Source: an uncultured bacterium (GTDB taxonomy: Bacteria; Babelota; Babeliae; Babelales; Babelaceae). Taken from it: a stretch of DNA of 64,000 bases. Both the position numbers and the translations under genes were made by a program. Below are positions 1 through 64,000 of the stretch, piece after piece. Numbering within the stretch: the stretch's first letter is position 1; every line of letters begins with the position of its first letter. The notes under the pieces are model-generated. The model ran no database searches, was not told where the DNA came from, and saw nothing but the letters and a program-made list of their open reading frames with translations. The stretch spans positions 320,001-384,000 of the forward strand of contig OY970209.1 of the NCBI GenBank assembly GCA_963713855.1, read 5' to 3'.

Positions 1-81
1 CAGGTGCAGGACAATGTCCTGCCGCTCGCCGCGTAGGCGTATCCTCATTCATATTTCAGCACAGAACCTAGAAAAATGAGA

Positions 82-1350
82 TCAAACGTTCTTTAAAAAA
101 AGTATTAGCTCACTTTGAGGCACTTTGGTTGTAGTCGACTTTCTCATATCTTTGACGGTAACGAAATTTCCGGCTTTTTCATCACTACCAATTAAAATAG
201 CTGTAGCAGCCTGCATGCTATCTGCTTTTCTGAGCATACTCTTGAGTGATTTTCCCTCTAAAAAGGGCTCAGCACGAAGCTGATGCGCATGTAGCTCATC
301 GGTTAGAAGTAAGGCAAGTTCTACAGTGTTTTCATCCATTGGTAGAATGCAGTGCAATGGTAGCACAGGCAAAAGCGTTATAGGTGCGTTTTCTAGCAGT
401 AAAAGTACACGCTCAACACCAATAGCGGCACCTAAGGCGGGATAGTCTCGTTCACTTTCTATCTGACGAGCGAGTCCATCATAGCGACCACCGGCGCAAA
501 AAGCATTCTGTGCGCCAAGACCACCTACACTTACAAACTCAAAGACAAGCTTATTGTAATAATCAAGACCACGAACCAAAAATGGCATCAACGTATATGA
601 AACAGAAAGCAGATGGAGAAGGTTCTGTATAGACTGCCATTCCTTTTTACAGGAACTACAAAGAAAATCAGTAATAACTGGGGCATTTTTTAAAAAGTCC
701 TGGCATTCAGGATTTTTGCAATCTAGAACGCGAAGCACATTTGACGTACTACGCGTGGCACACACGTCGCACACTTTCTGAATGTCTTTTTCCAAGAACG
801 CCTGTAAAGCACTTCTATAAGAAGCTCTATCATCTTGACAGCCTAAAAAATTGATGAGTAGAGCATAGTCACTGAGCATGAATTGTTCGCTAAAAAGCCG
901 ATCAAGCATCATGAGAAAATAAGCATCCTGCGCTGCAGTAGCAGGGACATCTGGCGAGCCTATGAGCTCAATACTCACCTGGTAAAACTCACGATAGCGC
1001 CCTTTTTGTGGGCGCTCATGCCTGAACACGGGACCATACGTAAACACTTTCCACGGCAGGTTTGTCGGATTACTCATAAGAAATGCACGCATGATCGAAG
1101 CAGTAATCTCAGGGCGAAGCGTCAATTGTTCATCACCGTCTTCTTTAGCTGATCTTACGAAGTACATCTCTTTGGTAACAATGTCCGTTTGATTACCGAC
1201 AGCGCGCTGAAAAAGTTCTGCTTTTTCAATAAGTGGCGTAATTATTTCTTGAAAATTGTAATATACAAGATGCTTTTTTACCTTTTCTACCAAAAAATTA
1301 CGTAAGCTGAGGTCAAAAATGTCTTGTGTGCCTTTAACACGCGTAAGCAT
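82..1350 (-). CDS. hisS: Histidine--tRNA ligase
   Basis: N-terminal RVKGTQD, LRPEITA, class II motif 2 FRHERPQKGRYREFYQ, LVRGLDYY, GGRYDGL, anticodon-binding C-terminus. Confidence 0.98.
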   Translation of the reverse strand: MLTRVKGTQDIFDLSLRNFLVEKVKKHLVYYNFQEIITPLIEKAELFQRAVGNQTDIVTKEMYFVRSAKEDGDEQLTLRPEITASIMRAFLMSNPTNLPWKVFTYGPVFRHERPQKGRYREFYQVSIELIGSPDVPATAAQDAYFLMMLDRLFSEQFMLSDYALLINFLGCQDDRASYRSALQAFLEKDIQKVCDVCATRSTSNVLRVLDCKNPECQDFLKNAPVITDFLCSSCKKEWQSIQNLLHLLSVSYTLMPFLVRGLDYYNKLVFEFVSVGGLGAQNAFCAGGRYDGLARQIESERDYPALGAAIGVERVLLLLENAPITLLPVLPLHCILPMDENTVELALLLTDELHAHQLRAEPFLEGKSLKSMLRKADSMQAATAILIGSDEKAGNFVTVKDMRKSTTTKVPQSELILFLKNV

Positions 1351-1460
1351 AAACTGCTCTTTCTTTTTTTTCGATGTTTTTTCTTAAGAATTTCTTGTAT
1401 ATTTTAATGTAGCATGCTAGAAAAAAATAAAACTCTACCTGCGTAGCGGGAGCGTACTTC

Positions 1461-2912
1461 ATGGATAATACTATGCGAAGAATCCTTTTACTTGCACTAG
1501 CCTTCATTGGTTATGCGCAGGGACAGCAACGAAGTAAAACGTTCCTTTCGACACCTCCTCCGTTTAGATCGGGAACCCCGATGCGCGAATCCCTCTTACG
1601 CTTTCCCTTTGACGATTGCCTCTCATTTCTACAAATAGTGCCATTTGGAGGCCATTCCACAAATCCTGAAGACATTGCTGAATTTTTCTTACCCTCAGGC
1701 AAATCTACACTCCTTGCAGCAGAAGATTTAGCCTCCGGCAGTAGCCGGAGAGACCTATCAGCAGCTCATTTTAACATAAAAACCATAACTGGTAAATTTA
1801 AAAGCGATCTCATCTTTAAAGCTTCGCATCAATTTTCCGGGGTTGGTATTGCCTACAGACAACAGCTATCTAAACACTGGTGGGCAGAAATTGCAACGCC
1901 CTTTTTGCACGTTGAGCAAACATTTAAGTTTGATGAGCGAATACTTGATACGGGCGATGGTCCGGTACGAGAACTCGGACTTGATAATAGCCCTCGAGTA
2001 GGATGCATGACAAAGGCATTTAAACAAGATAATTGGCGCTTTGGTAAGATTGATAAAACGAAAGAGCTAGTCAAAGAAGGGTTTGCAGACCTTGAGCTAA
2101 AAGTAGGATATCAAGCTCGAGCAGATGATATACTACGGTTGTATGGATACGCAGGATTCGTGTTTCCTACCGGTAACAGACCCTGTGGCCAACACGTTTT
2201 TGAACCAATGATCGGCAACAATGGCCATTTTGGATTTTTATATGGTTCACATATTGGCATAAGTACATGGTGCCGCGATGATCATGAGCTTTCACTCGCG
2301 ATTGATTTTAACACTCGTTACCTTTTTAGAAATCACCAAATCCGCTCTTTTGACTTAAAAGATAAAGAATTTGGTCGCTATATTGAAACGTATAAAGATC
2401 CCTTCCAAGCCGAGCTTGCATCAACCACCCAAAATCCAGATTCAGGAACATCTGGTATTAACGTTTTTACACAACCAGTCAAGGTATTTCCCGGTGTCTC
2501 TTTATCTGTGCTTAGCGCTATGATCTATACGTATAAGCAGCTTATACTTGAGCTAGGATATTTCTTCTTCGCCCAACAAGCTGAAAGGGTTGAAGTGCCA
2601 TGGCAAAGAACATCAGCCGTTAAAGATTCAGCAGGCCTCGGGCAAACCAATAGAGCACGCACGATAAAGGATGACTTTGAAAAATCTGCGCTACCTATCG
2701 ACGACTACCAGCCTCTTGTGCCTAGAGACATTGACGCAAATTCACCTGCTAGCCCAGCACTATTGACGTATACCGCGTATATAACCATCGGTTACTACAT
2801 CTGGGAAGGTGACTACCCGGTCTTGCTGGGCCTTGGAGCTTCTTACGAAATAGCCGCAAGCAAAGGCATTAACCAGTGGGCGACCTGGGGTAAAATAGCT
2901 GTTCAATTCTAA
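1461..2912 (+). CDS. Secreted beta-strand-rich protein, putative outer-membrane beta-barrel (paralog of 5369..6859)
   Basis: Signal peptide MRRILLLALAFIGYAQG; amphipathic strands; ends WGKIAVQF (terminal Phe); shares many blocks with 5369..6859. Confidence 0.65.
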   Translation: MDNTMRRILLLALAFIGYAQGQQRSKTFLSTPPPFRSGTPMRESLLRFPFDDCLSFLQIVPFGGHSTNPEDIAEFFLPSGKSTLLAAEDLASGSSRRDLSAAHFNIKTITGKFKSDLIFKASHQFSGVGIAYRQQLSKHWWAEIATPFLHVEQTFKFDERILDTGDGPVRELGLDNSPRVGCMTKAFKQDNWRFGKIDKTKELVKEGFADLELKVGYQARADDILRLYGYAGFVFPTGNRPCGQHVFEPMIGNNGHFGFLYGSHIGISTWCRDDHELSLAIDFNTRYLFRNHQIRSFDLKDKEFGRYIETYKDPFQAELASTTQNPDSGTSGINVFTQPVKVFPGVSLSVLSAMIYTYKQLILELGYFFFAQQAERVEVPWQRTSAVKDSAGLGQTNRARTIKDDFEKSALPIDDYQPLVPRDIDANSPASPALLTYTAYITIGYYIWEGDYPVLLGLGASYEIAASKGINQWATWGKIAVQF

Positions 2913-3045
2913 TCCCCATCTGTACAAAAGAATTAACCTGGGTATTTAATTAATCATTTCTTGACAAGAAGTACTATTTTTTTGTTTAATTAATAATAAA
3001 CATTAATGAAATTTTTAACAAAAAATGATAGTAAAAGGTCCTTTA

Positions 3046-4272
3046 ATGAACAGATATCTTTTGGGCATAGTTCTATTTCTTGCCTCTGCGTGCACGACTT
3101 TAAAATCTCAGACACCGGAAGAAAAAGCAGCAGCCTACCACTCGATTTATCAAGTATTGGAGCTAGCAACAGAAACTAACCGGCCATTGCTCAACACGTT
3201 GGGGCAGATGTATAGAGAACTTCCAGTCACGACTCCGCAAGATGAAAAATCCAAAAAGCAAATAGCAAAGGAATTCGAAGAGAAATTCCATATGTCTATA
3301 GACCTATTTCCTATACGAGCTGCAGGCTTTTTTGACAAAGATTCATACAAAGCTATAGTGCAATCAGTACTCGAGGCCAATATCGAGTCAGTACCACAGG
3401 CTTTATATGAGGCGCTTAATAATCCAAAAGAGGCCGATAAAATAATACGTAACGCATTTATATCACTTTCTGATGCTTTTAATACCTATAAAAGGCTAAA
3501 AGACGCTCAAGAAGATCTCATTGATAAGGCGCAAAAGCAGCTCAGTGAGCTTGAGTCAAAGTATCCCGCACTTTCAAAGCTAAACGATGCCATTAAGAAA
3601 AAATTTGATCAAACATATATTTTTGAAGCCGGCCTTCTGCGTCCATTTGCGCCGATACCTGTCGGGGATCTTGCCGCCTACATAATAGAAGAGTATAACG
3701 CAGTTACTCAAGCTATGCGTCAAGAAAAATCAGAATCCAGGCGAGCATCTTTTATAAGCGAGATTAATCCCATTCTTGGCTTAAACGATGTGCTAAGAAT
3801 CGCCTTCTGGCTTACGCAATACGAGGCACTTAAAAAACCAAGCCTTCCTGCACTCTCTCAAGCATTGGGGAGATTTAAAGAAAGATTACAAACCGAAGCG
3901 ATCCCGCTCGTAGACTTCTATCAATCATCTTTAAGCAGAGAAGAGCATCGAAATCTTCTAGAGCTTTTAGAAAAGACACTTGCTGATCGAATTAAGGATA
4001 TTCTTCAACAGAAAGAAACCTTCTGCCTCAAAGGGGAATGTATGAATCTTCCTGTAGGTCTTGAAAATCTCATATATTACCTAGCTCGTTATGCTTCTCT
4101 ACAAGGCCCTAAAGACGTACTTCTTGTAAGAAAAGCACTTAAATATATTAATAAAGTGTTAACGTCACCTGACTCAACAGATGTCGATGCGTTGCTGGTA
4201 CCTTTTGTAAATTCTTGGGATCAATTGCTTGAAAAGATGCAAAGTCAAGCGCGTCGTAATAGACCGACTTAA
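3046..4272 (+). CDS. Hypothetical secreted alpha-helical protein (possible lipoprotein)
   Basis: Long ORF; MNRYLLGIVLFLASAC signal/lipobox-like start; no recognised domain. Confidence 0.7.
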   Translation: MNRYLLGIVLFLASACTTLKSQTPEEKAAAYHSIYQVLELATETNRPLLNTLGQMYRELPVTTPQDEKSKKQIAKEFEEKFHMSIDLFPIRAAGFFDKDSYKAIVQSVLEANIESVPQALYEALNNPKEADKIIRNAFISLSDAFNTYKRLKDAQEDLIDKAQKQLSELESKYPALSKLNDAIKKKFDQTYIFEAGLLRPFAPIPVGDLAAYIIEEYNAVTQAMRQEKSESRRASFISEINPILGLNDVLRIAFWLTQYEALKKPSLPALSQALGRFKERLQTEAIPLVDFYQSSLSREEHRNLLELLEKTLADRIKDILQQKETFCLKGECMNLPVGLENLIYYLARYASLQGPKDVLLVRKALKYINKVLTSPDSTDVDALLVPFVNSWDQLLEKMQSQARRNRPT

Positions 4273-4302
4273 AACAGTTAAATAAGGGAAAACCTGAAGA
4301 CC

Positions 4303-5181
4303 ATGTCAAAAAGTATATTATTGGCTAGTATTTTAGCAGGGCTCATTTCAGCATATAGCTATGGGCTAGACAACCCTGATTCTTTGTATTCAGCGGGGTT
4401 AGCAGGAGCTAATCCCCATAAGGATCCCTGGGGTCAAATGAAAAACTTTTTAGGCATAACATGGAATTTCTTACCCGAAAACACCAGAATCCAACAAGAA
4501 GTAAAAACGAGCTATGCTCGCATTTATAAGACGAAATATGGGCAGGATCCAGTGGACATTGAGTATTCTATTCCTGCTTCTGCAAACATGAAAAAGGTAT
4601 GCACACGCACCATAGAAAAATGTCAACGGTACGGCAATAAGCTGATGGCTGAAAATAGCGCATTAAAAGATACGTTTAATGAACAAAAAGCGAAGTTCGT
4701 CGCAGTGGAAGCTGAATTGAGCACCTTAAAAAGGCACTGCAGTGAAAATGAAGCTGAATACGAAAAAGCTCAAAAAACCCTGCAGGAAGAACGGGAACAA
4801 TGTAAGAAAGACATCGATGCCATTCAGCAAGGATACGGTACACTTGTCGCTTACAGGAATGCTTTTAGAGAAAAAGAAAAAGATCTTACAGAAAAAATGA
4901 ACACTTTTATTTCCATACGCTACGGCACCTGTGCTCTCACAGAAGAGCTTAAAATATGCCAAAGTGAGCGCGAAGAATCGCTCCAAAAAGTGGTTAAAGA
5001 TCTTGAACGCTTGGTTCCGCTCATTAAAGAATCCGCAACATCGCTCCGAAAAGCAGTTAATGAAACAATTGGTATAGATTTCGAAATACCTATACAAGTC
5101 AGAGTTGGAACTATTACCTATACTCTTACAGCAATAATGCGTGAAATTCAAGGCCACGTAGAAAGCAATAGGCCTGAATAA
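4303..5181 (+). CDS. Hypothetical secreted coiled-coil protein
   Basis: Signal peptide MSKSILLASILAGLISAYSYG; heptad-rich E/K/Q central region. Confidence 0.7.
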   Translation: MSKSILLASILAGLISAYSYGLDNPDSLYSAGLAGANPHKDPWGQMKNFLGITWNFLPENTRIQQEVKTSYARIYKTKYGQDPVDIEYSIPASANMKKVCTRTIEKCQRYGNKLMAENSALKDTFNEQKAKFVAVEAELSTLKRHCSENEAEYEKAQKTLQEEREQCKKDIDAIQQGYGTLVAYRNAFREKEKDLTEKMNTFISIRYGTCALTEELKICQSEREESLQKVVKDLERLVPLIKESATSLRKAVNETIGIDFEIPIQVRVGTITYTLTAIMREIQGHVESNRPE

Positions 5182-5368
5182 AAGCTTTATTAATTACAAA
5201 ATACCTCAAGTACAGCTCTTTTCTTTGCAATTTCAATATTAGAAATGTTTCTTCAATAAACTCACATCAGTAAGTCTTAAATTTGACTCCACTTTAGTAA
5301 AAATTAGAGTTAAGATGAGAATCCAAATTACTGTTGATGGTGTTTTCAAATTACGAAGGAGAGTTTCT

Positions 5369-6859
5369 ATGCGTACACGTCTTCTACTTGGCTTGCTGAT
5401 AGCGACAAGTGGCGGTAGTATTTATGCCTATCATTTTTCGGGGCACAGCTTTTTTACTATAAGAACCCCTTTTCAAACAGCGTCTCCTGAAAAAGAAGCT
5501 CTTTGGCACTATGACATGCTTGATCGTGAAGACGGTATGTGTGGCAGCTTTGAAATAGTTCCTTTTGGTGGTAGAACGCTTGGGCATGAGCTCGGTCACT
5601 TCTTTGCGCCTCGAGGAGAAAGGCACTTACGTGTTGTAGAATTCAAGGAAGGCGTATCCTCTTCGATGAGTGACGTAAAAAGAGAAAGAGACCTTGAAGC
5701 TCGGCATTTTAATATAAAAACACGTTCCACTACAAGCACGTTTGAAAGTGAACTCGAATTACATCCCCATCAATCGACCGTAGGCGTAGGCCTTGCTTAT
5801 AGGGGTAGAGCATGGGGTCCTTATTGGGTAGATATTTCTGCGCCTGTAATGAGGGTAAGAAATAAATTTGAACTCAGAGAAAATATTAAAAACTCCGGCG
5901 GTGGTGCTGACGACTCAAAAGGTCTTGAAGGAGAACCTCATTTTGGATCGATCAAAGATGCTTTTAATAGTAAGGGCATGAGATTCGGTAGAATCGATGA
6001 TCGTGAGCATGAAAAGTGGGGACTCGCCGACATTGAGCTCAAAGTCGGCTGGGATGCTTATAACAATGGTGAAACGCATTTCAGGTCATACATTGGTGGC
6101 GTAATACCTACTGGCAACAAGCCACATGAGCGGTTTTTATTTGCACCAGTTGTGGGTAATAACAGACACTGGGGCGTCATGTTTGGAGGCAATTTCGGTT
6201 TTGTAATCTGTGCTTATGGCGATCACCTTATCAGACATGAAGTTGATACACAAGGAAGGTATCTCTTTCCTAACGACCAAGTGCGCTCCTTTGACCTAAA
6301 AGATAAGCAGTGGAGCCGCTACATGGAGGTCTATGCCGGAAAAGAGGAAGCTGAAAGAGCCGCTCAAAATAAGGACGCAAATTCTGGAACTTTCGGTATT
6401 AATGCTTTTACAACCCATGTAAGAGTAAAGCCTCGTTTTGCAACCACCTTTAACACAGCGTTCATTTACGAGTACTGCAACTATCTCCTCGCTGAAGTTG
6501 GTTATAACTTCTATGGTCGCCAAGGTGAGTCTGTAGAATTTAAACATCTCCCTCATCTTGCTCTTAAACACGTTGAAGGTAAGGGATTAACAACGCGTTC
6601 ACGCACAATAGGACAGAATTTCCATAACGACAAGATTCCTCTTGATGAGTTTAAGGTGATAAGTCGCAGGGATATTGACGAAAACTCAGCGGCTCACCCA
6701 CAAGTCATCGCTAACACAATATATGGCGCGTTTGGGGTTCGCTGCAAAGAATGGAGATGGCCAACCACATTCTCTATCGGCGCCTCTTATGAGTTCTCCC
6801 ATAGCAACGGCGGACTACGACGCTGGCAAGTGTGGGGTAAAGCCGCAATTGATGTATAA
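5369..6859 (+). CDS. Secreted beta-strand-rich protein, putative outer-membrane beta-barrel (paralog of 1461..2912)
   Basis: AAGGAG SD before ATG 5369; signal peptide; shared blocks ADIELKVG, PTGNxP, GNNxHxG, RSFDLKDK, SGTxGINxFT, WGK near the end. Confidence 0.65.
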   Translation: MRTRLLLGLLIATSGGSIYAYHFSGHSFFTIRTPFQTASPEKEALWHYDMLDREDGMCGSFEIVPFGGRTLGHELGHFFAPRGERHLRVVEFKEGVSSSMSDVKRERDLEARHFNIKTRSTTSTFESELELHPHQSTVGVGLAYRGRAWGPYWVDISAPVMRVRNKFELRENIKNSGGGADDSKGLEGEPHFGSIKDAFNSKGMRFGRIDDREHEKWGLADIELKVGWDAYNNGETHFRSYIGGVIPTGNKPHERFLFAPVVGNNRHWGVMFGGNFGFVICAYGDHLIRHEVDTQGRYLFPNDQVRSFDLKDKQWSRYMEVYAGKEEAERAAQNKDANSGTFGINAFTTHVRVKPRFATTFNTAFIYEYCNYLLAEVGYNFYGRQGESVEFKHLPHLALKHVEGKGLTTRSRTIGQNFHNDKIPLDEFKVISRRDIDENSAAHPQVIANTIYGAFGVRCKEWRWPTTFSIGASYEFSHSNGGLRRWQVWGKAAIDV

Positions 6860-6879
6860 GCCACTTATAAGGTAATTTA

Positions 6880-6914
6880 AGAAAGGTCAGCTAAAAAAGC
6901 TGGCCTTTCTTTTT
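6880..6914 (+). terminator. Rho-independent terminator
   Basis: AGAAAGGTCAGCT-AAAAA-AGCTGGCCTTTCT hairpin followed by T-run. Confidence 0.8.
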
Positions 6915-6938
6915 AAGATGCATTTTCCAGGGGCTAGT

Positions 6939-8387
6939 ATGTTCAAAATAAAGCTGACTCTTTTTCTCATATGCGCACTTTTAATAAAACCTTCACATGC
7001 AATGGAAGACTCTCATAAAAAAGCCACTAAAAAGTTATTTATTGCAGCGGCCAACGGCGACATTGAAAAAGTCCGAGAAGCATTACAAGAACAAGCTGAC
7101 GTAAATGCTGCCAAGAAAAATGGCCACACCCCTCTATTCTATGCAATACTTTACAATGAACCAGAAGTAGCTCGGATTCTTCTTGAAAATGGTGCTTTAC
7201 CTAACGTGCGAAGTAGAGGTACCTGCTGGGAAGTTAAAGGATCTACGCCTCTTCAGCACGCAGTTAATAGAAGAGAACCAAACAGAGCACTGGTTGAGCT
7301 TTTGCTCGCACATGGAGCTGATGTTCTTGCCCAAGATGACGCTGGGGACAACGCTTTAACGTATGCCATACGATCTTTCACCCCATTAGAAATACAGCGA
7401 CTACTTTTAGTAGCAGGTGCTGAACCAAATCAGCAAAACAGATATGGTGAAACTCCGCTTCTCTTTTCTTCTAGAGAAGGTCAGTCAGAAACGGTAAGAC
7501 TCCTTTTAGAATTTGGTGCGCATCCTGATATCCCTGACAAATCGGGCCATTTTGCTTTATCTGAGGCCGCTTATGGAAAAATAATTGGACGCTTCCTAAG
7601 AAATGCATGGACACTTAGTAGCGATGAACGTGAGGCAATAGCTATTGCACTTCTTGAACATGGAGCAAATACCACTATGATAACGAGCGAATCCGAACTT
7701 GAGGCCAACAGATGCCTAAGGCCTCACATGTTAGAACTGCTACGCGTGTACGGAGCGGACATTGAAGAATCATCCAGAGCTCAATTAACCGAAATAGAAC
7801 AAGAAAGAATTGATACCCTTCTTGTAACCAGACACCGACCTTTGCTATTAACAACATTCTTACGTAACGCTGCTTCGAGAGGAAATTTAGAAATATTTAG
7901 CCTATCATTTGCGCAGGTCAGTCCGAAATCAGAACTCATAGTAGAGCTTTTCTTAAAAGCTGCTTCAAGAGGACATGTGTCAATACTTAATTTTTTGTCC
8001 AATAATGAGAATATTGATATTAGAAGCATCCTAACACCCGAAGCTTTATATCAAGCACTTTTGCGCGCTTCTGTAAACGGACACAGTGCAGCGGCGCGTT
8101 TTATTCTAGAATTTAACTTCGAGCATGTTCGAATGATGGATGTGAACATCGTAAGAAGAGTCAATTACCTACTTCACAGTTCATGGCCCAGCGAGCAGCT
8201 GAGTAATGAGTATGTGATCATACACGCTTTACTTCTCAACCATCAACAGAGAAGGCTTGAAAGTGTTCTTGAAGCCTTTCAACCAAACAATACTGTCCCT
8301 CGAGACACGCCTAGCGAGGCAATGCTTCCAATTCCTGATCTAGAAGAACAAATACAACAAATGCATATTGGTTTACCATTTGAGTAG
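6939..8387 (+). CDS. Secreted ankyrin-repeat protein
   Basis: Signal peptide ending PSHA-MEDS; repeats GHTPLFYA, GSTPLQHA, GETPLLFS, LLxxGAxxN. Confidence 0.9.
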   Translation: MFKIKLTLFLICALLIKPSHAMEDSHKKATKKLFIAAANGDIEKVREALQEQADVNAAKKNGHTPLFYAILYNEPEVARILLENGALPNVRSRGTCWEVKGSTPLQHAVNRREPNRALVELLLAHGADVLAQDDAGDNALTYAIRSFTPLEIQRLLLVAGAEPNQQNRYGETPLLFSSREGQSETVRLLLEFGAHPDIPDKSGHFALSEAAYGKIIGRFLRNAWTLSSDEREAIAIALLEHGANTTMITSESELEANRCLRPHMLELLRVYGADIEESSRAQLTEIEQERIDTLLVTRHRPLLLTTFLRNAASRGNLEIFSLSFAQVSPKSELIVELFLKAASRGHVSILNFLSNNENIDIRSILTPEALYQALLRASVNGHSAAARFILEFNFEHVRMMDVNIVRRVNYLLHSSWPSEQLSNEYVIIHALLLNHQQRRLESVLEAFQPNNTVPRDTPSEAMLPIPDLEEQIQQMHIGLPFE

Positions 8388-8408
8388 CGGATTTTACCTA
8401 ACAGAGAA

Positions 8409-9512
8409 TTACGAGAACCTGATTGGTCTGTATAACTGTTTTATCGATAAGAGAGCGGCGATAATTGTGGCATACATAAGAAACTGTGCTGCATGTCGAG
8501 GGTTTTCCTTAGCCAGAGAAAGTAATATAAAAGGGGCTGATGCTATCCCGAATAATGTTCCAAGCGCCCCAGCAATCTTCAAAGTTTTTTCAAGAGGATA
8601 ATAGTGGCAACTGTCATTCGCATAATAGAGCCCCTTTTGGTGGCAAGTAATAATTTTTACAATCTCCTTTGCGTTTTCAGAAGAATCTTTTGATAACTCA
8701 CCTGAGCTTACTCTTTCTATTACATCATCAGTAATTTTAGCGCCTTGTGATAAAAGAAAATTGACCATAGCGGGACGCCTAGCTGATATTGCTGTATCAA
8801 GAGCTGAAAAATCATCTTTGTCCTTAACATTGATCTCTGCTCCACTATCAAGAAGAAGTTTTGCCATTTTGATTCTTCCACTACCTGCAGCTACAGAAAG
8901 AGCGTCTTCTTTCAACATTGTCCTCTTTGTAACATCTGCATTATGCTTCAACAACCACTCAGCTGCAGCTAATTGACCTTTTTCGGCCGCTACCATCAAA
9001 GCAGTTTTGCCACACCTGTTCAAGCTATCAATAGCTACGCCCAAATCTAAAAGCACTTCAAGGACTCGTATATTACCGCTTGCTGCAGCCAAAAGCAGAT
9101 GATTCTGAAGGTGAACTTTGTATTGTTCCGTTCCTTTTGGGTATAACTCAATGTTTTCCAAGGTAGCCTTTAAAGGCTCTTTTAATGTTCCCTGCACCTG
9201 AGGGTAAATTTTCATTAGTGGACAAGACAACAAAATTTCGTATTGCTTCGTCGCGTCAGGATACGCCCCGCTATCTTCATATGAAGTCTTTTTGAGCTCT
9301 TCTCGTTCATTAGGTAAAGCACTGGATTCGCCTTCGGTATAGACACCATCATCACTTGTGCCAGGAACATTTGTAACTAACTGCTCATTACTGGGTGGAA
9401 GCGCTACCGCAGTATTTGAAGAATCAGTGAGTGCTTCATCATAAGCACTTACTAGCACGCAATTGTTTAAGAGAAAAAATAACGCGTAAAGCACAGTGTA
9501 GGTAATGCGCAT
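8409..9512 (-). CDS. Secreted ankyrin-repeat protein with two C-terminal TM helices
   Basis: Signal peptide from MRITY; GKTALMVAAEKG, DALSVAAGSG, LLxxGAxxN; two hydrophobic segments at the C-terminus. Confidence 0.88.
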   Translation of the reverse strand: MRITYTVLYALFFLLNNCVLVSAYDEALTDSSNTAVALPPSNEQLVTNVPGTSDDGVYTEGESSALPNEREELKKTSYEDSGAYPDATKQYEILLSCPLMKIYPQVQGTLKEPLKATLENIELYPKGTEQYKVHLQNHLLLAAASGNIRVLEVLLDLGVAIDSLNRCGKTALMVAAEKGQLAAAEWLLKHNADVTKRTMLKEDALSVAAGSGRIKMAKLLLDSGAEINVKDKDDFSALDTAISARRPAMVNFLLSQGAKITDDVIERVSSGELSKDSSENAKEIVKIITCHQKGLYYANDSCHYYPLEKTLKIAGALGTLFGIASAPFILLSLAKENPRHAAQFLMYATIIAALLSIKQLYRPIRFS

Positions 9513-9866
9513 TCTTAATCCTTTTTTTAAGAACTTATTTTTTATCATGATAACAATAATATTATACAAATTGCAATATTTATATCTGGTGCTTCTAGCA
9601 CAACGTCGTTATCGACTTGCACCAATATGTTAATTTTTGACTTATACCTAACTTTTTTAAATACTTGTCATGACTTCCCACACTTAGAGCTATGAAATCT
9701 CAACATTCCTGCTCATTTTTACCATTACGAGAGCAAATCCATCGAGATCCCACTCAGATTTCAGTATCTTTTTTATTATAATTTGAAAATTATTGACTTT
9801 ATTTTATATAATTTTTTACATTGAGGTAAAGGGATATCAAAACCACCTTAAAGTAGGAGACTACAT

Positions 9867-10205
9867 ATGAAGACATTTTTATCAAGAATTACCTTATCTT
9901 TAGCACTTATTGGAGGCTGTTGCACCATGTATGCTGGCTTGGTCGATTCAGCAAAAGCTTGGCTTGAAAGACAAGGCGTCAATGTTTCTGACATAGAACG
10001 TGCTACCGGTTATGGCAGATCTGATGAAGCTTCAAGAGAGAAATTCAGAAGAAGAATGGATCCAAGGGTTCGCGTGGGGCACTGGAATGATGTTATAAGA
10101 GCTTTTAGAAAGTGTGGCCCTGCTGATAACAGCGAGACGATGGAATGGGCTAAGCGTAACCTTGAAAGAGCTGAAAAAGCTGAAAGATTCGTATCTCGCA
10201 GATAA
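9867..10205 (+). CDS. Small secreted hypothetical protein (paralog of 10226..10540)
   Basis: AGGAG SD, signal peptide, shared W-x2-I-x2-A-x3-CG-x3-NS motif. Confidence 0.75.
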   Translation: MKTFLSRITLSLALIGGCCTMYAGLVDSAKAWLERQGVNVSDIERATGYGRSDEASREKFRRRMDPRVRVGHWNDVIRAFRKCGPADNSETMEWAKRNLERAEKAERFVSRR

Positions 10206-10225
10206 TTTTCCAGAAGGAAAAATAT

Positions 10226-10540
10226 ATGAATTCAAAGCATTTTAGATTTTTAGGTGGCTTATTGCTAGCTTTTAGTGTTTGCGCGCAAGCAAGAGAACAC
10301 GAAGAAACTAGCGGGCGGCGTGAAAGACGAAACTCGGACGAGCGACGTAACGAACGTGGCAGAGCTTTGTACAGGCGAAACTGGACCATCATTCTTGACG
10401 CTCTTGAGCGCTGCGGAATGAGAGAAAATAGCGCAGCCGTGCGTATTGCAAGAAACCATCTAAGAGCAGCTTCAAGAGGTGAAAAAGAACACCGGCTCCA
10501 CGAAAAGAAAAGGGATGAGCGTAAGCACCGTGAGCTTTGA
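10226..10540 (+). CDS. Small secreted highly charged hypothetical protein
   Basis: AAGGA SD, signal peptide ending AQA, shared motif with the upstream ORF. Confidence 0.75.
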   Translation: MNSKHFRFLGGLLLAFSVCAQAREHEETSGRRERRNSDERRNERGRALYRRNWTIILDALERCGMRENSAAVRIARNHLRAASRGEKEHRLHEKKRDERKHREL

Positions 10541-10572
10541 GCTTTTAAAAAAGCATATATCCTTTCAAAAAG

Positions 10573-10923
10573 CTATCCTTTTTGTTGGACGAAAGATTCA
10601 AGCTGCTTGATGGTTAATCCGTTTCTATTAAGGTGCGTTATAGCAAGGCTGCTAAATTGCTCGGTTTTAAATAAACTGAAAAGACGAAGCATATGAGCAG
10701 CCGCACCTTTTCTCGCCTTAAAGTCAGCTTTTGGCCCTAAAAAAATGTTTAACTGGGACATGAAATCTCTATAAAGCGCACGGTCAGCACTCTGAGTTTT
10801 AAGCTCTAAAGCCTCTTTCATATGAGCTTCTTTCTTATTAAGCTCATGCTGGGGCTGTCCTGTACTCTCGTTAACTAGAACAGCAATCAATAGTAGCCCT
10901 AGAGTAGCTATTCGTGCATTCAT
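10573..10923 (-). CDS. Small secreted hypothetical protein
   Basis: AAGGGA SD before MNARIATLGLLLIAVLV signal peptide. Confidence 0.65.
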   Translation of the reverse strand: MNARIATLGLLLIAVLVNESTGQPQHELNKKEAHMKEALELKTQSADRALYRDFMSQLNIFLGPKADFKARKGAAAHMLRLFSLFKTEQFSSLAITHLNRNGLTIKQLESFVQQKG

Positions 10924-11051
10924 GGTTATTTCCCTTTTGCATTTTAAATTATCCACTCTAGCATAGTAGGCGAATATCCTCGAAGACAATACTTAATGCA
11001 AAATAGGACATTATGCAGCACCATAGCGGCAAAATATACTCTTAAAGTCGA

Positions 11052-13607
11052 TTATTTACCGCAACATTTTTTATACTTTTTACCAGAGCCGCAGGGGCAT
11101 ACCTCGTTCCTGCCTACACGATCGCTTTTTGCCGCGGTATCATCGGCATCAACGGAACCCTCGGCCCCTTTCATATTCATCTGCTCCATTTCAAGCTCGC
11201 GCTTTTGCTCAAGCTCGTATTGGTCAAATCGGTCAAGATTCAGGTGGAAAATATTGAACGAAATCTCATACCCAATAGCACTCATCATTTCCTTAAACAT
11301 GCTAAAGGCTTCTCTTTTATACTCAAGAAGCGGGTTTTTTTGCCCCCAGCTTCTAAGTCCAATACCTTCTTTTAAATGGTCAAGGTTAAGCATGTGCTGC
11401 TTCCAAGCGGTATCTATCGCTTCTAAAACAACCCATTTTTGAGCCTCGTTAAAAAGAGCAGCCTTGGTCATACCAGCAGTTTGGGCAGCCGTTTCTTCGG
11501 GCAAGATTGCTTTATAGCGATTACTTAAAAAGTGGGTCATACTGTCAAGTAAGCGATCAATACTACGAGCATGCGATCTAGCATTTTCTAAAGACGCCGC
11601 TGGTACATTAGCAAGTGAACTGACCGATGCAACGATCGAGTCAATAGCTTCCTCGTTGAGCTTGTTGTTAGAAACATGTGTTGCAAATATATGCTCAACG
11701 GCTGTATTTACCTGGTCGTTAACAACGTGAATAACGTGCTCTTTACCTTCTAAAGCGTAACGGCGGTATTTGTAGATAACCATGCGTTGCTGATTTAAAA
11801 CATCGTCATATTCAAGAAGATGTTTACGGGATTCAAAGTTTTGTTTTTCAAGCTTTTCCTGCGCGTTTTCTATGATGCGGGATATAAAGCGAGATTCGAT
11901 AACTTCATCCTCTTTCATCCCTAAGCGATCCATATTGTTTTTAAGGTTATCACCAGCAAAAATTCGAATAAGATCGTCTTCAAGAGAAATGTAAAAGCGA
12001 GATTCACCCGGATCACCTTGACGACCAGAACGTCCTCGAAGCTGATTGTCTATACGCCTACTTTCGTGACGCTCCGTACCGAGAATGTATAAGCCACCGA
12101 CTGCTCGCGCTTCAGGCGTAAGCTTAATGTCCGTTCCTCTACCCGCCATGTTAGTAGCTATGGTAACACGTCCTTCACCTGCGTGCTGGATAATATCAGC
12201 TTCGCGAGCGTGGTTCTTTGCATTCAAAACCTCATGGGGAATAGAATGGGCGTTTAAGATTGTGCTTAAAAGCTCTGACGTTTCGATAGAGATAGTACCA
12301 ATAAGAACCGGCTGTCCTTTTTTGTGGCGCTCTTCCACATCCTTCGCAATCGCTTTATATTTAGCCGCCTTTGTCAAGAAAATGACGTCATTTTTGTCAT
12401 CGCGAATCATACGTTGATTAGTTGGAATTGAAACAACGTCAAGCTTATAAATTTTCCAGAATTCTTCAGCTTCCGTTGCAGCAGTACCTGTCATACCAGC
12501 TAATGTGGTATAGAGCCTGAAGAAATTTTGAAGCGTTATAGAAGCAAGTGTCTGGCTTTCTCGCTCAATGGTAACGCCTTCTTTGGCCTCCAAAGCCTGG
12601 TGAAGCCCATCACTATAGCGACGGCCGGGAAGTATTCTACCCGTAAACTCGTCGACAATGAGCACTTGGTCATCCTTAACAACGTAATCGACATCGCGCT
12701 TATAGAGCGCATGAGCACGTAAAGCTTGATTGACATGATGTAAAAGTTTCAGATTCTCTATGTAGTAAAGATTCTGAATACCAAATGCTGCCTCTACCTT
12801 ATCAATCGCGCCCTCGGTCATCTGCACCGATCTCATTTTTTCATCTATATCGTAATCTGTAGTCTTTTGAAAGTGCTTAACAACGTTATCGACGTCTGCG
12901 TAAAGGCGACTGCTTTCCTCAGAAGGTCCAGAAATAATAAGCGGGGTACGAGCTTCATCGATCAAAATCGAGTCAACTTCATCAACGATCGCAAAAGAAA
13001 GATCTCTTTGCACGTAATCCTCGAGCCTAAACTTCATATTATCTCTCAGATAATCAAAGCCGAGCTCATTGTTGGTAGCGTACACGATATCAGAAGCATA
13101 CACTTCTTTGCGCTCGCGATCGGACATCCAGTTTTGTAAGCAACCTACACGAAGCCCAAGCGCTTGATAAATTACACCCATCCATTCAGCATCACGACGA
13201 GCCAAATAGTCGTTAACGGTAACAAGATGCGAGCTTTTTCCTGTAAGAGCATTAAGATACAAGGGCAACGTCGCAGTCAAGGTTTTACCCTCACCGGTCT
13301 TCATCTCAGCGATTTTACCCTCATGAAGGACGATGCCACCCATAAGCTGGACATCAAAATGGCGCTGCCCAAGCTTACGTTTAGCTGTTTCACGCACAAC
13401 GGCAAATGCCTCTGGCAAAATATCATCTAAGGGACAGCCCCTATCTAATCTCTCTTTAAATTCTTGCGTCTTCTGAGCTAATTCCTGATCGGTCAAGGGA
13501 GCAATACGAGGCTCAAGGCTATTAATTAGCCGCACCGTATTTTCGAGCCTTTTAAGCTTGCGATCATTTGCTGTTCCAAAAACTTTTGCTAAAAGCCGTG
13601 CAATCAT
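11052..13607 (-). CDS. secA: Preprotein translocase ATPase SecA
   Basis: MKTGEGKT, DEVDSILIDEARTPLIISG, ATNMAGRGTDI, QLRGRSGRQGDPG, C-terminal SEC-C GRNEVCPCGSGKKYKKCC. Confidence 0.99.
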   Translation of the reverse strand: MIARLLAKVFGTANDRKLKRLENTVRLINSLEPRIAPLTDQELAQKTQEFKERLDRGCPLDDILPEAFAVVRETAKRKLGQRHFDVQLMGGIVLHEGKIAEMKTGEGKTLTATLPLYLNALTGKSSHLVTVNDYLARRDAEWMGVIYQALGLRVGCLQNWMSDRERKEVYASDIVYATNNELGFDYLRDNMKFRLEDYVQRDLSFAIVDEVDSILIDEARTPLIISGPSEESSRLYADVDNVVKHFQKTTDYDIDEKMRSVQMTEGAIDKVEAAFGIQNLYYIENLKLLHHVNQALRAHALYKRDVDYVVKDDQVLIVDEFTGRILPGRRYSDGLHQALEAKEGVTIERESQTLASITLQNFFRLYTTLAGMTGTAATEAEEFWKIYKLDVVSIPTNQRMIRDDKNDVIFLTKAAKYKAIAKDVEERHKKGQPVLIGTISIETSELLSTILNAHSIPHEVLNAKNHAREADIIQHAGEGRVTIATNMAGRGTDIKLTPEARAVGGLYILGTERHESRRIDNQLRGRSGRQGDPGESRFYISLEDDLIRIFAGDNLKNNMDRLGMKEDEVIESRFISRIIENAQEKLEKQNFESRKHLLEYDDVLNQQRMVIYKYRRYALEGKEHVIHVVNDQVNTAVEHIFATHVSNNKLNEEAIDSIVASVSSLANVPAASLENARSHARSIDRLLDSMTHFLSNRYKAILPEETAAQTAGMTKAALFNEAQKWVVLEAIDTAWKQHMLNLDHLKEGIGLRSWGQKNPLLEYKREAFSMFKEMMSAIGYEISFNIFHLNLDRFDQYELEQKRELEMEQMNMKGAEGSVDADDTAAKSDRVGRNEVCPCGSGKKYKKCCGK

Positions 13608-13844
13608 TCCAAAACCCTTATATCTTATCTTTACATGAGAGAGTATATACCATCCCTTACTAAAGCAGAAGAAATCGCTTAAAAAAGGAAGGACGCTTAC
13701 ATTACTCCATCAAAAAAATCTGTAATAACTCGCATTACCCTGCGAATGCTATTATGTATACAATAGCAAAAAAACGACTTGCCGTCTATCTAATAGGCAT
13801 TATCCAATCGACCATTTTGCCACATGATGCGCCAAAATTACCAC

Positions 13845-14567
13845 CTATCTAAGCGCTGCTATGGTAATCTGGCGTAATCCGTCAGAGCCTTCCCGGCGGT
13901 GCGAACAAAACGAGACATCGCAAATAGTGCAAGCGCTATAGTGAGTGTGAATGGCCGGTCTTGAAATTCCGTATTCTAAAAGCTGGAGTATATTAAAAAG
14001 AGGAAGATCAAAAAAAACCTCATTTTGGCGCTGATAAAGTACCTGGTCAGCAAAAGAAAAAGCACTTACAGCATTGATGACATCTTCTTTAATTGTGTAA
14101 CAACAAGCTTTTGCAGAAGGACCAAGAAAGATGCGTATTGAGTCCATGCGCACGGGAAAATGACTTAAAAGTGCCTCAAGCATAACAATTGCTATTTTTT
14201 GAACGGATCCAAGCCATCCGGCATGGGCAATTCCAACGATGTGCAAATGGGGATCATAGACGATAATTGGAAGACAATCCCCCGAGATGACCGCGATACC
14301 CACTCCTGGAAGAGTGCTTATAAGATAATCACCATCGGCAGGATCTGATGCAAGAAGCTGAAGATCTTTCCGGGTTTTCAAGATTTTTCCTTGAGTGCCA
14401 TGCACCTGTTTTAGCGTCACAACACTGTGCATCCCCATGAGCTGACCAGCAAGCTTAAAAAAGGGATAGTCTGGCTCATCAAGCACTCCCGTAAAGGTAT
14501 GCCTTGGAAAAGCAGTCTTTTTGTCACCCCAATAGATAGAAAAAAGAGGCTCGCTATGAAATAGCAT
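13845..14567 (-). CDS. pgeF: Peptidoglycan editing factor / purine nucleoside phosphorylase YfiH family
   Basis: QVHG, GDCLPI, AHAGW, GPSAKACCY, CTIC, SHRR motifs. Confidence 0.92.
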   Translation of the reverse strand: MLFHSEPLFSIYWGDKKTAFPRHTFTGVLDEPDYPFFKLAGQLMGMHSVVTLKQVHGTQGKILKTRKDLQLLASDPADGDYLISTLPGVGIAVISGDCLPIIVYDPHLHIVGIAHAGWLGSVQKIAIVMLEALLSHFPVRMDSIRIFLGPSAKACCYTIKEDVINAVSAFSFADQVLYQRQNEVFFDLPLFNILQLLEYGISRPAIHTHYSACTICDVSFCSHRREGSDGLRQITIAALR

Positions 14568-14671
14568 GTGCTCCTTTGCTCGCTCTTAAGCTGTTTGCCG
14601 AGTTTAACGTTTTTTAATACAATAACATTAAGTAGCTAATAATCCAATAAATAAGGGGCAATTCTAAACGC

Positions 14672-15559
14672 ATGTTTAGCTTCATCAAAGAAAAACTCGG
14701 TAAAATTTACGCAACCTTGACATCAAAACTCGGCTCTCTTTTTGCCAAAAGCACTATTGATAAAGGCACGCTCAAAGAGCTAGAGCGCATTTTACTCGAA
14801 GCAGATACGGGAGTACCTACAACCCGATTTCTCATTGACACCCTTTTACACGAGACAGTAAAAGGTGCTATTCGCACAGGTGATCAACTTAAAAACTCAC
14901 TGAGTGCCCACCTTAAAGCCCTTCTTACAACATGTTCTTATAGTTCAGATGAACGAATTTTTATGCTTGTCGGCGTCAATGGTACTGGAAAGACGACTTT
15001 TGCCGGAAAGCTTGCAACATTGTATAAGAATCAAGGTAAAAAAGTGCTGATAGCAGCAGCTGATACCTTTCGTGCCGCCGCAGTAGAGCAACTATCTATC
15101 CTCGCAGATCGAAGTGGAATTACTTGTACTTCTGGTACAGAAGGCAGTGATCCGGCGTCAGTCGTTTACAGCGCGTTAAAAAAATATAACGATGAAAAAT
15201 ATGACATACTTATTATCGATACAGCTGGACGACTTCAAAACAAAGTTAATCTCATGCGCGAGCTTGAAAAGGTAAGAAAAGTCATAGAAAAACAAGCACC
15301 AAACAAAAAACTTACCACCCTGTTAACTATAGATTCGCTTCTTGGTCAAAACTCGCTCGACCAAGCGCATCTTTTTAATCAAGCTGCAAAACTTGATGGT
15401 ATCGTGTTAACAAAGATGGATGGTACGGGAAAAGGTGGTATTGTATTTGCAATATGCAAGGAAGTTGGTGTTCCTGTAGCATATCTGTCGTACGGCGAGC
15501 AAATTGATCAGATAAAGCGATTTGATGCAAATGAATATGTTAATGAATTACTTGAGTAG
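14672..15559 (+). CDS. ftsY: Signal recognition particle receptor FtsY (NG domain only)
   Basis: GVNGTGKTT, AADTFRAAAVEQL, DTAGR, TKMDGTGKGG. Confidence 0.97.
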   Translation: MFSFIKEKLGKIYATLTSKLGSLFAKSTIDKGTLKELERILLEADTGVPTTRFLIDTLLHETVKGAIRTGDQLKNSLSAHLKALLTTCSYSSDERIFMLVGVNGTGKTTFAGKLATLYKNQGKKVLIAAADTFRAAAVEQLSILADRSGITCTSGTEGSDPASVVYSALKKYNDEKYDILIIDTAGRLQNKVNLMRELEKVRKVIEKQAPNKKLTTLLTIDSLLGQNSLDQAHLFNQAAKLDGIVLTKMDGTGKGGIVFAICKEVGVPVAYLSYGEQIDQIKRFDANEYVNELLE

Positions 15560-15562
15560 CCG

Positions 15563-16462
15563 TTGAAAAATGTTTTTTTACAAAAACTTTTAAAAACTAC
15601 AACCGACCACCTGCAGCCACTATACCGTGACACTCGAGTAGCTCGAGACCACGCGTGGTATATCATCGAGCATTGTACTAAAAAAAATAAAACTGAGCTT
15701 TTATCCTCTCCGCCCCATAAATTGACCTTCCACGAGCAGAATCTTTTAGAAAAAGTGCTCAATAACATGGTTGAGCACCGAATGCCGATCGCCTATGCTT
15801 TGGGATCGGTACCATTTCTGTCTTTAGACATCACTATTTATCCTCCCATCCTTATACCACGACCAGACACCGAGTATTGGTGCGCTATGGTCATAAAAGA
15901 GGTTGAGCCTCTTATAAAAAAAGCCACAGCAGATAACCCTTTTATCGTTTTAGACCTTTGCACTGGATCAGGATGTATTGCACTTAGCATAGCGAATCAT
16001 TTTTGCAAAAATGCAGTGCGTGTCGTTGGGGTTGATATATCTGAAGTTGCACTTTCGTGCGCAGCTTTGAATGCTCAAAAACTTTCGCTTAATAATTGCA
16101 CCTTTATTAGAAGCGACATTTACCAAAGTCTTCCAAAAGGGTTTAAGGCTGATCTTATAGTTGCAAACCCTCCCTACATTGACGAATACGAATATCAAAA
16201 ACTTGAACCGGAAGTACGCCTCTGGGAAGATAAACAAGCACTTGTCGCAAAAGAAGGTGGATATGCGATTATCGGGCAAATTGCTCAAAAAGCAAAACAG
16301 TTTTTAAGAAACACTCACGGCTATGGAAAACTTTGGTGCGAGATCGGCGCGCATCAAAAAAAAGGTGCTACCTCCATTTTTAAAGAGTTCGGCCTTGACA
16401 ATAGCCAGATTATTAAGGACATTGCAGGAAGAGATCGCGTTATAAAAGCAAAGGGAGCGTAG
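15563..16462 (+). CDS. prmC: Release factor glutamine methyltransferase
   Basis: LIPRPDTE, LDLCTGSGCIA, NPPY, DIAGRDRV; TTG start. Confidence 0.95.
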   Translation: MKNVFLQKLLKTTTDHLQPLYRDTRVARDHAWYIIEHCTKKNKTELLSSPPHKLTFHEQNLLEKVLNNMVEHRMPIAYALGSVPFLSLDITIYPPILIPRPDTEYWCAMVIKEVEPLIKKATADNPFIVLDLCTGSGCIALSIANHFCKNAVRVVGVDISEVALSCAALNAQKLSLNNCTFIRSDIYQSLPKGFKADLIVANPPYIDEYEYQKLEPEVRLWEDKQALVAKEGGYAIIGQIAQKAKQFLRNTHGYGKLWCEIGAHQKKGATSIFKEFGLDNSQIIKDIAGRDRVIKAKGA

Positions 16463-16466
16463 AGAT

Positions 16467-17006
16467 ATGAAAGCACCTACATTCGGACTAGTCGTACAAG
16501 AAAAGAAGCTTGGCCTCATCGCCTGGCGTGCCGATGGGCATGAGCTAGACCAACAATGGCTCACGCTAGATAATATGGAGATAGATAGGCTTATTATCTT
16601 TAAACCAGCGCTTTTAGCACCACTTATTACGTCATTCATACACCGTTTTTCGCACGCTGACGACAGCCCATGCATTATTACCTTGGATGGCCCAGGTATC
16701 AGTGAAAACGTGCATCAGGAAATACCTGAAATGGTAGATATTGGTTATGCTTGGAACTTCTACCCTCTTGGAAAACGTTGGTACGGTTCTGGTATACCGT
16801 TTTGGCTCAGGGCGCAATATCAATTACTCGCATTAAGGTTACCCGTTAAACTTATTGGAGTTACAAGCCTAAGAGCAGTTTATACATCGCTGTATCAGGA
16901 AAACAATTCAAGCACCGACATGCAACACATGCTTGCTTTGTTGAGGGAATCTATGGATCAAAATTCGTCATACAGTAAAGCCCTCTACACTCCTGCAACG
17001 CTTTAA
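16467..17006 (+). CDS. Hypothetical protein (position suggests degenerate PilM/GspL-like partner)
   Basis: Tightly coupled between prmC and the PilN-like gene; no clear motif. Confidence 0.5.
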   Translation: MKAPTFGLVVQEKKLGLIAWRADGHELDQQWLTLDNMEIDRLIIFKPALLAPLITSFIHRFSHADDSPCIITLDGPGISENVHQEIPEMVDIGYAWNFYPLGKRWYGSGIPFWLRAQYQLLALRLPVKLIGVTSLRAVYTSLYQENNSSTDMQHMLALLRESMDQNSSYSKALYTPATL

Positions 17007-17012
17007 GGTCGA

Positions 17013-17534
17013 TTGCTCATGCATGTAGCCAACGATCACGAGCGTGAACATATCGCGCTATCTAAATGGTATAAGCACTCCTGTGTGCTCCTTTCAAGCA
17101 CACTCTTTGGCATCGTCGCTCTATACATGCTCAAAGCGTACAAAACTCCTGTGGTATACGCGTTTAAAGAACGAAAGAATGAGCTTGAAGAAGCATGCCA
17201 GGAATTAAAAAATGAACGCTGTAAAGAAATGGCGCGCAACCAGACGTATACACGATACCTTCAAACGCATACTAAAAGACACGCCGCTCTACTACATTAT
17301 CTTGAAAGCATCGCGGCTATATTGCCGCCCGACGTCCGACTAGATAAATTCGAGCTTCAAAACTCAGTTTTAAAACTAAAAGGTACCGCTCTTTTGCCAA
17401 AGAGCTTGACGACCTTTTTTAAACGTTTAAGATATGAAGCAGCACAACGACAAGATACTATAACTGAAATAAAGAAGAAAAATAATCAAGGCAAGGATCC
17501 TTCCTTTGCCATCACCCTAAGAATTACTCTTTAA
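17013..17534 (+). CDS. PilN/GspL-like bitopic membrane protein
   Basis: TM helix, coiled coil, then LESIAAILPPDVRLDKFELQNSVLKLKGTA...FFKRL...FAITL, matching the PilN periplasmic pattern. Confidence 0.7.
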   Translation: MLMHVANDHEREHIALSKWYKHSCVLLSSTLFGIVALYMLKAYKTPVVYAFKERKNELEEACQELKNERCKEMARNQTYTRYLQTHTKRHAALLHYLESIAAILPPDVRLDKFELQNSVLKLKGTALLPKSLTTFFKRLRYEAAQRQDTITEIKKKNNQGKDPSFAITLRITL

Positions 17535-17543
17535 AGCGACTGT

Positions 17544-19382
17544 ATGGCTAAAATCAAATTATTGTCTCCGTTAGAAATACGAAAGATAGCTGCGGGTGAA
17601 GTTATTGAGCGTCCTTCAAATGTTATTAAAGAGCTTATAGAAAATGCAATAGACGCAGAATCCACGGCAATTACGCTCTATATTGAGCATGGCGGAAAAA
17701 CGCTCATAAGGGTTATAGATGATGGTTGCGGCATGTCCCCTGAAGATGCTCGTTTGAGTATTGTGCATCATGCAACGAGTAAGATTACCAATCTTGAAGA
17801 CCTTCAGGCTTTGAGTACGTTTGGTTTTAGGGGGGAGGCTTTATCAAGCATAGCTTCGGTAAGCCGCTTTAGCCTTAAAACGCGTGAGGCCCATACGATG
17901 GAGGGTATTGAGCTTACCGTTGAGGATGGTCAGATCAGAGAAGAAAAGCTCTGCGCATGCGCTAAAGGCACTGACATAACAGTTGCAGACCTTTTTTACA
18001 ACATGCCTGCAAGGAAGAAGTTTCTCAAAGCGGATGAAACAGAACTTAGAACAATAGTACATCTCGTACAGGCCTTTGCACTTTGTTATGAAGATCGTGC
18101 ATTTAAAATGTATCATAATCAAAAGCTCATCCTTCAATGCCAACCCGCTCAAAGCCTTGAAGCAAGGCTACCCATGCTCTATGAAGAGCTTTTTGTTAAA
18201 GCAATTATACCTTGCGCAAATAAAGATCCCCAGGGCATTGTTTTTGCAGGAGCTATTAGTAATCAGCACTACATACGGTATGATCGCAACCAAATGTACC
18301 TCTTTGTAAATAAGCGATGGATCAAAAACCCTAAGCTTACGCATGCTTTTATCAAAGGATATGACGGGGTTTTACCGGCAGGTCGCTACCCAGCTGGAAG
18401 CATTTTTATTACTATCGATCCGACGCAGGTTGATATTAACGTGCACCCGCGAAAAGAAGAGGTGCAATTTTTACACCCTCGACGCCTTGAAATTGCGCTT
18501 GAGGAACTTGTACGCACCACATTAACAAAACATACAAGCGGTTCCATAGGAAATTCTTATACCGCCTACGCACCACTGCAAAGTGTTTATAAAGAACCAG
18601 TTACATTGCCACCAACAAGTCCTGAAGCTGCAGTTTTAGTACATGATAATCTTCATAAGGGCATTATGTTCAAGACCTCAGAGATTCTCGAGCCTGTTGG
18701 ACAAGAATCCGTCGAAGTATTTAACGCAGCTCTTACAAAAGCTCTATCAGACACTGCTGAAGTGCCTAAAACAGAGTTTAAGCAAACGACGAGCTCGGAA
18801 AATGCTTTTCGCATTCTCGGTCAACTTAAAGCAACGTATATCCTTATTGAAAACGGAGACGGGCTCGTTCTTGTTGACCAGCATGCTGCTCACGAACGAA
18901 TTTTGTACGAGCTCTTTGAAAAAAGATTTTCAGAAGTTTCCGTTGTTCCTCTCCTGTTTCCTCCACTTTTAAGCTTTGCAACTGATGAAGCTTCTATGCT
19001 GGCTCAATGCATTCCCTTCTTAGCAGATTACGGAATAGAGCTTTATGAAAGCGGGAATAACCAATATCTTGTAAAAACTCTTCCGGTCGTTCTTAAAAAT
19101 GTGGATATAAACCATTTTATTCGCTCTTTTATAGCCTCGAACCATGAAGCCGATGATAAAGAAATGGGCGGCTTTACGCAGTCACTCCACCATGCTCTCC
19201 GCGCTCAAATGGCATGCAAAGCGGCCGTAAAAGCAGGTGATACACTTACTCATGAACATATGCTCGAACTTATTACATCACTAAACACTGTTCAACACCG
19301 CTTTACCTGTCCCCATGGACGGCCAACTTCATGGAACATTGGCTTATCTGAAATCGAGAGAAAATTTAAAAGAAAGCTATAA
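17544..19382 (+). CDS. mutL: DNA mismatch repair endonuclease MutL
   Basis: IAAGEVIERP, GFRGEALSSI, DINVHPRK, DQHAAHER, ACK, CPHGRP. Confidence 0.99.
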   Translation: MAKIKLLSPLEIRKIAAGEVIERPSNVIKELIENAIDAESTAITLYIEHGGKTLIRVIDDGCGMSPEDARLSIVHHATSKITNLEDLQALSTFGFRGEALSSIASVSRFSLKTREAHTMEGIELTVEDGQIREEKLCACAKGTDITVADLFYNMPARKKFLKADETELRTIVHLVQAFALCYEDRAFKMYHNQKLILQCQPAQSLEARLPMLYEELFVKAIIPCANKDPQGIVFAGAISNQHYIRYDRNQMYLFVNKRWIKNPKLTHAFIKGYDGVLPAGRYPAGSIFITIDPTQVDINVHPRKEEVQFLHPRRLEIALEELVRTTLTKHTSGSIGNSYTAYAPLQSVYKEPVTLPPTSPEAAVLVHDNLHKGIMFKTSEILEPVGQESVEVFNAALTKALSDTAEVPKTEFKQTTSSENAFRILGQLKATYILIENGDGLVLVDQHAAHERILYELFEKRFSEVSVVPLLFPPLLSFATDEASMLAQCIPFLADYGIELYESGNNQYLVKTLPVVLKNVDINHFIRSFIASNHEADDKEMGGFTQSLHHALRAQMACKAAVKAGDTLTHEHMLELITSLNTVQHRFTCPHGRPTSWNIGLSEIERKFKRKL

Positions 19383-19511
19383 AAGATATTTATTCAATAA
19401 ATAAATATACTTAATACTTGACTTTTATATATATGAATTTGCTAATATAAATTATAATAGTGTAGACAATGAAGAGAACGTTTAGTAAATAAATGTTGAG
19501 CAAGGAGTTTT

Positions 19512-19724
19512 TTGATGTCAGTTTTTTATCAGTTATTATTTGTTGGCTGCGCGTTAGTACTAAACTCGGTTTTACTTGCGCTTACGCCTCAGCAAGCATG
19601 TGTTAACGCACGAGAACACCAACTTTGTCGAGCTTCAGATCCATCGGGTCAAGACTTCTTCACTGGAACATGTAACCGTGATATGTCAGGTGCTCTTTTA
19701 TGCAAAGTAGTACCAGGCGATTAA
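19512..19724 (+). CDS. Secreted 4-Cys micro-protein
   Basis: AAGGAG SD; signal peptide; mature C-x8-C-x14-C-x9-C. Confidence 0.75.
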   Translation: MMSVFYQLLFVGCALVLNSVLLALTPQQACVNAREHQLCRASDPSGQDFFTGTCNRDMSGALLCKVVPGD

Positions 19725-19746
19725 CTTTAAACTAAGGAAGATAGGA

Positions 19747-19965
19747 ATGAAAACTTTATATACAGCACTATTATTGATAGGATGCGCGCTCGTTCAAAAC
19801 TTAGCTTTTGCCGTTACACGGCAGGCGCCCACGCCCGAAGTTGCTTGCAGTAGCTCTCAAGCAGGTGATCCATGCACAGCTACACAAACACGTAACCCGT
19901 CCGTTGTCTTTCAGGGAAAATGTAGACAATTTGGCAGTGGTCTAGCATGTCAAGAACCGTATTAA
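19747..19965 (+). CDS. Secreted 4-Cys micro-protein (paralog of 19512..19724)
   Basis: Signal peptide ending AFA; mature C-x8-C-x15-C-x8-C. Confidence 0.78.
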   Translation: MKTLYTALLLIGCALVQNLAFAVTRQAPTPEVACSSSQAGDPCTATQTRNPSVVFQGKCRQFGSGLACQEPY

Positions 19966-19982
19966 TCGAGACGTGAATAACG

Positions 19983-20372
19983 ATGGGAAAAATTAGCTGC
20001 ACGCTCTTTGCGGCACTATGTCTAGGGTTTGCGTTGACAAAGGCAGACTCAAATCTACGAGTGATTGAGCCTTGTGTAAAGCCAAATACGAGTTGCATCT
20101 TGGGTTTTTCATGTAAACCGGGCGAGCCGTGTTCTATGGCAAAATTAAAAGGCTATTGCGATCAGCAAAATGAGTGCATAATCTTAAACGAGAGATGTTC
20201 GTCTGATCCACAGAGCAATATCGTAAACGGACGCTATATGCGCACTGCTGACGGTAGTATCGTGTGCGCTGTTGAGGGACAATCATGCAGCACAAATCCG
20301 CTTGATGCAAGTGCTGCTAAAGGCATTTACGAACTATCTCATTACGGTATGGTCTGCTCAACAAAAGGCTAG
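19983..20372 (+). CDS. Secreted Cys-rich repeat protein
   Basis: Signal peptide ending TKA; 10 Cys in the mature part, with two C-S-x-x-P...G-x-Y...VC units. Confidence 0.75.
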   Translation: MGKISCTLFAALCLGFALTKADSNLRVIEPCVKPNTSCILGFSCKPGEPCSMAKLKGYCDQQNECIILNERCSSDPQSNIVNGRYMRTADGSIVCAVEGQSCSTNPLDASAAKGIYELSHYGMVCSTKG

Positions 20373-20424
20373 AATTACGTTCGGTGGGCCTTATTCATGA
20401 TAAGACCTCGTCAATTGATCGCAG

Positions 20425-20650
20425 GAATTTTCACCCACTCTCAGGCTCGGATTTAGGTTTTACTCAACACTTATAGAAGTAGGAGTTTCGTATAATCCTC
20501 TCCAACCACCGTTGGACAATGGCTTGTCCAAGGTCCGCAAGGTTAGGATAACCGTAGTTTTACAGAGTATCAGTTTCCAACGCTATGGGTTTTTTACGTG
20601 GTTAACCCTTCCCGTAGTCCCTACGGTACAATTACCTTACGAGTAATTCT
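20425..20650 (-). ncRNA. Putative structured RNA / IS200-IS605 TnpB omega-RNA-like or right-end relic, no transposase
   Basis: Dense inverted repeats (20501-20516, 20512-20531, 20587-20608, 20612-20626, 20630-20648); minus strand reads GTACCGTAGGGACTACGGGAA...GAAACTCCTACTTCTATAAGTG, similar from memory to IS605-family 3' ends. Confidence 0.45.
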
Positions 20651-20708
20651 TGAAAACCAAATTTATTTTGACAACATTAAAAATTTGTAAAGCGCAAATC
20701 TAGCAGTG

Positions 20709-21443
20709 CTAGATAACTGCGTTATTGCTATCCAGCTCACCAGCTCTAGAGCTGGTGGGAGAATTCCGCGAATTCTTGTTAAAATCTTTAAGCCAATAGT
20801 CAAGATTGTGAGTTTGGGTTGTCACCGATTTATCATACTGTAGCGTTTGCCAGCTATAGGTAATTGAAAGCGCGGATTTTTCGTAGCCAAGTTTATGCCA
20901 TAATGGTGTTAAAGACCGATAGTTTTCTGGTTTTAAAGGATGTGCCTCATAGCTTTCTGTTACAAAGCAGCAAGCTGTAAAATGTAATCTTTTTGCATAC
21001 TCCTCAATAGCCGCGAAAAGTTTTCTTGCAAGGCCCTTGCCTCGATGCTTGGGCACAACGATAACTTCAGAAACGTAGTAATAAGAACTTGGCTTTAATC
21101 CAGCACTTTCAAACAACTCGATTGAACCTTTAAAGTGCTCATCGTAGTTACAAAATGGTGCTCCCGTTATAAATCCCACAGGCTCATCTTTTAAATAAGC
21201 AACAACTACAGCACTGTTTGGTAACTTTGTTAACCAATCGAGGTACACCTTTTCTTCATCGATAGAGCCCTCATATAAGTAGGGATATTCGCGAAAATAA
21301 GTGAGCCGCAGATTTGAGACGAATGGAAGAACGTCCTTACTCTCATTCACCAAAAGAAGCCTAACGTCAAAAGATTCCGGTTGCGCTCTTAACAAGAAGC
21401 TGTTCGCCAAATAGAAGCTTAAACAAGTAATTTTTTTAAGCAT
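20709..21443 (-). CDS. GNAT acetyltransferase with N-terminal signal-like segment
   Basis: LRLTYFREYPYLYEG, SEVIVVPKHRGKGLA acetyl-CoA motif, LWHKLGY. Confidence 0.88.
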   Translation of the reverse strand: MLKKITCLSFYLANSFLLRAQPESFDVRLLLVNESKDVLPFVSNLRLTYFREYPYLYEGSIDEEKVYLDWLTKLPNSAVVVAYLKDEPVGFITGAPFCNYDEHFKGSIELFESAGLKPSSYYYVSEVIVVPKHRGKGLARKLFAAIEEYAKRLHFTACCFVTESYEAHPLKPENYRSLTPLWHKLGYEKSALSITYSWQTLQYDKSVTTQTHNLDYWLKDFNKNSRNSPTSSRAGELDSNNAVI

Positions 21444-21669
21444 GCATACTTCCAGAGTCCATATTAGTTAACATAAACGTTACCAAAACCGTGCGGATTA
21501 ACAATATACACACTTTTATCTAAAAACACTCGAAATTTATAAACCTAGTCAATCAAACTGATCACTCGATCTTACATCGGGCAACACTGCACCGGAGAAT
21601 AAATTCTTGTTTTTAAAGCTAACAATATGGTATATTCAGATTAATAATTTAATTCAAATAGGAGTCTTA

Positions 21670-22047
21670 ATGATGAATAGCATTAAAGTCAGTATGATGA
21701 TCATGGCAGGCATGTTCTTAAGCGTTCCTCAAAGCCTATTTTCGACTGGGGCTCTTTTTTTTAAAAATGCGAGCAGAAGTCAAACTGTAGAAGTAACCGT
21801 TGATTATGACTACCCCAAGATCTGCAAAGCTGACCAATTGACCCTAGGCCCATTTTATCAAGAAGTGATCCATCGCCCGCTTTTAAAGCCCAAAAGCTGG
21901 TGCCCAATAGCAAAAATTACTCTTAAGCGCGAGGATATAGCTCCTATGGTGCTCACTTCGAAAGAGCTGCCATTTACAGGTGACGTGTGGATCGAGATTG
22001 ACAATGATGAAGTTAAGGTCGAGCCGATTGATTGGGGCGCTGAATAA
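21670..22047 (+). CDS. Secreted hypothetical protein
   Basis: AGGAG SD; signal peptide; beta-rich mature part with a Cys pair. Confidence 0.65.
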   Translation: MMNSIKVSMMIMAGMFLSVPQSLFSTGALFFKNASRSQTVEVTVDYDYPKICKADQLTLGPFYQEVIHRPLLKPKSWCPIAKITLKREDIAPMVLTSKELPFTGDVWIEIDNDEVKVEPIDWGAE

Positions 22048-22128
22048 GAGTTTTTACATTAGTTTCGTGGGGGCGGCACCCTTACGTCAGCCCCATCAAT
22101 TTTTCAGGAATCAAAGTTGTTGTTAACA

Positions 22129-22587
22129 CTACTTTCTGGCTTTTAACTTCTGAGAAATTTTAACAAAATCACTCGAATCTTTCTCAGACAATGATTCAAA
22201 GAATTTCATGTCAGACTTCTCAACGGCGGGTAATGCTTTGCTCAAAATGTTAAATCCCCGCTCAGTTAATGAAGGATTTTTGCTTCTTTCATTTACAGAC
22301 CTTGTCCTTTGTATAAGGTTTTTAAGTTCCAATCCCCGTATTATCTGAGATGTTGTATTAGGATCTAACCCGCTCGCTTTGCTAATATCTATTTGATTAA
22401 TAGTCCTTCCCTCCCTTGTAAGCCAAGCAGTCGTTGCAAGCACAACAAATTGAGGATGAGTAAGATCAAAAGGCTTTAACGTCTTTTCGATGTTACTTCT
22501 CCAGGCAAGGCTTACATGCCACAATAAATAGCCGGGGCTTTCTTCGGGGCCTTTAAACAGCGTTAACTTCTCGATAGTATTGCTCAT
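22129..22587 (-). CDS. MarR-family transcriptional regulator
   Basis: SPGYLLWHVSLAWR, LTHPQFVVLA, wHTH TSQIIRGLE..LIQR, LTERG. Confidence 0.92.
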   Translation of the reverse strand: MSNTIEKLTLFKGPEESPGYLLWHVSLAWRSNIEKTLKPFDLTHPQFVVLATTAWLTREGRTINQIDISKASGLDPNTTSQIIRGLELKNLIQRTRSVNERSKNPSLTERGFNILSKALPAVEKSDMKFFESLSEKDSSDFVKISQKLKARK

Positions 22588-22606
22588 AAATCAATATCTA
22601 AATTTT

Positions 22607-22978
22607 TTAAGCACTCTTGTGCATTTTATAGACTCTTATTCGGTGACCATCTGGATCTAGAAATACAAACGTACGCCCAAAGTCCATGTCAGTCGGATCC
22701 TGAGCAATAGTAACTTCTTTTTTTCCCAAAAATTCGTACATTTTATCCACATCATCCGCTGGAAAACAAAGTTCCATGGCCCCCGCTGCAACTTCTACTC
22801 TAGGCTCTGCAGTATACCATGACCAAAGGCCAAGCTTAACTCCGTTTTCTAGAACAAATAACGCGAAAGTAGGCGATTTTTCGACCGGTTTTAAACCGAG
22901 AATATCACTATAAAATGTTGCGCTTATTTGCGGGTTTTCAACAAACAGAAGGACATATCCTATACTGTGTTTAAACAT
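22607..22978 (-). CDS. VOC/glyoxalase-bleomycin-resistance family protein
   Basis: SATFYSDILG, PTFALF, MDFGRTFVFLDPDGHRIRV. Confidence 0.92.
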   Translation of the reverse strand: MFKHSIGYVLLFVENPQISATFYSDILGLKPVEKSPTFALFVLENGVKLGLWSWYTAEPRVEVAAGAMELCFPADDVDKMYEFLGKKEVTIAQDPTDMDFGRTFVFLDPDGHRIRVYKMHKSA

Positions 22979-23022
22979 AACATTCTCCCTAAGAAAAAAT
23001 AGTAAAACAAATCATACGTATA

Positions 23023-23050
23023 AATATAATACGTATACGTATAATGTCAA
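23023..23050 (-). promoter_or_regulatory. Sigma70 promoter with palindromic operator in the spacer (likely MarR site)
   Basis: Minus strand TTGACA-16-TATATT; perfect palindrome ATACGTATACGTAT at 23029-23042. Confidence 0.7.
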
Positions 23051-23398
23051 GCAAAAAAAGAAGCACTGAACAATACCTCATGGAATGCATTCCAGATTAT
23101 TAATCGATCACCTCGAGTTTTCGTTTTCGCTACTTAAGATTTATTGCAGCTATTTAGTAATAGTAAGCGTCGGTAGAGCACACAACCAGCTGCGTTGCCC
23201 TCTTTGACTATTCTGTAATATTCGCTATTATCTATATCGTTCAGCTTTTTATCAAACATATTCGGTATGAATTACAGTCAAATTTTTCTGAGCTACACTA
23301 ACTTTTCTCTTCTACTCCCGTAAGGGGGTATCTTTTACTTTTTTAACTTATCTACTTTTTTGAGTTCGTTATAATTACCCATCGTTAGGGAGCTTTTT

Positions 23399-23818
23399 AT
23401 GTTTGAAAATAGAATTGTTGCAGTCTTGAATGAAAAAATAGAGCCGGGTGTTGCATTAAACGCTGTAGCTCACATGTCTTTCGGAATTGGTGCATATCTA
23501 GGCAAGGAAAACGCGCTTCTGAGCGAATATATTGATTCAGAAGGCAATTTTCACTCGCGGCTAACCCAAATGCCAATAATTATTCTTAAAGCAAACAATA
23601 ATAAGATCAAAGAAACAGTCAAGGCTGCGAAAGAACAGGGAATCTACTTTGTCGATTTTATTGACACTATGAGATTGCCAGGCGGAGGAACCTACGTTGA
23701 ACAAATCGACGAAACCAAAAAGAAGAAATTTGATGAGCTGACCTATTTTGGGGTCATGCTTTTTGGACCCAGTGAAAAGGTTTCGCCGTTGACCAGAAAA
23801 TTTTCCTTATGGAAATGA
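23399..23818 (+). CDS. DUF2000-family protein (PTH2-like fold)
   Basis: GVALNAVAHMSFGIG, YIDSEGNFH, PIIILKA, ELTYFGVMLFGP...LTRKFSLW. Confidence 0.82.
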   Translation: MFENRIVAVLNEKIEPGVALNAVAHMSFGIGAYLGKENALLSEYIDSEGNFHSRLTQMPIIILKANNNKIKETVKAAKEQGIYFVDFIDTMRLPGGGTYVEQIDETKKKKFDELTYFGVMLFGPSEKVSPLTRKFSLWK

Positions 23819-24282
23819 AAAGTTGGAAAGTTTTAACATGTCCTCTTTTATTTCACTCTTTGCTTTTATGTCAGCTCAATGCGATATTGCTGGATGCTAA
23901 CGTAATAACGAGCGAGCAATACATTGCGAAGAGAAAATTGTGCGTTAAGGTTTACAATGATACCCCCTTTCCTGTCGAAGTAAGACTGGGGGTATTGAAA
24001 TTGGCATGGAACAAAACGCTCTTCAAGGAAATAGTTGGAGGAAATCTTTTTTTTAAAGAAAAGCATATCAAGCCTCAAGAAAGAGCTGAACTAAGCTTCT
24101 CTTACGAAGTCTTCGAGGATGAGAATATAAGAAATCAGGATTTACCGATTCTTGAAATTGAAAAAGACCTTGAGCACGCGACTGCCACTCTAAAGCGAAC
24201 AGACAAATGTACCGAGATTACAGTCTCTCAAGTATACAAAGAACAGCTTGAGCGCAAAAAAAGTCTGGCAAGCTTGCGCTAA
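23809..24282 (+). CDS. Secreted hypothetical protein
   Basis: Overlaps DUF2000 stop; signal-like N-terminus ending LNA. Confidence 0.6.
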   Translation: MEMKSWKVLTCPLLFHSLLLCQLNAILLDANVITSEQYIAKRKLCVKVYNDTPFPVEVRLGVLKLAWNKTLFKEIVGGNLFFKEKHIKPQERAELSFSYEVFEDENIRNQDLPILEIEKDLEHATATLKRTDKCTEITVSQVYKEQLERKKSLASLR

Positions 24283-24420
24283 CAATAAGCCGTTTATATA
24301 TGAGACCCATCAATTGGATTGCGAGCGTAATTCATTCATTAATTAAACTCACTTGGCCTGGAGAATATTTCCGTCAATAGTTTACTAGAACGTAAAGTGA
24401 TATTGAGATTCCCATAATAC

Positions 24421-25383
24421 CTATGCCCCCAAGACTGGCCCACAATATACAGGCGGGCACAACTCAGTATCATCTAACTTAACTTGAGGCATCAGTATTG
24501 CTACAGTTACGCTTGCAGAACAGCTCGGGCCATTCACATTGCTTATAGCGCAAAAGGGAGCGTTTTCCGAACAAGTCACTGCAACTGGCCTCCATTGAGG
24601 TGAAGGATGAGATACTCCTTTGTTAAAATCTGCTGTATCGACCGAAAACACAGTTACGTCGCCTGAGCCGTTAGCAGTTATAAGACAATTGTCATATGCG
24701 GAGTAATCCATTGATCGTGGATCATTAGATCCAGAGGGTAAATCAGAAGAAGTGCCTTGATTTGGCATTCCTTCAGTAACGATAAATACGGTAACATCGT
24801 TTGAAGCTGCATTAGACGTGGCAAGGTGCCCATCGGACGAAAATTGAATGGTTACCGGTGCTATCGATGAGGGGGGGGTAAAGCGTATGAAATACCTTTA
24901 CCAAGCTTTCCATCCTTTACAGGAAATATCGTTATAGCTGAGGAATCTTTGTTTGATGTCACAAGAAATAATCCATCGGGCGAAAATTTCAATGAACCTG
25001 CATGACTCGAGCCCGGGGGCAATCTATAGAGCTCGCGTGCATTTAATGTACCTTCCCAATTAATCGTAAACACAACAACGTGATCACCATTAGCTGTGGC
25101 AAGAAGTCTACCGTCAGGTGAAAATGATATTGCAAGTGGATTACTGGAACCCGGGTGCAAAGGATAGGCAGTACCATTGCTTAATATCCCATTAATGAGA
25201 GTAAACAGATTCACGTTCAAAGAGTTAAAGTTTGCGGTAGCTAGATAATTATTTTTTGAAGCAATTGCATTGGGGCAAGGAACATCGGGATGTAACGGAT
25301 AGGTTTGTTAAAGGTGAAAAGGCACAACTATTAGATAAAGCAGTGCAGGTAAAAGTAAGCATTAAGCTTAACAGAATAAGCAT
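24421..25383 (-). pseudogene. Frameshifted secreted beta-propeller (lactonase/WD40-like) gene
   Basis: Signal peptide from ATG 25383; blades Y-x-LP-x-GSxxP..FSPDG..LATAN in three frames; shifts near 25305 and at G8 24871-24878. Confidence 0.75.
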
Positions 25384-25707
25384 TTATTACGTCCTTTAAA
25401 AAACCGATTTAATTCTTTTTCAAAGAGTTGTCGAGCAAACGCTACCACCGGATTTTGATCTTGGCAATTCTCGAGTAGATTGACCAATACTACCTTGCAA
25501 ATTATCCATCACTTAATCGAATAATTTTACATGCAATTCTTCGTTGAGCGTCAAAATGCCACTTTAAGCCACAAGTATCAAGTAATTGACGGGCTACGGA
25601 GAAACATTAATACTTTTTTGGGTCAACGCTGATTACGCTTATTTTGTCAAATATAATTTTTAACTATATAATTGTTGCACAAGCATCGACGAGAATATGG
25701 GTTATCT

Positions 25708-27063
25708 ATGAGATTGAAAACGTGCTCTATACTAGAAAGCATACTATTTGCGATAGTGGTTTCTTGGAGTTCTATGGAGCTTGCAATGGAACATCATCGC
25801 GATAGCCGCGACCTTAATAGCTCAACGACATCTACCCATAAAAAGTCCTCGAAGTCTTTCAAAAAAGCAAAGAGGCGCACACAAACTCATCACCAAAACT
25901 ACGGCGACAAGCCACTTCACCTAGCAGCCATGAACGGCGATGAAAAAGCTATTGTCGATTTGATAGCCACTGATCATTCTCTAAGCGATGTAAATAGCAT
26001 GGGTGAGGTGCCTTTACATCTTGCAGCACTTGCTGGCAAGGTGGAGCTCATTGAAACATTTATAGAAAGTGGCGTTGACGTTAACGTCCCAAGGACCGAT
26101 GGAGAAACACCCTTACACCTTGCAGCGCTTAAGGGCCAGGATGAAGCAATAGAAATCCTCATTAAACATGGCGCTCTAGTTGATGCTGAAAGATATGATA
26201 GAGAGACGCCATTGCATTTAGCATGTCTTACTGGTCAAGGAGGAGCAATAAAAAAGCTACTAGATCATGACGCAAACATTGATGCTCGCAATAAGCGCGG
26301 TCAAACGCCCTTGCATTTAGCAGCACTGAATCGTCATAAAAAGGCGATGAAAATGCTAATAAAAGCGGGCGCAGATATTAATTGTATTGACGCAAAAGGT
26401 CAAACTCCCCTCGATCTTGCCAGAACAAACAAAGAGCTTGCTAGCTGGATACGTTTACGCGGTGGTCAATCAGCATATGAACTATCTTTGGCGCGAGATG
26501 ATAACCAAGAGCAAGAGAGCAATGCCAAGGATTGTTGGGTTACACCTGCTCATAAGTGTCATGGGCGTCGCATACCGCAGCGCGCCCAAGAAGTTGCCCC
26601 TAATAACAAAATTGGCCTTCATGTGAAAAAAGAAAAAGAAATAGTCCAGTCCAAAAAAGGCATCGGGGAAAAAACAGCTTCATCAGTGTTGAAAAAAGGG
26701 GCAGAAAAAGGAAAACAGCTATCAAAGAACAAGGTAAGGCAGGCTAAACGCCAAGAGTTAACACACCAGCAACAATTACCCGATGTTCAGCCAGTCAAGG
26801 GGGGAAGCCCGGCACCAAAACCAACTGTTATGCCAGATGCAACTCTAAAAGACGCTGCTCAACACCGATTACCCCTACAAACTCAGGATGAGACTATTAA
26901 GCCAAGGGCCCAAGGATCTAGTGCCTTTGCAAGGTGGAAAAAGTGGCTTGGTCTTGGCGTTTTGACAGCGGCTGCTGGCTGGATGGCCAAAGAGGCGTAT
27001 GATAGAGCGCCGATGAATAAGGCCGCACTAAACGATACACTGGAGTCAACGCCATCAGCCTAA
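25708..27063 (+). CDS. Ankyrin-repeat protein with Lys-rich linker and C-terminal TM anchor
   Basis: Five to six GxTPLHLAA repeats; WLGLGVLTAAAGWMA near the C-terminus. Confidence 0.92.
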   Translation: MRLKTCSILESILFAIVVSWSSMELAMEHHRDSRDLNSSTTSTHKKSSKSFKKAKRRTQTHHQNYGDKPLHLAAMNGDEKAIVDLIATDHSLSDVNSMGEVPLHLAALAGKVELIETFIESGVDVNVPRTDGETPLHLAALKGQDEAIEILIKHGALVDAERYDRETPLHLACLTGQGGAIKKLLDHDANIDARNKRGQTPLHLAALNRHKKAMKMLIKAGADINCIDAKGQTPLDLARTNKELASWIRLRGGQSAYELSLARDDNQEQESNAKDCWVTPAHKCHGRRIPQRAQEVAPNNKIGLHVKKEKEIVQSKKGIGEKTASSVLKKGAEKGKQLSKNKVRQAKRQELTHQQQLPDVQPVKGGSPAPKPTVMPDATLKDAAQHRLPLQTQDETIKPRAQGSSAFARWKKWLGLGVLTAAAGWMAKEAYDRAPMNKAALNDTLESTPSA

Positions 27064-27162
27064 AGACCAACATTTCAGATGCCTGACTAGAGTAAACGTT
27101 GCTTGACTTATTCGCTCAATCGACCATAATGAATTACTACTAGTATATTTATATGGAGCTTT

Positions 27163-27570
27163 ATGAAAAAATCGTATCTTTTACTAACTCTTATGGCAGC
27201 TTTGGCATACTCTGTATCTGCTAGATCGGAAAACAAGATTGTATCCTTAGAAGAAGAAATACAACAATTGGAGCAAGAACTTACTCAAACTGACCAAAAG
27301 CTCAAAGATGTGGAAAGACGAGGGGATGAAATTCAAAAACACTACGAAGAAGGACAGCACAACGGCCTCTTGACACTAAAAAATCGCGAGATACAAAGCC
27401 TCGTGAATGAGCAAGATGCTCTTTTAGAAAAGAGGGAAAAAATCGTCGAGAAACTCAACGGCAAGTACCGCACATCATCTCTAAAAAGATTTAATAAGTT
27501 TGCCGCAATAGCCGGCGTATCAACACTTGTTGTTGGCCTTATTACCCTGATAGCCTCGTGTCGCAGGTAA
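27163..27570 (+). CDS. Secreted coiled-coil protein with C-terminal TM anchor
   Basis: Signal peptide ending VSA; heptads; FAAIAGVSTLVVGLITLIA then CRR. Confidence 0.75.
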   Translation: MKKSYLLLTLMAALAYSVSARSENKIVSLEEEIQQLEQELTQTDQKLKDVERRGDEIQKHYEEGQHNGLLTLKNREIQSLVNEQDALLEKREKIVEKLNGKYRTSSLKRFNKFAAIAGVSTLVVGLITLIASCRR

Positions 27571-27753
27571 AATAACCTAACTCGTTTTTCTAGCTAGAGT
27601 GCATTTAGAGTTTCCCATTACAGAATTATCATAGGTAAAACGCAGATTCTTCGTTTAAAGAGCTCAGCACCGTATTGATAGTGGTTGACATATCAGTTTA
27701 TTCTTTGATACTTTTGCAAACAATATATGTAGTTGGCAAGGACCGGAATCTGC

Positions 27754-29385
27754 ATGGCAAAAGACGCTGAGAATGTAAGAGAGGTTACTTATCAGCTTCT
27801 GCGAGAAGTTGGTATCAAAACAGTTTTTGGAAATCCTGGATCAACGGAAGAACCCTTTCTGAAAAATTTTCCATCAGATTTTCGTTATGTGCTAGGCCTT
27901 CAGGAAGCATCAGTAATAGCTATGGCTGATGGTTTTGCTCAAGCGACGGGCGGACCTGCATTAGTAAATATCCACACTTCAGGGGGATTAGGAAACGCCA
28001 TGGGCAACCTAATCACGGCCTATCAAAACAAAACCCCACTAATTGTAACTGCTGGCCAACAAACACGTGAAATGTTACTCATAGAGCCCATGCTCACAAA
28101 CGTGACTGCCACAAGCGTACCGCGTACATGGGTAAAATGGACTTATGAACCAGCACGCGCCCAAGACGTTCCTGCAGCCTTCATGCGCGCGATCGCAACG
28201 GCTTTGCAACCACCGGCTGGTCCAGTTTTTCTTTCTCTTCCAATGGATGATTGGGAAAAACCTTGCACGAAAGCAGTGGTACGTACCGTAAGCCGCCGTT
28301 GCGCTCCAGATCCCCAGCGCCTAGAAGACTTTGAAAAAATCTTACATCAAGCATCATCGCCTGTACTCGTTTATGGCGCCGCCATAGATAGGAATAACGG
28401 CTGGAAGCAGGCAATTACCTTTGCTGAGATGATCGGAGCTCCAGTGTGGGCAGCACCGCTATCTGAACGTGTCTCTTTTCCTGAAAATCACCGCCTTTAC
28501 TGCGGTGTTTTACCGCCAGCTATCGGTCTGCTTTCAAAAAAATTGGAAGGCCATGACCTTGTACTCGTGGTCGGTGCACCAATATTTCGTTACTACCCTT
28601 ATGTAGCAGGATCATATTTGCCGAATGGCGCACGCTTGCTGCATCTGACAGATGATCATTCGGAAGCTGCTCGTGCACCGGTTGGAGATAGCCTACTGGG
28701 CGATGTTGTTTTATCTTTGAGTGGCCTCATTGAATTGTTAAGCAAAAATAAGTTAAAAGTAACCAAATCCAAAATCATGGATTGCACGAAACCTGATGCA
28801 ACGTATTCGATAAAAACATCAGACGATGGCCTTCTTACAGCTAGCCAAGTGTTTAATGCTCTGAACGCTGTAAAACCTGATAACGCTGTTTTGATCGAAG
28901 AGTCGCCTTCGAATCTTGCCGAATTACGCATGCAATGGCCAATTACTAAACCGGCCTCTTTTTTTACGTTTGCAAGTGGCATACTGGGTTGGGGTCTACC
29001 CGCATCCGTAGGAATCGCGCTTTCAGAGCGCGACTCTGGAAGCAACCGCCCAATTATTCTGATAATTGGCGACGGCTCATTGCAATATTCTATTCAGGCG
29101 CTCTGGACGGCAGCGCAACTAAATCTTCCAATTTTGATCGTTGTTATGCGTAACGGTGAATATGCGATTCTCAAATCTTTTGCAGAGCACGAAAATACTC
29201 CAGGTGTGCCAGGCCTAGATCTTCCAGGCCTAGATATAGTGTCTCTTGCTAAAGGGTATGGCTGCGATGCCACTCGCTTGGATACTCTAGACGGTATTAA
29301 GAAAGCTGCGCGGGAAGCATTTAATAAATCCAAGCCAACAGTCCTTGAGATTCCTATTTCTCCCAAATTGATCCCCTTAATTTAA
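27754..29385 (+). CDS. mdlC: Benzoylformate decarboxylase-family ThDP enzyme
   Basis: VFGNPGSTEEPFL, GLQEASVIAMADGFAQ, NIHTSGGLGNAMG, GDGSLQY...NGEY, PGLDLPGLD. Confidence 0.88.
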   Translation: MAKDAENVREVTYQLLREVGIKTVFGNPGSTEEPFLKNFPSDFRYVLGLQEASVIAMADGFAQATGGPALVNIHTSGGLGNAMGNLITAYQNKTPLIVTAGQQTREMLLIEPMLTNVTATSVPRTWVKWTYEPARAQDVPAAFMRAIATALQPPAGPVFLSLPMDDWEKPCTKAVVRTVSRRCAPDPQRLEDFEKILHQASSPVLVYGAAIDRNNGWKQAITFAEMIGAPVWAAPLSERVSFPENHRLYCGVLPPAIGLLSKKLEGHDLVLVVGAPIFRYYPYVAGSYLPNGARLLHLTDDHSEAARAPVGDSLLGDVVLSLSGLIELLSKNKLKVTKSKIMDCTKPDATYSIKTSDDGLLTASQVFNALNAVKPDNAVLIEESPSNLAELRMQWPITKPASFFTFASGILGWGLPASVGIALSERDSGSNRPIILIIGDGSLQYSIQALWTAAQLNLPILIVVMRNGEYAILKSFAEHENTPGVPGLDLPGLDIVSLAKGYGCDATRLDTLDGIKKAAREAFNKSKPTVLEIPISPKLIPLI

Positions 29386-29630
29386 TCAAATTTTCATTTA
29401 ATTGCGCTTATTTTTATAAATTGGGTGGATTTTTGAACATTGCCTTAAGGAAAAGTAAGCTCAAATCGTTTAATCGATAAATAGCTTTTAGAATGAAAAG
29501 AATAACCATTTTCTTCTACTTGGTTACCGATCAGTCTGCTCACGGGTTCAAAAAGTGTGACAGTGAGCGCTATAAGCTAATACCCAATCAGATTCTAGAG
29601 AATTAATTCTTTTGGTAGAACCCTATGGCT

Positions 29631-30806
29631 CTAGTTAATCTGCGGCTTTTCGCTTAGGTCATGCTTTTTTAAGCATTCCCGTAGATAGAGTTGTGTTTCA
29701 GGAAAACTTGGGTTACGTTCGGTCAGAAACGGTTTTACTTGATAGGTCAATTCATGATGTTCCAGAGTGGAACGTCTTTGTTCGGGATCAAGCTGCGCAT
29801 AAACTAAATCGCTCCGGCCTTGCTTAATCAATTGATCACAAGCAAAAAGATCCGCTTCGCGCTCCCCCAAACGGTAATAGGGGTTTTCCAAAAGAATATC
29901 AATGGCCTTAATTATTATAATGCCAAGTATATAAGCAGCCAATCCAAAAGCTCCTTGAAGATAAAGAAAACCGCCAGCTATATATCCAGGTATTCCAGTC
30001 ATCTGCACCTTAATAGCATGATCATGGTAAAGGTGTCCAATCTCATGATATAATGTAAATGCATCAAAGCTATCGGCGTTAAAAAATAGTGATGACAAAA
30101 CGATGACCCTAAATGGGGGAATTAGCATGGCCACAGCGGCATAAGGCGCATCAACATCAGGATTTTCCAAGACCATCACATCATGAGGATAATCGACTTT
30201 CTTAAGCGCACGCGCAACTCGTCGCCGATTGAGACGCGATGCTTCTTTATAACCCGCTGCTAAAAAAGCTTTCTTTACAAACTCACGCGCTTTATCATAG
30301 CCAACATTCAAAACATAAGGCACGATCGCAAAAATGTTACTTACTTCAATAGTACCAAGCCCCGAAAGTATATACTGTAAATATGACATAGTCTCGGTGC
30401 TCTTTACTGGATCCGCTATATCTTTTGATCTCAAATGTTTGCCGGTTTTACTCTCCCACTCGGTGCTGCGAGCCTTTACAATACCTTCAAATTGCTCTGC
30501 AAGCTCTTTGGCTGGACTTTGTAAGTAAAAGTAGTTTGACAGCTTAAATAAGACTCGATTAGCTTCACGAGCGATGTCCTCGTCATAGTTTGGTTGCTTT
30601 TGATACTCATTGAGCGCACTTTCAAGTTGTTCATGGATCTCATTTGCCCGTGGTTGTCCAACCGTGAAGATAATCTTCTTGGTTTGTGCCACATCAAGGA
30701 AGGTTTGAGCAAACTTGATCAATTGTGTAAGGCGCGATGAGATCGTAAAGTTTTCTTGAGCGCTTAGAAAGGAACAGGCGAATAAAAACAATAAAACATA
30801 TCTCAT
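29631..30806 (-). CDS. Secreted/membrane M48-like zinc metalloprotease
   Basis: Signal peptide; HEIGH zinc motif, TM segments, EREADLFA third-ligand motif. Confidence 0.78.
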   Translation of the reverse strand: MRYVLLFLFACSFLSAQENFTISSRLTQLIKFAQTFLDVAQTKKIIFTVGQPRANEIHEQLESALNEYQKQPNYDEDIAREANRVLFKLSNYFYLQSPAKELAEQFEGIVKARSTEWESKTGKHLRSKDIADPVKSTETMSYLQYILSGLGTIEVSNIFAIVPYVLNVGYDKAREFVKKAFLAAGYKEASRLNRRRVARALKKVDYPHDVMVLENPDVDAPYAAVAMLIPPFRVIVLSSLFFNADSFDAFTLYHEIGHLYHDHAIKVQMTGIPGYIAGGFLYLQGAFGLAAYILGIIIIKAIDILLENPYYRLGEREADLFACDQLIKQGRSDLVYAQLDPEQRRSTLEHHELTYQVKPFLTERNPSFPETQLYLRECLKKHDLSEKPQIN

Positions 30807-31083
30807 TGAAATCTCTCTCTAAATTGCAATAATCGATTATAAATGCATCATATCAGATATCAATTTCAAATTTCAATATATTGCGCTTCGATTTGGCTAT
30901 AGGACAAAGTTACAAAGAGCTCCCCCGAGACAAAAAACAACTAAGATGTCCTATGAGTGCTATTTATCATTATGATTTTGTTTCTTGAAATAAGCTTTTG
31001 CGTTGATTTAAGGTGTCTGATATAGGCGTGGTAGTAATTTGGGTTAATTATAAAGTCGGGGCTTTCCCGCGCAAGGGGTGATT

Positions 31084-31878
31084 ATGAAAAAAAGAATTCT
31101 CGTTACTGGTGCCGGATCTGGATTTGGTGAAGGCACTGCTATCGGTCTTGCCAAAAAAGGGCATGACGTTATTGCTGGTGTGCATATATGGCCACAAGCT
31201 ACCAGAATGCGTAACGAGGTAAAATCGCTTGGGCTTCGTAATTTGCGTGTAGAAAAACTTGATATTCTTGATCCTGTAGACGTTGCTAACGCATTACATT
31301 GGGACATTGATATTCTTGTCAACAATGCTGCGATTGGTTATGGTGGCCCTGTTTCGGAAATTCCATTGGAGCTCATTCGCCAAACATTTGAGACAAACCT
31401 TTTTGGTAGTCTCGATCTGGCCCAGAAATTTATACGCAAGTTTGTCGACCAAAAACGCCCGGGCAAAATTGTATTTACAAGCTCAATTGCCGGACTATTG
31501 CCCGCACCTGGCTTTGGCCCCTATGCTGCCTCAAAACATGCCTTAGAGTGCATTGCTGAAAACCTCCAGCACGAATTAAAGCCTTACAATATCCAGGTCC
31601 AAACAATCAACCCGGCTGCGTATCGTACAGGATTTAATGATACTATGTGCGAAACAACATCACACTGGATGGATGACAAAAAGAACTTTCACAAAAAGGC
31701 TGATGTTGAAAAACTTTTAAAGCCAACCTTGGACAATCAGCTTGACCCGAAGGAGATGATTGAGGCAATGATTTCGATCATTCCTGCTGATTCTGGTAAA
31801 TTCCGCAATGTAGTTCCAAAAGCTGCCGAGGATTTTCTTAAAAAGTGGCAAGCAGATGCCTGGAAAAACGAGATCTAA
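31084..31878 (+). CDS. Short-chain dehydrogenase/reductase
   Basis: TGAGSGFG, NNAAIG, YAASK. Confidence 0.95.
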   Translation: MKKRILVTGAGSGFGEGTAIGLAKKGHDVIAGVHIWPQATRMRNEVKSLGLRNLRVEKLDILDPVDVANALHWDIDILVNNAAIGYGGPVSEIPLELIRQTFETNLFGSLDLAQKFIRKFVDQKRPGKIVFTSSIAGLLPAPGFGPYAASKHALECIAENLQHELKPYNIQVQTINPAAYRTGFNDTMCETTSHWMDDKKNFHKKADVEKLLKPTLDNQLDPKEMIEAMISIIPADSGKFRNVVPKAAEDFLKKWQADAWKNEI

Positions 31879-31892
31879 TATTAAGGAAATAA

Positions 31893-31991
31893 TGGCGTCG
31901 AATTATAGACATGTTCAGAAACGGTGAAGTAGATTTTGATTTTACATCGAATGCTATTCAGACTGTTCTTTCAACTCTCCATATCGAATAA
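31893..31991 (+). repeat. Putative attL scar 1: tRNA-Glu 3'-end match plus recombinase-like C-terminal tail
   Basis: TGGCGTC identical to 36169-36175; reads WRRIIDMFRNGEVDFDFTSNAIQTVLSTLHIE*; related copy at 34865. Confidence 0.55.
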
Positions 31992-32313
31992 ATAGAAAAA
32001 ACTGCTACGAAGTTAATTAGCTTATATCTTTAAAAGCTATATTAGCGCCGAGGATGGTCATACCACATCAGAGGTCAAAAAAATATCTCTTCTTAAGAAG
32101 TGCTTAATACTAATATTGTTACATTTTCAACAATGTGAGGCTGCACTTCAAGCTAAATATGAAGATCAGACAAATTCTTGGAGATTTTCTCTTCAAGTGC
32201 TATTATATACAATTATTTAGCCATTACAAAAACGCTATAACAGAGCATCATCTCGCCAATATAGAGTATATTAATCAATTTTTTAATTTATTTAACCTGA
32301 GTTCTACAAGAGT

Positions 32314-34848
32314 ATGTTCTTCAATCGAATTATTACGATTTGTACGTTTCTTTTTGCCATAACTGCATTTGCTCAAGAAACGCCAAAACCGATCCAACTT
32401 CTGCCACACCAACAGTATCCGATTGATTATCTGGTCAAGAACAAAAATGCAAAGGGCCTGATTGTCAATCATTATATGGGCACTGGAAAAACTTACCTAG
32501 GAATTGGATTTGCGGAGCGCTTTCCCGATAAGTCCATTGTGATTTTGGCGCCCAGATTTATTGAAGCACATTGGCAACAACACCTCAGAGATTTTCCTGC
32601 CAAGGACCTGAAGCGATACCAATTTGTTTCTTACAACAATGCTCCCAAATTGCTTTTGAACAAGGACCTTAGCAACACCGTCGTAATCATGGATGAAGTT
32701 CATAACCTCATCAAAATGATAAAATCGCCAAACCCAGAGGAAAATCGTCGCCTTAGCGATCTCTATATCCATTTGCGCAGCGCATATAAAATTCTCGCAT
32801 TATCAGGCACGCCGATTTACAACGATGAATACGATTTTGCTTATTTGATTAACCTCATCTCCGGAAAAGATTTGATGCCTTTTAACGAGGAACAGTTTCG
32901 AATTGATTATACACGCATCAAGAAAGGTCGCTCATTTTGGCGCGGCTATGTCTTTGAAAGCAATATCTTAAAGCAGGTCCTTCCGCTGATCGTGGGGGCG
33001 GCCGTGGCGCCACTTGTAATCGTCGCTGGACCGGAAGTTGCAGCGCCTTTGGGAATCGCGGGCGTAGTGGGTGCGGTTCTTATTTTTCCACTGGAAACCA
33101 ATTGGATAGCTCCCATCGAAACACATCCTCTAAGAGATCTCGATGCCAAGAAATTTGAACCCTTCATTTCACGGTACGTTTCATTTTACGAAATCGAGAA
33201 CCTTGACATGTCCGACTTTCCATCAAAAACGATGCACGTCGAAGACGTCGACTACAACACTGAACAGTTCTGGTTCTTTTTGAACTTCGCCGAAAAGAGC
33301 TTAGGAAATAAAGGTCTTGCACGACTGTACAAAGACATCGATCCCAATCTTGAACAAAGCTATTTGACACTAAACACGACCGTGCTTCAAGACCGCTTGG
33401 CAAGCACCATTGGATCTGGACGCGAAATTGGTAACCTTGAATTTTTAGGCGAACACGGCCTCATTGAAGCGCCCAAGTTTGAACGAGTGCTTCGCAAGAT
33501 GCAGGCACAAGGTATGCCCAAATCAGTTGTGTATTCGAATTATTTTGAAAATGGCACTTTAGCCTTCGCGCGCTTCCTCGATCGAAAGGGCTTAAACAAC
33601 GCCTATGCCATTTTGCGACCAGATATGCCGGCCAACACCTTTGCCGAAGTAATTCAAAAATATAACGAGGGCCTCGTAAAGATCCTCTTGATGCATCCAG
33701 AAATCACCGAGGGAATCTCACTCAAGGGAACACGTCAATTTCATGTGCTCGAGCCTGTAAGCAATCTTACCGTTCTTAACCAGGTTGTTGCACGCGCCGT
33801 ACGCTACCAATCACATGCAATGCTTGCCCCTTCAGAGCGCCATGTCGACGTCTATATGTGGAAATCTGTGATTGCTTCAGCAAGTCTTCAAACACTGAAA
33901 TTGCAGAAGTTCAATTGGTTTAAGCGCTACTCGGAAATGAGTGACTGGAGCAATTTTGGACAAGGCATTTCGCAAATCGATAAAAACTATGATCGAAAGC
34001 GACTCTCACCGGATACTCAAAGCTATCTTCATTTGGAATCAGTGAACCAGAATATTGAAAACCTCAAAAACATCATGAAGCAACAGTCGATTGAAAAGAG
34101 TAACGGGACAAAGAAAGCGCAACTTCAGCCAACTACAGCACTCTCGGACGTCCAAACAGCCTTTGAGCTTGATCCCATTATACTTCCAAAGACAAATTTT
34201 CGCGTGTTTTGGAATCTCAATCAAAAATTGGTCAGACACGATCAAAGTCACGCACTTACCAATGGGTTTGGTTTCAACTGTGAAGTTGAAATCCCGCTTT
34301 GGGAGCATCTTTCATCTGGCTTCTATATTGAAGACTACTGGGGACAAAAACTTAAAGAGCCCATGCCCGACCTCATTGATCCGGCTGGGCACTTGTTACG
34401 GGAACATGGACCTCGCCAAAATGTTCTCGGTTTTGGTGGATTTTTGAAAACACAGCAGCGTTTGCCTCCAACTTTTGGCAACTCGGCCTTGATCCTTCGC
34501 GTACCACTGGGCATCGAAATTGTCTTTGGTCAAGCGCTCATTCCACTCATAAAAGATCAAAAAGACCTCGACCAGTTCTTGAGACCTGGTTGGCGATCCA
34601 TCCGCACTGGCTTTTCATCTGCCAAGCTTGGCTATGGCCTAACAAGCGGTCTTTCTGTCGGATTCGAATATTATCCGATGGAATTTGTGGGTTTATACGT
34701 CGATGGTGGTTATCGAGTGTCATACCAGACGTTCCCTATTACTGTCTCGCAAGAAAACGAAACCACGAATCAAAACACGTTTGAGGGGTTTCGCGGGTAT
34801 TTGATCCAGGGATGGAATGTTTCGATCGGTATTAAGCTAACGTATTGA
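32314..34848 (+). CDS. Signal peptide + SF2 (SNF2/NPH-I-like) helicase + C-terminal beta-barrel fusion protein
   Basis: Signal ending AFA; HYMGTGKT, DEVHN, LSGTP, EGISLKGTRQFHVLEP, QVVARAVRYQSH; amphipathic strands ending VSIGIKLTY. Confidence 0.85.
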   Translation: MFFNRIITICTFLFAITAFAQETPKPIQLLPHQQYPIDYLVKNKNAKGLIVNHYMGTGKTYLGIGFAERFPDKSIVILAPRFIEAHWQQHLRDFPAKDLKRYQFVSYNNAPKLLLNKDLSNTVVIMDEVHNLIKMIKSPNPEENRRLSDLYIHLRSAYKILALSGTPIYNDEYDFAYLINLISGKDLMPFNEEQFRIDYTRIKKGRSFWRGYVFESNILKQVLPLIVGAAVAPLVIVAGPEVAAPLGIAGVVGAVLIFPLETNWIAPIETHPLRDLDAKKFEPFISRYVSFYEIENLDMSDFPSKTMHVEDVDYNTEQFWFFLNFAEKSLGNKGLARLYKDIDPNLEQSYLTLNTTVLQDRLASTIGSGREIGNLEFLGEHGLIEAPKFERVLRKMQAQGMPKSVVYSNYFENGTLAFARFLDRKGLNNAYAILRPDMPANTFAEVIQKYNEGLVKILLMHPEITEGISLKGTRQFHVLEPVSNLTVLNQVVARAVRYQSHAMLAPSERHVDVYMWKSVIASASLQTLKLQKFNWFKRYSEMSDWSNFGQGISQIDKNYDRKRLSPDTQSYLHLESVNQNIENLKNIMKQQSIEKSNGTKKAQLQPTTALSDVQTAFELDPIILPKTNFRVFWNLNQKLVRHDQSHALTNGFGFNCEVEIPLWEHLSSGFYIEDYWGQKLKEPMPDLIDPAGHLLREHGPRQNVLGFGGFLKTQQRLPPTFGNSALILRVPLGIEIVFGQALIPLIKDQKDLDQFLRPGWRSIRTGFSSAKLGYGLTSGLSVGFEYYPMEFVGLYVDGGYRVSYQTFPITVSQENETTNQNTFEGFRGYLIQGWNVSIGIKLTY

Positions 34849-34864
34849 GGGATCGACTTACCCT

Positions 34865-34941
34865 ATGTTCAGAAATGGCAAAATCTAAATTTTACGTTGA
34901 GCCAGATTCAGACAGCTTTTTCAGCGCTAGACATCGAGTAA
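34865..34941 (+). repeat. Degenerate second copy of the recombinase-tail relic (putative att scar 2)
   Basis: ATGTTCAGAAA..ATTTTAC..ATTCAGAC..TTTCA..ATCGAxTAA aligns with 31911-31991; reads MFRNGKI / NFTLSQIQTAFSALDIE*. Confidence 0.6.
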
Positions 34942-35298
34942 GTAGCTAAGAGTCAGCAACATACTAACCGAGCCCAAGATCATTGCTGTTTATCTATACG
35001 CACCCCTCTGGCAATAGCCCAGCTTATACATCCTAAACTGCTATTGACCAAGCATTTACCAAACTCTTTGGTATTGCACAAGATTTACGTTGCACTTTTT
35101 TTCCATATGAACATTAGACAGCAGGTAATAACGAGTAAAAAATATCTTGTTTTAACGGGGTCGGAAGAAAACCATTGAAGGTACTTCAATAATCAAAACT
35201 GGCGTGAGCCGGCGGACGGGGCTAAACAACAATCTGTTGTAAGACCTCTCAAAATTTGATACTATCTAAATATATAAAGATTGGGTTTAAGCAGTTCC

Positions 35299-35634
35299 AT
35301 GAAAAGACAAATAATTGAGGCCAGAGAATTTATGAAAGAAATAGACAGCCTCATTGCTAAGAAAAAGCTAATAAATAGCGATTTTGAGACTTTAAAAAAC
35401 TATCTTGCTCAAAATCCTACTGAGGGCGATTTGATCAGAGGTAGTGGAGGTCTTAGAAAAATAAGGTTAAAAGCCCCAGACAAAGGTAAAAGTGGCGGAT
35501 TCAGGGTATACTATTACGATGATGCCAATAATAGAATTATCTGGCTATTATGGCTGCACCCAAAGAGTGAACAAGAAAATATTACAGCTCAAGAAAAAAG
35601 TATTTTAAAAAAGACCATAAAGGAATTGCTATGA
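35299..35634 (+). CDS. Type II toxin, RelE/HigB family
   Basis: NPTEGDLIRGSGGLRKIRL, GKSGGFRVYYY, PKSEQENIT. Confidence 0.92.
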   Translation: MKRQIIEAREFMKEIDSLIAKKKLINSDFETLKNYLAQNPTEGDLIRGSGGLRKIRLKAPDKGKSGGFRVYYYDDANNRIIWLLWLHPKSEQENITAQEKSILKKTIKELL

Positions 35635-35912
35635 GCAAACTTTTTGAGAAGCTTATGAAAGGCCTAGAAGATGTCGCTGACCATAAAAAAGGCAAGCTCA
35701 ATCTACGCACAACAACTATCGAAATTTCCGATTCAGCATCTAAACAAAAAAGAGCATCTCGCAGTTCTTCGACAAGCAAAAAAGCCTTAAACAAAGTTCA
35801 TGTGCCTTTAAATATTGAGATTCCGTCCGGTCTTCATAGAAGATTGCAGGAAGAAGCTTCTGAATGTGGCATAAGCTTTAACTCCCTTATCATAGAAAAA
35901 CTAGCAAGATAA
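35631..35912 (+). CDS. Putative antitoxin: HigA-like N-terminus fused to HicB-like RHH C-terminus
   Basis: ATGA overlap with toxin; MSKLFEKLMKGLEDV...GKLNLRT; LNIEIPSGLHRRLQEEASECGISFNSLIIEKL. Confidence 0.7.
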   Translation: MSKLFEKLMKGLEDVADHKKGKLNLRTTTIEISDSASKQKRASRSSSTSKKALNKVHVPLNIEIPSGLHRRLQEEASECGISFNSLIIEKLAR

Positions 35913-35919
35913 AGCAGAA

Positions 35920-36150
35920 TTGATTATGAATAAGCAATTAGCAGATCAGCTCAATATTGACTTAGATCCGGGTCTGCTTCTTAAAGACCTTCGATTGCAC
36001 AAAAAATATACGCAAGCATATCTATCTCAACTAATTGGCACATCAGCAAACAATATCTCCTCAATGGAGCGAGGCAAACGTCCTATTGGCAAAAAAACAG
36101 CCCAAAAACTTGCAGCTATATTCAAAATTAAATATCAATGTTTTTTATGA
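35920..36150 (+). CDS. XRE-family helix-turn-helix protein
   Basis: LKDLRLHKKYTQAYLSQLIGTSANNISSMERGKRPIGKKTAQKLA. Confidence 0.88.
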   Translation: MIMNKQLADQLNIDLDPGLLLKDLRLHKKYTQAYLSQLIGTSANNISSMERGKRPIGKKTAQKLAAIFKIKYQCFL

Positions 36151-36168
36151 GAAGTTCCAATAAATAAG

Positions 36169-36246
36169 TGGCGTCCCTAAGGGGATTTGAACCCCTGTTT
36201 TCGCCGTGAAAGGGCGATGTCCTGGACCGGGCTAGACGATAGGGAC
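36169..36246 (-). tRNA. tRNA-Glu(TTC)
   Basis: GTCCCTA/TAGGGAC acceptor stem, anticodon loop CTTTCAC, GGTTCAAATCC T-arm, encoded CCA. Confidence 0.97.
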
Positions 36247-36256
36247 TTTCAAGAAA

Positions 36257-36332
36257 TGGTGAGCCGCGTTGGATTCGAACCAACGACCCACAGCTTAAAA
36301 GGCTGTTGCTCTACCAACTGAGCTAGCGGCTC
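36257..36332 (-). tRNA. tRNA-Lys(TTT)
   Basis: GAGCCGC/GCGGCTC acceptor stem, TAGCTCAGTTGGTAGAGC D-arm, anticodon loop CTTTTAA, GGTTCGAATCC, CCA. Confidence 0.98.
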
Positions 36333-36384
36333 GCTTTCAAGCTGCTTGAAATACAATAGTAGCTCAAGACGCGCTTACTAGAAA

Positions 36385-36412
36385 AGTATAGGCATAACAT
36401 CCTTTTTGTCAA
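36385..36412 (-). promoter_or_regulatory. Sigma70 promoter of tRNA-Lys/tRNA-Glu operon
   Basis: Minus strand TTGACA-16-TATACT about 50 nt upstream of tRNA-Lys. Confidence 0.75.
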
Positions 36413-36472
36413 CAAATCTTAATCCAAAAATGATTTTTCCAATAAGCTCTCTATCGCGTGAATATCGTTCTG

Positions 36473-37840
36473 TCAAGCGCCCAGGGTGGGCAAGATGCGC
36501 TGGCTAATAAGGCAATAGATAAGAAGTCCTATCACGTCAATAAAAGTGGTCAGCAAAGGGCCTGCAGAGTGAGCAGGGTCCATGTTAAGCCTTTTTAGAA
36601 GAAGCGGCATACAAGAACCGAGGGTTATTGAGACGATCACTATCACGGAAAGCGACGTGCTAACAGCAAGGCTTCCCCAAAAGTTTCCATGGGTAATAAA
36701 AATGCGAAAGAATAAAAAGGCACCTAAAATGGTTCCTAAAGCAAGAGCCATGCTAAATTCTCTCCTTATAAATCGTGAGCTCGTCGTTGGGTTGATTTCA
36801 CCCGTCGTCAAACCTTGAATAGCAAGAGCCGATGTTTGGCTGCTTGCATTACCACCAGTACTAATAAGCGTCGAGGTAAAAAGCGTCAAGAAACCGGCAA
36901 GTAGAGTGCTATAATGTTCGATGATAAGACTTGACAAAATTTGAAATACGAGCAACAGAATAAGGATCGAGCTTCTTTGGTATAAAAGCTTATAGAAGGA
37001 GGTCTCAAAATAAGTCCCTTTGATGGGAACTATTGCTGACATGCGGTAAATGTCCTCACCAGCTTCTTCTTCTACGATTTTAACAAGGGCTTCGCTTGAA
37101 ATTACTCCCAAAAATATATTGTTATCCCGCACGACTGGGGCTATCGTAAGTCCATAGTGGATCATCTTTTGAGCTACAGCTTGTCGGTCTTCATGTGCAT
37201 CTACCACAAGCACTGTTGGCCTTAGTATCGATTTCAAACAGGTCTTTGGATGTTTTAATACAAGATCCTCAAGATGAATCGTACCTACAAGCTGGTTGTG
37301 CGCATCGATGACAAAAATATGTTGATGTAAGTCTCTGCTAGGCTGCAGTCTTTGAAGAATCTGGATGCTTTTTTCAACGGTAAAATCGTCTCGCAGGGTA
37401 AGAACGTTTGTTTCCATGATGCCCCCTGCAGATTCCGGATTGAATTGCAAGAGACAAAGCACCTGATCCCGCTCTCGTTTATGGAGAAACTTCAAGTAAT
37501 GGTTTAATTCCTCGTCAGAAAGCTCGTCAAGAAAATCAGTAAGCTCGGTTAAAGGAAGATTACTTAAAAGATACCCGCGGTCAGCTTCCTTAACCGATGC
37601 CAAGCATACTTTTTTTAGATGATCAGTAAGCTCTCTAAAAACATCGAGCTTTTGCGCAGAACTTAATTTAAGAAAAAGCCGCTGTGTAACATCTTCGTCA
37701 AGGAATGAAAATATCTGAGCTATATCAGCTGGATGCAGGCACGTGAGTTCACGCCATAAAACGTCACCCACAGGTGGCTGCTCTTCTAGCACAGCTTGAA
37801 TGTTATCTCTAATCTGCTCAAAGAGCTTATGCGCTTGCAC
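36473..37840 (-). CDS. mgtE: Magnesium transporter MgtE
   Basis: LHPADIA N-domain, ESAGGIM, CBS pair, TGGNASSQ, DPAHSAGPLLTTFIDV; GTG start. Confidence 0.95.
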   Translation of the reverse strand: MQAHKLFEQIRDNIQAVLEEQPPVGDVLWRELTCLHPADIAQIFSFLDEDVTQRLFLKLSSAQKLDVFRELTDHLKKVCLASVKEADRGYLLSNLPLTELTDFLDELSDEELNHYLKFLHKRERDQVLCLLQFNPESAGGIMETNVLTLRDDFTVEKSIQILQRLQPSRDLHQHIFVIDAHNQLVGTIHLEDLVLKHPKTCLKSILRPTVLVVDAHEDRQAVAQKMIHYGLTIAPVVRDNNIFLGVISSEALVKIVEEEAGEDIYRMSAIVPIKGTYFETSFYKLLYQRSSILILLLVFQILSSLIIEHYSTLLAGFLTLFTSTLISTGGNASSQTSALAIQGLTTGEINPTTSSRFIRREFSMALALGTILGAFLFFRIFITHGNFWGSLAVSTSLSVIVIVSITLGSCMPLLLKRLNMDPAHSAGPLLTTFIDVIGLLIYCLISQRILPTLGA

Positions 37841-38041
37841 CAGTCCAACCTTTCACGTCCTTAACCATTTTTGAAGCTGGTTTTCAGCTCATCCTTTTGA
37901 CCTTTTTCAACAGCAAAGAAAAAGGCGTGTAAAAGAGATGCTATTTTTATTTAGACTAAACAATTGGATGGCTATTGTCTATGCGTCATTAACAATCAGA
38001 CTTTCCAAAAGGACGTCCATCCTCTATAATGCATTCGTAGA

Positions 38042-38977
38042 ATGGTCAAAAAGGGCTTTATGACAAATAATAGCAAAGACTACGTATCTATAATTGTTCC
38101 TGAAGGTCATCAACCAATGCGGCTTGATCAATTTCTGTCTAAAACACAGGGCTATTCTCGAAGTTATTTTCATGGCCTTATCAAGCAGGGAAACGTGCTT
38201 GTTAATGGTGTTGTGATGTGCAAATCAAGCACTATTGTTAGGGAACATGATACCATCGCCTTCTCGATTCCTCGATCTGTGCCTGTAGAAAAACAAATCA
38301 TTGAACAACTCGACGTAAAAGTCGTCTACGAAGGCAAAGACTTTCTCGTACTAAATAAACCTGCCGGCCTAGCAGTACATAAGCCTTCTGAAAGTACGCA
38401 ATCGGTAAGCCTGATAGACTGGCTATTACTTTATTACCCTCAGATAGCAACGGTAGGCCAAGCACATAGGCCAGGGATAGTGCACCGACTGGACAAAGAT
38501 ACTTCAGGACTAATACTTATTGCACGCACCCAAGAAGGCTATCAAGGACTCATCGAGCTATTTAAACAACGGCTTATCAGCAAAGTGTACATTGCGCTTG
38601 TTGAAGGGCATCCTTCGAAAGAAGGCACGATTGAACTAAGCATTTATAGGCATCCAATACATCCTTTAAAAATGACATGGCATCAATATACTGGCAGGGA
38701 AGCTATAACACAGTATAAGGTCTTAGAATACCTTGATAAAGCAGCTTTATTAGAACTAAAGCCGCTAACGGGCAGAACGCATCAACTACGCGTTCACTGC
38801 GCAGCTATAGGCCAGCCCATACTGGGAGATTTTCTCTACGGTAAAGCATCACCACTCATTAATCGACAAGCTCTCCATGCACAGCACCTAGCATTCTCGT
38901 TTCGTAACGAATCCTACAGCTTTTTCGCCCCACCACCAGATGACTTTATGAACGCTTTTAGAAAGCTTAAAAAATAA
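38042..38977 (+). CDS. RluA/RluD-family 23S pseudouridine synthase
   Basis: S4 domain RLDQFL, NKPAGLAVH, HRLDKDTSG, TGRTHQLRVH, LHA. Confidence 0.93.
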   Translation: MVKKGFMTNNSKDYVSIIVPEGHQPMRLDQFLSKTQGYSRSYFHGLIKQGNVLVNGVVMCKSSTIVREHDTIAFSIPRSVPVEKQIIEQLDVKVVYEGKDFLVLNKPAGLAVHKPSESTQSVSLIDWLLLYYPQIATVGQAHRPGIVHRLDKDTSGLILIARTQEGYQGLIELFKQRLISKVYIALVEGHPSKEGTIELSIYRHPIHPLKMTWHQYTGREAITQYKVLEYLDKAALLELKPLTGRTHQLRVHCAAIGQPILGDFLYGKASPLINRQALHAQHLAFSFRNESYSFFAPPPDDFMNAFRKLKK

Positions 38978-39123
38978 CTCAATGTCCATCGAGATACAAG
39001 GTGTTAAGACGAGGGCACTTTTACGAAAATATTGCTAATTGTGTTTGTTCTTTAGTAGCATCAGTACTAAGCATGTAAACGCCAGCATCTTTTAAGACAT
39101 CAACCAGGCAAGGGGAGTTGATT

Positions 39124-39735
39124 ATGCTGCGCTCTAGTACATTATGTTTATTACTTAGCTACGGTTTTTTAAGCCAGGGTCAGTTTGTTCAAAACGTTCA
39201 GGCTTATCACAAAAACAAAGCCGAACTTAAAACTCTGGATAAAAAACTCCTGAGTCAAATGGTTGCAAAACTTACTCACCGTAAAGGACCGCTCACACTC
39301 AGAGACATATGTATGTTACACCACTGCATTTATAAGGGAATAAACAATGCCTACGCGGGAAAAATAAGGACCGTTGGCGTAAAAATCAATGGCATGACGC
39401 CCCCCGCAGCATCGCACGTGAGAGTCTTAATGAACCAATTAGTAGGTTGGCTTAAAAATACTCGCGAGCACCCACTCAAAAAGAGTTCTAATTTACACCT
39501 TAAATTTGTCGATATTCATCCTTTTAGGGATGGGAATGGCCGTACTGGTCGTTTACTAGATGCTATCATACTTATGAGGCATGGGTATCCATCTCCTACA
39601 TTCCTTCCAAGCGAGCGAAAGAATTATTGTATGGGCATCAATAAGGCTCTTAGAACTGGCGACAGGCGTTTGTATGAAAAAATTATGTTAAATGCGGTGC
39701 TACGAAGTTTTAAAAACTTAAAGGGTAAATTTTAA
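39124..39735 (+). CDS. Fic-domain protein with signal peptide
   Basis: Canonical HPFRDGNGRTGR; N-terminal MLRSSTLCLLLSYGFLSQG. Confidence 0.9.
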   Translation: MLRSSTLCLLLSYGFLSQGQFVQNVQAYHKNKAELKTLDKKLLSQMVAKLTHRKGPLTLRDICMLHHCIYKGINNAYAGKIRTVGVKINGMTPPAASHVRVLMNQLVGWLKNTREHPLKKSSNLHLKFVDIHPFRDGNGRTGRLLDAIILMRHGYPSPTFLPSERKNYCMGINKALRTGDRRLYEKIMLNAVLRSFKNLKGKF

Positions 39736-39750
39736 AGGGCAAAATGCTAT

Positions 39751-40407
39751 TTATGCTTTTGTCAGATTAAGAATGCGGCAACGCTTTTTAAGAAGTTCAA
39801 ATTGCCGTATAAATGCATCGATGATTGTAGGGTCATCAAGTATAAGTACATTTTCTTGGTTACTTTCATGAGCAGCCTTTGTAAAGTTGTAAGAGCCCGT
39901 CCATAAAAGCTTTTTATTATCGACGTTTTTAGAAAAGACAATAAACTTATTGTGCATAATACCTGACCTAGGACACCCTTTTTTAGCACTTCTTGCTTCT
40001 ATCGGATAGAGCCATACAGGAATGCCCTGCTCTTCGAGTTGATTTATTTTACTATACGGCGTAGCGCTATTTTGCCCATCAGCAATGACTTGTACCTTTA
40101 CGCCTCTACTGGCGGCATTAATGAGGGCTGAAGTTACGGGCTTACTCGTAAAAGCAAACGCCGTAAGAGCAATGCGCTCACATTCGGCATCAATAAGCCC
40201 AATAAGATGCTCTTCTATACCATCGTCAGGGGAAAATAATGCACGTATAAATGGCCTTTTACTTACATTAAGCTCTTTTTGGATGCGATAAGCAGGTGTT
40301 TGACGCTGGTATAAACGCCGAGCTCCCAGAAAAAAAATGCTATTAAAAGCACAAAAAACCGCCAGAAGTGTTAGGCGATCTTTAAAAGAAGAAAGGCGTT
40401 TTTTCAT
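39751..40407 (-). CDS. Phospholipase D/Nuc-like (single HxK motif) membrane-anchored protein
   Basis: N-terminal TM; FSPDD, AASRGVKVQVIAD, MHNKF, WTGSYNFT, NQENVL. Confidence 0.88.
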   Translation of the reverse strand: MKKRLSSFKDRLTLLAVFCAFNSIFFLGARRLYQRQTPAYRIQKELNVSKRPFIRALFSPDDGIEEHLIGLIDAECERIALTAFAFTSKPVTSALINAASRGVKVQVIADGQNSATPYSKINQLEEQGIPVWLYPIEARSAKKGCPRSGIMHNKFIVFSKNVDNKKLLWTGSYNFTKAAHESNQENVLILDDPTIIDAFIRQFELLKKRCRILNLTKA

Positions 40408-40565
40408 GAGAAAACTGCTTGTTTTTTTTCTTTTAGAGTAGGATGCAAATAATGCTTTGTCTAGTAACATTTTCTTTCAATAGATGTTGCTTTTGATATA
40501 TATGCTTGATAATCTTACAAGCATGGGCGTTTAAATAAGCTTTCTTACCTCTTTTTCTTAGAGCG

Positions 40566-41306
40566 TTGAACGAGACATACCTAATGCAGAAACATAAAAA
40601 GCAGGAAATCGTTTTTGGACTTCATCCTTTACTTGAACTTTTAAAAGAACGACGAAGAAAAATCATTACACTTTACACGACAAAACCATTACCAAAAGCT
40701 GGAGAGCAACTTCTATCACTTTTGCCACCAAAAACTCAAATACAATATGTCTCAAGAGATGTTCTGACACGCTTAGCGCAATCGCCCGACCATCAGGGTT
40801 TTTTAGCATACACTACCCCTTTTCCTTTCAGGAGTAAGCCTTTTGAGTCAAGCCGATCGCCCTTTGTGCTGATGCTCGATGGCATTCAAGATCCACGTAA
40901 TCTCGGGGCAATTCTGCGTTCAGCTTACTGTACCGGTGTTACGGGCGTAATAGTACCTAAAAAAAGTAGTGCACCGTTGACAGCAGTCGCGCTAAAAGCT
41001 TCAGCGGGTTTAGCAGAGCATCTTGAGATATATCAAGCTGCTTCACCAAGCAGCGCTATTCAGGAACTGAAAAAGGAAGGTTACACGGTTTATTTGGCAG
41101 CTCTTGGTGGGCAAAACGCGTTAACGACTAGCTACAAGCTGCCATTATGTCTCGTTATTGGAAGCGAAGGCAAGGGTATCTCGCCAGAAATAAGTAATGC
41201 CGGAACAACAATCATGATACCTCAAAAAAAACCGGACATCTCATATAACGCTTCGGTCGCAGCAGGCATCCTTCTTTGCATCATTACACAGCAGATAACG
41301 TCATAA
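40566..41306 (+). CDS. rlmB: 23S rRNA Gm2251 methyltransferase (SpoU/TrmH family)
   Basis: HQG, LDGIQDPRNLGAILRSA, KASAG, IGSEGKG, SYNASVAAGI. Confidence 0.9.
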   Translation: MNETYLMQKHKKQEIVFGLHPLLELLKERRRKIITLYTTKPLPKAGEQLLSLLPPKTQIQYVSRDVLTRLAQSPDHQGFLAYTTPFPFRSKPFESSRSPFVLMLDGIQDPRNLGAILRSAYCTGVTGVIVPKKSSAPLTAVALKASAGLAEHLEIYQAASPSSAIQELKKEGYTVYLAALGGQNALTTSYKLPLCLVIGSEGKGISPEISNAGTTIMIPQKKPDISYNASVAAGILLCIITQQITS

Positions 41307-41321
41307 GCAAAAGAGTACACT

Positions 41322-42071
41322 ATGTCACCGCTCTTATTAAGACTCGAGGGTATAAGTAAAATATATCCAATACGCCCCTCACCAATCATTGCTCTTGAAA
41401 GCATATCTCTTGAGGTATACAAAGGAGAAATAGTAGGCCTTTTGGGGGTGAATGGTGCCGGAAAAACTACTCTTTCAACAATTATCGCAACAGTACACCC
41501 ACCTTCTTCAGGAACAATCTATTGGCAGGGCGTTTCAGTGTACTCAGCGCTGCAGGCGTACCGCAGCACAATAGGTTATTGTCCGCAAAGAGCCAATTTT
41601 GATCCCTTATTGACTGTTCGGGAAAACTTATTATTTGCAGGACGTTACTACTTGGTTTCAAAAAACGAGCTTGAAAACCGCATAGAAAAACTTATGGACA
41701 CGTTTGGTCTTACCCCATACGCAAACTCCTTCATATCCGTTCTATCGGGCGGATACAAACAGCGTCTCCTTCTTGCTCGTGCTATTGTACATAACCCTTC
41801 ACTTGTTATCCTTGATGAGCCTACTGTTGGCTTAGATCCTCACATCAGGCGCCAACTGTGGGATACTATTCTGCGACTCAAGGAGCAAGGAATTACTGTT
41901 ATTCTCACAACCCATTACCTTGACGAAGCTGAAATACTCTCAGATAGAGTTTGCATTTTAGATAAAGGGCGCGTACGCGTTATAGATAAGCCTAAAAACC
42001 TGCTTTCTGCCTATAATAAAGCTCGCTTGGAAGATGTTTTTCTGCAGCTAATGCAAGAAACCGGAACTTAA
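41322..42071 (+). CDS. ABC-2 exporter ATP-binding protein
   Basis: GVNGAGKTT, LSGGYKQR, LDEPTVGLDP, TTHYLDEAE. Confidence 0.95.
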   Translation: MSPLLLRLEGISKIYPIRPSPIIALESISLEVYKGEIVGLLGVNGAGKTTLSTIIATVHPPSSGTIYWQGVSVYSALQAYRSTIGYCPQRANFDPLLTVRENLLFAGRYYLVSKNELENRIEKLMDTFGLTPYANSFISVLSGGYKQRLLLARAIVHNPSLVILDEPTVGLDPHIRRQLWDTILRLKEQGITVILTTHYLDEAEILSDRVCILDKGRVRVIDKPKNLLSAYNKARLEDVFLQLMQETGT

Positions 42072-42087
42072 TATAAAAAGGTTACCC

Positions 42088-42873
42088 ATGAAAGTAGCAT
42101 CTGTCTTACGCATTTTTGTCTGGCTTATGTGGCGTGATATGCTTACGCTTAAAAAAAACGTACTTCAGAGAGTATTCGATGCCACCATATGGTCGGCAAC
42201 AAACATTGCCATTAGTAACTTTATATTGCCAGCATTTGGCATTGAGGCACGCTTTGGACTTTTAATATGGGTAGGCACCATCGTTACTATGGCCTATTTT
42301 GAAGCGGGATACGCCGCACAAGAGTTTGTTGAGGACCGTACCGGCAATAATCATCTCGGATTCCTTTTAACGCTTCCTATACCATCCTGGCTCGTTTTTA
42401 TAAAAATGGGTCTTGGAGCAGCACTTAACAGCGCCGTGTTGAGCGCTATCATGATACCTGTTGGCAAAATAATTATTCAAGATGGCCTGAGCATGAAAAA
42501 CGTTTCGTTCATCAGTTTTTTATGCATTTTTATAGCCATTAATCTTTTTTGCGGATTTTTTAGCGTTTGGCTTTTAAGTTGGGCGCCAAGCAGCAGTAGA
42601 TTTAAAGAAGTATGGAGAAGAGTTTTAAATCCGCTCTGGGCATTTGGGGGATATCAGTTTACTTGGTCCGTTCTTTATCAAACGTTTCCCCGATTTGCCT
42701 TTATCACACTATTGAATCCTTTGACCTATGCATTTGAGGGTCTTCGAGCAGCAATTTTAGGACCGGTGGGATTCATTCCAATCTGGATAAGCATCGGCAT
42801 GCTTTTATTATGGACATTAATTTTGATTTACTGGGCACTTTTTTGGCTCAAGAAGCTCATAGATTATGTTTAA
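42088..42873 (+). CDS. ABC-2 exporter permease
   Basis: Six TM segments; LNPLTYAFEGLR. Confidence 0.9.
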   Translation: MKVASVLRIFVWLMWRDMLTLKKNVLQRVFDATIWSATNIAISNFILPAFGIEARFGLLIWVGTIVTMAYFEAGYAAQEFVEDRTGNNHLGFLLTLPIPSWLVFIKMGLGAALNSAVLSAIMIPVGKIIIQDGLSMKNVSFISFLCIFIAINLFCGFFSVWLLSWAPSSSRFKEVWRRVLNPLWAFGGYQFTWSVLYQTFPRFAFITLLNPLTYAFEGLRAAILGPVGFIPIWISIGMLLLWTLILIYWALFWLKKLIDYV

Positions 42874-42883
42874 GAAGAACATC

Positions 42884-43579
42884 TTAAGGTTTATAGGGTA
42901 ACTGCGATTGATAAGATAGTGCCGTAATGAGCGCTGTTGCAAAAATTTTCATGAGGTCTAATTTACTTTGTAAGGAACTTCCAGGCAAAAAAGAAAGCAA
43001 GTTGGCCACTTTTTGTTTTTCAAGCTCAGATACACGTTCATTTAAGGACCTAGCAAGGTGCTGGGACCCTATACGCGTCTCTGCTAATTCAGCTGCAGCT
43101 CTTAAAAGCGGTAGCGATTGAACGTTTAAGGCACCCGATCTGCTTTGCTCCAAGGCACCTTCTATAATACGAAAAGCAATGGGATTTAGAATAACGAGCG
43201 TAGTCCTATCAGCTTGAAGTAGTGTTCGACGATATGCTTCATTGATAGCTTGCATCCACTCTTCAGACAACGAAGATAGAGGAATTCTCTCCAAATACGA
43301 ATCAACTATTGAGCGCAGAACTGAAGATTCTTGTAACCGTTCAGCTCTTCGAAAAAGATTTAAAAAAGGATCGCTTAGATCAGCGAGAGTCCTCGAATGC
43401 AAGCGATTTTCCAAAAAACGTAACTCCGTATGTAATTCGCTTCTTGCCTCAGTAGGTGAACGTTGTTCCATGGTGTTAGTAATCGAATATTGCATGAGAT
43501 ACATTCCCATCGACAACAGGTACGCGCTTATTTTTTTCCGTAGCAAAATTTTCTTGATATTTTCTATGAAATATAGCAT
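42884..43579 (-). CDS. Hypothetical alpha-helical protein
   Basis: Long ORF with signal-like segment before TMEQ; start uncertain. Confidence 0.55.
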   Translation of the reverse strand: MLYFIENIKKILLRKKISAYLLSMGMYLMQYSITNTMEQRSPTEARSELHTELRFLENRLHSRTLADLSDPFLNLFRRAERLQESSVLRSIVDSYLERIPLSSLSEEWMQAINEAYRRTLLQADRTTLVILNPIAFRIIEGALEQSRSGALNVQSLPLLRAAAELAETRIGSQHLARSLNERVSELEKQKVANLLSFLPGSSLQSKLDLMKIFATALITALSYQSQLPYKP

Positions 43580-43581
43580 GA

Positions 43582-43607
43582 AAAGGCCCTTTTTTCAAAG
43601 GGCCTTT
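43582..43607 (-). terminator. Rho-independent terminator
   Basis: AAAGGCCCTTT...AAAGGGCCTTT hairpin just downstream of 43633..43956. Confidence 0.75.
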
Positions 43608-43632
43608 CGATCTATAGATTTATTAATAGCTA

Positions 43633-43956
43633 CTATCTATAGGAGACGCGGCTTGCTCTCTTGTTACACTCTCTACCGCGACAACGGTGAGGCGCCAATC
43701 CGCCAGCACGTCCTGCTTCAGATCTTGACATGGTGCCAGCACGACGTCTTGATCCTGCACGGGCAGTTGATTTTGCACGAGTAGCAACTGAGCGTGAGCT
43801 ACGCGGTGCTCTTTCTTCCGTACCAAATAAGTCGCCTAACCAAGATGCTAAGCTTTCATTACTACGGCGAGCAGCTGTTCTAGTAACTGTTCTTCTATGT
43901 GTTCTTGTAGAACCATGTCTGGTTCCTGCATGTTTACGATGTGTTCGGTTTGCCAT
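43633..43956 (-). CDS. Small Arg-rich basic protein with KGG-like motif
   Basis: GGAGGA SD; about 25 Arg in 107 aa; MSRSEAGRAGG resembles the KGG stress-repeat (EAGRKGG). Confidence 0.75.
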   Translation of the reverse strand: MANRTHRKHAGTRHGSTRTHRRTVTRTAARRSNESLASWLGDLFGTEERAPRSSRSVATRAKSTARAGSRRRAGTMSRSEAGRAGGLAPHRCRGRECNKRASRVSYR

Positions 43957-44418
43957 TTTGCAAATCCTCCTGTTTAAATGAGATACATAAGTCGAAGAGG
44001 CAACGATTCTTAAAACGCAACATTCGACAACCTAGACTATGCTTAGGCAAGAACATTGAAAAAAATAAGCATAATCTTTAAAACATTTCTTAATATAATA
44101 TTACTAATAACGAATAATTAAATGCAATAGTTAGCGAAAAAAAGTTCTATTTTAAGCTTAAGCTCAATACGAAAAAATGATTTTAAATTCAATGCACTTG
44201 AAGGGTTATGCCCCACATAGATTGCTTTCTGCGTACTTTTGCTCACAGCAAATTATTAATCACAATTGTGATTATGATTCGTCAAAAAGAGTGATTATGC
44301 GAGAAAAAAATTAAGCATATTGATGACTAAGAGAAAGCATTTTCAATTGTTGACTTGATAAGCCATTACACGCTACAACCATAGTCACACGAAAAAGCGT
44401 AGGGTTAGGACAAGGGAA

Positions 44419-45159
44419 ATGCGAGCAATGCGATTAGGTATTAACTATGGTGTGTACATGATATTACCAGTCATAGGATACGGCTTTTATAAGACTGTAA
44501 GCGCTTATCCACTAAGCGTTAACGTGAGGCTTGATACCTTTCCTGCTTCTTCTATAAGAAAGGAGATGGAGCAAAAACTGAAATCTTTAGCACTCAAAGT
44601 CTCAAGTAAGCTCTCCCCATACACCTTGCGCGCATTACTAAAAGAAAAATTCCCCCTCATAGAGCATGTCGGACTCTCATACAAAACGCCTACAGCTTTA
44701 TACATCCGCATTATTACTCAAAAGCCACTTGCGCTTATCAACGGGATCCACATTTTAACACGCACTGGTAACATAGTACCTGCAAAACTCTATGCTCCGT
44801 CTTCTTATTGCACCATACCTTGCATACAAACAAACATCTTAGAACTTTCTGAGTCACGAAAAAATGATCTTTTAAGCTTTGCAAAACAGCTTCCACCTGA
44901 GACGTCTGATGAGTACATTTTTACGTTCCGTGATAAAACGGCAATCAGCGCGATTTGCAAAAAGCAGCCCTTCTTACAACTTACGTTAAATCAATGGAGT
45001 TTAAAAGAAGAAGCAACATGGAATGCCTTAGCGCTTTTAAAAGAGAAAATAGAGCACCGCTATCGACAAAGTACTCAAAATAAAAAAGGTCCTCATGCGT
45101 CATGGTGCGTGGATATGCGCTATACGGATAGGCTTATTTTGTCGCAGCAAAGGGGATAA
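44419..45159 (+). CDS. Divergent FtsQ/DivIB-like cell division protein
   Basis: N-terminal TM, POTRA-like LKEKFPLIEHV..PTALYIRI..KPLA, terminal VDMRYTDRLIL; directly upstream of ftsA. Confidence 0.7.
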   Translation: MRAMRLGINYGVYMILPVIGYGFYKTVSAYPLSVNVRLDTFPASSIRKEMEQKLKSLALKVSSKLSPYTLRALLKEKFPLIEHVGLSYKTPTALYIRIITQKPLALINGIHILTRTGNIVPAKLYAPSSYCTIPCIQTNILELSESRKNDLLSFAKQLPPETSDEYIFTFRDKTAISAICKKQPFLQLTLNQWSLKEEATWNALALLKEKIEHRYRQSTQNKKGPHASWCVDMRYTDRLILSQQRG

Positions 45160-45163
45160 AATC

Positions 45164-46399
45164 ATGAAAAGAGGACATTTTGGACCTGACACACTCATTG
45201 TTGGTATAGACATTGGTACAACGAAAATTTGCGTTCTTGTGGCTCAACACGTCAATCATGGTCACTTTGAGGTTCTAGGCATAGGAAAATCTCCATCTCA
45301 TGGACTTGCTCGAGGTGTAGTTGTTGATATAGCCCCAGCTGTGCAATCAATTAAGGCAGCGCTAAGAGAAGCTGAGCTTATGAGCGGGATTTCTATAGAG
45401 TCAGCCTATGTTGGAATATCAGGAAGCCATATACAATCACGCAATTCACAAGGTGTCGTTGCCATTAAGCAAGGTGAAGTTCGTTCAAGCGATGTAAGCC
45501 ACGTGCTTGCAGCCGCTAAAGCAATACCATTGAACGAGGGACAACATATAATACATGTCCTGCCACAATTTTACATGATAGACGGACAACATGAGGTGCG
45601 AGACCCAATGGGCATGTATGGAGTTCGACTTGAGGCTCAAGTCCATATAATAACCGGGGCCTTATCTTCTGTCCAAAATCTCATTCGCTGTTGTGAAATG
45701 GCTGGTATCAAAGTACGCGATATCATCTTAGAGCCGTTAGCTTCAGCAGAAGCAACATTAACTTCGGATGAAAAAGAACTCGGAGCTTTCATGCTCGATA
45801 TTGGTGGAGGCACCTCGGACTTTGTGCAGTATCGACAAGGTGTTGTACATCACACCAAAGTGATCCCTGTAGCTGGCGATCTTTTTACTCAAGATATAGC
45901 TCTCTGCTTGCGTACACCTTTACGTGAGGCTGAACGGATCAAAAAGGAGTCGGGATCTGCATATACTGCCGCAGTGCGACCTCAAGACAGAATCGAAATA
46001 GAAACTATTCAAGGAACCTATACCCGGACCATTAATAAGAACGAGCTTGCCTCAATCCTTGAAGCACGTGCTGAAGAACTGTTTGAAATACTTAATCATG
46101 ACATCCAAACAAACCACTTACAGGCTCCCGCGGGCCTTGTATTGACCGGTGGAGGCGCACTTCTTAACAACATCCAAGACATAGCACATAAAGTGCTTGG
46201 TATGCCAACCCGCATAGGACGGCCAAGTACACACACAAATTTCAAAGATCTTATCGAAGATCCTTCATACGCAACGGGGTACGGCTTAATAAAACACGCA
46301 CTCAAACAACAAAAAATAGGATCGTTAGACACATTAACAGGGCCTCTTGCCGCTCGTATTTTCAAACGTATGCGCTCATGGATAAGTGACTTCTTGTAA
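45164..46399 (+). CDS. ftsA: Cell division protein FtsA
   Basis: GIDIGTTKI, DIGGGTSD, VLTGGGALL, amphipathic C-terminal helix RMRSWISDFL. Confidence 0.97.
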   Translation: MKRGHFGPDTLIVGIDIGTTKICVLVAQHVNHGHFEVLGIGKSPSHGLARGVVVDIAPAVQSIKAALREAELMSGISIESAYVGISGSHIQSRNSQGVVAIKQGEVRSSDVSHVLAAAKAIPLNEGQHIIHVLPQFYMIDGQHEVRDPMGMYGVRLEAQVHIITGALSSVQNLIRCCEMAGIKVRDIILEPLASAEATLTSDEKELGAFMLDIGGGTSDFVQYRQGVVHHTKVIPVAGDLFTQDIALCLRTPLREAERIKKESGSAYTAAVRPQDRIEIETIQGTYTRTINKNELASILEARAEELFEILNHDIQTNHLQAPAGLVLTGGGALLNNIQDIAHKVLGMPTRIGRPSTHTNFKDLIEDPSYATGYGLIKHALKQQKIGSLDTLTGPLAARIFKRMRSWISDFL

Positions 46400-46527
46400 A
46401 AAGCCATTACACGTTTTGCTTGATTGTTACTTTATACTTGCGCTCATCGACTATCTTTCTTGCTTCTTTAATACGCCGCGTGCTAAGGTGCTAGCGTTCA
46501 GAGTATTTAGTAGTGAAGGAGCTGTAC

Positions 46528-47700
46528 ATGGCATTAAACAGAGAGCTGAGCATAGAGTTTGAACATGATTACCTTATGCACCAAAATGCGATAGCTCGTA
46601 TTAAAGTTATAGGTGTTGGAGGAGCCGGGGGCAACACAATCAATTATATGATTGGTCAGAAATATGAAAACGTTGAATTCATTGTGGCCAATACCGATGC
46701 TCAGGCTCTGAAATTGTCTAATTCTCCTTTAAAGCTCCAAATCGGCTCCAATGCTACGCGCGGAAGGGGAGCTGGCGCCAATCCCGAGGTAGGAAAACTT
46801 GCCGCAGAAGAAGATATTGATAAGATTGTAGATTTTTTAAAAGGTTCAGACATCGTCTTTTTAACAGCTGGGCTAGGTGGAGGAACTGGATCTGGCGCTC
46901 TTCCCGTCATTGCTCGAGCTGTTCGCGAGCGGGGTATACTTTGTATTGCTGTAGTTACAAAGCCGTTTGAGTTTGAAGGAAAAAGGCGCATGGCAGTGGC
47001 AAATCAAGCGCTTGAGCTATTAAAAAAGGAAGTTGACACATTGGTCGTTATACCGAATCAGCGACTATTGGGTGTAACTGATCACAAAATATCATTGGTA
47101 GATGCTTTTGGCATGATCAACAACGTTATTCACCAATTTGTAAAAAGCATCGCAGATATCATTTCAAAAGCTGGACACATCAACGTTGATTTTGCAGACG
47201 TATGCACCATCATGCGCCACATGGGATTAGCTGTTATGGGTACCGGTAAGGCTTCGGGAATTGATCGTGCGCAAAAAGCTGCTATGCAAGCACTTTCATC
47301 TCCTCTTTTAGAAAACGCGAGCATTGAAGGAGCTCAAGCTGTACTTCTTAATATTACCGGAAGCGCACTGGGTCTTTATGAAGTTCAAAGCGCCGCTTCA
47401 CTCGTCTACGATGCCGCAAAAGACGCAAACATCATAATGGGATCAGTCATTGATGACACAATGGATGATGAAGTTGTGGTAACTATTATCGCAACTGGAG
47501 TCGAGCATCACCATAAGACACATCTCATACAACCTTCAATTAATAGCCCGGCTCTTTCTTTACGGCCAGCGCATGCAGCAGAATCAGGGGCTGAAAATAA
47601 GCGAACACTTTACGAATCCTCGCCAGAGCTTTCCACACAAGAGCTTGAAGTGCCAACTTATTTGCGTAGAGCACAGGAAAAAGAAATACCACCCAAATAA
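46528..47700 (+). CDS. ftsZ: Cell division protein FtsZ
   Basis: GVGGAGGN, NTDAQAL, GGGTGSG, INVDFAD, C-terminal LEVPTYLRR. Confidence 0.99.
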   Translation: MALNRELSIEFEHDYLMHQNAIARIKVIGVGGAGGNTINYMIGQKYENVEFIVANTDAQALKLSNSPLKLQIGSNATRGRGAGANPEVGKLAAEEDIDKIVDFLKGSDIVFLTAGLGGGTGSGALPVIARAVRERGILCIAVVTKPFEFEGKRRMAVANQALELLKKEVDTLVVIPNQRLLGVTDHKISLVDAFGMINNVIHQFVKSIADIISKAGHINVDFADVCTIMRHMGLAVMGTGKASGIDRAQKAAMQALSSPLLENASIEGAQAVLLNITGSALGLYEVQSAASLVYDAAKDANIIMGSVIDDTMDDEVVVTIIATGVEHHHKTHLIQPSINSPALSLRPAHAAESGAENKRTLYESSPELSTQELEVPTYLRRAQEKEIPPK

Positions 47701-47765
47701 GTTTAAGCAGTGGTATTGACTTTTATGCAATAAAATGGGCATAGTAAAAGAAAAAAGAGGATAGT

Positions 47766-47969
47766 ATGGTACTAGACAATTGCACCTATAACAAAATAAA
47801 ATTAATGCACGAGATCAGTTCGATGCTTTGGTTTATCTCTCACCACGCCATTAATGATGCAAAAGCTGCAGGCGATGTTAGCTGTGTTGAAACATTGCAG
47901 GTACTTGAAGAAGACCTACAAAGGCATTTAGAGCGTCTACGCCAGAATATGTGCATTGTCTCACAATAA
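47766..47969 (+). CDS. Small helical hypothetical protein (possible half ferritin-like)
   Basis: GAGGA SD; two helices with H/E/D/C residues (YNKIKLMHE..W..H..DA..C..LEEDL.RH). Confidence 0.65.
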   Translation: MVLDNCTYNKIKLMHEISSMLWFISHHAINDAKAAGDVSCVETLQVLEEDLQRHLERLRQNMCIVSQ

Positions 47970-48014
47970 AACTTTTTAGAAAGCGTCGTTATTCAAAACG
48001 TTCTGCACGATATC

Positions 48015-48371
48015 TTAAACACGCGTGTATTTGTCTGATTTTCCTTTAAATGTATTAATCGGATATTTTTGAGCATTTAAAGCCATCTTTGATTCGAATG
48101 CACTGCTTAAATCTATGTTTGCAACAACCGAAAACTTAAGAATGCTAAAAAGAACATCCGCGACTTCATTTTCTATTTCTTTGCGTCTTTTTTCTAAGAT
48201 TGCTAATGAATCTTTATCTTCATGCCATAGAAAAAGCTCCATAAGCTCAGCAGCTTCAATAGTAGCGTCCATGCTGATATTTTTTAACGTCTGATACTGC
48301 CACCAATCACGTTCTTCTATAAAGCGCGAAGCTGCAGTTTTAAGCTGATCAATGGTTACTTTATCATCCAT
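48015..48371 (-). CDS. MazG-like nucleotide pyrophosphohydrolase (dCTPase type)
   Basis: FIEERDW, EAAELMELFLW, EVADV, KMALNAQKYP. Confidence 0.92.
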   Translation of the reverse strand: MDDKVTIDQLKTAASRFIEERDWWQYQTLKNISMDATIEAAELMELFLWHEDKDSLAILEKRRKEIENEVADVLFSILKFSVVANIDLSSAFESKMALNAQKYPINTFKGKSDKYTRV

Positions 48372-48439
48372 AAAGTCCCTTTAAAACGTATTATTTTATG
48401 CTCATATAAGTACTGTATTTGAATTCTAGATAATAAGCG

Positions 48440-49324
48440 TCATTTTTTAGCAGACTTTTGCTTATGTTTAAGCTTCGATTTTTGCTTATTTTTGTCTTTA
48501 AGAGCTTTTGCTAGAGGTTTAATCACGGACCGAGCTTTAGGAATTGCCAGGTAATTTTCTGAATCAATGCGACTCACCGTATAACCCATTTTTTTAAGTT
48601 TTGTTTTAGTGGCAGCTATTTTAAGCTTTGTTGCACTATCAGCTTTTTCAAGGGGAATTCCGCCGCAAATTTCAATAATGATGACTGGACGATTTTGTTG
48701 AATTGTTCTGCGAGCCCCGTCAAGTACTATATTTTCTGAGCCCTCAACATCTATTTTAAGAAGCGAAACATTAGATAATAGAAGGCTATCTAGAGTTATC
48801 ATGAGAACGTTAGACCCACACGTCGTTGCTGATGGAGGGCAGATTGGCATTCCTGCTTCATTACCCGCCTCTACGTTGTACATCCGTACCCATTTCTCCT
48901 CATTACCAAGAGCATTATTTTTGGTTTTAACATTTTTAAGGCCGTTGAGCTTAACATTCACGACGAGTTCTTGAAATATTTTGTGTTGCGGTTCAAAAGC
49001 TATAACAGTGCCTTTAGCGCCCACTGCCTTAGACATTGAAATGGTATGTGTACCGATGTGGGCCCCCGCATCTACAACTGCAGATCCTGATTTAATATGC
49101 TTTTTCAACAAACGCACTATTTTATGTTCCCAAACCTTTCCTCGCCTTAAAATATCTTTTATCAAATCTTTTCGTTCATCAAGATAAAATTTGCCAAGCC
49201 CTTCGACATGATAAATTCTGTATTTAAGCAGATCATTTTGAGCACTTTGGCTCGCCTTACTGAGTAAAGCCGACAGCAAAAAAGCGGTTAAAAAAAATAA
49301 ATTAAGATTAATACTCTGGTTCAT
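48440..49324 (-). CDS. FkbM-family SAM methyltransferase with signal peptide
   Basis: VVDAGAHIGTH, AFEP, LKIDVEGSE..VLDGA..RPVIIIE; Lys-rich tail. Confidence 0.9.
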   Translation of the reverse strand: MNQSINLNLFFLTAFLLSALLSKASQSAQNDLLKYRIYHVEGLGKFYLDERKDLIKDILRRGKVWEHKIVRLLKKHIKSGSAVVDAGAHIGTHTISMSKAVGAKGTVIAFEPQHKIFQELVVNVKLNGLKNVKTKNNALGNEEKWVRMYNVEAGNEAGMPICPPSATTCGSNVLMITLDSLLLSNVSLLKIDVEGSENIVLDGARRTIQQNRPVIIIEICGGIPLEKADSATKLKIAATKTKLKKMGYTVSRIDSENYLAIPKARSVIKPLAKALKDKNKQKSKLKHKQKSAKK

Positions 49325-49374
49325 AACATCTCCCGCATGGTATTAACAAATCTTGAATTGAAAATGCCTTATCG

Positions 49375-50184
49375 TCACCAGTTCTGATTCTTTTTTATAT
49401 AGCCAAGATCAGCAAGTAATGTACCAGCGCGGTCTTTAAATTCCGCTTTATGTTTTTCCGTAAAATATGTCTGCCAACTACCTATCTTACCCTTTCTAAA
49501 AGTTGGAGATTGCCCAAAAAGAGTCTTGCCAATTTTTTTTGCTTGCTTCGATTGTATGGGATGACCGATGTGTTGAGCTATTTGTGCAATCACTTTAAAT
49601 TGCTTTTTTTCAACATTCTTGTTGTATACTTTTCTAGCTTTGGGCCCTACTAACTCTTCAAATTTGACCGTAATAAAATTGGGTGCGTTTTTCCAGGCTG
49701 TATACTGACTATAATTTGATAAGACTCCTGGGGTAGACAAGCCTAACTCCTTATAATCTTCACAATATATAAGCTTGGAAAGAAGTTCGTCGCGACTCAT
49801 GCCTTGTAACTTTGGCCAGTCGCCCGGGTGTTCATAAATCCATTCGAGGAAGGAGACTAATTGATCCCTTGGGTCTCTGCAAATAAAAATTCCTTTAAAG
49901 TTAGCTTCTTTAAGCATCTTGCTGTATTGCTCATCAAAGGGCAAGTGCGTAATAAAATAATTAGATTGATTTGCTTTATTAATTATCTTTTCATTTAAAT
50001 CCTTAGCAGACAAAATTGGAAAGCCATATTGTCGCTGCCTCTTTTCTATACGGCCAACACAGTCAGCCACGAGGTGATTACCCGCCTTGGGAATACCATT
50101 GATAACGATATTATATTTTTGCCCGCAAATGCTCAAACAGCTAAAAAGCACTAGCAGACTACTTGACGGTGCAATCAATTTCAT
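49375..50184 (-). CDS. Sulfotransferase-domain protein with signal peptide
   Basis: 5'-PSB IPKAGNH, 3'-PB RDPRDQLVS, KFEELV, FRKGKIGSW, LGY. Confidence 0.9.
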   Translation of the reverse strand: MKLIAPSSSLLVLFSCLSICGQKYNIVINGIPKAGNHLVADCVGRIEKRQRQYGFPILSAKDLNEKIINKANQSNYFITHLPFDEQYSKMLKEANFKGIFICRDPRDQLVSFLEWIYEHPGDWPKLQGMSRDELLSKLIYCEDYKELGLSTPGVLSNYSQYTAWKNAPNFITVKFEELVGPKARKVYNKNVEKKQFKVIAQIAQHIGHPIQSKQAKKIGKTLFGQSPTFRKGKIGSWQTYFTEKHKAEFKDRAGTLLADLGYIKKNQNW

Positions 50185-50400
50185 AACCGAACTCCCTAAG
50201 TCATTTTGTAAAAACTAGTCAAGTTTTATTTGTCTACGACGTATTATATCACTCTGTTTTCAATTTTGTCTAACCATGTGGCTTTTTTTAGTATTATCTC
50301 TCAAAAAGACGCTTTTTCTGCTTTTTTAAGGAGCGATATCATTTTACTTGTTATCTAAATATAAAGATATGTCTCAAAGATAAGGCGTGGCTTTATATAC

Positions 50401-51033
50401 TTAAATCAATGACGAAAGAGTGTATTCGCTTGCTTGTTGCACCTGACCTATAAGTTTTTCCAAGCGTTGTAAGAACAATTTTAATTTGCGATAATCATTG
50501 CCCGCGATGATAGAAAGTGTTGCTATAAACGTATCAATATGGGTTGGTGTAAGCAGATTATTATGAAAAAGCTGCTTTAAAAGCGCTAATAAAAGCTCGT
50601 CGAGCGAAAAAAGATTTTGAGAAGCACCACATAAAAGATGAACATAAAGGGCTTCTGCAAAAAAAAGCTGTAATTCTTCATGATCAGCAAGTCTGACGAA
50701 TGCATGAATTTTAGGTGGCCTTGGTGCCAATTGATAATACATATTTGTATGTTCTTTATAACCGAGAGTCAGGCATGACACGTGCGTTTGAAGAAGGGCA
50801 AAAATTTGTGGCTGCTCTCTATGCAGCTCCTCTTCAGTTTTTTGGTAGGGAAAAGGATATCGGCTTGCATCAATTGAGCCTGTCGTGACCTGCGTAACAA
50901 TGCCAAAAAGCTTTATATGCTCTTGTAGAGTTACTACTAAAGACCCAAAGGCAGGCATGCTATCCCATTTCCAACAATGAACTTTCCAGCTTGAAAGGGA
51001 GCTTTCTATAACTTCACCAAAGTGCTTCATCAT
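50401..51033 (-). CDS. HAS-barrel-like domain protein
   Basis: GEVIESS, PAFGSLV, EELHREQPQIFALL, PRPPKIHAFV pattern; ATGA overlap with rnhB. Confidence 0.7.
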   Translation of the reverse strand: MMKHFGEVIESSLSSWKVHCWKWDSMPAFGSLVVTLQEHIKLFGIVTQVTTGSIDASRYPFPYQKTEEELHREQPQIFALLQTHVSCLTLGYKEHTNMYYQLAPRPPKIHAFVRLADHEELQLFFAEALYVHLLCGASQNLFSLDELLLALLKQLFHNNLLTPTHIDTFIATLSIIAGNDYRKLKLFLQRLEKLIGQVQQASEYTLSSLI

Positions 51034-51704
51034 GAATAGCCACCATCTGAAAGGGTCAATTGTTCCTCGTCTAAATCAAAGTGGTCTACAAAGCTAGTAC
51101 GATGAATGATACTCCTACCCAAGAGCTCAATATTTTTTCTATGTAAGGCCGTGGCATATCCCTTGTGCTGACCGATGCCATAGGAAGGAAAAGCATTACC
51201 CATACTTTCCATTATCCGATCACGAGTCACTTTAGCAATGATAGAAGCTGCCGCTATAGAAATAGATTTACTTTCGCCTTTAGGAAAAGCAATAACCTTA
51301 CTTTGACCCTCGATGGTTAATGGGAGGGCATCGACCAAAATATATGAAGGTACACTTGACGAGCGAGGTAGCACCTGTATGACCGCTCTCTTCATAGCCA
51401 TAAGCGTGGCCCTGTAAATGTTTACAGTATCTATTGCACGATGGTGAATCACGCCCACAGCCGCCACACCATTATTGAGTATCCAAGTATAAGCGCGAAG
51501 CCGCTCAGGACAAGTAAGTTCTTTGGAATCTTTTATTAAACGGCTTTTGACTGTAGAGTTAAGAATAACGGCCGCAGTGACCAAAGGGCCTGCTAATGAG
51601 CCTCGACCTACCTCATCAACACCGCAAACACATTCCCGGGCTTTCCATGCTGTATCTTCGTAAAAATTCTTTTTAAAGTCAGGCTTACGCCGCACGGTAA
51701 CCAT
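51030..51704 (-). CDS. rnhB: Ribonuclease HII
   Basis: GVDEVGRGSLAGP, KDSK, LVDA, SIAAASIIAKVTRD, HKGY, HRTSF. Confidence 0.96.
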   Translation of the reverse strand: MVTVRRKPDFKKNFYEDTAWKARECVCGVDEVGRGSLAGPLVTAAVILNSTVKSRLIKDSKELTCPERLRAYTWILNNGVAAVGVIHHRAIDTVNIYRATLMAMKRAVIQVLPRSSSVPSYILVDALPLTIEGQSKVIAFPKGESKSISIAAASIIAKVTRDRIMESMGNAFPSYGIGQHKGYATALHRKNIELLGRSIIHRTSFVDHFDLDEEQLTLSDGGYS

Positions 51705-51721
51705 AAGCTTCGTTTTTCCAT

Positions 51722-51749
51722 TTGACAAGAATAACGGGTTGAGTACAAT
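51722..51749 (+). promoter_or_regulatory. Sigma70 promoter of XRE/S24 regulator
   Basis: TTGACA-16-TACAAT. Confidence 0.7.
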
Positions 51750-51812
51750 TAGAATTACGCGGTTAATAACCATACTATCATGCTTTTCAAAAACATACAA
51801 AAGGAGTTGACT

Positions 51813-52499
51813 ATGTCAGCGTCATCATCACCTACGGCACTACGCGTAAAAGAGCTACTACGCGAAAAGGGATGGACGACCAAAATCTTAGCTGAAAAGA
51901 CTGGAATGTCAGAAAGCTATTTAACCCACATCAAAAATGGAACAAGACGGTGGAATGAGGATTCTCTTAGAAAGCTTGCACATGCTTTTGAAGTAGGACC
52001 TATCGAGCTTTTTGCCCAGCATCGTCAACGCACTGATCAGGTAATAAGCAACGTTAAAATGCCTGAAAAATCCGATGTTCAGGTACAAGTGCAAATCGTA
52101 CCTGTAGTTGGTGATATACCTTCACATCCTTCTCCATATAATAACCAGCTTATGCAAATAACGACTGGATGCAAAGATATGTTTGTTCCTATATTGAACA
52201 AAACCGATCCAGGCATGTTTGCATTAGCTCTTAATAACAACCTTCTTGCGCCTACTTTTGAAAAAGGTGATTTACTTATTGTCTCGACTGAGGTATGGAC
52301 CCGCTCTGGAGACATTGCAGCGGTCGAGTTTGGCAATGACACACCTGTAAAGGGAATCATGAAAGTTACCTTTACCGATGACTTTGTCGTTCTCGAGTCA
52401 GTCAACTATAAGCAAGCACCAATTGCTCTTGTAAGAGCCAAAGACCATTTCAGGATAATTGGGCGTGTAATTGCTCGCTATCAAAATCTTGAAGAATAA
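51813..52499 (+). CDS. XRE HTH + S24-like (LexA/CI-type) transcriptional regulator
   Basis: AAGGAG SD; HTH LAEKTGMSESYLTHIKNG; C-domain FAL..GDLLIV..SGDIAAV..LESVN..RIIGRVI. Confidence 0.85.
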   Translation: MSASSSPTALRVKELLREKGWTTKILAEKTGMSESYLTHIKNGTRRWNEDSLRKLAHAFEVGPIELFAQHRQRTDQVISNVKMPEKSDVQVQVQIVPVVGDIPSHPSPYNNQLMQITTGCKDMFVPILNKTDPGMFALALNNNLLAPTFEKGDLLIVSTEVWTRSGDIAAVEFGNDTPVKGIMKVTFTDDFVVLESVNYKQAPIALVRAKDHFRIIGRVIARYQNLEE

Positions 52500-52520
52500 G
52501 AATTAGTATAAAACTGCTAA

Positions 52521-52546
52521 ATACGTGCTTTTGCAAAAGCACGTAT
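52521..52546. repeat. Perfect 26-bp palindrome between regulator and rpsF
   Basis: ATACGTGCTTTTG|CAAAAGCACGTAT. Confidence 0.9.
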
Positions 52547-52576
52547 AGTGTAAACACTTCCATTTAGTAGAGGACC

Positions 52577-53089
52577 TTGATGACAACACGATATGAACTT
52601 ATGATGATCGCTAGTCCAGAAATAACGAGCGATGAATCAGCAAAGCTTGAGTCCGCTATTGCGCAAACAATAGACGAAAATAAGGGTAGACTTATCTCCT
52701 TCGAGCAATGGGGCAAGTACCGCCTTGCATACCTTATTGAAGGTAAAGAATATGGCGTTTACTTTCTCGTTCGCTTTGAAGCATCTGAAATCAATGCCAA
52801 TAACGTGCTTTCTGCCTTACACAAGCTGCTTTCGGTGGCAAATGTAGAGCTTGTTATGCGCTTTAGAATCTTTAAACTTGACCCACGTGCTTCTCTTTCA
52901 TACCACCGACCAGAGTCTCTTGAAGAAACGCCAAGCAAGGACGTTGAAAGCTTTCTTAAGGACAGCAGGATGACGGGGCTTTTGCATGGGCGATCTGAAA
53001 GAGGAAGAGGTCCACGTGACTTTAACAAAAACCAGGAAGAATCAATTGACGTTGATGACCTGGAAGAATCTATTGAAACGGAGGCATAA
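52577..53089 (+). CDS. rpsF: 30S ribosomal protein S6 with acidic C-terminal extension
   Basis: [29 protein letters not shown]. Confidence 0.93.
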
Positions 53090-53091
53090 GA

Positions 53092-53382
53092 ATGGCTCGT
53101 AGAGTTAAACTTAAAGTAAGTGCACGTCTTCTGCGTAAAAAAGCTCGAAGAGGCTCTTTATTTGCAGGAAAACACTGCAGATTCTGTAGCAGCGATGCTC
53201 AGGCAGCATCACTTGATTATAAGAACGCAAATTTACTCAAAAGCTTCATTACTGAGCGTTGCAAAATTTTGCCTTCACGCATATCAGGTAACTGTGCTCT
53301 GCATCAGCGCAGGCTCGCTACTGAGATTAAAAGAGCCCGCGTCATGGCATTACTACCCTTTGCTTCACATCAAGTAGCTTAA
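53092..53382 (+). CDS. rpsR: 30S ribosomal protein S18 (Zn-binding form)
   Basis: [36 protein letters not shown]. Confidence 0.97.
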
Positions 53383-53387
53383 AGGTA

Positions 53388-53423
53388 CTTTCTTAAGAAG
53401 GGGCGTTCCCCTTCTTAAGAAAG
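53388..53423. terminator. Strong hairpin/terminator after rpsR
   Basis: CTTTCTTAAGAAGGGG-CGTT-CCCCTTCTTAAGAAAG 16-bp stem. Confidence 0.75.
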
Positions 53424-53537
53424 GTCAAACTCAGTTATTCATCGGTTAACTCAGCTAGACAAAAAAAACTTGACCGATATACTAAAAGAAATACTATCCA
53501 CGTCACTTACGCATTTTTACGAGAAAGATTCAAGGGC

Positions 53538-55334
53538 ATGGCCTTACAGCACAGAGAGAAGGTACGCAACATAGCAATTATTGCTCACGTAGACCACGGC
53601 AAGACAACGCTGGTTGATAAACTTTTGCGCCAAGCGGGCACTATAAGTGAAGCTGCTGGTGAGCGAGTTATGGACAGTAACGCGCTTGAGCGCGAACGGG
53701 GTATTACCATTTTAGCCAAAAATACTGGCATCAAGTGTGGCGATTACACTATCAACATCGTTGATACTCCTGGACACAGCGACTTTGGTGGCGAGGTAGA
53801 GCGCACTCTGCAAATGGTTGAGGGCTTTTTGCTCTTAGTGGATGCAGCTGAAGGAGTTTTGCCAGGGACAAGATTTGTGCTCTATAAAGCCTTACAACTC
53901 AACTTAAAACCTATCGTTTTTATTAATAAAATCGATCGTAAAGATGCCGATATTGAACGAACGGAAAACCAAATTCACGATCTTTTTCTCGATCTTGCTG
54001 TTAGTGACAATCAATTACATTTTCCGGTCTTATACGGTTCTTCACGCCAAGGATTTGCTACCGCCGATATCAAAAAGTCTTCTGAATCGTTAAAACCTCT
54101 TTTTGATGCTATCATTGAGCACATTCCCGCTCCTATTGAAAAAGAACAAGGCTTACAGCTTCTTGTAACCAATTTAGACCACTCAGACTTTTTAGGAACT
54201 ATAGCAATTGGCAGGATTTTCAGTGGTAAGATTCGCGTTGGACAATCCTTCATTTGCTGCAAGGACGACTTTGTAAGTAAGCCAATGCGCGTTACTAAAC
54301 TGTATACTTTCTATGGCCTTGAGCGCGTTGAAACAGCTGAAGCATGCTTTGGTGATATTGTAGCGCTTACCGGATTTACTGAACCTGTAAGCATCGGAAC
54401 AACACTTTGCGATGTTTCAAACCCTCTACCACATGCCTACGTCAAAGTTGATGAGCCGACCATGGCAATTTACATCTCGGTCAACGACTCACCGTTTAAC
54501 GGGCAAGATGGAAAGCTCCTTACTTCAAGGCAAATTAAAGAGCGCCTTGAAAAAGAGCTTAAAACTAATGTGGCTCTACGCGTGGAAGCTACAGATTCGC
54601 CCGATGCATTCAAAGTCTCCGGTCGCGGACAACTTCATTTAAGCATCCTTATTGAAAACATGCGCCGTGAAGGCTTTGAGCTTCAGGTTTCTGCACCTGA
54701 AGTGATTTATCAAACTATTAACGGCACAAGGCACGAACCGATCGAGTATCTCGTTGTAGATATACCAGAAGAGTACCAGGGCGTCGTTATTGAGTCTTTG
54801 GGTCGCAAAAAGGCTGATATGAAAAACCTTGTACATTACGGAAATAAACGTGTTCGCATTGAATTTGAAATACCTTCGCGCGGACTTCTCGGTTTTAGAA
54901 GCCAATTTTTAACCGATACTCGTGGTACAGGTATTGCAACATTTAGCTTTTCCGGTTACCAGCCCTACAAAGGCGACATTCAATTACGTACCAAAGGCAC
55001 ACTCGTGTCAATGGAACAAGGCTCTGCTACCTCCTTCGCTTTAGAAACCCTCCAACAAAGAGGGGTCTTATTCGTTCGACCAACTAACAAGATCTATGAG
55101 GGTATGATTGTCGGTGAGAATAGCCGCGAAGGTGACATGGATGTTAATCCCTGCAAACTGAAGAAATTAACTAACATGCGTGCTGCAGGTTCTGAAGATC
55201 TTGTAAAGCTAGAGCCCCCTCGGGTAATGGATCTTGAGATGTGCATGGAATGGATAATGCCCGACGAGCTTATCGAGGTCACCCCTAACCATATACGGCT
55301 CAGGAAAAAGATTTTAAGAGCCGCGTTGCGGTAG
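53538..55334 (+). CDS. typA: Translational GTPase TypA/BipA
   Basis: [62 protein letters not shown]. Confidence 0.98.
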
Positions 55335-55336
55335 AC

Positions 55337-56083
55337 CTAGTCTTTTTTTTCGTGTGCCCTTAAAGTGCTCACAAAAGCGTATACAAGTACGATGACTCCA
55401 AGAAGAGTGAAAAGGGTCAAGAAGCGTCCCGTGTGTCCGCTCTCTTTACCTGTAAGGGCCAGGGCTTTAATATGGCTAGCAGTACAGGTATATATCCAGC
55501 TTACCGGCATACTTGCAAAAAATATAGCGAACGTAAACGTTATTAGTCGCATAGAGGAAAGTGCTGCTAAAGCGGTAATGGCCCCAAAAGGCATTATGGG
55601 TAGAAGTTGTAGCGCAAATATATAGTACACGCCCGATCGCTGAAAGTAATAGCGAAATCTCTCTAAAAATCTTCCATATTTGCGCTCAATATAGGGTGAT
55701 GCCCACCGACGGATGATCACAAAAGCCACAATAGCTCCGAGGGTGGATGCAAGCACCGTATAGACAAAGCCTTCTAAGCAGCCAAAGACGAATCCACCCA
55801 TCATGGTTAGAGCAATTGTAATAGGAAGCCCGATTGCTGCTACAAAGGCATAGGCAAATATGTACGCAAGCACAGCCGTACCATATCTTTTTTGCACAAG
55901 AGTCTCAAGAGCGTGTGTATACCTTAAAAATCGCTCCAAGGAAAAAAAATCTCGAAATAACCAATAGATGAGAAGAAAAACGCCAATCAACAAGGCGGTA
56001 AAACCTATCCGGTACCAGCGCTTTTTATGTTTCACCAAAATTCCTTTCAAAAGCACAATCAGCTTATAAGGATGCCCTACCAA
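55337..56083 (-). CDS. TVP38/TMEM64 (DedA/SNARE-associated) membrane protein
   Basis: Multi-TM; LTMMGGFVFG, TLGAIVAF, LLPIMPF; start uncertain. Confidence 0.85.
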   Translation of the reverse strand: MVGHPYKLIVLLKGILVKHKKRWYRIGFTALLIGVFLLIYWLFRDFFSLERFLRYTHALETLVQKRYGTAVLAYIFAYAFVAAIGLPITIALTMMGGFVFGCLEGFVYTVLASTLGAIVAFVIIRRWASPYIERKYGRFLERFRYYFQRSGVYYIFALQLLPIMPFGAITALAALSSMRLITFTFAIFFASMPVSWIYTCTASHIKALALTGKESGHTGRFLTLFTLLGVIVLVYAFVSTLRAHEKKD

Positions 56084-56151
56084 GAGCGGGCTAAAAGATT
56101 TTATGCTTATGATTATGGAACAACAAACAAAAATAGCAAGCGCTTAAGCAA

Positions 56152-56183
56152 AAAAAGACCGGCTTCGAATAACCGGTCTTTTT
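56152..56183. terminator. Rho-independent terminator
   Basis: AAAAAGACCGG...CCGGTCTTTTT. Confidence 0.8.
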
Positions 56184-56194
56184 AAAAAATATAA

Positions 56195-56944
56195 TTAAAC
56201 CCTATTGATAAGAAGGGAAACGGTCGTTTCAGCATCACCAATTGCGCTCAACTGGCAAGTCTCATCATCTCCTAAAAACTCTAACTTAAAATTCTGTCCT
56301 GCAACTCCTTTAAGGAGAAACCTCGTATTAGTGCTTTTTAAGAAATTCGATCCATAATTGCCTGTCTCGCTACCTTCTACCTTTTCTTCTGCACCCAGTG
56401 GTCCAAACATAGCACGTATAACAACACCTTTATGGGTCGTTTCTCTTAACATAGCAACACCCGCGGTGTAACTGACCTCATAAGCGGCGGTTTCCGGGCA
56501 CGTAAAATTCGCGCTACCGAGTTCGTGCTTCCAGCCTTCTGATTCACCTTTTTGATTAAAGGTTATTGCCTGATATTTATCGACTGATTTATAGGCTTGT
56601 ACCTCGTTAGAAGAAGCGCTTATATAGCTTTTCTGATCTCGAGAACAGTCGCAAGGAAAGCCATCTTTTCCAGGTCTTCCATCCCTACCATCTTTCCCAT
56701 CGAGACCTTTTACGATTTTTACGGGCGTGGGCGTATCGTCCAAGCTTTTATAACCATTTTTGGATGATTTCCCTTTGCAGCCCCCATTTCGTCTACATGA
56801 ATTTTTTGAGGAACCTTTGTTACCTTTTTTCTTCATGATATGGGCTTGCCGTCCATCACGCGAAAGTGCCCAATCAGTACTGAAAGAGCAAGATAATGCT
56901 ACAATTGACAAAAGCGCAGTTTTTAAGAAGGATTCTCTTTTCAT
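56195..56944 (-). CDS. Secreted protein with short collagen-like repeat and BclA/C1q-like C-domain
   Basis: AAGGAG SD; signal peptide; GLDGKDGRDGRPGKDGFP; AITFN..FTCPETAAYEVSY..VSLLINRV. Confidence 0.7.
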   Translation of the reverse strand: MKRESFLKTALLSIVALSCSFSTDWALSRDGRQAHIMKKKGNKGSSKNSCRRNGGCKGKSSKNGYKSLDDTPTPVKIVKGLDGKDGRDGRPGKDGFPCDCSRDQKSYISASSNEVQAYKSVDKYQAITFNQKGESEGWKHELGSANFTCPETAAYEVSYTAGVAMLRETTHKGVVIRAMFGPLGAEEKVEGSETGNYGSNFLKSTNTRFLLKGVAGQNFKLEFLGDDETCQLSAIGDAETTVSLLINRV

Positions 56945-57065
56945 ATACATCTCCTTTTTATACATGAACAATGAGCTTTTATACATTAGCACATCAAGGA
57001 GAATATACAAGCCGAGTTATGTTAGAGCCTATTTTATAAGACTTGCAATGATGCCTTTAAAAAAG

Positions 57066-57093
57066 ATAAGGCGTGCTCACGGGCACGCCTTAT
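57066..57093 (-). terminator. Rho-independent terminator
   Basis: ATAAGGCGTGC...GCACGCCTTAT hairpin downstream of 57123..57731. Confidence 0.7.
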
Positions 57094-57122
57094 TATCTTA
57101 CAGTGCGGCTCTTTTTTGCTTT

Positions 57123-57731
57123 TTATAGTTCGGTCTTTACAGCCGCAGCTAAAACTTGTTCTACGGTTAGCCCTGGATTTGTCGCCTTAAATGTTTCAAC
57201 AATCTCCTTCAAGGCTTTTTCAACATCTCTTCTTTTTTCAGCTTTTGCTTTTGCGACTTCGGCTTCGTCCCGCGCGTCTTCAAGATCAGCGTCGTGTTGC
57301 CAAGAGAGAAGCACTTGCTGAGTAGCTATGTAAAGCTCTCTTAAGAAAGTCACGCTACCAAAACCAATTCCTAGCATCTTTATTAACTTAGGCATAAGAT
57401 TGAGCACACGTGATGGACTTGGACTGCTTGCATCTGCGCCCTTCGTTGTTATCTCCTCAGTAGTACATGGTTTTTTCGCACTTTCTACGCCAGCTCGAAG
57501 AAGGTAGGTAAGAACGAGTGCTAAAGTTAGGCCTGAGATTCCTCCAAAAAATGCATCTGTTTTCCAGTAATTTGCTTGACCTAATTGATGCAAATACTCA
57601 TCATCAACTTTGTTTTGTGTTTCGGCTAGTTGGGCATCAATATCGGCAATCGCCTTGTCATGTTTTTGACCAAAGCAATTTAGCGATAGCAAGCTCCAGG
57701 CCATGGCCCAGCTTAGAATAAGCTTATTCAC
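57123..57731 (-). CDS. Secreted/membrane hypothetical protein
   Basis: AAGGAG SD, GTG start, signal peptide, two hydrophobic segments, coiled coils. Confidence 0.7.
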   Translation of the reverse strand: MNKLILSWAMAWSLLSLNCFGQKHDKAIADIDAQLAETQNKVDDEYLHQLGQANYWKTDAFFGGISGLTLALVLTYLLRAGVESAKKPCTTEEITTKGADASSPSPSRVLNLMPKLIKMLGIGFGSVTFLRELYIATQQVLLSWQHDADLEDARDEAEVAKAKAEKRRDVEKALKEIVETFKATNPGLTVEQVLAAAVKTEL

Positions 57732-58148
57732 TGAACTCTCCTTCAGAGATAAAGGTTTTTAATATAGGGACGGCATCCTTTGATAAAAATCTTTAAGCCG
57801 ATTGAGCGTAGCATACCTTAAACGCCACGTCCAGAATATTATGTCAAAAAAAAAATCCCTTTTTCTGGCTGTCAATGGGAGCTTTTTAGCTTTAGATTTA
57901 AAAGCAAACTTTTCTATCAACTAAAGTGTCTGCGAATCCGAACAGTCAAACGAAGAGTACTATAAGCCCCCAAAGATAAACCTTAAACCATATTTCATAA
58001 GGTTCTCTTTAATTGTAGGCAAAATACCAGAGTTAGAATAACGATGGGCTTTTTGTTGTCAAGAAAACCACAAGGGCCACTTGCTCTCCTAAAGAAGTTT
58101 GTGCATACTTTTAGTGAAGAGCTTTAAAAAGGGCATACGCGCGAAACT

Positions 58149-58919
58149 GTGAAATATCTTATTCTTTTGGCATACGATGGAACCCGCTATCAAGGTTGGC
58201 AGGAACAACCTCATCAAAGCACTGTTGTAGATACGCTTAAAAACACCTTTTTAGAAACTTTTGGGACCCCGGCTTTCTTATATGGAGCATCTAGAACCGA
58301 TAGTGGTGTGCACGCTTTGGGACAAGTGGCAGAGGTCACGTCTTCCTTCGAGATCGACCCGGAAACTTTAAAGCGGGCATGGAATGGTCGGTTGCCCCAA
58401 GACATCCACATCCGTAAAGCAGTTATCACACCCAATGAGTTTAACCCCCGATCTTGTGTGCGAGAAAAAACGTATTACTATCACTTTTTTACCCAAAGAG
58501 CATTACCCCATTGGGCGCGTTACGGAACGGTATACTGGCAAGCTTTAGACTTTGACAAACTTAAAGAAGCGCTTACGCTTTTTGAGGGGACGCACGATTT
58601 TAGGTCTTTTTGCACGGGCGATGAACAGGAAAACACTATTAGAACGATCAACGCTATAAAATTAATTTACTTAAAAAACTTCAAAACCTATAGAATCGTA
58701 TTCCAGGGACCAGGTTTTCTTAGATACATGATTAGGCGCATTGTCGGGGCATGCATGGCCTCAGCTATGCGACAAGAGATCTCTCTAGAACTTCTTTCAA
58801 AAACACTTGTCTCTTGCGATCCCCATCACACCTTGCCTACAGCACCTGCTCACGGTTTGGTACTTCGGAAAATAGAATATATACAATCACCTTGGAAAGA
58901 AAATGACACGCACATTTAA
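58149..58919 (+). CDS. truA: tRNA pseudouridine(38-40) synthase
   Basis: AYDGTRYQGWQ, ASRTDSGVHALGQ, GTHDFRSF, GFLRYMIRRIVG, TAPAHGL. Confidence 0.97.
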   Translation: MKYLILLAYDGTRYQGWQEQPHQSTVVDTLKNTFLETFGTPAFLYGASRTDSGVHALGQVAEVTSSFEIDPETLKRAWNGRLPQDIHIRKAVITPNEFNPRSCVREKTYYYHFFTQRALPHWARYGTVYWQALDFDKLKEALTLFEGTHDFRSFCTGDEQENTIRTINAIKLIYLKNFKTYRIVFQGPGFLRYMIRRIVGACMASAMRQEISLELLSKTLVSCDPHHTLPTAPAHGLVLRKIEYIQSPWKENDTHI

Positions 58920-59457
58920 AAAAAGTCTCCTTATTGGTTCACTATTAATCGCCAGTTTTGGCGGGCTTACTTATTGGTACTATGACACATATACCGCGTG
59001 CCAAGGTATTCAGCTCTATCGCCCATCGCGAGATCGCCAACCGATCATAGATCTATTTAAAGACAATTGGTATTGGCTTATTCCAGATTCGCTTACTACT
59101 TTTTCGATAGAATCTTATCTAGATACAAACACAAAGCTTCAAGGCACTAGTAAGGAAGATAACAAAATACTTGTTTACTGCGTTGACAATAAAACAATTG
59201 GTATGGTGGCCTTTTATGAAGATTCTTTCTACAAAGGACAACTCCGTTTCATTGTGCTTGACAAAGCATATCGTGGTCAAGGCTATGCCGAAAAGCTCAT
59301 GAACTATGCTCTTGATGATATGAAAAAACGAGGATTATCCAAAGTAAAGCTTATTACTCGCACAAACAATGAGCCCGCCCGCAAATTCTACTTAAAGCTA
59401 GGGCTCAAAGAGTTACAACCAAAAGGCGGCTATGTTGAATTTGAAAAAGATTTATAA
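58903..59457 (+). CDS. GNAT acetyltransferase with N-terminal TM anchor
   Basis: YRGQGYAEKLM, NEPARKFYLKLG. Confidence 0.88.
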   Translation: MTRTFKKSLLIGSLLIASFGGLTYWYYDTYTACQGIQLYRPSRDRQPIIDLFKDNWYWLIPDSLTTFSIESYLDTNTKLQGTSKEDNKILVYCVDNKTIGMVAFYEDSFYKGQLRFIVLDKAYRGQGYAEKLMNYALDDMKKRGLSKVKLITRTNNEPARKFYLKLGLKELQPKGGYVEFEKDL

Positions 59458-59531
59458 TTAATTAGGTATCGACGGTAAAATACTCTTTTGATACAATTAA
59501 GTACAGTTTTTAAAAACACTAAGGTAACATT

Positions 59532-60338
59532 ATGAAATTAATTGTCATGAGCTTAAGCTTACTTTTTACGGTAACCGTTTATAAATCGCACGCCCAGGAA
59601 ATTGACCCAAAAAAAATCATAGCTTACTGCGATGACGATGGTTGCGTACATCCACAGGCAAATCGCCATTATTCAAACCCAAGAAAAGATAAAAACAATG
59701 GCCAAGAGCCTTATACTGCACCAATCAAGGAAAATCTTGCAAAAGCCAACCGACTTTTTCAAGCAATGCGCGATTTTCAAGAAGTTGCAGATATCGTTAA
59801 AAACAGTCCAGCCGATCCTGAGCTAGATGCCCTACTTCAAGATGCTCCAATTGCCCCAACATTAGAGTACTTTGTATCTCTTTCTCAAACAGAAAGAGAG
59901 CTAGCCATTGACGAATTTATTAAACACGTTGAAGACGTAAAACAACACCTCGCGGCCCGTCAACAAGCAAGCGAGGCCGATATAGATGCCTTGATTAATG
60001 AGCAAAATTTCGCTCAACAATACGAGCAGTTATCTGAAAAACAAAAGTCGGAACTTCGAGAAGGGCCTTCATGGGTAACCATTTGGTTTGAAGAAACGAT
60101 AGCTTCCCTTTTTGAAATATTTCCGTCGCTTGAAGATTCTACCCTCGCTCTTGTTGAAAAGTATCCTTTCTTACTTGAATGGTATGCAAAATATTACGAA
60201 TACATGTATCCTGAACCAGAAACAATAGATATTGCATACGAACCTGATATCACTATTGAAGATGAAGAAGACATAGTGCACGTTAAATCCGATGAGACGC
60301 CATCAGAAGAAACGGCGAACAGCGATCATGAGCTCTAA
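59532..60338 (+). CDS. Secreted acidic hypothetical protein
   Basis: Signal peptide ending SHA; D/E-rich C-terminus. Confidence 0.7.
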   Translation: MKLIVMSLSLLFTVTVYKSHAQEIDPKKIIAYCDDDGCVHPQANRHYSNPRKDKNNGQEPYTAPIKENLAKANRLFQAMRDFQEVADIVKNSPADPELDALLQDAPIAPTLEYFVSLSQTERELAIDEFIKHVEDVKQHLAARQQASEADIDALINEQNFAQQYEQLSEKQKSELREGPSWVTIWFEETIASLFEIFPSLEDSTLALVEKYPFLLEWYAKYYEYMYPEPETIDIAYEPDITIEDEEDIVHVKSDETPSEETANSDHEL

Positions 60339-61089
60339 ATCACATATCTTTGCCCTCTATTATGCTCAACTACCGAGCTCAAAAATAGAGGGCACATTTT
60401 TAATCGATGACATATCCTTAATACAACGCTTAAATCGTGTATTACGAGCAAGCGAAGATCAAGAATTAATTCTTTTTAATACTATCGCTAATGCACACAT
60501 TGTTCTTAAAGCTTTTGATAAAAAGCACATAGAAGCACTCGTGCTTAAATGGGAGCTTAATAAACAGATTGCACCATTAGTCACTTGGTGGCTCCCACTC
60601 TTAGAAAAAAACGATTGGGAAGATGCTCTCTCTTTCTTAACCATTTTGGGCGCCACTACTATTCAGCCACTTATTACAAAAAAGACTCACCGACAAAAGC
60701 TTTTTGATGGTGAATCTGAACGATTACAGCGTGTTATAATAGCAGCGGCGGAACAATCAAAGCAGTTTAGCTTACCAACGCTTGAAAAGGTTATAACGCT
60801 GGAAAACGCCCTAAAACTGCCAAAAAATGGGCCTTTAGTTTTTTTTGATGTGAATGGGCAATCTGCTTACTGCGTAATGACTCAATTAGAAAACCTAAAA
60901 CCAGCGCACATTACGTGCATGGTGGGCCCAGAGGGTGACTTGACAGATGAGGAGAAGGGGCTTATTAAAAGTTATGGTTTTCAATTTTGTGCGCTTACGA
61001 CTTCGATTTTACGTTCAACACATGCCTCATTTCTTGGCATGGGGCTTATACGATCTCTTATACGGAGCACAGCGTCTCATCAAGAATAG
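60328..61089 (+). CDS. rsmE: 16S rRNA m3U1498 methyltransferase
   Basis: RVLR, LGATTIQPL, AAAEQS, VGPEGDLT, ILRS. Confidence 0.9.
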   Translation: MSSKSHIFALYYAQLPSSKIEGTFLIDDISLIQRLNRVLRASEDQELILFNTIANAHIVLKAFDKKHIEALVLKWELNKQIAPLVTWWLPLLEKNDWEDALSFLTILGATTIQPLITKKTHRQKLFDGESERLQRVIIAAAEQSKQFSLPTLEKVITLENALKLPKNGPLVFFDVNGQSAYCVMTQLENLKPAHITCMVGPEGDLTDEEKGLIKSYGFQFCALTTSILRSTHASFLGMGLIRSLIRSTASHQE

Positions 61090-61789
61090 GACACGAAGAA
61101 GTTGAAGAGGCTTTTAAGTAAAGCGGTAATACCTGGTCAACGCTTTGCCCAATATCCCACAATTTCCAAGCAACATCATTAATCGATGCAAGGGATGCTA
61201 AAAGTGGGAGAGGCTCCGGAATAACACTTTTTTGTAAAACACTGTTCTGTAATAGTTTTTCATGCAATAAAACGCCATTACCCACCAGGGTGATAAGCTT
61301 TTGAGATGAATTTGATGGTAAAGCTACAAGTTGCTCAATCCGTGCACACACTGCAGTTGCCCGCTCGCAGCCGTGCGCAATCATGCCGTTTTTTACATCG
61401 TAAAGCGCAAAATAGAGATCATCACAAAAAGCATTAAGAAGGACTGCTATATACGGTGTAGATACGTTGTGCCGCACACTTTCTACAAACGCATCGAGGC
61501 CATCAACGCCAACTATAGGCTTTTTAGTTGCATAGGCCAAACCGTTAACAGTTGCAAGTGTAACCCGCAGTGTCGTAAAGGGAGCGGGGCCCTTATGGAC
61601 GACAAAAAATGAACAATCAGAAAGTGTTAATCTACATCGATCAAGCAGAGCATCAACAGTAACTAAAAGCTCCTTACTTGCTTGATGTTTTGCAACAATT
61701 TGAGATTCGAGAAGTACACCATCTCGTGCTATTGCAATTTCTATTGCTTCATAACCTGGATGGAAGAGAAGAGCGTAAAGGGGAGTCAA
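61058..61789 (-). CDS. tsaB: tRNA threonylcarbamoyladenosine biosynthesis protein TsaB
   Basis: GPAPFTTLRV..NGLAYA..PIVGVDGL, VGNG, PLYLK; TTG start. Confidence 0.88.
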   Translation of the reverse strand: MTPLYALLFHPGYEAIEIAIARDGVLLESQIVAKHQASKELLVTVDALLDRCRLTLSDCSFFVVHKGPAPFTTLRVTLATVNGLAYATKKPIVGVDGLDAFVESVRHNVSTPYIAVLLNAFCDDLYFALYDVKNGMIAHGCERATAVCARIEQLVALPSNSSQKLITLVGNGVLLHEKLLQNSVLQKSVIPEPLPLLASLASINDVAWKLWDIGQSVDQVLPLYLKASSTSSCPILDETLCSV

Positions 61790-61801
61790 AAAAATCCTTA
61801 A

Positions 61802-61984
61802 CTAATGATTGCGGTTTTTATATTTTTGCTGCTGATAAAAAAGGCTAAAAGCGTCGTATTCTATAGTTTTTTCCTTTTTGGCTACTATTTTACCACAATT
61901 TAAGCACTTCCATCCTTCAAAATTTAAAAAATGGTCAAAAAATGACTGAAGTACCATTAAGCCCGAGCACTTTGAGCACCTCAT
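61802..61984 (-). CDS. Small zinc-ribbon protein
   Basis: MRCSKCSGLM...WKCLNCG; AGGGGA SD. Confidence 0.75.
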   Translation of the reverse strand: MRCSKCSGLMVLQSFFDHFLNFEGWKCLNCGKIVAKKEKTIEYDAFSLFYQQQKYKNRNH

Positions 61985-62191
61985 ACAATTTCCCCTTTCC
62001 TTAAAAGCGTCTGCGTTAGAGAGAAATCTAGAAGAGGGCTTTATACGTTGTCAATAACTACCTAGATTAATCTATAAAGCAGAGCAAGAATGAAAGCTCT
62101 GGTTCTTACTATAGCTTACAACAATTTCTAAAAATAACCTTAAAAAGCCTTAAGGTACGCTGATGTCTGCACTCCTTCATTATCAAAAACC

Positions 62192-62614
62192 CTATGAGCA
62201 ACCATCCAATCGATGATAACGTATGTACATCAAATAGGAATCTAGAATAAAAGCTGCGGCTACTGAATGACTTTTAAGTTTTTCTTGCGGAGTTCGAGCT
62301 GCAGAAAGTGATTCAGCTCGTTTACTACTCAATCGTTCATCCCATAAAGTAAAAGCCATGCTTGGAAAGCTCTTTTGTAATCCAGCAAATGCCGCCTCTA
62401 TTTTAACCGTTTGCTGGCTAGACTTGCCACTCATAGTTTTAGGGTGCCCCACAACGATTTCTTCTATAGATTCATCATTAAGTACATCCTTAATAAATTG
62501 ATCTAATACGTCCCTAGAGATGGTTTTGTAGGGACGAGCAAGCACTTTTGAAGCATCAGATAACGCGGATCCTACCCACGCATCGCCAATATCCAGTGCC
62601 ATAACCTTGCCCAT
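62192..62614 (-). CDS. ruvX: YqgF/RuvX pre-16S rRNA nuclease
   Basis: MALDIG..VGSALSD, IVVGHP, WDERLSS, AAAFILDSYL. Confidence 0.93.
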   Translation of the reverse strand: MGKVMALDIGDAWVGSALSDASKVLARPYKTISRDVLDQFIKDVLNDESIEEIVVGHPKTMSGKSSQQTVKIEAAFAGLQKSFPSMAFTLWDERLSSKRAESLSAARTPQEKLKSHSVAAAFILDSYLMYIRYHRLDGCS

Positions 62615-62715
62615 GATCTCCTTCTCTTTGCAAAAAGCAGTTTTAAAATCTATACTAAAGGCTATTCAATAAGCTATAGTATGCCTTAGTTTACAAAGAG
62701 TTTAAGGGAGATACA

Positions 62716-64000
62716 ATGTCCTCTGCAGATCTTAACGCGTGGGTGGAATACATTGATAATGCAATTTGGGGCGGCTGGCCCCTTCTTGGCTTTATAATTT
62801 TTGCAGGCATAATCCTCACCTTGGGATTACGGTTCGTGCAATTTAGGTACTTCTTTTCCGCATGGAAATACATATTCCCTAAAGCGAGCGACGGCAAACA
62901 AACTGAAAACTATATCACACCGTTTCAAGCATTTCTCAACACGCTTAGCGCCAGTATAGGAAACGGCAGCGCCGCAGGCATGGCAACAGCGGTAAGCGGA
63001 GGCGGTCCCGGAGCTGGTATATGGATTTTCATTCTCGGATTTTTATACATGGTAATTCGATACGCCGAGGTTTTTGCAAGTATGGAATACCATGAAACGA
63101 CTGCAACTGGCGCTGTTAGAGGCGGTCCCATGGTCTATCTTAAAAAATTACCCTTTGGTCACCTGTTAGCATATATTTATGCTTTGTTTTGCCTTGGCTT
63201 AAGCTTTATTACAGGCAACGCAATGCAATGTAATTCGATCACCTTGGGTCTTACGAGGCTTACCGGACTATCTTCTATGATTATCGCGGTAGCGCTATTC
63301 GCGCTCCTTCTTTACATCATGTTTGGGGGTGCAATGCGTATTATTAAAGTTTCCGAGGCTATCGTGCCGGTTAAAGTGGGGCTTTTCTTTGTTGCAACTA
63401 TCATACTCCTTTTATACCATTATGCTTCGTTGTGGCCAGCATTAAAACTTATGTTCACGTGCGCTTTCACACCTAAAGCTATAGTTGGCGGAGCACTTGG
63501 TTACAGTGTGCAACAAGCGGTTCGCTATGGTATGTCTCGATCACTTAATGCTACTGAAGCTGGACTTGGTACTGCAGGTATTCTATTTGGAGCAACACGT
63601 GGCAAGCATCCTGTTGAAAATAGTATCATGTCTATGACATCAGCATTTATTAGTAGCAACCTTGTATGCTTTCTTATTATTTTAGCACTTGTAGCATCAG
63701 GTGTCTGGGACAGCGGACTTGTAAGCACACAGCTTACAATGGCAGCCTACGAAACAGCTTTTGGCCGACTCGGCAGCATCGTGGTGAGCTTTTTAACCAT
63801 AAGCTTTGGTTTAGGTGTGCTTGTCGCATATGCGTATATTGGCCGTGAATGCTGGCTCTATTTGACCAGAGGCCGCCTTGTTATGGTATATACCATGCTC
63901 TATTGTTTAATGGCATTATGGGGGTCTGTTGCTAAAGTTGATCTGGTTTGGAATGCTACAGGTATTATTAACGCAGGGCTTGTGGTCATTAACCTCTGCG
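62716..64000 (+). CDS. Sodium:alanine/glycine symporter (AGCS family), runs off the window end
   Basis: Not in the ORF track; AAGGGAG SD, MSSADLNAW..., TPFQAF, ASIGNGSAAG, GGPGAGIW, GGPMVYL, GNAMQCNSI, EAGLGTA. Confidence 0.92.
   Translation, partial: MSSADLNAWVEYIDNAIWGGWPLLGFIIFAGIILTLGLRFVQFRYFFSAWKYIFPKASDGKQTENYITPFQAFLNTLSASIGNGSAAGMATAVSGGGPGAGIWIFILGFLYMVIRYAEVFASMEYHETTATGAVRGGPMVYLKKLPFGHLLAYIYALFCLGLSFITGNAMQCNSITLGLTRLTGLSSMIIAVALFALLLYIMFGGAMRIIKVSEAIVPVKVGLFFVATIILLLYHYASLWPALKLMFTCAFTPKAIVGGALGYSVQQAVRYGMSRSLNATEAGLGTAGILFGATRGKHPVENSIMSMTSAFISSNLVCFLIILALVASGVWDSGLVSTQLTMAAYETAFGRLGSIVVSFLTISFGLGVLVAYAYIGRECWLYLTRGRLVMVYTMLYCLMALWGSVAKVDLVWNATGIINAGLVVINLC

What the first reader, a model, noticed from the sequence alone, without database searches (positions are those of the whole stretch)
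31893..36175. Tandem att scars: recombinase-tail relics mark stacked integrations at tRNA-Glu
Seen: TGGCGTC at 31893 matches the antisense of the tRNA-Glu 3' end (36169-36175, including CCA). It opens a frame WRRIIDMFRNGEVDFDFTSNAIQTVLSTLHIE*. A second decayed copy (MFRNGKI/NFTLSQIQTAFSALDIE*) at 34865-34941 lies just after the helicase gene and differs largely at third codon positions. Inference: some tRNA-targeting recombinases have attP inside their own 3' end (W codon = antisense CCA), so integration strands the C-terminal tail at the far junction. Two tails imply two successive islands, one carrying the helicase fusion and one the TA module, with the recombinase genes since deleted.
Basis: partly seen in the sequence, partly recalled or inferred. 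Interest (0 to 1): 0.72.

Follow-up and report, generated by a model that had tools for sequence, protein, structure and literature searches.

The report
Stranded recombinase tails at tRNA-Glu
Two short sequences behind this bacterium's glutamate tRNA gene are the cut-off last ~31 amino acids of a DNA-inserting enzyme whose docking site likely lies inside its own gene; the outer one likely marks an old insertion at this tRNA, the inner one more likely arrived with a borrowed toxin-antitoxin piece, and whether losing the tail switches the enzyme's direction is untested.

Summary
Observation confirmed; interpretation mostly right. Both peptides are orphan C-terminal tails of a large serine recombinase (LSR) family. 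Natural LSR+tail fusions exist (P0020; 28 of 123 tail-bearing proteins carry LSR body). In 27 of 45 tail-marked tRNA sites an LSR gene runs into the tRNA's antisense CCA. 50 of 55 TGG-starting tails match their own downstream tRNA end for >=6 nt (shuffled mean 11.9). Rejoined junctions form an inverted repeat centred on tRNA nt 72/71. Tails occur in 110 of 261 phylum genomes (Dependentiae), also in Patescibacteria. Scar 1 (31893) is a good far junction of a tRNA-Glu island; the same-genus relative has tail, cargo and an intact LSR there. Scar 2 is a real tail but lacks the Glu core, has Arg-type features, and occurs with the TA module elsewhere in that relative, so a second integration here is not shown. 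No LSR remnant is left in the window. Precedents: DsiB, Mx8, SSV integrases, stacked islands; I found no paper on this tRNA-tip LSR family. The scan noted the same design before at tRNA-Asp in this genome and in other genomes. This locus is a fossil; the family is the interest.

The parts
31893..31991 (+). Scar 1: far-junction half site (core TGGCGT plus right arm of attP) and orphan 32-aa LSR C-terminal tail, intact with its stop
   Evidence: DNA profile E 2.9e-13; 75% nt identity to the tail of the intact Glu island in G001
32314..34848 (+). Cargo: 844-aa SF2 helicase fusion (ResIII/Helicase_C; C-terminal third unassigned)
   Evidence: 92.7% nt identity over 32310-34851 to a gene in the tRNA-Glu region of G008, another genus; best PDB sequence hit vaccinia NPH-I, E 3.2e-9
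34852..34941 (+). Scar 2: decayed, frameshifted LSR tail lacking the tRNA-Glu core; likely came in with the TA module
   Evidence: DNA profile E 1e-6; 80% identical to G001 C2:482524-482628, homology starting exactly at att position 5
35299..35634 (+). RelE-family toxin
   Evidence: PF06296 E 1.2e-8; 92% aa identity in G001
35631..35912 (+). HicB-like small protein, likely antitoxin
   Evidence: PF05534 E 1e-5; 83% aa in G001
35926..36150 (+). HTH_3 (Xre) protein; the TA module's homology to G001 ends at 36166, 2 nt before the tRNA core
36169..36174 (+). tRNA-side core TGGCGT (antisense of CCA, discriminator, nt 72-71); no recombinase arm remains to its left
   Evidence: 23% identity of the 39 nt left of it to the LSR-arm consensus; no LSR remnant in the window
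36169..36246 (-). tRNA-Glu(ttc), the integration target

Best explanation
The two peptides are orphan C-terminal tails of a tRNA-targeting large serine recombinase, and scar 1 is likely the far junction of a now recombinase-less island that once integrated at the 3' tip of tRNA-Glu. In the free circle the LSR gene likely runs across its own attP and ends with the ~31-residue tail. Crossover at the centre of an inverted repeat (tRNA nt 72/71, inferred) lets the element supply CCA and the discriminator, so the tRNA is restored. It leaves the LSR body beside the tRNA ending in a few antisense-tRNA codons (WRP*) and strands the tail at the other end. Here the LSR body and its arm were later deleted (inferred from relatives), which should lock the cargo in place. 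Scar 2 is the same kind of tail but most likely belongs to a tail+TA module from a sister element, probably one targeting tRNA-Arg, that was recombined into the tract; a decayed second Glu junction is the alternative. Shown: family identity of the tails, LSR-to-tRNA junctions, natural fusions, core matching, protein-like conservation. Inferred: crossover position, order of events, deletion. Untested: any effect of the tail on enzyme activity.
For: Natural full-length LSR+tail protein P0020 (516 aa; tail profile 47 bits at 483-512; Resolvase, Recombinase and Zn-ribbon domains). 28 of 123 tail-bearing representatives match the LSR-body profile, some with internal deletions such as P0133 (residues 1-56 joined to 455-483 plus tail). 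Same-genus G001 has tail - 11.9 kb cargo - intact 486-aa LSR ending WRP* in tRNA-Glu. 27 of 45 tail-marked tRNA targets have an LSR end at the tRNA and 16 of 45 have two or more tails. 50 of 55 TGG-starting tails match their own tRNA end for >=6 nt, 41 for exactly 6; shuffling tRNA ends among 42 loci gives mean 11.9, max 26, 0 of 10,000 as high. The consensus left arm (27 junctions) and tail arm (34 tails) mirror each other about positions 5-6. Tail codons 11-29: pN 0.39, pS 0.73. Empty sites exist: 18 of 21 further family tRNA-Glu loci show neither tail nor LSR in the DNA held; one (G044) has two tails and no LSR, as here; one (G041) has an internally deleted LSR.
Against: No excised circle or empty allele of this organism was observed; all evidence is comparative. 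No same-species empty site was available, and accessory genes continue about 12.5 kb left of scar 1 to mutL without further scars, so scar 1 may not be the true outer edge of foreign DNA. Only 1 of the 120 best LSR homologues carries this tail family in full; several others end in different tails, and fusions may come from tandem arrays rather than circles. Tails were picked with a protein profile, which inflates apparent protein-level constraint. 18 of 73 tails with a tRNA ahead were left out of the core test because their starts are decayed or offset, and 16 of 89 had no tRNA in the DNA fetched. The Arg-type reading of scar 2 rests on the G001 orthologue and one residue; after that orthologue and an Arg tail, scar 2's next nearest tail is scar 1.
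Confidence: 0.85

Rival explanations
1. One reading: two successive integrations at tRNA-Glu, the newer element pushing the older outward, both LSR genes later deleted; scar 2's core simply decayed or was clipped by the deletion that removed the first LSR.
For: Tandem stacking at the tRNA-side junction is real in this family: LSR ends fused to a second tail are seen in L034, L134, L147, L160, L162, L166, and 7 of 64 TGG tails have an LSR arm on their left. G044 has two Glu-type tails and no LSR. Scar 2 is co-oriented and 68% like scar 1.
Against: Scar 2 lacks TGGCGT; the G001 copy lacks it too and shares the same A at position 5, so the difference predates this locus; Pro5/Tyr2 features are Arg-type; the module sits far from tRNA-Glu in G001. 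No LSR arm left of scar 2 (31% to consensus).
Confidence: 0.3
2. Integron-like cassette capture: small recombinase-less circles (half site plus a TA pair or other cargo) are inserted in trans by an LSR encoded elsewhere, so no LSR gene ever lay in these units.
For: G027 has six half sites at tRNA-Asp spaced 0.7-0.85 kb apart, each of the five units holding TA-type genes (three Pfam-recognised pairs, two with only the antitoxin recognised), with DNA conserved mostly over the first 34-60 nt. Scar 2's homology to G001 starts exactly at the inferred crossover and ends 2 nt before the tRNA core. 4 of 15 LSR-less sites repeat the host-side flank at both junctions.
Against: No circular cassette seen. 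The left flanks here share nothing (27% identity). Internally deleted LSR genes (P0133, G041, L154) show that plain deletion gives the same end state. This genome's only PF07508 gene is frameshifted.
Confidence: 0.25
3. The peptides are chance matches, or a small independent repeat or small-protein family unrelated to recombinases.
For: The 7-mer is common (74 copies); none of the listed matches in the phylum search lies in a frame longer than 192 aa.
Against: Direct in-frame fusions to LSR bodies, tRNA-specific cores and the mirrored arms; no start codon context is needed or conserved.
Confidence: 0.02

Closest known systems
Dehalococcoides ssrA genomic islands with the LSR DsiB (McMurdie et al. 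2011, PMC3146451; passages read)
   Same: LSR gene overlaps the att site at its 3' end; tandem islands stacked behind a stable-RNA gene, many without an integration module; the authors suggest DsiB may be fully functional only on the circle.
   Different: Target is tmRNA with crossover in the T-loop and a 20-bp direct repeat; six-gene module with a second small recombinase; DsiB C-termini are described as divergent. Here many tRNAs are hit at the acceptor tip with only ~6 bp identity, a single LSR, and a conserved ~31-aa tail.
Myxophage Mx8 IntP and archaeal SSV-type 'suicidal' integrases (Islander PMC4383910, passages read; Badel et al. 2020 PMC7253208, abstract and outline read; Tojo 1996 seen only as a reference title)
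   Same: attP inside the integrase ORF, tRNA target, gene split on integration, hybrid enzymes from pieces of different origin, target switching.
   Different: Those are tyrosine recombinases; SSV-type are cut into two inactive parts. Here the catalytic, recombinase, zinc and coiled-coil parts (about 483 aa) stay whole and only the last ~31 aa are lost.
Phage-type large serine integrases (SPbeta, Bxb1, phiC31, LI/A118)
   Same: Same domain order (Pfam) and fold (best Foldseek hit 9dxf, E 4.6e-19); short symmetric att with a 2-bp central crossover (inferred).
   Different: Their attP lies outside the gene and excision needs a separate RDF (PMC12286644, passages read). Islander (2015) states that serine integrases are not known to target tRNA genes, and the word tRNA does not occur in the main text of Durrant et al. 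(PMC10083194).
Tycheposon islands of Prochlorococcus (bioRxiv 10.1101/2020.12.28.424599, passages read) and SCC composite islands (recalled; also mentioned in PMC3146451 and PMC12286644)
   Same: Repeated integration at one site pushes older elements outward and leaves att scars and broken integrases.
   Different: Scars there are partial tRNAs (mostly tyrosine integrases, 910 of 937) or rlmH-end repeats; here the scar is recognisable mainly as a protein tail.
Integron cassette arrays (recalled)
   Same: Arrays of small TA-rich units, each beside a recombination half site (G027).
   Different: No IntI, no attC hairpin recombined as single strand; a trans-acting capture mechanism is not shown.

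Membership tests
Large serine recombinase (source of the tails) | Resolvase + Recombinase + zinc-ribbon domains with coiled coil | tested here: met
   P0020, which carries the tail: PF00239, PF07508, PF13408; model and Foldseek
Large serine recombinase (source of the tails) | Short att site, inverted repeat around a 2-bp crossover | tested here: met
   Mirrored consensus arms around positions 5-6; match to tRNA ends at exactly 6 nt in 41 of 55. Crossover itself not assayed.
Large serine recombinase (source of the tails) | Separate RDF controls excision | not tested
   No search for an RDF among cargo ORFs was made
tRNA-targeted genomic island (this locus) | Intact tRNA at one end, displaced tRNA-end fragment at the other | tested here: met
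   36169-36246 and 7-nt match at 31893; meaningful only with the family statistics
tRNA-targeted genomic island (this locus) | Integrase gene on board | tested here: not met
   No LSR remnant above 3 bits in the window; it is a relic, not an autonomous island
tRNA-targeted genomic island (this locus) | Empty site in relatives; cargo sporadic | tested here: met
   18 of 21 family loci without tail or LSR in the DNA held (0.5-17.9 kb); helicase only in G008, TA module only in G001 at high identity among 41 family genomes. No same-species empty allele, so the exact join 31892/36169 is not shown.
Tandem island array (two integrations here) | Each member has its own copy of the target core | tested here: not met
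   Scar 2 reads AGGGAT, not TGGCGT
attP-within-integrase systems (Mx8/SSV/DsiB type) | Integrase ORF crosses the att site in frame, and the displaced part is its natural C-terminus | tested here: met
attP-within-integrase systems (Mx8/SSV/DsiB type) | Integration changes enzyme activity | not testable with these tools
   Needs an assay
Integron | IntI tyrosine recombinase, attI, attC hairpins | tested here: not met
   The genome's single PF00589 match lies elsewhere, C1:409347-409853; sites are LSR half sites

The most novel reading that the evidence does not exclude
A widespread LSR family of Dependentiae, Patescibacteria and other small-genome bacteria carries its directionality switch in its own gene. 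The full-length enzyme made from the circle keeps a two-helix tail that blocks the RDF/coiled-coil hinge site and integrates. Integration itself amputates the tail, giving an RDF-free enzyme that can excise or act on half sites. This relaxed enzyme then shuffles recombinase-less 'half site + TA' cassettes such as 34852-36166 into integron-like stacks at tRNA tips.
Probability: 0.22. Interest if true: 0.82.

Novelty: new variant of a known kind. Interest (0 to 1): 0.5.

Why it matters
Islands of this family leave only ~6 bp of tRNA identity at the far end, so tools that look for displaced tRNA fragments should miss them. The orphan tail is a usable marker: it was found in 110 of 261 genomes of the phylum and marks where these protist parasites accumulate foreign genes, TA pairs above all. 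The family extends serine integrases to tRNA acceptor tips, which the Islander paper said was not known, and it has changed target tRNA several times, which is of use for genome engineering. It also makes a standing question testable with two constructs, LSR with and without tail: how do serine integrases without a known RDF control direction? Shin et al. (PMC12286644) speculate that C-terminal extensions may block the RDF site; here nature removes such an extension by integration. This particular locus is a dead relic and adds little beyond being a clear example.

Tried and rejected
Complex prediction of the window tail with LSR residues 260-483 gave no verdict (score 0.02, mark 0.32); it is not used as evidence either way. 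A word-index search for more full-length LSR+tail proteins returned only P0020 (few candidates, weak search). No close relative of P0020 in IMG/VR by pattern scan, and only <60% identity hits in GenBank phages, best 30-31%, so a phage carrier is not supported. Promoter and terminator scans were at shuffle level (9 vs 9.6; 5 vs 4.2). Longest-suffix search for tRNA-end repeats within 60 kb was uninformative, since chance 7-11-mers dominate. A host-flank duplication at this locus was rejected (27% identity). More scars or LSR remnants between mutL and 31893 were sought and not found. My regex classifier of LSR C-termini failed (119 labelled 'other'), so those ends were read by eye. The LSR tree is the quick tree only, the careful search did not finish: 21 target changes against a minimum of 8; well-supported branches force several origins for Asn, Asp, Gln and Arg but do not rule out one origin for Glu. 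The ESM Atlas returned nothing for the helicase or the Rep-like protein. Mageeney 2020 and Tojo 1996 were not held; Williams 2002 was not read. Literature searches without a description of this family: (open-access library only; supplements not read, and TIGER tables could list such islands).
Full report
Observation. The 7-mer TGGCGTC lies at 31893 and at 36169, where it is the antisense 3' end of tRNA-Glu(ttc). Both peptides are as described; copy 2 has a 4-nt deletion. The 7-mer alone means little (74 copies in the genome), but a DNA profile from 51 tails of other loci finds copy 1 at E 2.9e-13 and copy 2 at E 1e-6. The genome has just two clusters: these two and ten at tRNA-Asp. Differences between the copies are 6/4/10 by codon position.

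What the peptides are. The copy-1 peptide matched 15 of 41 genomes and a profile of 18 copies matched 110 of 261 genomes of the phylum; homologous recombinases are labelled Babeliales/Dependentiae by their sources. None of the listed matches was in a frame over 192 aa (151 further matches were not listed). Translating backwards from tRNA 3' ends showed long LSR frames that run into the antisense CCA as a Trp codon, at tRNA-Glu in G001 and G006, and at Gln, Arg and Asp elsewhere. The same-genus G001 has the full layout at this site: tail, 11.9 kb of cargo, a Rep-like gene, a TA pair and a 486-aa LSR ending WRP*. Of the 120 best homologues of that LSR, one (P0020) ends in this tail family in full (47 bits). 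By eye most others stop within a few residues of the Trp or continue in antisense tRNA, and about six carry other tails. Of 123 tail-bearing representative proteins, 28 match the LSR-body profile, including internally deleted forms. The peptides are therefore the natural C-terminus of the LSR.

The att site. In 58 fetched loci I found 89 tails; 73 had a co-oriented tRNA ahead in the DNA held and 16 did not. The windows were cut to extend toward the expected side, so this is not a test of sidedness. Of the 73, 55 start with TGG (18 decayed or offset ones were dropped). 50 of 55 match their own tRNA end for at least 6 nt, 41 for exactly 6, against a shuffled mean of 11.9 and a maximum of 26 in 10,000. 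The consensus of 27 LSR-side arms and 34 tails forms an inverted repeat centred on positions 5-6. I infer a serine-type 2-bp crossover at tRNA nt 72/71, with the element supplying CCA and the discriminator. Tail codons 11-29 show pN 0.39 and pS 0.73, and stops cluster at 34-36 residues, consistent with protein-level selection, though selection by a protein profile biases this. AlphaFold models the tail of P0020 as two short helices (484-491, 501-510; pLDDT about 60-74) after the zinc domain, and the body as a serine integrase. The family reaches Patescibacteria and MAGs labelled Gammaproteobacteria and Bacteroidetes: 43 of 79 loci had an LSR ending at a called tRNA, 15 of them with a tail within the 10 kb held. 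A quick tree of 68 LSRs needs 21 target changes.

This locus. Scar 1 is a good far junction: Glu core, intact frame, nearest to the G001 Glu tail. No LSR remnant lies in the window and no LSR arm flanks scar 1, scar 2 or the tRNA. Relatives show how that arises: 18 of 45 tail-marked targets lack an LSR end at the tRNA, G041 keeps LSR residues 1-97 joined to the arm, and G044 has two tails and no LSR. 18 of 21 further family loci are empty of both within the DNA held; where mutL was found it lies about 3-8 kb from the tRNA against 16.8 kb here, so accessory DNA extends left of scar 1 without further scars. The cargo is a patchwork. The helicase gene (32310-34851) is 93% identical to one in the tRNA-Glu region of G008, a different genus. 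Scar 2 plus the TA genes (34852-36166) are 80-89% identical to a stretch of G001 that is not near its tRNA-Glu. The two homologies abut at 34851/34852.

Scar 2. It lacks the Glu core. Its G001 orthologue also lacks it, shares an A at att position 5, and reads Tyr at codon 2 and Pro at residue 5. Pro5 occurs in 6 of 15 tails with Arg-type cores and 0 of 49 with Asp, Glu, Gln, Pro or Met cores, and the nearest tail after the orthologue is from a tRNA-Arg site. I put about 55% on a module borrowed from an Arg-type sister element, 30% on a decayed second Glu junction, and the rest on other routes. That homology starts exactly at the inferred crossover and ends 2 nt before the tRNA core hints at recombinase-made joints, as in the G027 array of five TA-bearing units between six half sites, but plain deletion is not excluded.

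How it likely works. Circle: LSR gene spans attP and makes the full 515-aa enzyme. Integration: tRNA restored, LSR truncated at about 483 aa plus a few antisense codons, tail stranded. Further elements enter at the tRNA side and fuse the old LSR body to a new tail (seen in several loci). Deletion removes LSR bodies; modules are exchanged between sister elements. Whether the tail affects activity is open. RDFs bind at the zinc-domain/coiled-coil junction, and C-terminal extensions have been proposed to block that site (PMC12286644, passages), so a built-in switch is plausible but untested.

Comparison and novelty. DsiB of Dehalococcoides already shows an LSR overlapping att at its 3' end with stacked islands, at tmRNA (PMC3146451, passages). 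Mx8 and SSV-type tyrosine integrases have attP in the gene (PMC4383910, passages; PMC7253208, abstract). Tycheposons show stacking with scars (bioRxiv 2020.12.28.424599, passages). Islander states that serine integrases are not known to target tRNA genes. Nine searches and passages of PMC12884075, PMC10083194 and PMC13626063 gave no description of this tRNA-tip family or its tail; subscription papers and supplements were not seen. I class it as a new variant of a known kind. My reading was formed before consulting the scan's notes; those notes report the same design at tRNA-Asp in this genome and in other genomes, which is not independent support. Interest 0.5: the family and its testable switch are of real interest, while this locus is a fossil and the two-island detail is only partly right.

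Noticed in passing
G000 C1:1470159-1496958 (L076, L077): Ten tail half sites stacked behind tRNA-Asp with a frameshifted LSR at the tRNA; cargo includes TA pairs, Hint-like toxin-type genes and an ABC transporter.
   Followed up: partly
L050:4346-8242 (G027 C8): Six half sites 0.7-0.85 kb apart, each unit holding TA-type genes, outside an intact LSR island at tRNA-Asp; the most integron-like array seen.
   Followed up: partly
window 32314-34848: Helicase with a signal-peptide-like N-terminus, a hydrophobic insert and an unassigned C-terminal third; best PDB sequence hit is poxvirus NPH-I (E 3.2e-9); 93% identical across two genera. A large-DNA-virus link is possible in a protist parasite but untested.
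   Followed up: partly
L039:7876-7961 (G008): A second copy of the last 86 bp of the helicase gene lies closer to tRNA-Glu, next to a decayed tail.
   Followed up: no
L025, L046, L131, L154 and many others, just past tRNA 3' ends: Short hairpins of about 25-35 nt follow many tRNA ends and precede 27 of 64 tails by a crude pattern; in L159 one sits inside a tail. They look like small mobile palindromes.
   Followed up: no
L161:3411-3544 and 5265-5399; L046; L036; L154: The host-side flank is duplicated (49-128 bp) at both junctions of some LSR-less units; unexplained by simple integration.
   Followed up: partly
L034:14391-15747; L050:17642-18981; L077:12142-13760: A small ORF plus a ~375-aa gene with no Pfam hit recur before the LSR in autonomous islands; likely the replication module.
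   Followed up: no
P0007, P0028, P0054, P0069, P0071, P0094; L088, L089, L106: At least two other tail families follow the same Trp in LSR fusions, so tails are interchangeable between elements.
   Followed up: no
L135:4258 and 9394-19949 (G241): tRNA-Lys/Glu pair with islands in opposite orientations on either side, suggesting an inversion or assembly artefact.
   Followed up: no
G000 C1:1152265-1152875: A second, 67% identical copy of the RelE/HicB-like module elsewhere in the genome.
   Followed up: no
window 19400-31880: About 12.5 kb of accessory genes (MarR, glyoxalase, ankyrin, TPP enzyme, M48 peptidase, SDR) between mutL and scar 1 with no scars; possibly older island cargo.
   Followed up: partly

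Follow-up and report, generated by a model that had tools for sequence, protein, structure and literature searches.

A predicted exported SF2 ATPase with a dedicated outer-membrane β-barrel: a candidate envelope motor of host-dependent bacteria

What work could a helicase-like ATPase do if it is sent out of the bacterial cytoplasm and joined to an outer-membrane β-barrel? The question is raised by a gene at positions 32314-34848 (+) of the window, the 64,000-nt stretch of Dependentiae DNA that we analysed, whose frame, motifs and predicted structure indicate an exported SF2 ATPase followed by an eight-stranded outer-membrane barrel within one protein of 844 aa. In Gram-negative bacteria, the energy for envelope machines comes as a rule from the cytoplasm or the proton gradient, the periplasm having little ATP, and we know of no ATP motor of such a kind in the cell envelope outside the cytoplasm. 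Nor did the open-access literature that we searched contain a paper on such a module or on a periplasmic helicase, so that the statement in a first-pass annotation of this DNA, that no described system has this layout of signal, SF2 ATPase and barrel, holds for that literature. We tentatively propose, with somewhat more doubt than belief, that a membrane-anchored SF2 ATPase passed from giant viruses to host-dependent bacteria, which added an export signal and a dedicated barrel, giving an envelope motor that would run on host ATP.

A genuine fusion of an ATPase to an eight-stranded barrel

The open reading frame is a single one, free of stops over its 844 aa, and every motif quoted in the first-pass annotation was found in it. 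The gene is single-copy in a one-contig genome of 1.52 Mb, in which no paralog of the ATPase or of the barrel part was found. The Pfam families ResIII (residues 27-167) and Helicase_C (residues 389-498) both match above their cut-offs, and AlphaFold2, given 111 sequences, models a confident ATPase body, a disordered linker (residues 599-625) and a C-terminal barrel. By Pfam and alignment, RecA lobe 1 occupies residues 27-200 (32392-32913; all protein features lie on the + strand) and holds the Q motif, motif I (32470-32493) and motifs Ia, II (32692-32703) and III; RecA lobe 2 (residues 385-520; 33466-33873) holds motif IV, motif V with His461-Pro462, and motif VI (33781-33804). Alignment and model place behind the lobes a helical region specific to the family (residues 521-594; 33874-34095), which runs to a conserved S-I-E, the point at which split homologs stop. 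The flexible linker that follows (residues 595-625; 34096-34188; pLDDT under 50), delimited from the model and by comparison with split relatives, lies where two of these (L001 and L002) have an intergenic gap and the signal peptide of the barrel.

The nearest split relatives have two genes, and a fused frame might in principle reflect chance read-through of two unrelated adjacent genes or an assembly error; we regard this as extremely improbable, given that the linker is in frame in a second genus and bridged in contigs of two other studies, that it has a dN/dS of 0.22, and that ATPase and barrel travel together across phyla. The relative from the other genus is 93% identical in DNA, and the sole indel between the two is one base near codon 274. 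Contigs of two other sequencing studies (X1 record 3 and X2 record 11) span 34080-34190, where the first-pass annotation had pointed to a possible stop or frameshift, with no gap, in a comparison that checked for gaps and does not list every substitution. Measured against the 93%-identical relative, dN/dS is 0.07-0.14 in the folded parts (lobe 1, 0.07; lobe 2 with the C-terminal part, 0.09; barrel, 0.10), as against 0.22 in the linker. Signal, ATPase, linker and barrel are all under purifying selection. We therefore conclude that the fusion is genuine and selected, and not an assembly error.

The leader (residues 1-20; 32314-32373) reads as a Sec/SPI-type signal peptide, with a basic start, a hydrophobic stretch and an A-F-A end, as had been noted in the first pass. 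By our own hydropathy rule, used here in place of SignalP, an uncharged h-region is present in 123 of 143 bacterial-group proteins, while 15 fail and 5 have no testable leader, and the rule is passed by 1 of 87 distant relatives. The signals of relatives are either SPI-type or lipoprotein, a lipobox being present in 71 of the 143 bacterial-group proteins, with Asp at +2 in 2 of the 71. Under the E. coli +2 rule, lipoproteins without Asp at this position go by default to the outer membrane. From this pattern, the ATPase is predicted to be exported.

The C-terminal barrel (residues 626-844, with a terminal Tyr; 34189-34848; assigned from fold and profile), proposed earlier as a BAM-type barrel, was recovered by modelling: residues 626-843, folded alone with 30 sequences, form eight strands with a pLDDT of 88.7 and a pTM of 0.82. 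The model matches the OmpA/NspA class in its eight antiparallel strands, short periplasmic turns, long outer loops and terminal aromatic residue. Its best fold match is NspA (1p4t; Z 17.6, rmsd 2.9, 150 residues aligned), followed by a Dot/Icm-associated porin ('porin III', 9nh2; Z 17.1, rmsd 5.4, 179 aligned) and then by PagL, OprF, OmpA and OmpW; these proteins, with OprG, have the fold of this C-terminal domain at Z 15-18, but the large domain is here an N-terminal ATPase instead of a C-terminal domain that binds peptidoglycan. The Atlas neighbours of the barrel are OMP β-barrel clusters at 0.96, and PF13505 occurs in 18% of the members of the top cluster. The barrel itself has no Pfam match, and no Pfam family reached its cut-off for it or for any of the 24 neighbouring barrels scanned. 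Since barrels of this class have both ends in the periplasm, and eight strands leave no lumen for a polypeptide or a DNA strand, the modelled fold implies that the ATPase should face the periplasm.

This fold bears on two further suggestions of the first-pass annotation, namely that the protein has an autotransporter layout with the ATPase displayed at the surface, and that the ATPase might drive nucleic acid through the barrel. Type Va autotransporters such as NalP, Hbp and BrkA do share with it a signal, a large N-terminal domain and a C-terminal barrel, here with a terminal aromatic residue, and the host genome encodes BamA. However, the barrel has eight strands rather than twelve and no lumen for either cargo, its TM scores against the NalP translocator (0.30/0.27) are far below those against NspA (0.46/0.66), PF03797 (Autotransporter) does not match it, and autotransporter folds are absent among the 50 fold-search matches listed. 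Moreover, no pore-filling helix is predicted, the linker is disordered, and most relatives encode the barrel separately, as a whole protein that has a leader of its own. Surface display and a nucleic-acid channel are largely refuted by the fold, and we consider them very improbable.

A two-part module in fused and split forms

A homolog search returned 246 relatives. Most of the 120 listed are about 600 aa long and end at the conserved S-I-E, and 8 carry a similar barrel, so that homologs are not always split, which the first-pass annotation had held would count against it. At 32 bacterial loci in a genome collection, a profile grown from this barrel and trained on these same loci detected the barrel fused to the ATPase in 6 cases and in an adjacent gene in 23, the remaining 3 loci being cut by contig ends. 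These loci come from Myxococcota, Oligoflexia/Bdellovibrionia, Rickettsiales, Coxiellaceae and other Gammaproteobacteria. Metagenome loci, which were absent from the training set although they may include close kin of organisms in that set, gave the barrel in 28 of 34 bacterial-type loci once duplicates were dropped (18 of 18 where both flanks measured at least 900 bp) and in 0 of 43 viral-like loci. The barrel gene may lie downstream, divergently upstream, upstream in tandem or convergently. Across 56 chosen genomes, barrel matches better than 1e-17 are confined to ATPase carriers. The matches are weak in two carriers, whose barrel is longer, and in four non-carriers (1e-5 to 1e-7 in the latter). 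Some genomes (G051, G105 and G064) have two or three copies.

A quick IQ-TREE phylogeny, run with no one-clade test and without 9 selected proteins that have no core by the motif rule, distributes the fused forms over four separate clades; in the same tree, the present gene nests among the split forms P0003, L001 and L002. The linkers of the other fusions are shorter than the 31 residues found here. We conclude that this gene represents, in fused form, a previously undescribed module of two parts, which consists of a predicted exported ATPase of ~600 aa and a dedicated barrel, and that the barrel family is tied to the ATPase, the module amounting to ~820 aa in one or two genes.

No third neighbour family recurring across clades was found at 63 loci. 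An AI-2E-like membrane protein follows the ATPase at 8 of the 63, all in one Myxococcota clade, and one protein (P0040) is a read-through fusion to an AI-2E-like protein. Complex prediction for the split L001 pair (ATPase residues 30-603 and barrel residues 22-239, with alignments) scored 0.00 in both of two runs, an outcome that bears neither for nor against binding.

Viral kinship of the ATPase and its hydrophobic hairpin

The two RecA lobes of the SF2 core retain intact motifs I, II, III and VI, and the residues of motifs I, II and VI are invariant or nearly so over 113 alignment rows. Among solved proteins, vaccinia NPH-I matches it best by sequence (E 3e-26), and searches by fold, Atlas and locus led to giant-virus D6/D11-like ATPases; NPH-I (D11; PDB 6rfl chain Y) and the small subunit of VETF (D6; 7amv chain W) are among the top folds, and the motifs H-x-x-G-x-GKT, DExH, EGIS and QxxxRxxRxxSH are common to the NPH-I/D6-like ATPases and this protein. 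Unlike NPH-I, the bacterial proteins have a signal or lipobox, a hairpin, His-Pro in motif V at the position of the NPH-I Ser, and a partner barrel, and their genes lack an RNA polymerase context, no RNA polymerase genes being found next to them. PF08469 (NPHI_C) was absent among Pfam matches up to E 1. Searches of Pfam, NCBIfam and PHROGs gave generic helicase matches, and no curated family matched. Two narrower assignments were rejected, namely the anti-phage helicase DpdE (41 bits, with the cut-off at 500) and type III Res (the ResIII match is confined to lobe 1), and a tailed-phage match (PA-SR01, 598 aa) is a canonical relative with Ser in motif V, no hairpin and no signal. The parts of the module are known folds, but as a system it lacks what defines autotransporters and NPH-I proper.

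Between the lobes, residues 217-265 (32962-33108) form an uncharged hydrophobic hairpin of two helices, modelled as residues 217-238 and 240-265; this element of ~45 aa and the altered motif V were both passed over in the first-pass annotation. In this protein, both helices of the hairpin reach a Kyte-Doolittle hydropathy of 2.25 over 19 residues. For the family, the hairpin has a median length of 39 residues, a median hydropathy of 1.55 and 38% Gly/Ala/Pro/Ser, and at most one charged residue is present in 104 of 110 rows. The flanks are net basic, and the turn is uncharged and free of basic residues.

Motif V has His in 136 and Pro at the next position in 140 of 143 bacterial-group proteins, in place of Ser/Thr-x, so that the nucleic-acid-contacting Ser/Thr is missing. 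Motif IVa is without the Gly and Arg of canonical relatives; lobe 1 retains motifs of the nucleic-acid side, namely Ia and the Ser of 'SY'. For Mfd, one study describes the motif V Thr as required for DNA loading (PMC7385628).

A subset of the viral proteins, whose loci also encode TFIIB, a SWIB protein and a ubiquitin hydrolase, shares the hydrophobic insert and the C-terminal region, with neither signal nor barrel. In a set of 51 distinct proteins from viral loci, which are kin and not independent events, the insert is present in 8 of 8 that lack the motif V Ser/Thr and in 0 of 42 that have it, one protein not being parsed. Of 176 selected rows, 150 entered a FastTree phylogeny of the two lobes, which places the bacterial proteins in a single clade (support 0.98) nested in the hairpin group of viral relatives. 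By sequence, we assign the ATPase to an NPH-I-like lineage of giant viruses, and the outgroups, in a set where most of the distant proteins carry no taxon label, suggest transfer from virus to bacteria. Because the ATP motifs are invariant while the Ser/Thr of motif V has been lost and a hairpin gained, we suggest that this lineage kept ATP hydrolysis, changed a nucleic-acid contact and acquired a membrane element. Loss of the Ser/Thr puts a nucleic-acid substrate in question; nucleic acid is nonetheless a candidate substrate, and the His of motif V could still bind phosphate. SecA offers an analogy for an SF2 motor repurposed at a membrane through an added helical element, but SecA is cytoplasmic, acts on SecYEG and has another set of domains, and we see no specific relationship beyond the SF2 fold.

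Energy supply, possible functions and recent history

Of 25 carrier genomes, 21 have a match to the TLC ATP/ADP translocase, which is full-length and strong in 19, as against 0 of 14 controls; the four carriers with no match (G054, G055, G062 and G064) are incomplete genomes. Strong TLC is found in 12 of 13 carriers but 5 of 188 non-carriers among 201 Myxococcota genomes, and in 8 of 8 carriers but 9 of 123 others among 131 genomes of a second phylum, a co-occurrence that is confounded by kinship and lifestyle, since a gene of any host-dependent bacterium would show it. Most TLC-bearing genomes lack the module. The genome studied here has three tandem, divergent TLC-like genes (best E 6e-25), and a report on Babela describes three translocases and no nucleotide synthesis in that bacterium (PMC4378268). 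Carriers are mostly energy parasites and, because the translocase sits in the inner membrane, we infer that host ATP is present in their periplasm. The view of the periplasm as ATP-poor is itself softening, according to a preprint on Lig E (bioRxiv 10.64898/2026.03.22.713542), in which a nucleic-acid-type enzyme with a signal peptide uses ATP outside the cytoplasm. Unlike the module described here, Lig E is a single-turnover ligase with no motor lobes, hairpin or partner barrel, and it comes from competent proteobacteria with no tie to energy parasites.

Our preferred reading, in which belief and doubt are evenly balanced, is a periplasmic motor that is tethered to the outer membrane, fuelled by host ATP and acts on a putative substrate. 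As predicted from sequence and the family pattern, Sec would export the chain and the signal would be removed, and BAM would fold the C-terminal eight-stranded barrel, itself a high-confidence prediction, into the outer membrane. An even number of strands and the lack of a lumen for the linker should keep the RecA lobes periplasmic, as expected for the OmpA/NspA class; gene linkage suggests that split relatives reach the same position through a lipid anchor or the partner barrel. Next to the barrel, the uncharged hairpin would enter the membrane. Periplasmic ATP of host origin, from the pool that ATP/ADP translocases tap, would drive opening and closing of the lobes, a fuelling role to which the co-occurrence points, and the motor would be active mainly while the cell is in or on its host. 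Given that the motif V Ser/Thr was lost together with the gain of a hairpin, the stroke may move the hairpin and the C-terminal helix, and so perform mechanical work at the outer membrane, rather than translocate DNA in the manner of NPH-I. Such work could consist of pulling in or releasing what the outer loops of the barrel bind, or of reshaping the membrane.

Among the alternatives, the one that survives best is that the module is a membrane ATPase delivered to the host, which we consider unlikely but credible. The ATPase would then be cargo on the inner face of the outer membrane; upon fusion of outer-membrane vesicles with a host membrane, or upon lysis of the cell, the lobes would face the ATP-rich cytosol of the host and the hairpin would sit in one of its membranes, in the topology of the viral relatives, and the outer loops of the barrel would act as a targeting adhesin, directed at host membranes or at the factories of co-infecting giant viruses. 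The closest relatives are indeed giant-virus proteins with the same insert and neither signal nor barrel, the net-basic flanks and uncharged turn of the hairpin suit lobes on the cytosolic side, and NspA, the best barrel match, has an adhesin-class fold. Likewise, Babela exports many signal-bearing proteins that are thought to act in its amoeba, according to the same report (PMC4378268). However, four independent covalent fusions bind the ATPase to the outer membrane of the bacterium itself, and no eukaryote-like targeting domain was seen in the protein.

We think it decidedly unlikely that the module is a periplasmic nucleic-acid motor akin to Lig E, working on DNA or RNA that enters by another route, such as competence or feeding on host or viral material, with barrel and hairpin merely holding it in place. 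The match to NPH-I as closest solved relative and the conserved motifs of lobe 1 favour such a role, as do a ComEC-like gene in the host genome, the statement in the Babela report that Dependentiae cannot make nucleotides (PMC4378268), and the precedent that the Lig E preprint offers for ATP use outside the cytoplasm. Against it, motif V has His-Pro for Ser/Thr and motif IVa lacks its canonical Gly and Arg, no nuclease or competence gene recurs beside the ATPase, and a dedicated, co-inherited barrel exceeds the needs of a simple anchor.

Alternatively, the inner membrane could retain the hairpin as a pair of transmembrane helices, with the barrel in the outer membrane, so that the ATPase would bridge the two membranes and pull them together. 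The hydropathy of both helices in this protein fits such an arrangement, and the long C-terminal helix with the 31-residue linker could span part of the periplasm. We nevertheless judge it improbable: the family median of 1.55 and the share of small residues and Pro argue against transmembrane helices in general, the putatively cytoplasmic turn has no basic residues, the linkers of other fusions are shorter, and the lipoprotein forms bear +2 residues that default to the outer membrane.

If the outer-membrane-tethered motor on host ATP is the correct reading, it would be the first mechanical machine that hydrolyses ATP outside the cytoplasm of a bacterium, and its viral parents would represent an unrecognised class of membrane-working SF2 motors. 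A conserved two-part motor of this kind in energy parasites would show that life in or on a host makes ATP-driven machines possible in the periplasm. The module would also be a clear case of gene traffic between giant viruses and bacteria within common protist hosts, and it draws attention to an unstudied subfamily of giant-virus SF2 proteins that bear the hairpin. It is small, occurs in nature both fused and split, and is open to laboratory tests.

The host of the present gene belongs to the Dependentiae, as do all 7 organism-named matches (Dependentiae/Babeliales) among 120 listed FtsZ relatives. No RNA data set was listed among those that contain the gene, and sequencing runs X3-X12 yielded small shares only, from which we claim no habitat. 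In this phylum the gene was found in 2 of 261 genomes, of different genera. Its nearest named relatives in the quick IQ-TREE phylogeny are small-genome Myxococcota. The gene lies in a variable region whose edge is marked by tRNA-Glu and tRNA-Lys genes (36169-36332, -), as seen by genome comparison, and no cassette-like repeats flanking it were found within positions 21000-36500. The two Dependentiae carriers are 93% identical over the ORF, as against 68% for mgtE and about 67% for FtsZ, and the DNA that they have in common starts and stops at the borders of the ORF, near the same tRNA-mgtE site. This disparity, with identity limited to the ORF, indicates a recent horizontal gain of the gene in this host.

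A repeat and an apparent frameshift in the L003 relative

In L003, the locus of a relative in another genus, the last codons and stop codon of the ATPase homolog recur as an 83-bp second copy (95% identity) at positions 10571-10653, 2.1 kb downstream of the homolog itself. This copy has the appearance of a scar left by a duplication or an insertion. The homolog is split into two ORFs by a one-base deletion near codon 274, with low dN/dS on either side; the deletion is probably a long-read error.

Neighbouring genes in the window and host genome

A RelE-like toxin gene and, after it, a HicB/RHH-like antitoxin gene occupy window 35281-35912, between the ATPase gene and tRNA-Glu/tRNA-Lys. This pair is present at 89% identity in G001, a genome of the same genus that lacks the ATPase gene. 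The variable region holding the ATPase gene also includes a thiamine-diphosphate enzyme, benzoylformate-decarboxylase-like by eye (27733-29385), in a metabolically reduced host genome; we sought a match to this enzyme in three compared relatives and found none. A small basic protein encoded at 43633-43956 (-), very rich in Arg/Ser/Thr, resembles a histone or protamine in composition. Elsewhere in the host genome, three divergent TLC-like nucleotide transporter genes stand in tandem (G000:C1:915360-919525).

Viral relatives with helices between the RecA lobes

Viral loci L034-L041, and proteins such as P0164, P0171 and P0154, are giant-virus-type SF2 ATPases in which one or two transmembrane-like helices separate the RecA lobes and motif V has His-Pro or Asp-Glu. 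We looked for a description of such helix-bearing ATPases and found none. In P0127 (1452 aa), one such unit is duplicated in tandem. L033, a contig titled 'uncultured archaeon', encodes a canonical giant-virus-type D6/D11 helicase that has Ser in motif V and lacks the insert; the contig may be viral and have ended up in a bin.

Unusual barrel partners and multiple pairs

The barrel partner runs to ~420 aa, double the usual length, at two Rickettsiales loci (L010:3810-5078 and L032:7686-8930); it may contain two barrels in tandem or an extra domain. A Coxiellaceae contig carries two complete ATPase and barrel pairs in a tandem array (L030:2614-8549), and genomes G049, G051 and G105 each encode several pairs. 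The L030 contig and these three genomes are suited to tests of cognate pairing.
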